Shown: positions 1-64,000, numbered from the stretch's first letter. The stretch: 64,000 nucleotides of DNA from Thalia democratica (GCA_965202585.1 OZ241832.1:33542001-33606000); one strand, 5' to 3'. Numbers and translations: made by a program. The notes: generated from the sequence alone by a model not told the origin.

Positions 1-3000
1 TCGATTCTTTACCGGGTTCAGACGTCTTACAAGCTGACAGTTTTGATGAGAAATCGTTATTTGTCACTTTGGTCAAAGATAGAGTGTTCGGTTTAAATGT
101 ATTTCTTTTAACTTCATCACCATTTTCTTCGCGATTCTGATTTTTATTGCCACTGCTGGCTAAATTGAAATCAGAGCTTGTCGGTGAAGAAATTACACTA
201 AAACGACAGCTTTTGTCGTTGTTGCTAGTTGGAAGTTGTCTGTCGATGTTACTTCCGTTTGTAATATTTACACGAATGCAGTTTTCAATGGCGGAAAGAC
301 TTTGAAGCATACATGCCTTGTCGGTTTCTGATGCGCTTTTCAAATTTTGAATGCACTTTTCCAGTTCACTTATACTTAGCTTGCTTTTTTGCAACAAATT
401 TGCAGTGTTAGCTTGACTGTCGACTGTTGAGTCACTTTTTGTGGTTCGGCTGTTACATTTCAGAGTATTGTCAACAGTAAGCGTGTTTACGTCTTTTGTG
501 TGAAGTTTGTTTTTGTTAAAGTCGTCTATTGCTTTACTTATTTTGTTTAAAGTTTTGTACTTTTCTCCTTTGAAATCTTCTGTTTGTTTTTGAGAAGTGA
601 ACTTCTGAAGAGCTTGTAGAATATTAGATGTCTCTGATTGGTTTGTTTTATTGTTGACTATTGACGGAGTTTTAGTATTCCTTCTTTGATTAAAATGTAA
701 ACTTTTGGTTGATCCTGTAATTTTTTGAACTAGTTGTATTACATACGGATGAAATAAAGTAGTTTGACTGGTTTATATTCACATATATACAATATGTAAT
801 TTGCTAATAAAAGCAGTTAATTATAAATATAATTTATATGTTTATGGTGTTTATGTAGTAAAATTTCACTTTGATAAAGCCAAAACACCTCTTGTTTTAT
901 GACAAAACAAAGTCAGTGAAATCGCTAGTTTTGTAAAACTGCAAAATGAGACGAAGTAAACTAAATTATTTTTGTAAAACCATAAATATTACAAATAGTA
1001 TAAGTGTCGCATGTCTTTAATGATTGATTTAAAAAGACTTTACAGTTTGTTTTCGTATTTTAGAGTTGTATTTTAACAACATACAAAAGTATCAATACCT
1101 TTAGTCGAATCCAAACTTAAGTTGTGACTTTCTAAAAAGCTTAAACTAGTAGATAACCAAGAATGCTTTAAAACTTCTTCTATTTCAATTCTGTTTTCAG
1201 CATTTTTGTTGTTCAGAGCTCGGTATAAATTCCTAAAATCTGTTTTTACTCACAACTTGCACTTTGAATACTTTTTATTAATTTGCTCAACTTAAACAAC
1301 TTTAAAAAACTTGTTTTATGTAACCTAAATAGGTAAAACCTTAATTTACCTTAATTTTTAATTTACACCAAGCTAAGTGTAAGATAAACATGTAAACTTA
1401 TCTCACTTTCACTGTATCCATAGAGATTTGAAAAAGAGCAATTTGAGTCGCTTATTCCTATAAACTTTTTCAACATAATCCCTCTGTAACATAATAAAAG
1501 TATTTGAATAGATATATAAGCTTGTATACTACTTACTTGACAAAAATTTTTACACGGAATTCAAATAAGCTCGATTCATATTTAAGCATCAACTTACAAG
1601 TTAAGAACGTCGTTTGCCTTGCCAAAACTGAACACACCACCCTGCACGACACGCATGTGGTGGAATCCTGAAAGTTTCAGGTTGCAATCCCCAGTTGCCA
1701 GCACACTTTTCAGGCTGAAGTTCCTGAAAAAAGTGTGGGTTTAGTTGTTTTAATTAAATAAAAAGTACTATACTTTTTTTGAAAGGGTACAATTGAACTT
1801 TTTTATTTTATCAATTAAACGTATATATATATATGTTTTTCTGTTTTAATATTCGTAGAAGTTTTATATAAACTTATTATAAAACTCTAAATGTTCAGTC
1901 TGAAAATTATAAATATCTGAAAGGAAAAAATATGTCGCGTTGTCTGGACAGTAAATATTTTGTAATACTTCACATACACATTAACTTAACTAGGTCTAAT
2001 AACTATAATTTAATTGTATAAAAAATTATAATTAAAAAAAGTTTTTGGATATATTTAGCATATGTGAAATTTTTGTTGCCAAAAACACTCCACAAGATAT
2101 ATAAATTCTTACGATATAAATAAGCTACAGCAAATTGTTTGTTGTTTTCTGCTAGTAAATTTTGTTACGCAGACTTAGTTACTTGAGAAAAGTATAAAGG
2201 CATAAACAAAGGAATAAGGGCATTTAGTGTTCAAATTGATGAGTATTTAATGAAACACTTTAAAATTATTAAAAATTAAACTAACTATAAGCTTAAAGTT
2301 TTATATATTCTGACAACGTACTTATATACAATATTTTTAGAATGAAGACTCGCTATTCCTTTAAATATCGGTTCAACCAGCACTTTAATAACTTCTTCTG
2401 ATAGTTTTGCTTGTTCTAAAGCAAATTTTCGCACTAGTTTTTCAAGACTTCCCTCGCTCGCATATTCTTCAACTATATAAACTTTTTCATCCGAGATAAA
2501 TATTTCAAAGACGTAAAGCTGTTCACATTTCATCGGTGTTTTCAATTTATAATAAGTTATTTATTGTTAAGTTTTAGCCAAAAGAAATCTATATACTTCA
2601 ATATTCATCAATAACTATAGTAATGCTATTAGTACTTATTAAAATTTATGAAAGCTTTAAGACCTTATTCGTAAGAAATTACTAGTTCAATTACTAGGGT
2701 GCAATAAAACCTTAATTAATTATTTCGTTACATAAAAAATGTACCCTTTTTGTGCAAACAATTTTATTGGGTACTTTTAACATTCATTACTTTTAGTTAA
2801 AATTTATATCATTTAAAAATAGAATTAGTTTAATGATGTATAAACGATTTAACTCAAACTTTTTTTTTTGAGTTACTTAACTTAAGTAACATGAAGAAAC
2901 AGTTAATTATTATAACTTGACTTTGATATTTAGGCAAAGTAGTGAAAAGTTGTTTTTTTGTGTTTATTAACCAATTTACTTTTTAATTATATTTAAAAAG

Positions 3001-3798
3001 TTACATGGAAAACTTACAACATTATCCAATTCACAGCAGTTTTTGCATATCTTTATTGTAGTTGGAAATTTGTTTTTTTGGTTTTCGTTAAGTTCATTTA
3101 AATTTATTATTTTTATAGCTACCTGCATAAAAGTTATATTCATTAAACATCTGGTAGAAAATTTAAAATAAAATATATTGATTTGTAAACGGAAATCAAT
3201 GAGATATTTTTACAAAACAGCTTTTGTGAGCTTATATATTAAACAGATAAAAAGTGATGGTTGAATTTACACTTGAAATCTTCTTAGAAACTTAGATTTT
3301 ATGTTTTTTATTTAAATGTTGTAATATAGAATCTAAGAACTGTTAAGTATAGCAAATATAGATTTTTTTTTACTTAATTTACTTAAAGTTTATATAAAAT
3401 ATTTCAAACACTGTAAATTAGTTTTAAAGAGCTCTGCAAAAACATTTTTTCAAAATCACATCACAAAAATGTATATTACTTAAAAAAAAAGTAAAGTTCT
3501 TTCTTATTTAAGTTAGTTCCACATTTTATAACTAAAATTTAGTGAATTAAACCATCTTTTAAGACTTTAGATTGTGTGCGTATATTTCTTAGTTATAGAA
3601 CAATTTTTTTACCTGTTTCGGCAAGACTTTAGTCGTTGTACTTTGCTTTTCCTTGGTTGCTGTCGGTTTACACAAAAAAGTTCTGCTGTTCCAAGAGTCG
3701 GAACCCAAAAACAAACTTTCTGGCTTGCTCACATCTGGAACGTACCCATGGCAGCTTAAGTGAAGAATTTCTTCCTTAGATAAACTGGCATGGCTCAT
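1..3798 (-). CDS. TSSK/CAMK-like protein pseudokinase with long low-complexity C-terminal tail (3' end outside window)
   Basis: Phase-consistent GT-AG exons 3798-3613, 3122-3018, 2518-2322, 1723-1598, 1483-1407, 1239-1099, 714-<1. Translation shows HGY..LGSDSW (TSSK-like N-lobe), VAIKII, LYVFEIF..VYIVEEY, LHSKNIVYKNF, LKLSGFH, DVLNLGIML, RIEIEEVLKHSWL. The last exon is open for more than 230 codons to the window edge. Confidence 0.85.
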
Positions 3799-3997
3799 CT
3801 TAATACAGAACAAACATAAATAATTGACTTACTTTTTATAATCATTTGATTTAGGTCCTTTTTAATTAAACTTTTGAATCCAAGTATAAATACTACGTAA
3901 TTTACGTAATAATTCTTGTTTTTAATTTTTTGTTAAAAAATTTCGGTCTATATAAAAAAAAACTATTTGGGAAACTAAACTAGCTATACATATTTTA

Positions 3998-4456
3998 ATG
4001 GAAACTTTTCCGAGAGTCGCTTTGATAATTCTGGCCGTTGTTTTTGTCGCCTGGCTGCTATACGACTGGTCCAGAGCCCTTAGAGACCGATGCATGATGG
4101 TTAAAAAACTGGAAAAGTACAACGAAGCTTTTCCAATTAGTCCGTGGCATCCAAACTACCCTAAGCAACCAAGTCAGGAAGAAGTGGTGAAAAACGAAAA
4201 CCGTATTGAACCAAAACCAAAAAGTAAAGGTAAATCTTCAAGTAAAGTTGCATCAGAAGTTAATGAAAAAGCTAATGAGGAAAAAGTTTTACAAGTTAAT
4301 GAAAAAATTGATGAGGAAAAACTTTTAGAAGTTAATGAAAAACTTAATGAGGAAAAAGTTTTAGAGGTTAATGAAAAATCTAATGAGGGAAAAGCTTTGG
4401 AAATTAATGAGAAAACTAGTGAGATTGAAAACGAAGAAATAATACTTAAAAAGTAG
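3998..4456 (+). CDS. Intronless 152-aa protein with one N-terminal hydrophobic/TM segment and 12-aa acidic repeats
   Basis: ATG to TAG ORF; VALIILAVVFVAWLLY hydrophobic stretch; PISPWHPNYP motif; repeats of type EVNEKxNEEKVL. Confidence 0.7.
   Translation: METFPRVALIILAVVFVAWLLYDWSRALRDRCMMVKKLEKYNEAFPISPWHPNYPKQPSQEEVVKNENRIEPKPKSKGKSSSKVASEVNEKANEEKVLQVNEKIDEEKLLEVNEKLNEEKVLEVNEKSNEGKALEINEKTSEIENEEIILKK
4256..4423 (+). repeat. 36-bp coding minisatellite, about 4.7 units
   Basis: Units of the form gaagttaatgaaaaaNNNaatgaggaaaaagtttta, all in frame. Confidence 0.9.
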
Positions 4457-7220
4457 ACACCTTAGTGTATATGATTTACATTATTTTATTAATAAAACTT
4501 CTCAGTTCTCATAAAAGGACATTGTTTTCATATATGTTTTCATTAAAAAACTTTTAAGCATTACAAAAGTATCATATACACTTCTCTGTTTTATTTTTAA
4601 TAACTTAAATCATTTAAGTAAAAATAAAGGCTTATATTGAAAGATAATGTTAATGAATTAAACTTAGAACAATAAGCAAAGCTAAAAACTTTGTTTCTAA
4701 AAAAAAGTTATAACCTATCAATTATTTTTAAAAATAAAAATTTATAAATAAGCTGAAAAAATTACTTTATTGACTAATTAAGATGATTAAAATAAAATTT
4801 ATATAACATTTTTTTTTTGTTTTTTACAAATAATTTTAAAGATTCGTTTTAATGTCAAAGCTTTTAAAATATTCTATAAAGTAAAAGCTTTACAATATAT
4901 GAAAACAATAGGCAAAAATTATAAATTTAATATTGGTGAAAGCTGTTTTTAAATTAATATTGTTTTAGTAGAAAATCTAACAAAAAGAATCTTTTAATAA
5001 ATAAATTCACATACCTTTTATCGACTATATTTTAAAGCTTGTATATTTTATCTTAGTACATACTTTTTTGGATTTGTTTTGGAAATTAAAGTAAGAAATA
5101 TTATATTATCATTCAAACTTTGCCTTTTAAAACTCAATTCAAAATAATGCCAGATAGTGTGAATACCCTCAATAGATTACGTTGATGTTCTAAAAAACAC
5201 TTAGGAATGACTCACGATAAGTCGTACTCTACTTTATCATAAGTATTTTTTATCACATTTAAAATAAATTAGATAATAGTTTATAAGTAAGTTTTAATTA
5301 CATTTTTCTTTTTTTTTTTTAATGTATTTAGACAACTTCTGGAATTTTTTTACTATATCAAATTGCCTGATAACTGATACCATTAAAACATCAAGAATCA
5401 TGTACAATGCATGAAGAAAAATCAATTTATTTAAGTTAAAGATTTTGAAGAAATATTTTACAGTGAACTTAAAAACTAAGTTTAATTATATATAATTTAA
5501 ACTGTGAATTGTCTAGTATTTCGATAGTTTAAAAAAATGTTTATAAATTATAATATATACCTTAAGCTTATAAATATTTTGTATGAATAAACAGTTAAAA
5601 ATAACTTATATTGGTCATAACTTATTAACTATAACAAGTGGAATTACTTAAAAGTTAACAAAAATTAGGAAATTTTTTCAAAAAAGATTGTGAAATATAA
5701 ACAAAACCTATAAAAACTATAAAAAAAAGATTAATTTTTGTATGCAGTTAATTAAAATTTAATTTTTGAAGTAGTAATTTAAAATAATTTGTTTTAAGGC
5801 AATCTGCTTTAACTTTGCTAATTGGATAGGTATAAACTAAATTTTTCTATGTTTTAAGCATCTGTTAACTTGTTAATTAGTATTTTAATATAAACTTTTA
5901 TTGTTTGGTTAATTTTATTGTTACTTAAAGTAACAATATTACCTAATAATAGGAATTGTACTATTAAAAATTAAAATTCTGTTATCGTTTTTAGTTCATA
6001 AAATGCTAAATACTAAGTAGTTTGCTTTGAACTCAAGTTAGAATCAAATATTTTTAGAGTATTTATTTTTAAGATAAAATCATGGATGGATTTGCAATTT
6101 ACATCAAAATTATGAAATACTTCAGTAAAACTTCAAAACTTAATTGTTTTTTGTATTTACTTGCTTTTAACATTTATTAAAAAATTCGTTCAAGTTATAT
6201 TAATGGCTTGAAATATTTTAAAACTATTAATTTTGACAACCTACGCATGAGATATAATAAAAATAAAAATGTCTTATTGAAATACTCTATTTAATTTAAG
6301 GTATTTGTTTTTAATTTACATGCTAATTGTTTTTGAATAAGATGTTCTATAGAAACATAAATAATTAAAATTAATGAATTAAGACTAGGTTACTGAAACT
6401 AATAATTCATATGTAGAATTTGTTAAAATTAATTTAAATCTGTTTTTTGTATGATATTATGAAGTTTAAAAAACAATCTAAAGTCTAAAGCTTTATGAAG
6501 TTTTAAATTTTAACACAGAAAGTTTTATTTGAGATTAATTAATTACTTATCTTTCAGCTTTTCAAGTTAATACTTTGTTAGCTTTTTAATAAATAAAGAC
6601 AACTTTCAATTTAGTTTAATCAAAATATCTTATAAAAAATCACATTTAATTAATGCATTATTAAGCTTTTGTTTAAATAAAAGCACGTGAACTTTTTGCA
6701 AAATTGCTTCATACAAAAGTGTTCAACAAAAAACAATTGAGTATAATCGTTGCAGAAAAAATGTTTGAAACAATCAAAACCTATTGCAGCCTGTTATAAA
6801 ATTCAATTGTCATAATTAAGTCTACAAGTTAAGCTTTACAATCTAAAATTTTTATATTTGAACAGAGTAGAATTACAAGTTTAAGAAATAAGAATACGAA
6901 AAAAGATGAGAATTTTTTCAAGTTAATCATTTCAAGAAAGCTTTAATATATAAAGATTGTTTTAATTTTGAAAGTTTTATTTTATTGGTTATTTCATATT
7001 AAAATAAACAAAACATTTGTTTTGTATTTCAAAGGTTTTGTACAAGAGCTAAAACTATTTTAGCCAGTTTTATTAATAAAAACGACATAAAATCGAATTT
7101 TAAAAAATAAAAGTTTACTACTTATTCTCAAATTTACAACTAAGTAAAAAACTATCAAGTTATAAAAAAGATATATTGCTTTATGAAAAAAAAACAGTTT
7201 ATATATTGGAACACAACAAT

Positions 7221-7829
7221 ATGAAAAATTTAATGGAGTCTTCTAATTTGAACAAGAATCATTCAAATCTAAATAAAAATCTAAAAAGCAATCATTTTCC
7301 AAGCAACACTTCAAAATTTCATTTTTTCAAAAGAACCTTAAGAATACTGTTAAAAATCACCAGAAGAGCGCTTTACACACTGGCAGTTTTATTTTACTTG
7401 GTAGCAACCGAATCAGCCAACTTGGTAAAATTCGCGTGCACGAAACTCCGAAACTTTTATCTGCTCATTTCAACACCGGACGAAGAAACCCTTGACCATT
7501 TTTCCAGACACCTGTGGAGAGTGGAGATACAGAGACTCAGCGACCTGTTCGAACAACGAACTTCAACCATAAACGAGCTGCGACTCAGGTCGAGCGAACA
7601 TTACCGATTGAGCGAAGAACGAATATCAAATTTCAAAAGTTTCGAGTCGAGCGAAAACGAAGCAGGGATGCAGTGTGTTGTTTGTCTGAACGAATTTGGA
7701 CTCGACAGAAGTTTGATTCAACTTGACTGCGAACATTGTTTCTGCGCCGCTTGCATTAGAAAGTGGTTTGAAAATAAGAACTCGTGTCCGGTTTGTAGAA
7801 GAACATTTTACAATACTAATTTGAAGTAA
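7221..7829 (+). CDS. Intronless RING-finger protein (probable E3 ligase) with a hydrophobic segment
   Basis: First ATG at 7221. C-terminal CVVCLNEF..LDCEHCFCAACIRKWF..SCPVCR gives C3HC4 ligand spacing in a RING-H2-like context. ALYTLAVLFYLV is hydrophobic. Confidence 0.85.
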   Translation: MKNLMESSNLNKNHSNLNKNLKSNHFPSNTSKFHFFKRTLRILLKITRRALYTLAVLFYLVATESANLVKFACTKLRNFYLLISTPDEETLDHFSRHLWRVEIQRLSDLFEQRTSTINELRLRSSEHYRLSEERISNFKSFESSENEAGMQCVVCLNEFGLDRSLIQLDCEHCFCAACIRKWFENKNSCPVCRRTFYNTNLK

Positions 7830-8004
7830 ACTTGATTTTATTATTTCAGATTGTTGTTTGTTATATGATTTTTTTTTGACACAGTTCATATTTACAGACT
7901 CAAAATACTAAAGTAGAAATTTTCAGTTATTCTCATTTTAAATTTCAAAATTATGCTAAAGAGTGTTTTAAAAGTATTTGAAGTTTCTATAATAAATGTA
8001 TTCC

Positions 8005-8212
8005 CAAAATCCACCCGCGTTCAAAACACACGCATTCAAAATCCACCCCATTTTTTTTCTTTATTTACTAATTAACTTTATATATATTTTTCTCTTTTTG
8101 CAATTTCCAAGTTTATTTTTTATTTATTTTTCACTATCACTTTTACCCCTAACCCTTACCTTCCACCGGTAAGCGGTTCTCGAATTTGACTGGGTGGATT
8201 TTGAACGTGTCC
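8005..8212. mobile_element. Short MITE-like inverted-repeat element with a telomere-like ccctaaccct core
   Basis: ttcaaaatccaccc at about 8035-8048 (partial extra copy at 8005-8026) is inverted relative to gggtggattttgaacgtg at 8192-8209; internal taccctaacccttacc. Confidence 0.5.
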
Positions 8213-9724
8213 TAAAATATAAACTGTTAGTTGCTCGCTTACTTGAAGAATTTTTATGTGAAAATTTTTATTTTCATAACAAAAAAGATACTAACTTTTT
8301 GTTTAAATTATTTTTGTCAAGATTACTCCAAACTAAATAGTTTTAAAGAAAACTGTTCAAAATATTAACTAACTATATTAAACTAAGTTTACTGACTTTA
8401 AACATAATAGTAAAAAATATAGTGTAATTAATATATGACTTTATCTTTTATAAATACTTTATATGATTCAACGTTTTTGTTAGTTTTTAGTAAATACAAA
8501 GAACTTTTTACTATAGTTGTTAAAAATTTTTTTTAAGCCCTTAAGCTTTATTGTTATAACTTAATATCGTTTTATGTATAATTTTTTAAAAGTTTTTTGC
8601 TAAAAAATGTTTAACTTAATTATGTGTCATATGTGAAAGCCATTACATACTAAAATTATTTAGTCTCAATAATTTGTGTGACTAATTTGGCTTGTTTTAA
8701 AATGGAGTAAAACCTAAATTTTAGTTGCTTTTATGAACCAAAAGGATTAAACTTTTTTAGGTTTACTTCTTTGTAAATGTTTACCTAGCAAGTTTTCAAT
8801 AACTTTTCATGTTATGAAAATGACTTTATTTAAAAAAAGAGTTTTTTTATAACAAGTATATAAAAAAACAGTGAATACTTAAACTTCATTTTAAAATTTT
8901 CAAATAAATATTGTTATTTTTATCAAGTTTTTCATTATTTCGTATACCTCTTACACACTGTTAACTTTATGTTTTATTTATTTTTTGCTATTGCTTCTGC
9001 CTAATAAACTACAACTAACGATTACGTTATATTTGTTACTACGTTACTAACTAAAACTAATTTGTTTTAATAAGTTCTGCTAAAGTTTTGTTTTACTTAC
9101 AATACTTTAAATTGAAAGCATTGGTTTCAAAATTTAGCACATACAAATCAAATAGTAGTAAAAAAAAACTAACGGGGATATAAAGTAGATACAAGACTAC
9201 AATTTTCATAGCATTTATTTATTTTTAATGTGTTTTTGAAAGAAAAAATGATGAAAAGTACTATAATAAGTACCAATCATGTGTAGGGTTTATGTTAGGG
9301 CTTAAAGTTTTTAAGGTTCAAAAATTACAAGTACAAGAGGTTTTATCACTAAATTTGAATTCAAAAGTTTGTATTTTCAAAACCTTTTTTTGATTTAAGC
9401 AAATTAGTTTCAGAAACTGTAATACTTTTCTATAACTTTTTGATTTAAATAGCAAAAAGCTCTAATTCTAGTTTTTATTTATCTTTAATTCTTTGATAAA
9501 GTATTGTTTAGTAAAATGTTTTTAAGAAAAATATCAGAGCTGTCTTAAAAAAGAAATATAAGTTATTTTTTACTTTATCTTATGGTATTTTGAATTTCCA
9601 CACTTGTTTAGCTTTGTTTTTAAGAACTAAACTAACTTATTAAAAAGTTATAGATTTTTCGATTTCAACTAGTATTTAGAATTCAAAATATTTTAATCAG
9701 TTATAGAAAAGTGAAATAGTTCGG

Positions 9725-12338
9725 TTATGAGAACTCTTCGAGCAAAGAGTCGATTGCTTCGTTTAATTGCTCCGTAAAATTTGAGGTCGATTGAAGCAGA
9801 TTGTTCCCAGTGTTCTGAATTGGCAGATTTGCACTACATCCAATGTTTTGACTAGCTATGTGTGTGCTGTTACCATTGATCTGGTTAGTCAAGTTTGAAG
9901 TGTTTTCAATGCTTTTATTGGTAAGGTTTGAAACATTGTTTGAAGTTGGTTCCAGGTTGGACAAGTAAGTTGAAATTGGTTTTCGAAGTTGTTTTTGTTG
10001 TTGTTGTTGTTGCTGCTGCTGATGTTGTTGTTGATGTTGTTGTGGTTGTAGTTGATGTTGTTGTAGATATCCAAAGCCGTAAACAGCTTGACTTTCGTTG
10101 GTATTTTGCCCCAGAGACATCTCATTTGGAATGTAGCGTGAATAAGGTTGTAGCTGGTGATTGTTAACTGGGCGAAAATGGTCGATACCAACTTGTAACT
10201 TCGTTGGAGTCTCACCGAATACTGCAGTGACATCTTCGCTGTTCAAGCTTGGAAGCGGTCGGTTTGTCACATTGTTCACAGCTGGTTGTCTCTGTATTTG
10301 GTTGCTGCAACTTAAAGGTTGAGCAGCAAGTGAGAATGCTTGGTCAATTTCTTTATATTTTAAAGCTTTATTTATTTCGATTTTTGAGCGTGCTTTTTTC
10401 AAACTGCTTAACAACTCTCTGAAGTTACAAGGTAGTTTTATTTCGGTATTTATTGCTTCGCTGAGGCTATTTGCGATTCTGTACTTTTTACAATAAAACC
10501 ACCTGTGAACACACACCTCGTCCAGTTCTATCGTTCTGCTAATCGCCACAACTTGCTCGTTGCTGGGAAAACTTTCAACGCTACGACACATTGTTAAAAG
10601 TTCAACACGGTTTTTAGGCAGTTCAAAGTCGTAAGCTCTGCTTTCTTGCTCCTCATTCTGCGAGTTCGTGCAAACCCGCTTGACCGCGAACCACAAGTAC
10701 ACGTTGAGCCGTTCTGCCCTCAACGCGATGCTGAAGTTCGTTATGCCGTCATAGCCCGGTATCTGTGCTTTTTTGAAAAAGTATTCAGCTAACGGCAGCT
10801 GGCACGTGTCCATGAACTTGGTTGTTGCTTTAGTGTTTCGGTTGACCTGAAACCAGTTTCTAATGTAGTTTTTGTCCTTCTTAGTCGTTCTGCTTAGGTA
10901 GTTTATCTCAACAAATGAAGGGTGCATGCTTTTAAGGAAGAAAGTTGCCAATGCATTTTCAGATTCATCTTCATCAGCTGTTGTTGTGGAGAAGACTTGA
11001 TTATCTGTTTTGTTATTTTCATTTGAAACATTTTGTATATGTTCAGAATATTTATAACGATAAGTCGTGAATTTTAATAAAAATATGAAACTACTTGTGG
11101 AAATGTTGTTACCTTGAGTATTTTGATAATTCCTATCAGTAGAAGAACTTGATGTAACATAGTTGCTGTTAGTAGATAAACCTTGATTAGCTAAAAAGCT
11201 TCTTGGTTTTCTTGCTGTGTTTTTAATAAAACTGTATTTATTATGTTTAAAATAGTTCTTCTTAACTTTCTTTTTAGGTGTGTACGCTAAATTATTTTTT
11301 GCAAAAAATTCTTCCCAGAAAGTTTAGATTAATAATTTAAACTAACAAATACATAGTTAAATATTACAAAAGTTAAAATTTTAGTTTTAGATAAACCTTT
11401 AAGAACTTTAAAACTTTAACGAAGCTTAAAGATATTTTGAAAATTTTAAAACCAGTGCATAAAAAGGTTTAAATACACTCATCACAACAAAAGTGTTGTA
11501 ACAAACTATGCAAATTATTTGTTCAAATCATAGGTTTAGTATCATGAACATTTGTTTTTTAGGTACACTTAAATTTAAACAAATTACAATTAAATGAATT
11601 GTTTTATGATAAAGTATATTAAAAAGAATAAAGTTTTCATAGGAGTTAAAACTTAAATTTTCAATCGAAAAAAAAAAGCTGTCATTATTATTTATAACAC
11701 AGCTGAACATTCACTTATGTAACTATATTGATTTTGAAAATTTAAGGAGTTGTTAAGAACTTTTATTTTGCTAGTTAATACAAAAGTATGATTTATTTTT
11801 AGTACTTTTCTATTGATTAACTTAAATTTCCACTAATATAATATAAAAGTTCTTATGTCTTTTGAAATATTTTACTGATTGTTTAACAAGTTTAAAAACA
11901 TTGCCAAATAAAACACTAACGTAAAATTTGTTTCACCCTTCCGTTTCTTGTAGTTTTTATCTTGGTATTTTCTTCTGATGCTGAAAAACAATAGCTTATA
12001 ACATTATTTGCGTTAATAAGAAACTCAAGTGTAATATTATACAAGTTGTTAGAATTGTTTTTTTTTTCATCTGAGTTTTAAAAGAAATAAGAAAAACTTG
12101 AAAGATATTTTTTTTCGATTTGTCTAAATAAGTATTTAAGACATATAGTAAACTAACCGCAAATTTTTGGAATAAATTTTTCTCTGTCCTTCCAGTTTAT
12201 TGTATTGTACTCAGAGATACCAAATTCAGTTGATTTTCTTGAGTTGTTTTCAACTTCAGACTTCTGCTTAGACAGGTATTCTTTTAGGGCTGAAAGTTTT
12301 TTCTCGAAAGACACGTCATCCTCGCTTCTCCGTAGCAT
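9725..12338 (-). CDS. Triple degenerate-homeodomain protein, paralog A (about 580 aa), with polyQ tail
   Basis: Exon 1 12338-12158 (ATG, 60 codons+1, donor gttagt). Exon 2 probably 11286-9725 (acceptor aatttag, phase 1; frame open from 11323). Three helix-3 WF motifs (RNWFQVNR, YLWFAVKR, HRWFYCKK) with homeodomain spacing; PKKKVKK NLS-like motif; Q-rich tract. Confidence 0.8.
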
Positions 12339-14249
12339 GGCTACTTATTTTTAATTATTTAAAAAGCAAAAAGAGATGACGCATAAAGAAAAAGGTTACA
12401 TCAAGCAACCAATAAAAATTAAAGGTTAAACAGCTTTAAAATGCATTAAAGTATACTTAAAAACATAACTATGATAAAAATAAGAGTTTCGTGTTTAAGT
12501 TATACAGTTTTGCTCTGAAAACTAATTTGTATTACTAATATTTCTTAAATTTGTTTACGTCTGATATCACTTCTACTTTGTTTACGTCTGATATTATATC
12601 TAGACCCTAACTATTACTTTACTTCAACTAATATTTATCCCGACTTACCTTTCCTTCAAGTCTTGATTTTACAGATTGTAATATTTTTTTTGATACTTAT
12701 ATATTAAAAAAAAAACAGAGCTAATAAACTAATTAGTGTATATTTTTGTGAGATAATTTTCTGAGTAATAGCACTAGTTGTAAATTACTGTATATGTTGA
12801 ATTAAAGTAATTAGCACACTTAATCAATATTAAACGTGTATATTAGGTAAAATTTATTTCTAGATAAAACACTGTTGGTACTGTTTTAATGCAACGAAAA
12901 TAGGCTCATAAAAAAATTATTGGAAATTAATACAAGCAGTGCTTCTTAATTTTTTGCTATTTTTTTACAGTGATTCAAAATTGTTGTACAAAACGTAGAG
13001 ACTGATTAGTTTCAATTATAATTATTTTATAGACAAGCTTGATTAATGTTTTACATGCGTAAGTAAAAAACTTTTTTATAATAAATTTTTTTAAATATTT
13101 TAATAAAGGTAAACAAATAAGTGTTATGATGAAAACAATCTATTCGTATAAGCTTAAAATAGCTAAACAAATTTAAAACAATATTGTATAGTCTTTAGTA
13201 TATGTTAAGCACGTTATGAATTTGAAAACTTTTTATTGTTCAGTTGTATGTTCGTTTTAACTTAACAAAAATTACTATTATGTAAAATTACTTTGAGTAT
13301 AAATAAAAGTTAAGCTTTTTTAGTCAAATAGTGTGTTTAGGTTTTACATTTTCAAAAAAAAAACTATCATTCTTAAACTTTGTTTTATACTGTAAATGTG
13401 TTTTCTTCAACTTTCTAAAAGGTCTTTGTTTTGGGCCATGTTATAAATATATTTACTGCTTTATTATATTTGTAGTGTAAACTTTTTTTATAAAATTAAA
13501 ACATGTCTTTTTTTGAAGAACCACATATTTTAATTAAAAACTTCGCAACAAGCTACATATTAACTTGTAGCCTTTAATAAATTTTACGTAAGCCGTAGTT
13601 TTTTAAAATTCTAGTTATAAAAATAAACAAGTTTCAGAATGATATTGTACTAAAACAATCAAAACATCATTAGGATATTCACTATCTATATAATAGAATG
13701 TTTTGTATTTCATTACGCTCAAAAAACATATTTTGTCTCATTTTTAGATCTCTAATCTAGAAAAACTAGTGTTCCATTGATAAAAAGTTTTGTTATAATC
13801 GATAATGATATAGTAATAACAAAACTTTAGAAAAAATTTTGTGACTTTTATATATGTATTCTATAGACAATGTGCTGTGATCGTCGTAATAATTTATTTA
13901 ATGAGATTTACTAAGTATTTTTTGAAGTAAAAGCATACAAACAAATTCCGAAATATCTGACTACTTGATTAAAAACCTTTAGTTTTTCAAATGACATAGT
14001 CTTAATTATTGTACAACAGTATAAAAGAATATAATTCAGGCAATATAATAAACTGAGTATTTTATAATATTTTTCGTACTAAATAATTGTTTCACTGTAA
14101 TAAAATGTTATTCATTTTCCGAACAAAGTTTGTTAGTTTTATTACACCTAAAAAAATAGAATAGGTATTGTAAAATTAAGTCCTGTTATACTTTTTTTTG
14201 TGCTTAAGTTAAGATACTTACCACTTATGCTTGTTATTGATCTAAATTA

Positions 14250-15728
14250 AAAATACCCACCAATTTTGAAGTAGATAAACTTTTTTAATTGATAAATTCA
14301 AAAAAATACATCTAGTATCACTTCTGAATTTAGAATAAACAACATAAGGTTACCTTCAACTAAAGTGTTTAAAGATCTGGGAATTTTTATTGCTGAAAAC
14401 CTAAAATGGAACCACCATATCAATTACGTTTATCAAATTGCATCAACTATTTCTTTTCAAGTTTTAAAGAGTTTTAAATCTACAGATATAAACATTCTCA
14501 AAAAAATTTATCTCGTTTACATTCGTCCTAAGTTAGAATACAACACACCAATTTGGTCTCCATACCTGAAGAAAGATATTAACCATCTTGAATCCATTCA
14601 AAGAAAATATACAAGAATAGTCTTCAACCGTTGTAACATCTCATACACATCTTATTTTAATAGACTCTCAAAACTTGGTATTAAGTCTTTAGAGTATAGA
14701 AGGATTGAGTTTGACTTAATTACTTTTTTCAAACTGATTAATAGTGAAACTACAATTAATTTACAGTCTATTTTTTAACCTCATAAATGTACTTATTTAC
14801 TAAGAGGTAACAGCAGAAAATTTACATGCAGACATAATTTCAATAATAATGTTTGGCATAATTCTTTTTTTTATCGTTCAGTTGAATTATGGAACAAGCT
14901 TCCAAACGAATTAGTTTCTTGTAAAAAAGTTGAGCATTTTCGGTTAAGGTTAAAAAAGTTTGATTTAAATAAATATTTTGTTAGCAAAATTCATAAGTGA
15001 TTTTTTTGTTGTTGTTATTTCTTCATTAACCACTGGTTGTAATTGTCTAATTTGGTTTAACCTATAGCTTTATTTTATTAGCGGCGCCTTTCCTCTGTGT
15101 ATAACAAAACCTGTTCCTTAATACATAGTTTATTGGGCTGTTAAAGTGCTAGAGGCCTTGGGTTCTTAAGTTTTGTTTATAGTCAGTGTTCTCAACATTT
15201 ATCAGCTACTACGAAAGTCCAACAAACGCTGAGTTATCTGAGTATTAAAGATTTGAAAGTAAATATGAAGCAGGCTCTCCTAAGAAAAATGAAAAACGTT
15301 GTTCATATAAAAGCGGTTCTAGTTATACGAATAAAAGTGAAACAAGTTGTATGGATAAAAGTTAAGCCGGTTACTCAAATGAAAGCTGAACCAGTTGTTC
15401 AAATAATGTGAAGCTAGTCATTCGAATGAAAGTGAAACCAGTTTTGGAGTGAAACCATCTGTTCGGGTGAAGTTGAAGTAGGATATTGTTGTTCTCTTTT
15501 CGAAAGCACCGGAATTATAAATTTTGTGTTATAATTTTTGGTGTTTTTATGTTAATTTTTAAACTTTAATTAGTTAAACTCAGTTTTTTTTTTCATTTTT
15601 AATGTACAATTTTGGTTTATTTTTGTCTTTTTGTTGTATGTCTTTCTGTATAAGTGGCCTAGGTTTTGATGCCTGGGTCCTTCGTATGACAATAAACTTA
15701 CAATAATAATAATAATAATAAATAATAA
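14250..15728 (+). mobile_element. 5'-truncated CR1/L2-group non-LTR retrotransposon (RT thumb/C-terminus, 3'UTR, (AAT)n tail), disrupted
   Basis: FKDLGIFI..LKWNHHI..YIRPKLEYNTPIWSPYLKKDINHLESIQRKYTR..RRIEFDL. After an in-frame TAA at 14776-14778 the frame continues LRGNSRK..FFYRSVELWNKLP. aataaa followed by (aat)n at 15702-15728. Confidence 0.9.
15285..15480 (+). repeat. Degenerate ~24-bp tandem repeat inside the LINE 3' region
   Basis: Recurring atgaaag(c/t)gaaaccagttgtt-like units; one frame reads IKVKQVVW/IKVKPVTQ/MKAEPVVQ. Confidence 0.5.
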
Positions 15729-16544
15729 CTTATTTTCGTATTTTTTAAATATAAAAAATTGACTGAAAACTAGATGTAAATTAACTTTGATACTGTTTTA
15801 ACTGTGCCATCTAAAGATAATAAACTAAAGTTTAAATTTATCACAAACTTAATGTCATAAAATACAAAAAATAAATTTAATTACTTTATGTTTTTCGATG
15901 AAAGAAGTAAGTATTATCATTAAAAAAAATACATTTGAACCAAAGTACTATTAAAGTAGTATTTTAAATTAAAACTCTATGCAAAAAAGTTTTAACGTTT
16001 TTCAATATATTGGTAAGTTCAAAAACTTGTCTAGAGTTTTCATAGTATTGCATATTTTGAGGTTTATAAAATACTATTTCAGTTATTAAGTTAACAAAAA
16101 TTAACCAAAAGCATATTTTTTTTAAATAAAATTAAAAAAAGAATGTTATTAGGTAAAAATAAGGAGCAGTATTATTCATAAAAGAAACAAAAATCATACA
16201 CGTAAATAAAAAATAATTTGAAAACTTTTAACAACAACTTTAACAGCAAATTAAGTTATGTTAAGTATCTTTGTTTACTATTAGTTGTTGGTTGAAAAGT
16301 AAATAGCTTTTTATCAAAGAAAAAAAAAGTTGTTTTTATATTTTAATCAATCCAAGCTATATAAACAAACATATAGCATTTGAAAAAATATTGAACTTTC
16401 AAGCTTAAAAAGTCGCTTTGCAAATTTTTGTTTTTTTCGAAACTGCAGCAAAACTGCTACGCCAAAAAAAAATCTAAGCGATACCTTTAAAGTAAGCGAT
16501 TAAATTACACAGGTGTTGTAAAAACCGATTCTACAGCACTAACT

Positions 16545-19076
16545 CTATTGTTCGTTTTTGTTTCTGTACTTTTCAAGCAGCTTGTTGATTTCGTGAATGC
16601 CGCGGTTCAGCTCATTCTGGGCCTTCGCGTCGTTGGCGATGAACTGAGTCGGTTGGTCGCTGACGTTGTTGGTTGTCTGGTTGAAGCTTGGAGTGAAACC
16701 GAAGTTGTTCTGGTTTCGAGAATGCGGCACGCCAGGCGTCGCTGGTGAGTTGTTGAAACTCGGCGGCATGTCGGCAAGCTGACCAGTTCGGTGCAAAAAA
16801 TGGTGGTTGTCGTATCTCTGGTTGGTGTGTTGAAATGGTGCGATGTTGTTTTGAAATGGTGCGAAGGTGTTTTGTTGTGCAAACGGTCTGCTTATCACGT
16901 GATTGACATTGTTCAAACTTGGCAACTGCTGGTGATGAGCGTTTCCGAAACCATTGCAAAACGGGTTTTGGTTTCTCGTCAACGGCATTGAATGGTTGAG
17001 TTGGTTGTTCGGGTTGAACAACATTTGGTTGAAAGGGTTTTGTTGGCTCAGAAGCAGCTGGAGTTGGTTCAAGTACAAGTTAGACGCAGTATGAAGCTGA
17101 TTAGGAGTGAAACTTGGTTGCATTGGAAACATAGAACCGCCTGGCATTTGGTTCGCTCGAAAACTGCTCGGTTTTGCTTGGTACGACGCATTTTGATCAA
17201 ATTGTTGGTTTTGAAGTTTATTGCCGAAAAAACTTTGCGGCCTGACATTTGTTGACCTGCGAGCTTGATTTGTATAGTGGTTTTGTGTGGATGTGCTTGC
17301 TCCTCCGTTTGTATTGCATGAAGCTTTGCTTTTGTTCTTCACCACTCTTAAGATGTTTTCAACTTTTTTCATCTTGAACCAATGATCTACTTTCACCTCA
17401 TCCACACCATTCTTTTTGCCTATGGCAATTACTTCTTCGAAACTCGGGGAGTTGTTGATGCTGAAAAAGAGTTCCAAGTTCCAGACGTCTTTTTGGCTGT
17501 AGTCAAACGAGTAGGCCGACAAAGCGTCCTGCAAATTTAGTTCTTTTCTCCTTTCGTTGAACCAACGGTACACGGCCAACCTTTCCGCTTGTAAGTTGTT
17601 GCTAAATTCTGTTATTTCATCAAGAGTTGGCGCGGGCGTCTGCTTGAAGTAAAACAAAGCCAACGGCATTTGATGCTCTTTCATGTACTCTGACTCCGTG
17701 AATATCATCATCAACTTTTGAAAAAACCAGTTTTCAACAAAGTTCGAGTCTCTGTCCGTGATCGAGCACAAGTAGTTTTTCTCCTCACCAGTCGGTTCCT
17801 CGCCCTTTTTCCGAGCGTAAAAAATTGCCAAAGTTTTTTCAACGCAGTCGTCGTTGGTCAGGTCTCGCTGAGTTAAATCTACGTGGTTCGATTCCGCCTC
17901 CCCGTTGTTTGCCACGTTGAATTGTTGCTGCAGCAAGTTGTTTTGCTTGTTTTGGGCGGATAATTTAATTGTTGGGGGTCTGTATGTGGGGTGTTCGCGT
18001 TGATGAGAAGTAAAAGAAGTAGAAGAAGATGGGAAGTCAGGGTTGCTATTTTTAGATAAGTCCAAAGGCTGGTTTGTTGTTCTACCTGAAGCAAATTTGA
18101 AATAGAAAAAATTGTTTGGCTTGATTTCTATGAGTACAGTTAACAAAAAAAAAAAAACAGCAAAGTTAACAAAAAGTTAAGTCATTTTATTATGCAAAAT
18201 TACATAAAAAAACTGTTGAATAATGAAAAAATGTTATTTTAAAATGATTTAAAGAAAAAAAAGTTTGTATACTGTTTCTAATCGCATATCGTTTATAATG
18301 CATTCTTCAGAAAGTCTCTACAGCAATATTAAGTTTATTAAATACACTAATTTTTTATAATTAAAGTTTTCAAGCTAAGAAGAACTGATTCAAAAAAAAA
18401 AGAATATTTAAACAATTAACATTACAAAAAAAAAGATTATTTTTTTTAAATTAAACGAACTATTGAATTAAAAAATATTTTCTTATTTGTGCGAAACGTT
18501 TATTTACATTATGAAATTATAGCATGTATGGCTATCTTACACTAACTGTGCAATGTGGTTAAAAACTTGTAATTTATAAATAGATCCACAAATACAAATC
18601 TAAATTTAATTTAGTTTTACTAGTAACAGAGTATTACAAAAAATAAACCTGTGATTTTTTTGTGCTTTCCATTTCTACTTTTTTTCACGCCAGTATTCTC
18701 TTTTAGCGCTGTAAAATGAGTTAAATAAGTTATCAAGCTCATCTATTTTGACTAGAACTTTTTTGTTGTTTCAATAGTCATTCTGATTTACTAAAACTTC
18801 AGAAAATAAAATCAAAGTACTTCAAGGATAGTTTATTAAAAGCTAGTTTTTATGTATTTGTGTATTACCGTTAATTATAAAGTATTTTAACTTACCAATA
18901 ACTTTTTGAATAAAATTATCATTTTTGTCGAAATTTTTGACTCGACCATTTTCGAAATCTAGTCTAGCTAATTTTTTAGAAATATTGTCGATTTCTAATT
19001 GCTGCTTTAAAATGCTTCTTTTCATGAGTAATATATTTTCGTCAATACTTTCTGTAGTTTCTTTCTTTCTTGACAT
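16545..19076 (-). CDS. Triple degenerate-homeodomain protein, paralog B (573 aa), with PLDLS motif and N/Q-rich tail
   Basis: Exon 1 19076-18896 (60 codons+1, donor gtaagt). Exon 2 18085-16545 (acceptor gcttcag, phase 1). WF motifs ENWFFQKL, YRWFNERRK, DHWFKMKK. HD3 YSQKDVWNLELFFSINNSPSFEEVIAIGKKNGVDEVKVDHWF has exact homeodomain helix spacing. Confidence 0.85.
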
Positions 19077-20570
19077 AATTGTGTAAAATATCTCACTGAA
19101 ATGTTATATACTTGCTTTAATACAAAACAAAAGTAGTTGATGTTTAATATATTTTACAAAAGTAAAACTTAAACCAAAAATGCTATAAAGAAACTTTGAC
19201 TAAATAAGATACTTCTACAAAAATATAAGTCTTTGGAACTATAAAAAAGTAGTTTATTACTAAGTGAACTTTATTTATACTAAAAAAAATGTTTTATTTA
19301 AAATGTAGTATTTTGTAGTTAGTAATACACAACTTAAGAAAAGAAACTAATATGAAAATAAAGTAAAGCTTATATTACCTTTCTAACAATAAAAAATTAA
19401 GTCAAGGTTTTGACTTTAACAAAACTAATTTCATCAAACTAAAGCATATAGTTACAAAACAGCTCAAGTGATTAGCATACAGTTAGAAGCAATTTTAATT
19501 TGTACTGTTTAATTTTGCTCTTACTATTACAAACAATTGTAAAATTATGCGCATAATAAAACTAATTGATAGAAATTTAAAACACACAAATTAACTAGTT
19601 CTAATGTCTGCAAAATTAATTTCATAGAACTATCGATTTGCAAAATTAATAGCAATTGTAAAAAAAAAAACTAATCTGTAAAAAAAAAGTTTTTTCTATA
19701 TTTTTATTCGTGCAGTTTGTTAAAATACAACAAAACAGTAACTAACAAAGAATCTTTTTTTTTGTGTTTAGTTTAATAAAAACACTTGTTGTATTGGTAT
19801 TTGTATAACTTTAATATAAAATCACTTGGTTTATTTTTGACTGTCTAAGAAGTTAATTTTAAGTTTAGCTTAATCCAAATTTATGGATTATAGGACAACT
19901 TAATTGACAAGGTTTTTATTTAAAACAATTTTAAGCTATTTTACCAATTTTTTTTTGCATAAAATACGTTTTCTGCTTGATTGATATACAAACTATCATA
20001 AAAACTTTAGTTTTACCTTTTAAAGCCGTTTGTTTCTTTTCAATTATTCATAAGAGAAAGGTATGAAATTCGAGTAAATTATACCTAAATGTATTTTTAC
20101 TGAGACCCATTTAACACAAAACTTTTGATAAGCACAGTAAAGTTTCAACCAAAAAAAATTGTATCCGTTTTTAATTGATGCAAAGTTTGGATTTTTTTTT
20201 CTTTTTTTAACTTAAAGTTATAAAATATGTCGAGTAGCAAAATGTTTTAAAGCAAGCTACTTAATTTTAATTACTTATGCAACCTTTAAAGAAACTTTTT
20301 TTGTGAAAAATTCCTATGGCTACTATGAAGAAAAAAAAACACAGTATTTTTTAAAAGTTTTCAAAAAAAAGTATTTGTTATCTCTTTTACAAATTCGATC
20401 AAGCTACACTCTCAAGTTATATCGCACATTATGCATTTGTTTTAGTCATATACAATGTATACTGCACAAATTTGGAAAAACATCTTTAAGTCACACAATT
20501 GTATACAAATTTTGAATAATTTTTTTTTGTTTGAATTTTATAAAATTCTAAATTTCGACTAAAAACTATT

Positions 20571-20783
20571 TTAGAACTATACAGTTTTCTTTATTTTTAA
20601 TTTATCATTTAATTTCCCTGTGGTTTACTTGTTTTGTTACTCTGAGTCTGAGACAATAAGTGATAAATAACTAAATAAGTAAACCACAGGGAATTTAAAT
20701 GATAAAATAAAACTAAAGCAAACTGTATAGTTCTAAATCTGTTTTGTTACTCTGAGTCTGAAACAATAAATGATAAATAACTA
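20571..20783. repeat. Inverted duplication with re-copied spacer (A-B-A'-B)
   Basis: 20571-20630 is the reverse complement of 20677-20736 with a few mismatches. Spacer gttttgttactctgagtctga.. (20631-20676) recurs directly at 20741-20783. Confidence 0.9.
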
Positions 20784-21358
20784 TATAAATACTATTTAGT
20801 GTTTATTGTTTAAGCTGATGTATAAATATGTTTACATTTTTAATTTCTGTTTATGTTTTAAGTTCATACAAAGCCGCCATGTTTTTAATTAAAAAAATCA
20901 TAAATTTAAGCTCTTATGAATCTTATAGAAAAACTGTTACTGTTGGTGAACAAGTATTTACATGCTAAATATTAGCTACACTACTGTTGTCTTTAATTAT
21001 TTTTTAAAAGTTATATCAAAATCTGACCTTAAAATTATTTTTTGAGTGTAAATATTTAGTTAAGTTTAATTGTTTAACGGTGCTAAGATTATTTTCGACG
21101 AGGATTATAATTTTTAAAAATAAACATTTTTTGGGCAAAAATTTTAAGACTCCTCATAATATAATTATTTTTTGTTTATTTTTCAAAATAGTTTAAGTAA
21201 CGTGTTTGTAGTTTTTATGCGTTCAATTTTTTTAATACTACTATAGTTTTATCTTTATTTTAAATGTTGTGATGTAAACTACTTGTATGTAAAAACTAAG
21301 AGTTTTTGAAATAAATTATCTTTTGCTGTACAAAAACGTTATTGGTCAATTTATGTTA

Positions 21359-22135
21359 CAGTAACCTCTCGCTTATTTACGCACATTGTGTCCAATGAAA
21401 AAGTGCGTAAAGATATGAGAGATCGTAAAGAAACGAGAGGTACCAAATATACTCACTATAATGGCTGTTTTTTAATATTGCTTCTAGTTAAAAGCAGACT
21501 GGGCACTTTTCCACTTTTAACTATTTGTTTACTTAATTTATAAATATGAAAACAACAGATAAAACTATACATATATTAAAAAAAAGATTAGAATTTCTAC
21601 AAAATAATAATACGAGTAGAAATAATTTTACTATTTTAATAATAAGTAGAAAATATCTTTATCTTTATTTATATGTGACATTTATATTCTATTCTTTTAG
21701 CAAGTTCAACTTATAATTAAGCATTTGTTTACAATTATAAAATGGTGTTTATTAATATATAGGGCAAGACTGCTGTATTATTTCTTTGTGTTTTAAACTC
21801 TCATTATTTCATTATACTTTTATTATTAAACACAGTCATGTTTATTTCAGAATTTTGATTTAATCTCGTACTGTTAACAAAATTTCTGATATACTGAGGT
21901 ATAACTAAATGTTTATCAATTAGTCAAGGAACATAAATTTACAAAGTCTAAAGATATAGAGAGGTGTGTTAGCATTCAAAAACATATTTCAATTGAAAAA
22001 TATACATTAAACCTAATTTGTGCAATATTTTAAATAATTAAAATTTTTATTTTCTGAATTTTATAGAATTCTGAAATGCGTAACTAAACGAGAGTGCGTA
22101 ACGTCACGAGTGCGTAAAGATCCGAGAGGTTACTG
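21359..22135. mobile_element. Non-autonomous Tc1/mariner (pogo/Tigger-like) MITE, 777 bp
   Basis: TIR cagtaacctctcg ... cgagaggttactg, flanked by TA on both sides (21357-58, 22136-37); subterminal gtgcgtaa repeats; no ORF. Confidence 0.85.
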
Positions 22136-23764
22136 TATATTAGAAATATTTTATCCCTTTCACAGTTGCTTAAACTTGAGTATGGCGTAAATCAAGGGGT
22201 GGTAAACTTTAAAGTTTTTTAATTTTAGGTAGTCATGCATATAGTAAGGACTAATTAAGTACAAAAAGTAGAAGATTTCAAACAGATATATTAAATTGAG
22301 CTTTTTTTATAACCGTTGTTAAAAAAAAATGTTTGGAGAAAACGCCAGAACAATTTGAAAACAACTTCAAGTATGATCCCTATCGATACATCTAACTTAT
22401 ACTTAATTTCTAAGAGATTACTTTTTTAATCTCACTTAAATCTTAAAATACTTAAGAATAAACGGTAAACGTTTTTTATTAATTAAGAAGAATTTATTTA
22501 TTTAAACTATTTATGCTTCGTAAGCAAAAAAAAAAGCAAACTATGCAAATATTATTTCCCCAAAAAAAAGAGTAAATATTACAATTATTTCGGAGTCAAA
22601 AAATAAATATATATAAAATTGTAGTGTTTTTAATGTTTTTAAATAAACCTAAGGCAAGCTATTTGTAATTTATATGTTTAAGGTGCATAACAACTTAGAG
22701 TAAGTAAGGATATAAATAAAGTAAAAGTTTCTTTTTTGAAATACAAGTATATTGTAAAATGTAAACTACTTATGAATAACTACTTATGTAAACTAATAAT
22801 GATTTCCTTTTAAAATTAACACCTTAAATTAATATAAAATTTTTAAAGTTATGTAAAGTATTTTATAACTTTTTTCATTCGAAATCGAACATATATAGTA
22901 TTTTTTAAAGAAAGACAACATTTAGAACTTTACAATATCCCTATTGAACTATTAGTGAGAAAACTTTAAGTTTATTAAAAACTTAATCAAGGAAAAACTT
23001 AGGACTAAATGACTTTAGAAGAAAAGATTTGTTATGGATTTAATTTTAATGAACAAAATAAGATTCAAATTTTTATATAATACCTATATTCTTTTCGAGC
23101 TTTGAGATAAAACCGACCATATGAAAAACGTACTTCTTATATTAAATATAACTATTATTTATCGTTTAAACTCTAGGAAGTAAGAATGTGTTTTAAAATT
23201 TATACAATGTCAACTAAGTTTTAAAATTTTTAAACTAACAAACTAATTTTTTATATGAAATCTTTAAATCAAAAAGAAAAAAAGAAAAAAAATTAAAATT
23301 AAAACACATTTAATGGCAGAAGCACAAAGAAGAGATATATAGTTTTTTTTAATTGTTTTAATCAAGTGGCTCAAAAGTTAGGTAAAAGTAAAAGTTTGAA
23401 AATCAAATAAGTTTACTTAAAAGCTAGAGTAGAATTTTGCTGAAGTAATATTTTTTATCAATTAAATTAATATTCTTTAGAAAAAAAAAATTAAATATTA
23501 GTCAATTGAATTCAATATTCAACATTTTTTTTTAATACTTTATTATTTAAATTAAATAATTAAATAATTAAACGCCTATTAACCAAAAAATATGCATACT
23601 AAGATTAGTTTATAAAAATGGGTGAGACCGTCCTTTTATTTTAAGTTTCAGTATGCTGATTTTAAAACAAGTAAAACTTAAAAATAAATAGCAGTAATCA
23701 AAAATATTCTTTAGGCAAAAACATGGATAAGATAAGATATTTTTGTTCCTAAGCTCGTACTAGT

Positions 23765-25547
23765 TTATTGAAGTAGTTCATCTAAAAAAGGTGCTTCTTT
23801 TTTGTACGCTTCCAAGCTAACTCCCTTCTGTTCTAAGTTTTTTAATATCTTCACTAAAGTGTCTCTCTCATTCGTTAATTCTTTTACCTAATAAATTTTA
23901 AAAAGTAAATTTTAGTTAACACGTTCTTGACTTACACAAAGTGGAACCTACCTTGTTCTTGTTTGCCTCTAACTCGGTTGTAAATTTATTTCGTGAAGTT
24001 TTTGCATACTTTCGGTTCTTCAGAGTTCTTCGTTTTAATTTGTACATATCTTTCTCTTCGTCACTATAATTAGCGATAGATTGTGAAAATTTATTAATAC
24101 TGATTCATAAACATTGTTAGATAAACTTTACTTTGGATATGTACTTGAACATTACTTACCAGTAATTATACAATAAGATATACAAGACAAACGAATTCAA
24201 TAAAACTAAATATATTTCACGCAACTCTCATCAGTAAAGTACCAAGCTAATAAAACATAAAATTTAACAAACTTATATATTAACCAAGTATTTATAAAGT
24301 GATCAAAAGAGTAATAAAAGACAATAATAGACATAAATATGTGCTATATTAATTATATATTTAAACATAAACGTTTTCAAGAGGTTCTATATATCTGCTT
24401 AAAATTTCATAACATTTTATTTAGTTATTTTATTTTGTTATTTTTTTTTATAATATCTGCTTTAAAACTTAGATACTTAGATTGTATAACTATTTTTAGT
24501 ACTTTTAACATGCACTTTACATAATAAAATCAAAACTATAAACAAAAAATATTTAGATTACTACATTTTATGTACTTTATCACCATTTTGGATACTGTTC
24601 TACCATAAACTGTTTGATAAGCAGCTTCAAAACGTTCTATCAAAAAAAAAATATATATATTTTGGTGTATTTAACTTGTTTACTTTAAAAAAATATTATT
24701 TATCAAAAAAAGAAAGAGAGATTGTGCTAAAATATATTAATTCATTTTTTAAACAAGCAAGACTTGATTTATAACACAAAAACAGCTAGGTTAAAATAAA
24801 AATTTAAAACCGAAGTTTGCAACATGTAACTCACCTATAAAATTTCAGCTTCTTATTAAACTCAGGAGTTTTCAAACTCAACAGTTCTTCATCTGTTATG
24901 ACTGGATTTCCTCCTATTCCGTGTTGTTGCTTGTGGCTTTTTGTGTATGGAGTGTGTATGTTTTGGGCCAGCACGTGTCCATTGTACACCGGCTTGTTCG
25001 GAGTAGAACTGAATTGTGGTAGGTAATTTCTACCAGAACTAGTACCACCTTGCGAGCATGCATTAGCACTACTACCCGTTGCAATACTACCACCACCTTG
25101 TGAGTAGGTACCATCGTTATTACCCGCTGCAAGAAAACTTCCGCTAGATTGCACCACAGCCACGCTATTTAGCACTGCACCACTGACTGGCTGCTGATTA
25201 CTATTAACCGGTTGGTGGCGCTGCTGATAAGATCCGTTCATATTCGTGCTGACAAGATCGTAGCTCGCAGGATAAGGACTTTGCTGCTGGTAATCGGGAT
25301 AAGAAGGGTTGTTGTCATAGTAACCAGCTGTGTTGCTGCTGACCAGACTGTCGTTCGGGTCGTAAGAGTTCATGTGAACTTGCTGTTTGAGCTGTTGGTT
25401 CTGGTTACCGTACGCAGTTTGCTGCATGTAAGATGGGTCGGACCTGTGAGTTCTGTTGTCGTATTGATGGTCGGCTGCTCTTTTCTGGGGGTAAGTCCTG
25501 TTCAGTTGACCCGTGAAGTTTTGATTGTTTGTGTTGTTGCTATGCAT
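23765..25547 (-). CDS. Maf: Maf-family bZIP transcription factor
   Basis: Exons 25547-24835, 24063-23952, 23887-23765. The spliced product [46 protein letters not shown] aligns without gaps to the Maf extended-homology plus basic region ([45 protein letters not shown]), followed by a leucine zipper. The N-terminus is Q/N/Y/S-rich. Family-level call only. Confidence 0.9.
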
Positions 25548-37760: not shown

Positions 37761-40700
37761 ACACATTTTAAATATTTTCAATTAGATTTAAAACAGTTGA
37801 ACAAGAAACTTTATAATCCCTTAATACTTTTCATGTTATCAAGTTTAACAACTGTATTCAACTAATGTGATAAATGAGTATGTTAAGTTTAAAGTTTTTA
37901 TTGTTTTTTATATCTAAATTTGAGTTATAATGTTATTACAACAGTCAGTTGTAGTAGTAAAAACAGAAGAAAAAGTTAAATTTGATGCATTTATCAAGTA
38001 ACAAGTTTCTTTCAGTATACCTATTACAAGTTGTTTAAAGTAGTGTTTAAATATAGTTTTAAGCTTTTAAAGTTCATTAAGACTAAGTAACAGCAAACTT
38101 TTTTTTCGAGAACATATATGTATTATTAAAAAAAAAATACATTTATTTTGAAACCGCAAAAGTAATTCTGCTGTAATTTATTTTAATTAAAAAGTATTCC
38201 TGGATATAAATGCTGTTTAATTTAATTTCTGTGTATTTTTTATTCATGACCTTGTTTGTAAAAGTGTTTTATTATTAATATCAAAGTAAGTCATGAGTTT
38301 AACTTTTTTATCCGTATATTTTTTCATGTATCAAGATAATCAAACTTTTTATAAAACACTACAACTAAAAACAACATTGGTATACATTTCTTACATTAAT
38401 GCATTCTAATTAGTTGTATTTTGGTATTTAGTTTTAAATGAGTATGCTACTAAGACTAAACTGTTACAAACATTTAAAACAAACAATACTAAAAATGTTA
38501 TAACTTTAAGCTAAAAGTTTTTTCATCTCTAATCAATTACTTCAAAAGCAGTTGATACACTTTTTTAAAAGTTTTAGTAGTTACTGGTTTAAAAAAATAA
38601 ATTTAGTAAATACATTTAAGTTTATTTCTGTAAAATGTTAATAAACATAGAACAATTTTTTTTTGTAATTACAATACTTTTTTTGATAATCCTTTTAGAT
38701 TATATTTTAAAGCAGTTTTACAAAGACTAAGTGTTGACCTACTTTGATGTTTTAGTTTTTAAACTAAAGTAGTAATTTAGAGTGCTCAATTCAAGTTTGT
38801 TGATAATTGACTTTTTATAGTGTAGTTTATTCTATTTATAAACTGTTAGTTATCTTATCTTCGAAAACTAAACAAAAAAGGAATACGTTTCACATAGATA
38901 GCTTATTCTGTGTTATTGAACAAATAATAATCAATACAATTTTATATTAAAAAAAAAAAAAGCAGTATATATATTTACGACTTGGTTAAAATCTGAAGCT
39001 TAACCTTGCTTATTGTTTTATTTTTATAAACTGAACAAGTCTTATGACGAACTTGTTAACTTTGGAATATAGCTTTTTGTTTTTATTTTAAACCGTAAAT
39101 ATAAACAGTTCATTACATAAAAAATATATATAATATTTAAATTAATTTTTAAATAATTTTCAAAGTTCAGCGCATGCACCTGGTTGAAACCTGCTATTTC
39201 TATATTTATTGATTTTTTCGTTTATTTTAATTTTAATTTAAGGTTTTCAGTTTTTTTTTTGTTTTTTATTAGAGTGAACAGACTAAATAGAAGTTAATTA
39301 CAAACAAGTTACTAATAATTTTTTAAAAGTTTTAGTAAACTAAATAGTTAAATTAAATAGTTAAAGAGATAGATTAATTTTGCTTAATTATTCAAATTGG
39401 TAATAATTAAATATTTTCTGATGAAACATCTAACTGTTTATTTACTCAAAATGTATTTTTGAAATTAGTTGCTAACAAAAGTAGTTGATAAGTGTTAGCT
39501 TAAATCGATTTTACTTGTTTGTTTAAGTAAAAATGTTTTTGAACGAATCATGTCTCAAATTTCTGTTTAATATATGTAGTGCAAAAAAGTTATATAATAT
39601 ATAGTTTAAAGTTTAAAACAGCTGTTTTATGAGTTATAAAAACTAGTTTTTTTATGACTTATTATACAATTTACTATCTTTGAAAGTTAGATATGTGGTA
39701 ATTAGAACAGCTTTTTCTTATATGAAATATACCATAACACTTTAAGTACTTTATACCGAAGTTATTTGAATGTATTTTTACAGTACTTTGAAGTTTTTGT
39801 ACTCAAAAAGTTGTTTTTTTTTTAAACAAATATATATTTTTTTTTATAAATACTTAATTTGGCATGAGAGTTGAAACTCAAATTGGAGTTTGAGTTTTAA
39901 AAAAAACATTACAGCTATAAGTGTTTATAATCACTTAAAAACATAAAATAAAAAATGTTAGTTCTTATCTTTTAAAATAAATAAAATTCATACTTTTTAT
40001 TTTGAAATTTATTGTTTAAAAGTATTACCCTCAGTACTTTTTTGTTTACATTAACATACTTAAAGTTTATTTTGTAAATTCAAACTGTTATTTTAGTTTA
40101 AAAAAGTATTATTTTCAAGAAAAATAAACTTATTGAAATAAGTTCAGTAAGACTGAAAAATCAAACAACACTAGTCTTCTAATCGCGTTTTTTATATTTA
40201 AATTCTGTCTGAACAACAGTGAATGCATACATTTTAAAACACAGTTAGAGCTAATTAGCAAGTTTCAATAAAATATAATTTCTTTTAAAAGTATAAGCCA
40301 TTATTATAAGTTCACTAGTTGTTTGTATTAAAATAAACCTTAATAAAAATATCTCAGCATTGTTTGTTTATAAAAGTAAGTACTAGATATTTTAAGCTTT
40401 TATGTTTGACTCATTTCATATGTAATAGAAATAATTATTGAGTTCTTTAAACAAAAACATTTGTTTTTTAATAAAGAAAGTTGTTAAATTTAAATTTTTT
40501 TTTACTATTTTAGATGTGAACTTATTTTGATATAAAAGAATTTAAACTTACATTTAAATAATGTTTGTACAGTTTTTGTTTAAAAAGTATGTTCTGTTTT
40601 TAAAATGGATTATTAAGTTTTTTATGAAAAGTGTTTATCAAAACTATAACTAGCCATTACAACATGATGTTAAAAAACTGATTATTATTTTATTTGCCAA

Positions 40701-40929
40701 AAACTTTTTCAAGAAAAATTATTTTTGCAATCTTAAAAAATACTTGCAGTCTTTAAACTTAAAGCTAAAGTGTTTAAATAGGTTAAAGTTTAAATTATTT
40801 TGTTAGTTTTACAGTTTTATTTGTTTTTTTTTGTAAGCTTTTACGGTGTTTTACAAAAAAAAACAATTTTTTTGTTTGTAACAATTCTAAGTTTTTATAA
40901 CTTTACAGCCTTTATTGTTAAATCGTAAC

Positions 40930-43900
40930 ATGAATGTTAAAATCTTTTGTTGGACGTTGGCTTTTTATTTGAATATAGTGACCTCGTTTAACCTTGCAAA
41001 CGAGGAAAATAGCTTGTTGATTTATAAGTACGACCACACAAAAAATAATAAAAGTGATCAGATTTACGTTTCAAAACCTGATGAAAACATAACAAAGTAA
41101 GCTTTAATCTAATGTATTAATTTAGTTGTTTTCAGTATTTCATTTCTAAACACAACTTAAAAAACCTTTTATGCTAATTAGTCTTAATAATTTGTATTAC
41201 ACAAAACTAAACAAAAGCTGAATAAATATTGTTTTATTACTATTCAATTATAAAAATTCACCATAAACATTAAAACGCAATTATACACCTAAAAATAATT
41301 TTGCATTTAGAAATAACAACTTTTACTTTTCTTAATTTGTAATACTGATTGGAAGTTCCCTGGAAAATTACTGATAAATTTTTATTTGACAATTTAAAGC
41401 AGTGTTTTAGAAATTGACTTCATTAAACAAGGTTAAAACTTTTCAAAATTTTAAGAAGTTTTCAAATGGTCAAGTATTTTATATAAGTTTAACTTATTCG
41501 TAGTTATTTTTAAAATGACCAAATAGTATAAAAGTATCTATAAAGTTATGAAACATTATAATCATTATAACTGCATGCTAACATTAAGAGTATTTTTTTT
41601 ATCTGTATATAAATAAAGTGAATACAACTTGTTGTTCAGTTTTCAATGATTATTTGCAAAAATTTTGCAATAATTTTCTTTTTGATAACCTTAGTTTGAA
41701 CTTTTAATGGTTTAAATCAACTTTTTTTTAATCGATATGTATGTTATTGAAAAATTAAAAGTAAGCTACAACAAAAAACATATGACTTTTAAAATGAAAA
41801 TTATTAAAATTTAACGCCAACTGATATGAATGTTTTTTTTTAGTTTTGACAACTTGAATAAGTCTAAATATAAACTTACTGAATTTATAAATTACTTACT
41901 GAGTTTATAAATGAATTAGTCTGAATATAAACTTACTGAACACTTATAGTTAATCACAGGACTAGTATTGGAGTACTTCACCAACAGTCAAAATACGGTC
42001 ATTTTCTTTTAGAATCTAGAAGTTAGTATTTTGTTACATTATAATTAACCATTGGTTATATTAAGCTAACATAAAAAATAACAAATGGTTAAAAATTGTT
42101 TTTCAATAAGTAACACAAACATTGTTTTTAGCTTTTACACTTCTGAAAGTTTGTTACCTTTGTTACTTGTTGTTAATTCTTTTTTTTTTTTTATTTCGAT
42201 TTTACACAACATTCTTTAAAAAACTAACTTTTATAAAAAATTCTTAAACTGTCAAATATTTTACTTAGATTATATTTGCTTTTTCTTTTATTTTGGTAAA
42301 TTCTTCGTTATTCAAAAAACAATTGTTACAATGCTACAAAAAACAGTTAAACAAACTATTTTAAACTTATAACAGAAAATTTTATCTCATTGTGTATATT
42401 ACAGAAATAAAAACACATGTGTATATACAATATATGAAAAAAAAATAAAAATAAATTTTGACAGCATTCAATCTTTAATACTCTCTAGTTAATAAATAAC
42501 TAATTTAAAAGATAGTTTTAATTTTAGTAATGACACTTATAATGTTTTACTTAACAATGTTATGCAAACTTTAGTTTTTAAATATTAAAAAAAATGTTAA
42601 AAACATACTTAGCCTTTAAAGATTTTAAGAAACTAAAAACATCTAAAAATTGTTTTATGCTATAAAGTTTTAGAAGTTGTTTATTTTGAAAACAACCAAG
42701 CTAAGTTGAGAAACTTGAATAGTTTTTTGAATCGTTTTAATTGGACTAAAATTAATTAAAAAAAGTTACAATAGTTTTTTATTCTGACAATTGTAAATGT
42801 TTTTATTTTTTAGTAACAAGTATTGATCATTTAAACTAACTCAACACTTTGATCATCTAAGTAGTTGATAGTTCTCAGTAGACAGGTTTGATGGGCGAAG
42901 TACTCAATAAAACTTGTTTTAAAGTTTCAGCTTTTTTTTTTTTTTTCGTCAAAACAAAACAAAATTTTATAAGTTTTTAATTGTAACACATACTAAAACA
43001 ACTATTTTTTTTTTTAATTATTAATAAGTTTGTAAATATAATATTTATAAATATTGAAATTATTTTAAAAGTTATGAAAAAAATGTTTCAACATAAATAA
43101 AAATCTACTAAATTTTGTTTTAAAAAGTTAAATCACTGTGTAAATTTTATCAGAATTTACTATAATAAGTTATATAAAAATTTAAACACAAATATACGTG
43201 ATTCAAAAAATGTTATAAAATAGATTTTACTGCTTATAAGTTTTTTAGTTTATAAAGAGTTTTTAACATAACTAAAACCTGATTTTAAAACTTTACTATT
43301 CAGAAGTATAGAAATTGTTCATAATAAAGTACCATATTATGTCACCTAAAAGTTTAACAGAAAGTTTAGTATTTGATGTTAAAAGACATTAACTGCAAAA
43401 ATAAAGAGTCTAAATGTTAATACAAAAGTAAATATATCTTATAATTACGATTAGAAAATATACAAATGAAATATAAAAAAAAAGTGAAAACAAGATCTAT
43501 TTCTCCTTTTTGTATGCTAGTAGAGATATTGTAATTAAACATGTTGAACAGCATTATTTCACTTTATTCTTTTTGTTTTTTTAGACAAATCTACTATTTC
43601 AGAGGTTCTCAAATGCAACAACTCTAACTTTCTAAGCTCAAAAACTTTTTGCATAAATGAAAAAAACGCACATGCAATAAAAAGATTTTCAAATTTCGCT
43701 CTATCTGCTACTATGTTAACAAACGATACAACTTTGGTTTGATTTTTTTCTATTTTTGTAACTTTTGCAAGTTTACTTTATATACTTTAAGGTTAAAGAA
43801 AAGATTTAATTTTAATGTTTTTGTTTGTAACAAACTTTGTATTATTATTATTATAATTTGACTTTGTAGTCAAGTTTACGTACTAAAAACATTGCATTTG

Positions 43901-46900
43901 ATAGAGCTGCTCCCCATCGGAAATTTTGAAGTGTGGAACCTCCATTTTCATGCCTGGATATTGCTCTAAAAACTACAAGTCGCACTCAGAAGACTTTTTA
44001 AAAACAGGTTTAATATAACTTGCAGTTAAAAAAAAAACATCACACCAGCAAATTTATTTATTTTTCTAGATTGTCCTAAAGAAAGTAAACCTTTGGATAT
44101 AGTTTTTGTACTGGATAGATCGAACTCTATAAAGGCAGGGGACTTTTTAAAGATAAAATCTTGGGTCAAACTGGTGATACAGGGTACTTTTAGTTTGAAT
44201 TCACAAAGTGATTTACAGATAGGAGTTGTGCTGTTTGGGTAAGTAGTTGTACTCAAGTAAAACTATTAAACTGTTTCTTATAATACTTAATGACAAATAA
44301 TTTAGAACATATACAAAAAAAGTCCCACTAAATATTCTACTGAGGTCTATCACAGTGTTTTTGATTTATAATGTAAAACAATTTTCTAATGTAGACGTTA
44401 TAGATAATATAAAAACACGGTACATATTTTTTTTAAATATGATAATCTTACTTTTTATAAATTTTATAATTTTGAAACATATATAACAGACGCTCAGTAA
44501 CCACAGTGGTAGATCTTGAAAAATTTAGCAGCTTTCTTGAGTTTCAGGTAAGACTCTTGACCTTTTGATATCATTTTTTTTTACGAATTAAAGATAAAAT
44601 GATTAAAACCTTATAAACTAAACATTTTACTGTAATTTTTGTAGTTTGTTAACATCAGGAACTATTGTTGTTGGTTAATATACTTAAAAACTTGTAAATA
44701 CAGTTTATTTTCATTAAAGTTTGCAAAACAAAGACAAAAATATTAAAAAAATGGAAAAAAAAATGTTTAGACTAGAATTGATGGAATAAAAAAGATTGCG
44801 AGAGAAAGAGAGCTGACGATGATGGGACTGGCGTGGCTGAAAAGCATGAAGATACTAGCGAGTTCGTCACGGTTCAGTAACGTTTCAACAGCAAAAGTTC
44901 TCATCGCTCTCACGGATGGAAAGTACGTTACGTATGGACATTTCATGTGTATTTTACTAATTTTTAGTTCTTTTTTATTCTTTAAAAAAATCATCCATCA
45001 GAACAAAAACAAGTTAAAATTAAAAGGTGAAAACGGTTTGGATCGTTTTTTATTTTTGAACGCTATCTAGATACCTCCTAGATAAGTTAATGTTATATTA
45101 AAGCAAAACGTCGTTGATGAAATAAAGTATTTTCTTAAAAAAAAAATTAAGTTTTATTTATTGGGATTTTCTTCTCTGGATTAAGAACTTAACGCCATAT
45201 TACGTTACCTTTGAATTTTATTTAAATAAAAACTATGAAAACAGCAATAAAAGAGTTACAATTGAAAAGTTTTAAATAAATTTAAATATCAAAAAGCGAT
45301 ATAAAATCTTTTAATTTGTGTGTAAAATAGAATACACCTTTTAAATAACTTGCTTAAAAATTTTTGTAATTGAGACCAGTTTAAACAGCTGGCAAATAAT
45401 TTTACAACACGTAATATCTTTAGCTGAATACAAAACGTAATATGATACTGAAAAAAAGATGATTTTATAGCTTAGTCTATTTATAAATTGTGTCTTTTGC
45501 GTAACCGATTTGTTTTTATTTGTTCAGGGCAAGTGATCCTGTTCGCTTTGCGCAAGACAGAATAATACAAAAAGAAGTGCCTCTGACAGTAAAAGACAAA
45601 ATTGACATGTTTTCAATTGGCGTTGGAAACAAAATTGATGTCGCTCAACTTAAAGTTTTTTTTTTAAGTTTTCTTGTAAAATTAGATATTTTTCATGAGT
45701 TTAAACTAGCTTAAGTTAGTTAGAAAGCAAGTTTGCTTCTGTTTTTATAGTTAACTTTAAATAAGTTTTTATTTACTATACACTTAAAAAGTTTAGTCAG
45801 TGTATCATTTAAACGAATCATTTTTAAAGTTTTTGACTTATAAAGTCGAAAAATTTTCAAACTTAGTGTTAAGCTATAATAAGATCAGTCTATATTAATT
45901 AATTTGATTTTTTTACTCAAAAATTTATTTCATCCCAGTGCAGTTATTAAAATCTGTTAAGTTTATATTTTACTTGATTAATATTATTACTTTAAACAAA
46001 GATTACTATCAAAAATTTTAATTGACTTAAATAAAAGTAAACTATAAGTAAAATATATTTACATGCAGGATAATATTATTACCATTTTATAGGTGCTGGC
46101 AAAAAATAATGTAGACAGAGTATATCGAATCGATGACTTTTAGAGTCTAGATAACATTCAAAAGTCTTTAACAGAATCAGTTTACAAATTAACACTCGAA
46201 GGTATTTTAAATGCAACCTAAACAATAACTTTAAATTTCTTTTTTATTAAAGTAAAACGTATGAAGCTCTGTAAGTTGTAGTTGGTATAGAAACTTAAAG
46301 GTTTAAATACATAACCACTTAATGATTTTAAATACCGTATAAAAATAAAGCTAAAAACTTTCGTTTTTACTTACCTAGATCTAGTACAGTTTTACTAGTT
46401 TATGCTCAGTATTTAAGAACTTTTTGATCGAAACCTGATTTAAGTGTTTTGTAAACTATAATTCTAGTAGTATATGTTAAGTTCAAAGTAGTGTAGCAAA
46501 CTCTATTTTGTCATAGATGACATTTAGCTATTGTTTCAAATCAAAGTGATTTACAATGAAAAGCTGTTAAATTTAATGGACCTAAAAAGTATAAATATTT
46601 GCATGTAACTCGTTAAAACGAAACACATAACAACCTCAAGTTACAAACTAAAAGCAATTCTTCTATGGTAAATCTGCATAGGGATTATACCAACATATGT
46701 TAAAAATGTTCCGATAAAAACTTATATTACTCTGTACAATGCATACAAGCTACAAATGTATAACAAAAAAATCAAAGCTCTATTTGTAAGCCTAATTTGA
46801 AGTAGTTCTTCTTTTTTTTCAAAATTTATTTTACAAACTTAGTTTCGGTCAAAGACCTCGTCAGTGCTTAAATAAATTTATTTAAGCACTGACGAGGTCT

Positions 46901-47237
46901 TTGACCGAAGCTTAGTTTGTAAAATAAATTTTGAAAGAATAAATTTATTATTTCTCCTCCAGCAGTTGAGATCTCTCTATTTGTCTTCTTAAAACAAAAA
47001 ACAAAAAAATATAATAGTTCATATGTTATTAATTTAAAACTTACACAATACTTTTGATGTTTTCAACAACTTAAGGTAATAGTTATTCTTTTTATTTAAG
47101 GAGGCGGGTTGAACACAAACAAGTCATCAAAATCAATGGAATACTCTCAACAAGGAATTTCTGTCTCTTCAAACACAAAAGTTTGTTTTACACTGATTAC
47201 TTATGTTGTTAAATCGTATTTTAAGTTGGTTGACTGA
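40930..47237 (+). CDS. Secreted von Willebrand factor A domain protein, possibly disabled
   Basis: Exons 40930-41096 (signal peptide), 41960-42021 (tentative), about 43585-43740 (needs a frameshift), 43905-44007, 44070-44238 (PLDIVFVLDRSNSI, MIDAS DxSxS), 44490-44547, 44771-44922 (KVLIALTDG), 45528-45654 (FSIGVG), 46093-46201 (in-frame TAG at 46141), 47101-47237. Confidence 0.8.
46817..46936. repeat. 120-bp loopless palindrome (60-bp arms, 2 mismatches) in the last VWA intron
   Basis: Centre between 46876 and 46877; the arms differ only at positions corresponding to 46840 and 46843. Confidence 0.95.
46823..46878 (-). ncRNA. Minimal type I hammerhead ribozyme motif (Penelope-like element type)
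   Basis: Minus strand reads ..AAGCA CUGACGA GGUC UUU GACC GAAA C UAA G UU^UGU AAAAUAAAU: core CUGANGA, helix II GGUC/GACC, GAAA, 2-bp helix III, GUU triplet, helix I of 3 bp plus 8 bp. The plus-strand copy has GAAG instead of GAAA. Confidence 0.65.
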
Positions 47238-48877
47238 GTTGCTGTGTGTGTGTGTGTTTATGTATTTTTGGAAAAGGAAAGAAGCAAACATTGAAAAGAA
47301 ATCAACTAGATTGAAAGGTCAGTTTAAATATTCATGTTTAGATATGAAGTTTTCATTAAGTACTTAGGTGTAGTTAATTGAAACTAACTAAAGTAAATAA
47401 ACATTAATTAAAATATACTTTTTCAACAAAAAGTTATCAATAATTATAACCAAAAAAACTCAAATATTATCTAATCAAATAGAAAAAATTCCGATGTTTT
47501 ATGTCTAGAGTTGCTACAACCAACGAACTTTGTTTTTTTTTATTTTTTACTGTAAACTATAATGAATAAAGTAGATGCATTCAATAATTCTATTTATGCC
47601 TTACATACACAAATAATGTTACACACTTTTCATGATCAGCTCAACTTTTAGCTCATTGAACAAACGTCAATCTCCAAGTTTTTACCTTTATGTAGCATAC
47701 ACCTAGTTATTTTATAGCTTAACGAAAAATATCCTATAATTTTTGAACTTAGCAAACTTGAGCTCTGTCATATCTTATTTTTAGAAAAAGACGAAAAAAT
47801 TATGTTTTTTATTTATTTTTGATTAAAAAAAAAATTTAAGGCGGCTGCTACCTATTATACTAACATGTAAAATTATGAAAGTTTTAAAATGCTAAAAACT
47901 AAAAAACAAGCAAGTTAGGTAGAGTTTTAATTTAAAAAAATTTAGTAAAAGTAAAAGAAAATTACGATACTACACTGATTTAATCAGTCAAGTGAAATTA
48001 TAATACGATGATTTATTTTGATAAGTAATTATGTAATAAAATTTTTCAGTAGTTTAATTATTTGTTAAAAGTAACATATCATCAGGAAAACTACATTGGC
48101 TGTTGTATACTTTATACTATAAGGTTTATAATATTAAAATAATTATTTCAAGGTATACATAAAATTATAAAAACTCTGTATTCTAAAAATGAATCAACAA
48201 GTAGTTGTTTGTAATAAAAAAGTGAGCATTTATTAAACTTGACAAATAATTGTTGTTTCAAGTTTAATTTATATAAACATGAAGCATTAGTTTTGTTTAA
48301 ATGAAAAATAATTTGAAAATGTAAAACATCTTATAGTTTGTGTTTAGTTTGTTTGTAATTTAACTAAACAGCTTAAAACATCAATAATGTTTTGTAAACA
48401 AACGTGTTTATTAAAAACAACACAAAAAGAACAAACAAAATTAAGCAAAACAAATTATAATGAAACGCATCAAAAAAATACTGAGTTTTAAGTACACAGT
48501 TTCAATTTGTATTTGAAAAAAATTGCAAGTTTTTAATAAATTTAAATGATTTTGGATGATTTAGTAACTTAATACGTTTAATCAAATTTAAAATAAAAAT
48601 TATATAATAAAAATTCAAAAAACTTTTACAAAGCAGTACGCATCAAGTATTCTTTTTAAAGAGCGTTAAGAATAATAAATTGCACAAGAGTTTTAAATGA
48701 TTTTTAGTCTTCAAAAAACTGATTAATGTTTAGTTTATAAATTAATAGGATAAAATGCAAGTTACAGTTATTACACAATGTTAAATACTATGTTAGTGTT
48801 ATTTACAGTTATGTAAAAAAGTAAAGTATTTTGTCAACCAGCTGTAGAGAAAGAATCATCAATAATTTTTAAACTTG

Positions 48878-50266
48878 TTAATTTTCACCTTTTCTTGTTT
48901 TAACCAAAATGAAAACCGGCTGCGCCAAAGACAAAAACGACAGAACTGTCAGGCCCAAGTTGAGATAGAAGAACTCTCCCTCCAAAACTCCCTCCAACAG
49001 CCAAACCAACAAGCTTTGCGAGGCAAGAATTACAGCTTGCACGCACGCCACAGCGCCGTATAGCGTACAGAATTTCTTTTGCGGAAAGTAGACGCTCACG
49101 AATGCGTTGCTGCCTGTAAAGAAGCAGACGTTTGCTGCCACCCGCACGAACATTGCGAAGTACTGCAGGGGGAGGGAACTAATCAAAGTGCACACTTGCA
49201 TCGTGATCAAGCAGAACGATCCTGCGAAGAGGCTGACCAGGCAACTCCTCATCTCCGCTGATCCGTCTTCGCTGTCGAGTTTCCGCTTGTAGAAGTCGGT
49301 GGTGTAGCCGATGAGCAAAGACATCAACACTCCCCCTGCTTGCATCAGAGTGAACGCGAAAAAGTAATCGTCGTAAGTTTTGTTTGCCGTTTGTTGCTCG
49401 GATGAGATGCTTTTGATGAAAGCAGTAAAGTAAGCGGAATAGCACAAAGTCAATAAACTGACGACCGAGGTCGAAAGCGCGGTGGTTAGAAAGTAGCCCT
49501 GACGCATGATGCAAAAGATCGAATCTTCTTCTTTTGATTCCGGCTCACTAGCACTGTTCTCCAAATTTTCTTTCGAGTCTTGCTTGTCGTTCGAAAAAAA
49601 CCAATCAAAGTCTTTCATACCGTACTTGAAGTCTTTTCCCGGGTCGCGAGGAACGCTCTTTCTGGGCGTCAAGAGAATCGTTCGGATGTTGAGACCAAAG
49701 TACAAGGAGGCGTAAATCCAAAACAAGTTTGAAAAACTGACGCCAATCTCGTGGAAATAACCGAAAGCGAAAAACAGCACCGGGGCCGAGCAATACGCGC
49801 CTGTGACGGTTGATACGTACAAGTTTCGTCTGTTCGGAAACAGGTTGGAGTTTTGAAGGTTGCCCGCGTGCAAGGAGCAGCCCGCAGCGTGCAGGACCGG
49901 AAGGGCGACGTAGAGCAGGAAAGAAAGCTCGCATCTTGCCACCGCCAAAAGCACGCAACCCGCAACGCCCAAGTTGACCAGAACGAACCGGCCCGCCCAC
50001 GTTCCGAGCTTGTCGAACATCAAGCCCGCGAGCAAGGTGCAGAACGGTCCCACGCAGCAAGTTACGGAGTAGAGGAGCCACAAGCTGTTTGTTTGGTCGT
50101 CTTTGCAGTCACCCGTGCTGTTTGTTGCGTTCTCGGCGCACGAACTTTTGTACAATCCCTCGCTTATCAGGAGCGGTCGCAAGCTTTGCCATCCGAAAAA
50201 TATGCCGGAAAAAAGCATGTTTTCCACCATGCAAGTTACCCATGATAAGATGTTCTGACACTTCAT
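48878..50266 (-). CDS. Slc43a: Intronless SLC43-family (LAT3/LAT4-like) MFS transporter, 462 aa
   Basis: ENMLFSGIFFGWQSLRPLLISEGLYKSSC matches the SLC43 TM1 signature; about 12 hydrophobic segments with a central polar loop; markedly GC-rich relative to the flanks. Family-level call. Confidence 0.85.
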   Translation of the reverse strand: MKCQNILSWVTCMVENMLFSGIFFGWQSLRPLLISEGLYKSSCAENATNSTGDCKDDQTNSLWLLYSVTCCVGPFCTLLAGLMFDKLGTWAGRFVLVNLGVAGCVLLAVARCELSFLLYVALPVLHAAGCSLHAGNLQNSNLFPNRRNLYVSTVTGAYCSAPVLFFAFGYFHEIGVSFSNLFWIYASLYFGLNIRTILLTPRKSVPRDPGKDFKYGMKDFDWFFSNDKQDSKENLENSASEPESKEEDSIFCIMRQGYFLTTALSTSVVSLLTLCYSAYFTAFIKSISSEQQTANKTYDDYFFAFTLMQAGGVLMSLLIGYTTDFYKRKLDSEDGSAEMRSCLVSLFAGSFCLITMQVCTLISSLPLQYFAMFVRVAANVCFFTGSNAFVSVYFPQKKFCTLYGAVACVQAVILASQSLLVWLLEGVLEGEFFYLNLGLTVLSFLSLAQPVFILVKTRKGEN

Positions 50267-53200
50267 GATTGTATTTTAAAACCTAAGTTTTGATATACTT
50301 TGTTATTAAACAGCAGTTGTACATATATTTTCTTTTTTTTAATTACTATTACTCTTTTCAAACTCACAACTTTTTAAGTGAGAAGTACTCTGTTAGTACT
50401 AATTTTTTAATTTTTTAAAAGGTTTGTTTTGAACAATTTAAAAATTTAAAATTTTTAAACGCAAAAATTATTTTAAACAATTTTATTTTATTGTATTACG
50501 TTCAAAGTTTTGTTTAGGATAAGTTACATTTTTAATAATTCACCAGGTTTAGTTTGTAGAAACATCCTCTCGTTTTGGAAACTTCAGTTTGACACTAACG
50601 TTATTAATTATATTATAGTTTTCTTAAATTATACAAAATTTCCGAGTAAAGCTTTTTACAACATGTAACTTTAAATCTATTAGACAAAGATATTTTACGA
50701 CGCCTATAACTAAACAAAAACAGCTTGAAATTTGCATTTTGCCACTTATATCTACTTTGAACGTTTTTTTTTGTTCTACCTCAATTATAACTGTTTGGAT
50801 ATTAACTATAGTAAAATAATGTTTAGTTTCTGTTACAAATATTTCTATGTAATTTTGATTACTAAGAAAAAATAGACAATGAAAAGTTTTATAAAGTTTA
50901 TTTTTTTATTTTGGCATGAACTAACTAAAACTTAATGATTTTTAAAACTTTGAATAACTTATCTATTCTGATTTTAAGAAATTTTTCTTTTCAATTAATA
51001 CAAACTTATCTAAATTTTTTAATTATCTTTCAAACTGTCTGTTTTTACATTTTATAATCTAACTTTACCTGCAAACTTCAACAAATATGTTATTATTGTT
51101 TGTTAACGTAAACTTGCATAAATGTTAATAAAACTTCAATAAATTTACGTTTTACACAACCTTATGCATTCTTCCCTTACTCACAAAATATCATTTTTAA
51201 AATGACTTTTTTAAATGTTTTAAAGAAACAACTTAGATCATCCTATACTTTTTTTTATACGATGACTAATTTGTAAATATGTTGCAGCAAGTTTTACTCG
51301 TAGCGTCAACACATACTAAACTAAACACCCCCGGGGAAAAATGACAAAATTTCACGAGAAAAACTTTAGAAAGCGCTACTAAGTTAATGTTAGGATAATA
51401 TAAAACGTCAGTAAAATGACACTTTCGTAATTTATTTATTCTTAAAACTTTTATGACTGTCAAAACTGTTTGAATAAACTTAACTTCTACTTTCAGATAA
51501 AATACCATAAATCTTATCTATAGTTGTTTATAAAGGTAAAATAGTGTGCTACTTAAAAGGTAGTAATATATGTTGTTTTGATATATCTTGACTTGAACAA
51601 TAAACTATTCATAACTTCAAAAACTCAAAATACAAAAAATTCCATAAATCTTAAACTTAAGCTTTCTTACTTTTGTGAAAAAGTATCTTGATAAAACCTT
51701 GACAGAACTAAAGTACTAAAGTCTTAATACTTTGGAAGTATGTATTTGCTTTAACTTTTTTAAATCATGTTTACAAGTTTTAAGTGTAGACTTTTACGAT
51801 GTATTAAACAGTACTATATCAAAAGTGGTTTGCGAAAAAATACAACTACAAATTTTAATACAAATCTTAATCACGTTATAACGAAATTGTGTGTTTATTT
51901 TTTTATCTCTATTATTTTTTTTAACACTGTTTTATGTGGCTAAAACTAGTTTTAAGTTTAAAAATTACATTTATAATTTTACAAACTGCTAAAATATCTG
52001 GTAAAAGCTGTTTTAATCTGTATCAGAGCTAAGTTGAAATTTATCCTAAGTTAATTATTAAATAAATAGAGACTTATAAACGGTATACTGTGTATATGAA
52101 AAAATATTTTTAAACAGAGTTAAAACAACATAAAAAGATTAAGTAAAACTTGTATACCATTGGGTTTTGTCTTAATATTATTAAGGCTGTTTTAATGCTT
52201 TGTTTTCACAACATCCATCTTTAACTTTTTTGAACGTACTAAAATGAAAACAAGGTTGTAGTTGTAAACAATTTATTTAGTTTTAATTTAATTTTACAGT
52301 ATATATTTTACTACGTAACTGTAGTTGTTACTGTTCAAACGAAACGTTATTTGTGGTTAGCATTAAAGATATTGATGTTTTTCCAACTAAAAAAAATGTT
52401 TGTAATTACCCAAGATGTAAAGTTCTCATGATGAAAAAAAATAATTACACTTAAATCTTGATTGATGATTTTATCGTTCGATAAACAAGTTTAATCATTT
52501 TTATAGATATAAAAAAAAAATCTTAATTTTCTAGTAAAGTTATTTGATATAAATGAGTTGAATGAATTCTTCATCTTTTTTAGTTCTGTTTTTAAGACTT
52601 TTTTTGTGTGTCTAAAATATCAAATGTGTTAGTAAAGTTTAAAATTACAAAAAAAGTAAACTAAGAGTGACTTTTTTCAAAGAATTTAAGCTATTTTTTG
52701 TTACATTTAGTCGCTGCGAAAAGTTCAGATAACAAAATGTAACTACCTTTTACAAAATCGATTAAAAGCCGAATCAAGAAAACAAAAAAATAATTTTTCT
52801 TTTTTACCTGAAGCTTGCCACTTTTAAGCGAGTATAATTTACAAAATCATTCGGTTTATTTTTTGCGGCAGCAATCCAGGTGCCAGGTGCAGACTTTTAA
52901 ATTTTCATTAAATTGAAATAAATATACGTTCGTAAAAGTTTTAATATAATGAAAAGTTTAAATACGCAAAAGTTTTTTTTCTTACATTATATTGAAGGTA
53001 TTATTTCAAGTTTATTGACTTTTTTAACTATTGTTAAATTGCATCGCTTTAAAATATTTTAAAACTGTTTTTTTTTCATATAAGGTGTTAGACACTTGTT
53101 TAATTGTAATACAAATATACTAAATTTTACTACAGTAAATGTTTATAATTCAAGTCTGTATTTTCTTTTAAGCTGTTATTTAAAAAAATACTTTTTTTCT

Positions 53201-54734
53201 GCATTTGGTAAAAAAAAACAAGTTCATGTTCTTTCTATCTAAATTTATATAATTTAAGTTTTAACAAAAATGTAATCACTTATAATATACTGAAATAAAA
53301 TTAAAATTAAACAAGAACATATTTCGTTTTTTAGTATAAGTAGAAAGCGATAAATACAAATTAATTTGTCAAACCATATAACCAACAATAACTAACAGTC
53401 TAATATTACAAAAATTAAAAAAAAATGTTTAATTTCTTAAATGTTAATTATAGTTAGGTTAAAAGTAAGTATATAATAAAAAAATTAATTAAAATTTAAT
53501 TTCAACTTTAAACACAGCCTAAAAGTACAAACTTAACTGACAAATGCGAGTTTAGAAAATTCGTGGTATATAGTACATTTTAAACATAAATATTCATAAT
53601 CTAAATCCCTATTTTAAAGTTTTTCAACTCAATTTAGACTTTTTTAAGTTAAAAAATTTCTAGAAAAACTAACCCGCAAACTAAAACAAGGCTGCCGAAC
53701 TCTGCAATAAAACATATAAGAAAATTAATAAACGAAAGTTTCAACTTTACTCTACTTTTTATTAAAAAGTTAAAATACTTAAAATAAGTTTAATCCAATA
53801 GTTTATTTTTTCTTAAGTTCTTATACCAAATGATAAATTTCAGAATCAATAACTTTAACTAACTGTTTGCTGTTTGCATAGAGGTAACTTGGTCGGTCTC
53901 AATTTGTATTAATATTTTAAAATTAAACTACAAATTTCTGTTTTAGAGACTTTATTTAATTTAAAAAACGTTGTATAACTTAGCTAATAGATACACAAAT
54001 CCTAAACTTTTAGTAAACATTAAAAAATAATGATTTAAAATTTATAATTTGCAAAAAATTTAAAGCCTGTTAACAAAAAGTATTATGTTTTTTTGATTAA
54101 ACTAATGTTATATACTACATACTTTACCAAAGAAGTACGAGTAAATATGCAAATTAACTAAAATTATTTCACAAACTTAAAACCATTAAAGTAAATCACA
54201 TAACACAATTTCATCTTTAATTAGTACATACTTTTGTTAATAAAAAAACTTGTGCTAACCCAAGTTAAGTGTTTAAAACTGAGCCCGCATAAAGTGCAAA
54301 CCAAAAGCTATTATTAATTTTGTAAAGAATTTTTAAAAAGCGTACAAAAGTTTGACTAGACATTTTTAATTGATAAATTAGTTTAAACAGAAACTTAGCT
54401 ATTAAGTCTTCTTCATTTTCGATTAAAGTCTACAAGATAAAGCTTAATTGATTGTTACACAAATTCTTATACTAGACTAGTTCTTTGACATATTAAAAGT
54501 TTTATTGATATTTAATTGAATTCTAAGTTTTTGAAAAGCATTTTATACTAGAAACTAAAAAGTTCAAATCAAATGAAATCTAGCTAACATATTTCGGATA
54601 AAGCAGATACATTCTTAACAGGTTTTACAGTAATCTTTAAATAAAACAAACAGACAGAAGTATTTTTATATTTAAATTATTATTTCGATAATTTTAATGT
54701 ATGTAACCATAATGGTTCTAAACCAATGAGTGTA

Positions 54735-54850
54735 CTGTCCTTAACAAGACTTTAAAAGGTACCTTGGTGTGCGACTTGATGACCGAAAGGTTCTTTGTGC
54801 ACCAGTTCCTAGGACCAAATATTTTGAGAGTATTTGTTTTTTTTGTTCAA
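54735..54850 (+). mobile_element. SINE-like repeat copy
   Basis: gtccttaacaagactttaaaaggtaccttggtgtgcgacttgatgaccgaaaggttctttgtgcaccagttcctaggaccaaatattttgagag. Confidence 0.6.
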
Positions 54851-56084
54851 TAAACTATAACTATACGATATTATTTTCTTGTAATTTTTTAAAACTTCTG
54901 TAGTACATCGATAGTTTTGCTTTGCACAAAAACTTAGATATAGTTAAAAATATTCCTGAAACGTGTAAATACTTTTTATTAGTTAAATTATATTAAAACT
55001 TGATAAGAACTAACAAAAACCAGATTTAACAGAACAAACTAAACTAATAAATATAGTGGTAGATACCTCGATGACCAGTAGCTTTCTATGCATCCTTTGA
55101 CCATGTTCTTGAGCGTTGATATCTTATTCATCTTCAATAAACTTGCTAATCAAAAAACTGTTGATTTTTATAGTCTATCATACTATAAGAATTTTAAATT
55201 CTTTAATAATTGATTTGACTACTTGAACGTTTAAGCGTCAGACTTTGTATAACAACTTATGTTTAAACTTTTGGCTCTAATATATCAGTAGTAACCAGAA
55301 ATAAACAAGTATGGAAGTATAAGCCTATTTGTCACTAAATAAAATAATTTACTGTCAATTAACTTTGTGTTATAGTAACCTTGTCAAGTTATACTTGCTA
55401 GTCGAGCGTAGGTTTTCTGCACTTCAAAGTGTAAAGTGTAAGTAAGTTTTTTGGTGTTAGTTAATTACAACTTTCTATATGGTTCAACTTATTTCAATTA
55501 AGTATACATTTGCAATAATTTCTATAGTTTTTAACCTAGATACGAATATGAAGCTATAAACAACTTGAATCCATAAAAAGATGTTTTTGTCAATAGTAGT
55601 TAAAGATTTTTCTAAACATCTTAGTTTAACTAAAGAAGAAGAAATCGATGAAATTTTTGCTATTCTGACCTATAAACATAAATAATTTATATTTAAAACT
55701 ATAACTAACGTTCAAATAAAAATTGTTCTTTAACTCCTTTTATCAGCTTCTTTAATTGTTGTTGTTATTAAACTAAATTTATACGTATATTTTCATCATA
55801 AAATAGAACTTCAAAAAGTTTTAAGTTTAATTAAGCTACAAACAGTTTGTGAATTCACTTGACCTTTACAGCCACAAACATTAACTCACAACAATTGAAG
55901 TCCGGCTACTTCTTATTTAGTAACAAACCATTGCAACTAATTCTAAAAGTTTGTTTCAACTACAATGTTTAAAATGTTGATAAGTTTGGGAGCATTAAAA
56001 CAAAAACAAGGATGAAGTGCAAAAGTGTTATCCGTTTTAGAAACTTTTAGTAATTCTTTATTGAAAGACAAAAAAAGCGCTTAA

Positions 56085-56172
56085 AATATTTGGTCCAAAG
56101 AACTAGTGCACGAAAAACCTTTCAATAATCAAGTCGCACACCAAGATATCTTTTAACGGATTGTCCAGGACA
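56085..56172 (-). mobile_element. SINE-like repeat copy (more diverged)
   Basis: Plus strand tatttggtccaaagaactagtgcacgaaaaacctttcaataatcaagtcgcacaccaag..ttgtccagga is the reverse of the family consensus. Confidence 0.55.
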
Positions 56173-57029
56173 AAGTAATCTTAATACTGACTTTAATTGC
56201 TGGTAATAATTGTTTTTTTAGTTTTTCTTTTTCTACTTTAGTTTGTTTACTTTAAAAAGTAAAAAAATTTATATGTTTATTAATCTTTTGTTTATTTAAA
56301 TATTTTGTTTGATGCACTTAACATTTTTGAGAAAAAACACATTGCAAAAACTGTTCATTCATATACATTTTTTGAGTACCCTACTGAAAATATTAACATA
56401 GATAATTAACAGTTATTTATTATATAAATTTAAATAATGTTGCTTATCGTGTATACAACTGCAAGAAAAGAAACTTAAGAGTTATATGTTATAAAGAGCT
56501 ACAGTAGCTCCTATGATATAGACAATATAAAAAAGTCTCAATATTTAACCCTTTACGTTACTAATTATTTAATAAATTGGAAAATGATACCTTAGAGCTG
56601 CCGAGGCTAGGTTTCTGGTTTAATGTTCAAGTAATAATCAAATATCCAATTTCTATCTACTTCAACAAAAATCTTACAATGGACTTTATTTTGTTGTGGA
56701 TTAGTGGGTAAAATTTTAATAGTATCAAAAATAGTTTTTAACTATATAATTTGTAACTATTGTTATTTACTTAAACTACCTGGAAAATATTCTAACACTA
56801 ACTACAAATAAATCATCGTACTTGTTTAATAACGGGTCAGGTTTACTACAAAAATTATTTCGCGAGCCGCCGATTTTTTTAAAACTTCAAAAAAAATTGA
56901 AGCCTATTATAAATAACAACTACTGTTTTACTTAAGTTATGTTAAGAAGATGTCTGTAAACGTTCATTTAAAAACATAAAATTTGTTGGTTTTGCACTAA
57001 TTACTTAAGAAGCTGAAAGCAGTTTTCTC

Positions 57030-57386
57030 AATTTTTTTTCCAGGTTTTCTAACTTTCTTCCAGGATTTTAAAAGTACATGTTTTTTGGTTTATTTTTAGT
57101 TCCAAGTTAAGTTTAATGTAAGAAACTGTGTTAAATAGTATAAAAATATTGAAAATATACTGAAAGTTACTTTAAATGTGTTTTTTATAGAAAAATTTTT
57201 TGATGACCAAAAAATCTTATTAACATGATAGATTTTTTGTGTCGAACTGAAATTTTACTACTGAAAATGTTAAAAATTCAACGTTTTTGTTCAAAATTCC
57301 AGGTTTTTTTCAAAATTTTTAAAACCTCAGGTTTTTCCAGGTTATTTTTGCCTAAATTGTCAAGTTCCAGGTGAAGTGACAACCCT
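57030..57386. mobile_element. hAT-like MITE family copy (ccaggtttt-rich)
   Basis: Shares taaatgtgttttttat, tttttgcctaaattgtcaa and ccaggtttt repeats with 60702-61103 and 62352-62679; right end gacaaccct. Confidence 0.6.
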
Positions 57387-58817
57387 TTGGAAGCTAAAAT
57401 AAGCTTCGTGGGTTGGATTTGGCCCGCCAGATATAGTTTGCTGGTCCCTACCCTGTGGTTAATGTATTAGGTATTCAGAAACACATTTTCATTGTCTTCA
57501 GGACATTTCTTTCTAGAAACTTCAACACAGCTTTAAGCAATTTACTTACAAACGTAAAATTGCTTTAGTTTATAGTACCCGCAAAAGTGTACGAAACATG
57601 TTAATTCTTTTTTTTTAAGATATTATATTTAATTATTACACTTAATTTTAATAATAACCAATAGTTGTGCTGAAATCTTCTAATAAAAAAAAATAAAATT
57701 TGTTAAACTGAAAGAATTTTTTTTTTAATTTGTTTGTTATATATAACTTTAAATAATTAAAAACATGCCATTGAAACTATGAAGACAATATCTAAAAAAT
57801 AAGAACAATAGTTGAAGTTAAATTTCATGAACTTTTTCATAAACTTAATTTGGTATAACTGTATGTCAAATTATGACAAACTTAGTTATGCACAACTTTT
57901 ATTTTACAAAAATTTTACAATTTAATTTGTAAACTTCAGATTAACAACTTTACTCAACAAATTTGTTAAGTTTAGTTCAATTGTACACTATTGTTTAAAT
58001 TCTATTCAAATATACTAAAAGTTTAGTGTGAACATTATATATTCTCTTTGTATACATATTCTCAAGTATAAATATCCTGAATAAAACATATGTTCAAGAT
58101 AAACTTTATTTTTACATATTTCAGACCTTTTATTTCAATAAAAAGCAATTTGTAAGCGAAAAACAGACACGAAAGCACCAAAACAGCTTATAAAAAGTGT
58201 GTATGAACAAACTACATCAGACACAATTTTAACTTGTTAATAATTGATTGTGAAACGAAGCACCTTCGTATAAAGATGAATAATTGAAAAGATGTTTAGT
58301 AACACGTAGTATGAAGTTCAATTTGAACGCAAGCTTGGAACTTTATCAAAAGAAAAACATAATTTCTAACATGAAAATAAATATAGAATTACTGACAAGC
58401 TGGTTTTATCTTATTTTGTAACATTTTTAAGAGCTTTTTTTTTCGAACATTTTTTTTGTATATAATTGAGGTAAAAGTAACAAAATTGGAAGATGAAAAG
58501 TATAAAAATTAATTTTTAAACACAAATGACTCAAACATGATTAACAAAACGAAACACCAGTAATTTCTGAAAAAAAAAATCTTGTAGTACAAAAGAATTT
58601 TATATAAAATTTTATAAATCAAAGAACTACTTATTTAATATTTTTACCACGTTAATTACCAATACTCTACTAATGTGGATGCACGCTGATAATTTGTTTT
58701 TTACATTTACCTAAACATACTTTGTTGTATTAAAAATATAGCAATAGTGTTTTTAAATAAGACCCATATAAAACTTAAATTTGGCTAGTCTAACGTTCAA
58801 AGATTTTAATAAATGTT

Positions 58818-61705
58818 TCACACCAGTCTCATGTTATTCGGTACGTTTTGATTTTTGGCGAAACCTCCCGACTTCTGCTCGTTGCTTGATGACGTCACAA
58901 CGGAATTAAGAGACGATGACGCGATCAAGTTGTGCATCGACCGTGACGTCATCGAGTACTTTTCGTTTTTCTTTCTTCTCCTGCCTTAAATTTCACAGTA
59001 TTTTTTTTTAATTCTTTACAAGTTAAAATGCAGTATTATAACAACCTACATTTTTCAGTCTAAATATGCACTTTATGCGATATATTACTTAAGTTTGAGA
59101 TTAAGCAAAAAAAAAGCTATATTTAGCAGTTTTGCATTAAGAAGTTTCTGAAGTTATATCATAAAAAGTCACAAGGAAAACAATTACTTATAATCTTCAA
59201 AAATAAAACCAGATATTCCTCAACAAACTTTGTATGGGAGTGATTTTCCTTGAGAAGGAAAACTTGGAGTTGAGCTCGTCTGAGTCGTCGACGTCATCAA
59301 GACTGACATCATTTGGCGTTGACGTCATCTCGTACGTCATGTCGGGAGTTTTTATCAGGTACTTCTTCGATGACGACTCGCACAACTCAGACCTGAGTGT
59401 TTAAACAACGGCTGTGTTTTATTATTTCGAGTTTATTGTTTTACCCTGGACCCAGGCATCGAAACCTGGGCCACTTAAACTGAAAGACATAAAAAAAAAG
59501 AGAAAAAATAAAAAAAGATAAATTAAACAGTTTATTCTGTTTTAATAGAAAACTAAATAAACTTAATTTTTAAATTTTATAGATTAACATAAAACAAAAA
59601 TTTTAACACATAAAACTTTAACTCTATGCTTCAAGCATATTTGGTACCTGACGGTGCAGTAAAGTTTTTCTCCTTCCTCCGCGAGTTCCGACAATTTCCT
59701 GATGGCTTCCGTGTTTCTCTGAAGCCTCGAATACGATTTGACGTCTGACAAAAACATGTTAAATAAAACAGTGGTAAATTGTCTAGAAAGATTATTTCTA
59801 ATAACTGACAAAATATCTATAAAATACTGTAAACTCTAAAAAAGTATCTTTACAAAGAAAACCTTACAACCTCTGTTTGTTTATTACTTTATGAAGAACA
59901 AAAATTACAGTGTCACACTCAATGAAAAACATGAGCTAATATTAACTTGCTTTATTTTTGAGCATAAAAAAAAGAATAATAAAGCTTATAAGTCCTTTTA
60001 TAGCTTACTTTTTAGTTTGTATCTTCTTTAATAAGCAACAATTGGATTTAACTATACAACTTTTCTTGTATATAAAAACTACCTGAATAGCTTGTAATCG
60101 AAAATTTTAAGATATAATTTTTTATTGATATGATTACTAACTACTAGTGCTTAAAAACTTGTAAGTATAAATTTAAACAAAAACTTTCATACCCGATTGA
60201 ACAACTTTATTGACAAAAGTGAGTAGCTTCTCAGTATTTTCACCGTAATTTTCCGAGCAACTGTTGTTTTCACTGCTTATCTTCTCCTGCAAGCACATCC
60301 AATCCGCGTTGCCTTCCCTCAAACTCTCTATCTCCGATTCCAATCCTCTGCAAAATTATTTATATCAGTAAATTGTTTTTTTTTTCATTCTCTAGTTGTT
60401 CTTATTTTATTCACTGAAAGTTTTCCTTGACAAAATTACTTGAAAAGTATAGTTAATCGTAGGACTTTAGTCGTTAAAAAACAATGTTAAAACTAAAAAC
60501 AAAGAGTCAATCATGCTTTAAACAAATCTGCAAAAGTAAAATACTTTTTTCTTATTTATTTATTTTAACACAAAACAAATCTGTATAGTTTGTAGTATAA
60601 TTATTTTTTGATTAAATTTAACGATGTGTTTTTAACTAAAACTAGTGTATAAAACATGTTTTAAATGTATTAAATAAAATTAAGTATGTTTAAACAAAAG
60701 TCAGGGATGCCAAAACTTTTTTGGAAATTTCTTCCAGGTTTTCGGATTTTTTTCCAGATTTTTAGCAAACAGGTTTTTTGGTCATTTTTTAGTAAAAACT
60801 TAACTTAAAGTAAAAAAAAAACTGTCTAAAATATTATAAAAATATTGAAAAAATACAGTAGAGCTAATTTAAATGTGTTTTTTTATGAACATAGTTTTAA
60901 ATAAAACAATTATTTTTTGTCATTAGGATATATTTTTTTTCTAATCGAAATTTCGTTACTTTACATGGAAGAATAGTTTAAAATTCCAGTTTTCCCTAGG
61001 TATTTAAAAAAATTTTGTTCAAAATTTTAGGTTTTACAAGTTTTTTTTGCCTAAATTGTCAAATTCAAGGATTTTCAGGATTCCAGGTTTTTTGGCAACC
61101 CTTTAAAGTATATCAATTACCAACTTTAAGTAAACTTTGAGAAACAAGTTTTAATGATAGTGTTCTAAATAAAAATTTCAATAAGTAAAATAAATTTCTA
61201 TGAGTGTTATTTCAATACAACAATCATCTAAAAATAAGTTAACATATGATTTACAAGCTAGTAATCCTTTAAAAACGTCAAAAAACCTATTAGTGCGTTG
61301 CTATATTTAAAAGTTTAGGAAAAAAATATTTTAAAAACAATATTAAACATTTAGTATACAATTTTAAAAGAATGGACCTGAAAATATTAAAAAAACTTAA
61401 AGTTACGTGTAATGAAGCTATTGTAAAAAATACTTAAGACATCAATTTGTGAATATATTAATACATACATAGAATCGAAACAAACTAAGCTAACACAACC
61501 TGAGAATGAGTCAGAATGTTTTAAATAAAACAAATTAATTAAATTAAACTAACTCTATGATAGATTTATAATCTTGCTTAACTCGATTTTTAACTTCATT
61601 CAGTGAGTCGTCGCTTTGTGAGTTGATGTTGTTGTTTTTAACTTGCAATGTTAGCAACTCATTTTCCTCTTCTAACCTTTTCAGTTTGACCTTTAAATCA
61701 TCCAG
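58818..61705 (-). CDS. 3' exons of a coiled-coil protein of unknown family (5' end not resolved)
   Basis: Phase-consistent exons 61705-61554, 60347-60193, 59744-59648, 59392-59210, 58980-58818; heptad-like LDDLKVKLKRLEEENELL; ends NNMRLV*. Confidence 0.7.
59421..59478 (-). mobile_element. 3'-terminal remnant of the same LINE family as 14250-15728
   Basis: Reverse complement taagtggcccaggtttcgatgcctgggtcc..acaataaact..aataataa matches taagtggcctaggttttgatgcctgggtcc..acaataaact..aataataa at about 15650-15710. Confidence 0.75.
60702..61103. mobile_element. hAT-like MITE, best-preserved copy
   Basis: TIR cagggatgccaaaa ... ttttggcaaccct; no convincing 8-bp TSD left. Confidence 0.7.
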
Positions 61706-62351
61706 CTGTTTTGAAAACATAAAAAACATAAATTAATATAAAATTTAATAAAAGCTTAATTAAAAAAGCAGTTTTACTTTTACAGAAAAAACAAAAAATA
61801 ACTCATGTTTAGTATAGTATATGGTTGTATTAAAGATATGAGTAAATTGTTATCTAAGAAAAGCTTAAACAATATACTTTTATAAATAAAATTATATTGT
61901 ATAGCTTATCACAAAGAGTAATTAAGCTGTTTATGCGAAGAAATATTGTAGTAACAAAACTAAATACTACTGTAAAATAGTATAGATAGAGATCTATCGA
62001 TCTATCAACAAGATTAAACAAAAGTAAGTGAACTTAAGAACATTTGTTTGAAAATAATAAAGTCTTTTATGTTAATATTAAATAAAGGACATAATTATAT
62101 ATTATAAATATAAATAAATAATAACAAGCTTATAAAATAACTCTCAAAATATTTTTTTTAGTTTGATTCTTTTTATTTTTAATTTAATAACTATACAACT
62201 ATAACACAAGCTTATTTGATTAGGATTATTTTAAATTTTATGTCTTGAATTTTTACCTATCAAACTGAAATCTTGGTCTATTCAAAAACTGTCAAGCCTA
62301 TACTATTTATTACGTAAAACTTAAACATTTATCTTACTAAACAACAAAGTG

Positions 62352-62679
62352 CAGGGTTGCCGCTGGTTTTTGGCAAAATTTCTCTATATTTTCAAAACTT
62401 CCTTTAGGTTTTTGAAAGTACTTGTTTTTGGGTCTATTTTTAGTTTAAAATTAAGTATTAAAAAAAATACTGTAAAGCTACCTTAAATCTGTTTTTTATT
62501 TATAAAAAAATTGATAATGACAAAAAATGTTAATCAATAAGATAGATTTTTTGTGTCGTATCTAAAATTCATATCTTAACATGTAAAAAATGTTCCAAGT
62601 TCCAGGTTCTTCCAGGTTTTTTAGCCTCAATTGTCAAATTGCAGGTTTTTTAAGGATTCCAGGTTTAAGGACCACTCTG
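62352..62679. mobile_element. hAT-like MITE copy
   Basis: Left cagggttgcc, decayed right accactctg; internal segments shared with the other two copies. Confidence 0.6.
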
Positions 62680-64000
62680 TATGTGTTAACATTAATCTTT
62701 AAATTAATTTAAAATACTCCAGCTTTTCCTTTTTGGTTCAGCTACGTCTCCTCATAGAAAAAGTAGTTAAATTTACGCCAATTTTTTTTGCACGCATATT
62801 TGATCTCTTTCATTTGGTCTTATTTGAAAAAGCATTTGTTTTTTTCATTAATTTTTAAGCTTATTTTACTATAAGTATTTTAGAATGTAGACAATGCTGA
62901 TTATACATTTCTATAACACAAAAAACTTTTGCCTTTTTTGTTACTTTGTTGTTCTAGAATCACTTAAATAAATTTTAATCTTTTTTTGTTAGTGTTTGCT
63001 AATTGTTGTAGTAAAATAGGGCTTAAGCTCGTCGAAGCATGAAAAAGTTTTGAAAATTTTATCTAAAAATTTTAACACAAACTTAAACATGTTTAAAACA
63101 AACTTAAAGTAATTGACTATTAGATTGAAACACGGTTTTTAAAAAAACTGTGATGATGTTCACTTTAGTGCTTAATTTGGGTTCCAAATAATATATTTAC
63201 TAAAGATTAACATGTAAGCTATGATACAAAGGTTGTTGTTGCGTAAAATGGTTTGGTATTTGGATTATATACCGCGTTGCGCAGTAAAAATTTAAGCAAG
63301 TTTAGGTCATACCATACCAATATATTGCAATATGGAAAACTATATTTGCAAGTAAACAATTATTTGGCGTTTTTTTTTTGTTCCTACGTCACTACAGTAT
63401 TATAATATCAAAACACTCAATATTGATAAAATTGCGATGCAGTAATTAATTAGATTAAAATTTTTCAATAGCGTTATGAAAGAAGCACTTATAAATTTAA
63501 TTAAGGGGGGTTGGAGTAACGAGTATCCAGTCTAAACGGTAATCAATTTTTGGACAAATGTTGTTAAGTATAAGAGTTACAAACAACACTTAATGTGGTC
63601 CTAATTTAGAACAATCAAAAATTGAAAATATGCATTGTAACTATGTTTTTTGGGAACAAAGATAACAGATATACAAAGAAAATTTTGATGCTTTTGTTTT
63701 TATGCCACATTTATATTAACATGTATAACTAATTCCAAGCAAGTTAATCAGAGTACGATTTTTTTATAAACTACATAGATTACAGATTAAAAAAATTAAA
63801 ATTAAATAACAAATGCAATCAGTAGTTTGAGTGTTCTTATACATTTAAAAGTCAGCATAACTTTAAACTTAGATACAAAACTATTATTAAAAAAGTATTT
63901 TTTTAAATTATAATTATTTTTAAAGATTAAACATTTTTGAAAGTATTATATAATGTATCAAAATAAAAAATTTAGGTCAGCATTAAAAAATTTGTTTTTT

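Follow-up and report, generated by a model that had tools for sequence, protein, structure and literature searches.

Tandem triple-homeodomain genes in Thalia democratica: six homeodomains lacking Asn51 in a candidate lineage-restricted family

Introduction

In homeodomains, Asn51 makes a near-invariant bidentate contact to adenine. Among the described proteins with several homeodomains, those of the ZHX group have two N-terminal C2H2 zinc fingers followed by 4-5 homeodomains, HOMEZ has three homeodomains and a leucine zipper beside the second, and the ZFHX proteins are very large, combining numerous C2H2 fingers with 3-4 homeodomains. In ZHX and HOMEZ, the homeodomains mediate dimerisation and repression via partners. 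HOPX has the homeodomain fold, has lost DNA binding, and acts as a co-repressor through protein partners.

Here we consider two neighbouring genes, A and B, in a stretch of 64,000 nucleotides (the window) from Thalia democratica, a planktonic marine animal with AT-rich DNA, each of which is predicted to encode a protein with three homeodomains. Judged from the sequence, the best reading is that they are intact tandem paralogues belonging to an undescribed, lineage-restricted triple-homeodomain family.

Results

Gene structures

Both genes lie on the minus strand, gene A at 9725-12338 with four predicted exons and a protein of ~540 aa, and gene B at 16545-19076 with three predicted exons and a protein of ~593 aa. 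These structures, with splicing predicted, are shown by between-species comparison, which corrected the original prediction at two points. The first exons are indeed 181 nt long, of phase 1 and followed by GT donors (gene A, 12158..12338 (-), ATG at 12338; gene B, 18896..19076 (-), ATG at 19076). They were wrongly thought to be joined directly to the large exon: a conserved 60-nt exon 2 of phase 1-1 intervenes in both genes, at 11921..11980 (-) in gene A, with the product SEENTKIKTTRNGRVKQIL, and at 18649..18708 (-) in gene B, where it has canonical AG/GT sites and encodes the basic peptide LKENTGVKKSRNGKHKKIT. The two-exon model also has to be given up, gene A having in addition a 102-nt exon 3 of phase 1-1 (11113..11214 (-), product starting RKPRSFLANQGLSTNS…) and a 108-nt intron 3 with GT..AG ends (11005..11112 (-)). 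Because this intron is in-frame and stop-free within the window, it is masked within an apparent large ORF. In L004 and L009 the same intron contains TAG stops in frame and has a 10-nt deletion. Exon 3 itself is without any indel across a three-species DNA alignment, and upstream of its acceptor (cacag) lie indels of lengths not divisible by three. More generally, exons 1, 2 and 3 are free of frame-breaking indels in L004, L008 and L009, and the introns hold indels and stops.

The last exon of gene A (exon 4, 9725..11004 (-), 1280 nt including the stop) encodes the three homeodomains, then a Q-rich tail containing a polyQ run, and also a conserved motif, IDSLLEEFS, at the C-terminus. That of gene B (exon 3, 16545..18085 (-), 1541 nt including the stop), whose acceptor ttcag/GTAGAA is also present in L001 and L005, encodes the short motifs PLDLS and VDLT together with the three homeodomains, a tail rich in Q, N and P, and a conserved helix at the C-terminus. 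The tails of both proteins are Q/N-rich, as had been noticed. The conserved C-terminal segment of gene B (…ELNRGIHEINKLLEKY…, 16548..16658 (-)) is kept in L001 and L003 and can be aligned to the gene A C-terminus.

Relatives, constraint and expression

Relatives of both genes were found only in marine metagenomes and none of them is named, in support of the lineage-specific homeobox family that had been suspected. The family is recognised by three abutting homeodomains carrying E..LA.FFL..M.P in HD1, NQ.PLA..YFK and AE.LA…F in HD2, and DE.KV..WF in HD3, all of which were found; columns P23, W45, F46, Q64, P66, L67, A68 and F72 are invariant in an alignment of 14 sequences. Gene B exon 3 has orthologues in L001 and L005 (70% identical) and L003 (46%). 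An exhaustive search returned seven matches with E <= 1e-30, two of them orthologues and one a poly-homeodomain protein of 17 domains, and further partial family members (P0010-P0012, P0028, P0035) matched with E 1e-9 to 1e-25. N51 is still present in HD2 or HD3 of three distant triple-homeodomain relatives, P0007, P0008 and P0011. The original claim that all six homeodomains lack Asn51 therefore holds for the two genes and fails as a character of the family.

Could the two genes be duplicates in decay or never expressed, in other words young pseudogenes or functionless ORFs that lost N51 simply through decay? We consider this very improbable. The branch of gene A is long (2.68), and the differences listed for gene A between haplotypes or strains comprise 22 non-synonymous and 13 synonymous changes, suggesting weaker constraint on A; moreover, the sole metatranscriptome sharing words with the region has its coverage restricted to a high-copy repeat at 14483-15590 and leaves gene A uncovered. 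Against decay, however, both genes have canonical GT-AG sites, conserved phases and frames intact over 1.6-1.8 kb, and their indels are intronic or multiples of three. Two or three further species have intact orthologues of both genes, tandemly arranged as here, with the order B then A recurring in L005, L006 and L007. The ratio dN/dS (omega) is 0.09 for the gene B homeodomain block relative to L001, and for gene A relative to L004 it is 0.20 over the homeodomains, 0.35 over exon 1 and 0.22 over exon 2; the low values over the homeodomains of B and A argue that these are not pseudogenes. In the latter comparison the homeodomain block is free of indels, and the indels of the tail are all multiples of three. 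The description of the family as fast-evolving is thus apt for the gene A branch and for the tails, and is contradicted by the homeodomain block.

The N-terminal modules

The 60-aa products of the two first exons align without gaps at 15/60 identical residues, as originally reported, with E 0.013 in a search within the window. Once the profiles were enriched with metagenomic orthologues, the A-type and B-type profiles matched each other with an hhalign probability of 93% and E 2.5e-7, so that the N-terminal domain, which had been called unfamiliar, stands as a shared homologous module matching no known family. For gene B, orthologous exon 1 ORFs (P0168, P0170, P0171) are 77-93% identical; gene A exon 1 is matched by ORFs P0165-P0167 and P0169, and its product is 60% identical to that of L004 with zero indels. 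The AlphaFold check suggested for this domain predicts for gene B one long, coiled-coil-like helix spanning residues 11-59 (AF2, modelled as a single chain on an alignment of 3 sequences, pLDDT 80, pTM 0.44). A heptad pattern is readable in the exon 1 alignment, with 3-4 heptads of hydrophobic residues at a/d, and the module looks like a short, presumably dimerising coiled coil.

Exon 2 of gene B is ~50-60% identical to exon 2 of gene A, L004, L008 and L009. Counterparts of gene A exon 2 were found in L004, L007, L008 and L009, that of L004 having 85% nucleotide identity without gaps. The basic peptide of 20 residues that this exon encodes resembles a nuclear localisation signal.

The PLDLS motif of gene B

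At 18054..18068 (-), near the start of its exon 3, gene B encodes PLDLS, a fit to the CtBP-binding consensus PxDLS. The motif is conserved in L001 and L005, and through it the gene B protein probably recruits a CtBP-type corepressor. Speaking against this are its length of just five residues, its degenerate form PLDLF in L003 and its absence from gene A.

Six homeodomains without Asn51

The WF repeats of both proteins had been read as homeodomains, and Pfam, profile and fold comparisons bear this out. Scored whole against Pfam Homeodomain (PF00046), the two proteins reach 27.2 (A) and 29.1 bits (B), above the cut-off of 22.9, and the isolated domains score 13.6-22.6 bits, slightly under it. 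All matches in a PDB profile search are homeodomains. The AF2 model of the triple-homeodomain block (pLDDT 92.4, pTM 0.84) has nine helices in three bundles, for which Foldseek returned DUX4 and single homeodomains (TM 0.8, rmsd 1-2 Å); that the three homeodomains of each protein pack as one compact block is predicted from the pTM only. Between A and B the homeodomain regions are 35.6% identical over 208 aa (E 2e-25), and they align homeodomain by homeodomain as had been claimed.

In gene A, HD1 (10817..10996 (-)) has an acidic N-terminal arm and matches Pfam by itself with E 9.5e-5; HD2 (10655..10834 (-)), which alone has no Pfam match, is column by column homologous to HD2 of gene B; and HD3 (10463..10642 (-), Pfam E 0.06 alone) aligns to HD3 of gene B. 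In gene B, HD1 (17691..17876 (-)) is 62 aa long with a 2-aa insertion in the loop; HD2 (17526..17705 (-)) matches Pfam Homeodomain alone with E 6.7e-4 and the POU6F1 homeodomain profile with E 7.8e-5; and HD3 (17343..17522 (-), Pfam E 1.1e-4 alone) has an INNSPS loop. From HD1 to HD3, position 51 reads V/V/C in A and Q/E/M in B, exactly as first read. Residue 53 is R/R/K in A and L/R/K in B, which leaves R53 in three domains and K53 in two. W48 and F49 are invariant in all six, with L16 and F20 largely retained. Residue 5 is T/T/D (A) and T/S/S (B); neither Arg5 nor a basic N-terminal arm occurs in any of the six, the net charge of the arms ranging from -2 to +1. Summed over each whole domain, the net charge is +2/+4/+1 for A and -4/-3/-1 for B. 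Other proteins with multiple homeodomains, in which Asn51 is also commonly lost, span 0 to +11. The Pfam matches end at profile position 52, and the combination of DNA contacts expected of a homeodomain (Asn51, Arg53 and a basic arm with Arg5) is not found in the six domains.

Discussion

A proposed function

We lean towards considering A and B as dimeric nuclear co-regulators rather than classical TAAT-reading factors, a scenario in which CtBP binding, the lack of canonical DNA binding, dimerisation, nuclear import and expression are inferred. The helix of exon 1 would dimerise the protein as a coiled coil, and the basic peptide of exon 2 would direct its nuclear import. The three homeodomains, followed by the low-complexity Q/N-rich tail and, last, by the short conserved C-terminal helix, would function chiefly in protein interaction or in some other non-canonical capacity, and the gene B protein would bring in a CtBP-type corepressor through PLDLS. 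The role assigned to the homeodomains follows from the loss of Asn51 and of the basic arm and from the neutral to acidic character of the B domains; the homeodomain block is nevertheless under strong purifying selection. At the same time, with R/K53 retained in five of the six domains, W48/F49 in all six, and the A homeodomains mildly basic, the domains might bind DNA or RNA to some extent.

The last point leads to an alternative that we regard as rather unlikely, namely that the two proteins act as conventional transcription factors that recognise specific DNA sequences, the unusual residues at 50, 51 and 54 conferring a new specificity and the Q/N-rich tail acting as an activation domain. 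Q-rich tails are typical of activators. Besides the homeodomain fold and the conserved residues just mentioned, this alternative would accommodate the net charges of +1 to +4 in gene A and the strong constraint on helix 3, and the N51 found in HD2 or HD3 of relatives indicates that the ancestor was probably DNA-binding. It is, however, at odds with the absence of Asn51 from 6/6 domains, of Arg5 and a basic N-terminal arm likewise, with the net negative charge of every gene B homeodomain, and with Pfam matches that stop at profile position 52.

Returning to the co-regulator scenario, one might go a step further, though here we are doubtful. A rigid homeodomain triplet without canonical DNA contacts, held at an omega of ~0.1, might represent a new protein-interaction or non-canonical nucleic-acid-binding domain; with the N-terminal zipper dimerising the protein and the CtBP motif of B coupling it to a corepressor, the genes might then make up a lineage-specific family of corepressors by which the numerous other private homeobox genes of the genome are modulated. 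If true, this would be an interaction domain of a new kind, built out of homeodomains.

Comparison with known homeodomain systems

The likeness to ZHX1-3 and HOMEZ, which are ZF-class proteins of chordates, lies in the presence of several homeodomains per protein, some with an atypical helix 3, and the original prediction had raised these families while doubting simple orthology. The doubt is upheld by the lack of zinc fingers, the C2H2 pattern being missing from all six frames of 8000-21000, and by Pfam Homez (PF11569), which matches neither protein at E up to 1, as is also the case for zf_C2H2_ZHX. We therefore reject ZHX membership, since there are neither C2H2 fingers nor a zf_C2H2_ZHX match and three homeodomains only; HOMEZ membership, PF11569 being unmatched and the coiled-coil-like helix lying in the N-terminal exon; and membership of ZFHX (Zfh-2/ATBF1), the proteins having ~540 and 593 residues and no fingers, with only HD3 resembling ZFHX3 HD1.

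It is still conceivable, but in our estimate improbable, that the genes descend, with strong divergence and loss of the zinc fingers, from a ZF-class multi-homeodomain gene of the ZHX/HOMEZ or ZFHX type, which would make them a tunicate branch of a family already known. HOMEZ likewise has three homeodomains and a leucine zipper, the closest structure cluster in the ESM Atlas is that of ZHX2, and the best PDB profile matches of HD3 are ZFHX3 HD1 (2da1, E 7e-4), ZHX1, ZHX3, ZEB1 and ZEB2, those to ZHX1 and ZHX3 being weak. The exhaustive search also matched HD3 to large ZFHX-like proteins, which have four homeodomains and include one that bears the name zinc finger homeobox protein 4. For Ciona, a single Zhx is reported that has just 1 zinc finger and 2 homeodomains (PMC7144352). 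Such descent sits poorly, however, with the absence of a zinc finger both in and around the genes, the unmatched Pfam models, and a coiled coil that is N-terminal instead of adjoining HD2. Moreover, all E-values are marginal, lying between 1e-3 and 1e-5, and not better than those for POU or HD-ZIP homeodomains, and the Atlas TM-score to the ZHX2 cluster is just 0.39.

Relative to ZHX and HOMEZ, whose homeodomains are spread out, those of A and B abut (spacing 54 and 63 residues) and all lack N51, the coiled coil is placed on a separate N-terminal exon, and the sequence similarity is marginal. With ZFHX3/ZFHX4 they share the loop and helix 2 of HD3 (…F.INNSPS.EE.I…G….V..HWF, resembling ZFHX3 HD1), although the aligned stretch of ZFHX3 HD1 retains N51; ZFHX proteins run to 2000-3700 residues, contain many zinc fingers, and have nothing else in common with A/B. 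DUX4, the best Foldseek match, has two tandem homeodomains that superpose on the model (TM 0.59 by target), but it is of the PRD class, its two homeodomains were crystallised on DNA according to the entry titles, the identity is 16%, and it has no N-terminal coiled coil. An Atlas feature match to a 'Homeodomain-only protein' cluster (score 0.80) is a lead only; HOPX is a single 73-aa vertebrate homeodomain, and the likeness is limited to the proposed way of working, with no orthology implied.

A further comparison is with the unnamed poly-homeodomain proteins, P0005 with 17 domains, P0009 with 13 and zinc fingers, P0013 of Timema with 9 and P0014 with 8, for which, as for the A/B family, we know of no function. 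They differ in having many more domains, which are basic (net 0 to +11), and in lacking the family motifs NQ.PLA..YFK and AE.LAV.RWF, exon 1 and the tail. What they share with A and B is the arrangement in tandem arrays with a spacing of ~60-70 residues, in which most domains are without N51 and yet keep W48, F49 and R53.

Gene structure

On the sequence evidence, we consider gene A (9725-12338, minus strand) and gene B (16545-19076, minus strand) to be intact genes under constraint that belong to a triple-homeodomain family not described before, and to be neither pseudogenes nor orthologues of ZHX/HOMEZ. The window is very AT-rich (G+C ~25%), with G+C of 33-39% at the two loci. A mechanical ORF listing gives each of them one long ORF (408 and 533 aa) and, upstream, a short ORF with an ATG start. 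Within the window, tblastn identifies the two long ORFs as paralogues (35.6% identity over 208 aa; E 2e-25) and matches the short upstream ORFs to one another (E 0.013); it found no third copy of the family beyond A and B. The original prediction took the short ORFs to be a shared first exon, and this stands: both are 181 nt long, in phase 1 with a GT donor at the end, and their 60-aa products align end to end with 15/60 residues identical. The proposed splicing of exon 1 straight to the large exon does not, because a 60-nt, phase 1-1 exon with canonical AG/GT borders lies between them in both genes (11980-11921, minus strand, encoding SEENTKIKTTRNGRVKQIL, in A; 18708-18649, minus strand, encoding LKENTGVKKSRNGKHKKIT, in B), the two peptides being ~50% identical.

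Gene A appears to be divided once more. Its exon 3 (11214-11113, minus strand, 102 nt) has 0 indels across A and the orthologous marine metagenome contigs L004 and L009, and the following intron 3 (11112-11005, minus strand, 108 nt) has GT..AG ends and is in frame and stop-free in the window, while in L004 and L009 TAG stops interrupt it and 10 nt are deleted. Between species, indels of 4, 2 and 1 nt are seen ahead of the exon 3 acceptor (cacag at 11215). We considered starting the large exon of A at an acceptor at 11310 and rejected this, as the counterpart of 11310-11215 in L004 and L009 contains a stop and frame-shifting indels. From this species comparison of indels, stops and splice ends, our model of gene A comprises four exons (181/60/102/1280 nt, 540 codons); that of gene B comprises three (181/60/1541 nt, 593 codons), with the exon 3 acceptor kept in contigs L001 and L005. 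An ORF-based caller would read through the stop-free, in-frame intron of gene A, and it is here that the corrected three- and four-exon models matter for annotation. Retention of this intron would add 36 residues and leave the protein unbroken. In the searches and fold predictions below, exons were used individually and no joined protein served as a query.

The only RNA run sharing words with the region is the marine metatranscriptome X1 (word share 0.08); over 9600-15599 (gene A and the intergenic stretch) its coverage is just that of a high-copy repeat at 14483-15590, with nothing on gene A. Sequence at 14200-15600 is repeated to very high copy (summed contig depth of 10,000-100,000 in the DNA runs versus ~100 for the flanks), and it contains an RT-like ORF (14365-14778, plus strand), a piece of the C-terminal region of a non-LTR reverse transcriptase.

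An exon 1 profile search of metagenome contigs recovered seven short ORFs, four A-type and three B-type, and hhalign matches the two types of profile along their full 61 columns (probability 93%, E 2.5e-7). No known family was found for exon 1 in Pfam, and ESM Atlas feature matches were at noise level (~0.8). The AlphaFold2 model is one long helix (residues 11-59, with pLDDT >90 at residues 11-30); the a/d heptad positions of gene B are occupied by I, M, Q, I, L and I, I, I, L, and in gene A the pattern is kept for about three heptads. Both the model and the heptads fit a putative short coiled coil. When eight exon 1 peptides were combined into an HMM, it gave no match in the contigs of distant family members, L010-L013, which have just 0.1-0.9 kb upstream of the gene.

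Homeodomains and their DNA-contact residues

The WF repeats were confirmed as homeodomains, Pfam Homeodomain being the top match for both proteins (27.2 and 29.1 bits, cut-off 22.9); single domains score 13.6-22.6 bits, and the second domain of A alone has no match. Searched against PDB, a five-member family profile matches homeodomains only: HD2 is closest to POU6F1 (7.8e-5) and an HD-ZIP protein, HD3 to ZFHX3 HD1 (7e-4) and also ZHX1 and ZHX3, and HD1 finds only very weak matches. An AlphaFold2 model of the triple block, built on a 14-sequence alignment, has nine helices forming three three-helix bundles (pLDDT 92.4, pTM 0.84).

Homeodomains are the standard example of a module that reads DNA, and no contact of theirs is more invariant than Asn51. 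With the numbering anchored at W48 and F49, Asn51 is missing from six of six domains, as had been noticed at the outset, its place being taken by V, V and C in A and by Q, E and M in B. Arg5 and the basic arm are likewise missing from all six. Because the classical DNA contacts are all gone, the domains of B are acidic (net charge -4, -3 and -1), and the block shows tight conservation and a compact predicted shape, we favour a role in protein contacts, and judge it somewhat better than an even chance that A and B are dimeric nuclear co-regulators. Non-canonical yet specific DNA binding would be a different outcome for the same fold; residue 53 is R, R and K in A and L, R and K in B, and the domains of A have net charges of +2, +4 and +1. 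Set beside the acidic domains of B and the loss of Arg5, this outcome seems to us possible, though unlikely.

Relatives and tandem order

Word-based searches matched only unnamed marine-metagenome proteins. Gene B has orthologues in P0001 (L001, L002 and L005; 70% identity) and P0002 (L003; 45%), and gene A in P0003 (L004; 67% identity). L004, a 6.6-kb Tara Oceans metagenome contig, shares the exon order of A: an exon 1 with 60% protein identity comes first, then an exon 2 that agrees in 15/19 full codons, then the homeodomain exon. In L005, L006 and L007 an A-type exon 1 lies 2.8 kb downstream of a B-type large exon and has its strand, and because this B-then-A order is common to them, the tandem pair predates the species from which they come.

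An exhaustive HMMER search with a family profile gave 171 matches at E <= 1e-3, and triple-homeodomain proteins with the same motifs are among the top ones (P0004 and P0006-P0008, then P0010-P0012, P0028 and P0035). Several keep Asn51: P0008 in HD2 (YFQNRR) and HD3 (WFYN), P0007 in HD3 (WFKNKR) and P0011 in HD2 (YFNNKR). The loss from all six domains is thus derived in A and B rather than a character of the family. In a maximum-likelihood tree there are three clades, namely A, B and the remaining members, with a long branch (2.68) to the A clade.

Lower in the HMMER list stand poly-homeodomain proteins, with 17 domains in P0005, 13 plus zinc fingers in P0009, nine in P0013 (Timema) and eight in P0014, most of their domains being without N51 and with R53 kept. 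Such tandem proteins of 8-17 homeodomains, from metagenomes and Timema stick insects, are unnamed, and we found no description of them. Below these come ZFHX-sized proteins whose match is to HD3; one carries the name zinc finger homeobox protein 4. A and B might then be an offshoot of the ZF class that has shed its fingers, an origin that the HD3 matches would suit and that we nevertheless hold improbable. The original prediction that zinc fingers are lacking is borne out, as the C2H2 pattern was not found in any frame of 8000-21000, and ZHX/HOMEZ orthology was rejected.

Other motifs recur in the family. PSTSK occurs once or twice in most members; PSTSK and (V/I)IDLT, the latter presumably resembling a SUMO-interaction motif, stand just before HD1 in many of them, with SSSTS and HVDLT in B. 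Upstream of the P0156 homeodomain exon, which belongs to a distant family member, L010 has at 650-940 (plus strand) about five in-frame tandem repeats of ADIPSTSKFADERP.DIPSTSK. A C-terminal helix is common to both genes (IHEINKLLEKY in B, AIDSLLEEF in A). The large exon of gene B starts with …NQPLDLSKN…, in which PLDLS agrees with PxDLS, the consensus for CtBP binding; the motif is kept in L001 and L005, reads PLDLF in L003 and is lost from gene A. Judging from this motif, the gene B product is probably a CtBP-dependent corepressor.

Constraint and variation

Nei-Gojobori estimates of omega (dN/dS) are 0.09 for the homeodomain block and 0.26 for the tail of B versus L001; for A versus L004 they are 0.20 for the homeodomain block, 0.35 for exon 1, 0.22 for exon 2 and 0.39 for the tail. 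Overall nucleotide identity is alike in exons and introns (~76-85% versus 68-81%), which is expected because the genome is two-letter-like. What sets the coding parts apart is that indels are absent or multiples of three and that changes are mainly synonymous.

In DNA sequencing runs X2 and X3 there is a second haplotype ~7% away over gene A, and in X4 (organism B) a form ~5% away; the gene A differences among those listed comprise 13 synonymous and 22 non-synonymous changes, which suggests looser constraint on gene A. Over 10100-11300, the assembly-matching sample has two haplotypes ~7% apart, and a second organism label, B, carries the non-reference form. This pattern indicates that heterozygosity is very high or that we are dealing with a species complex. 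Decay of the pair might be read from the 22 non-synonymous differences; both genes are intact and constrained, a pseudogene reading was rejected, and we regard decay as highly improbable.

Other reading frames in the window

A Q/N/S-rich ORF of 255 aa (24831-25598, minus strand) ends in …VITDEELLSLKTPEFNKKLKFYR, which we take to be like the stretch that immediately precedes the basic region in Maf/CNC-type bZIP factors; the ORF probably represents one exon of a bZIP gene. The cysteines and histidines at the C-terminus of a 217-aa ORF (7176-7829, plus strand) follow a RING-type pattern, CVVCLNEF…CEHCFCAACIRKWF…CPVCRR, and an apparently intronless ORF (48878-50266, minus strand; G+C 37% versus a ~25% background) encodes a 462-aa multi-pass membrane protein.

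Discussion

If our preferred reading is right, A and B would form dimers engaged in nuclear co-regulation, and their homeodomain blocks would make protein contacts rather than read DNA in the classical way. The pair may then offer a natural test of the use to which the homeodomain fold is put once TAAT is no longer read, and the distant members that keep Asn51 in one or two domains suggest that the family records its stepwise loss. In the literature searched, we met no publication that describes a family of triple-homeodomain genes from pelagic tunicates. What the analysis adds is a corrected model for each gene, together with the N-terminal helix, the basic exon 2, a tandem order kept between species, the loss of N51 in steps and the PLDLS motif.

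Among known structures, Foldseek with the triple-block model returned the double homeodomain of DUX4 first and then dozens of single homeodomains (rmsd 1-2 A); for the whole triple block there was no known arrangement in PDB at E <= 1e-3 and no Atlas structure model that reached TM 0.5. The closest ESM Atlas structure cluster is that of ZHX2, at a TM of just 0.39.
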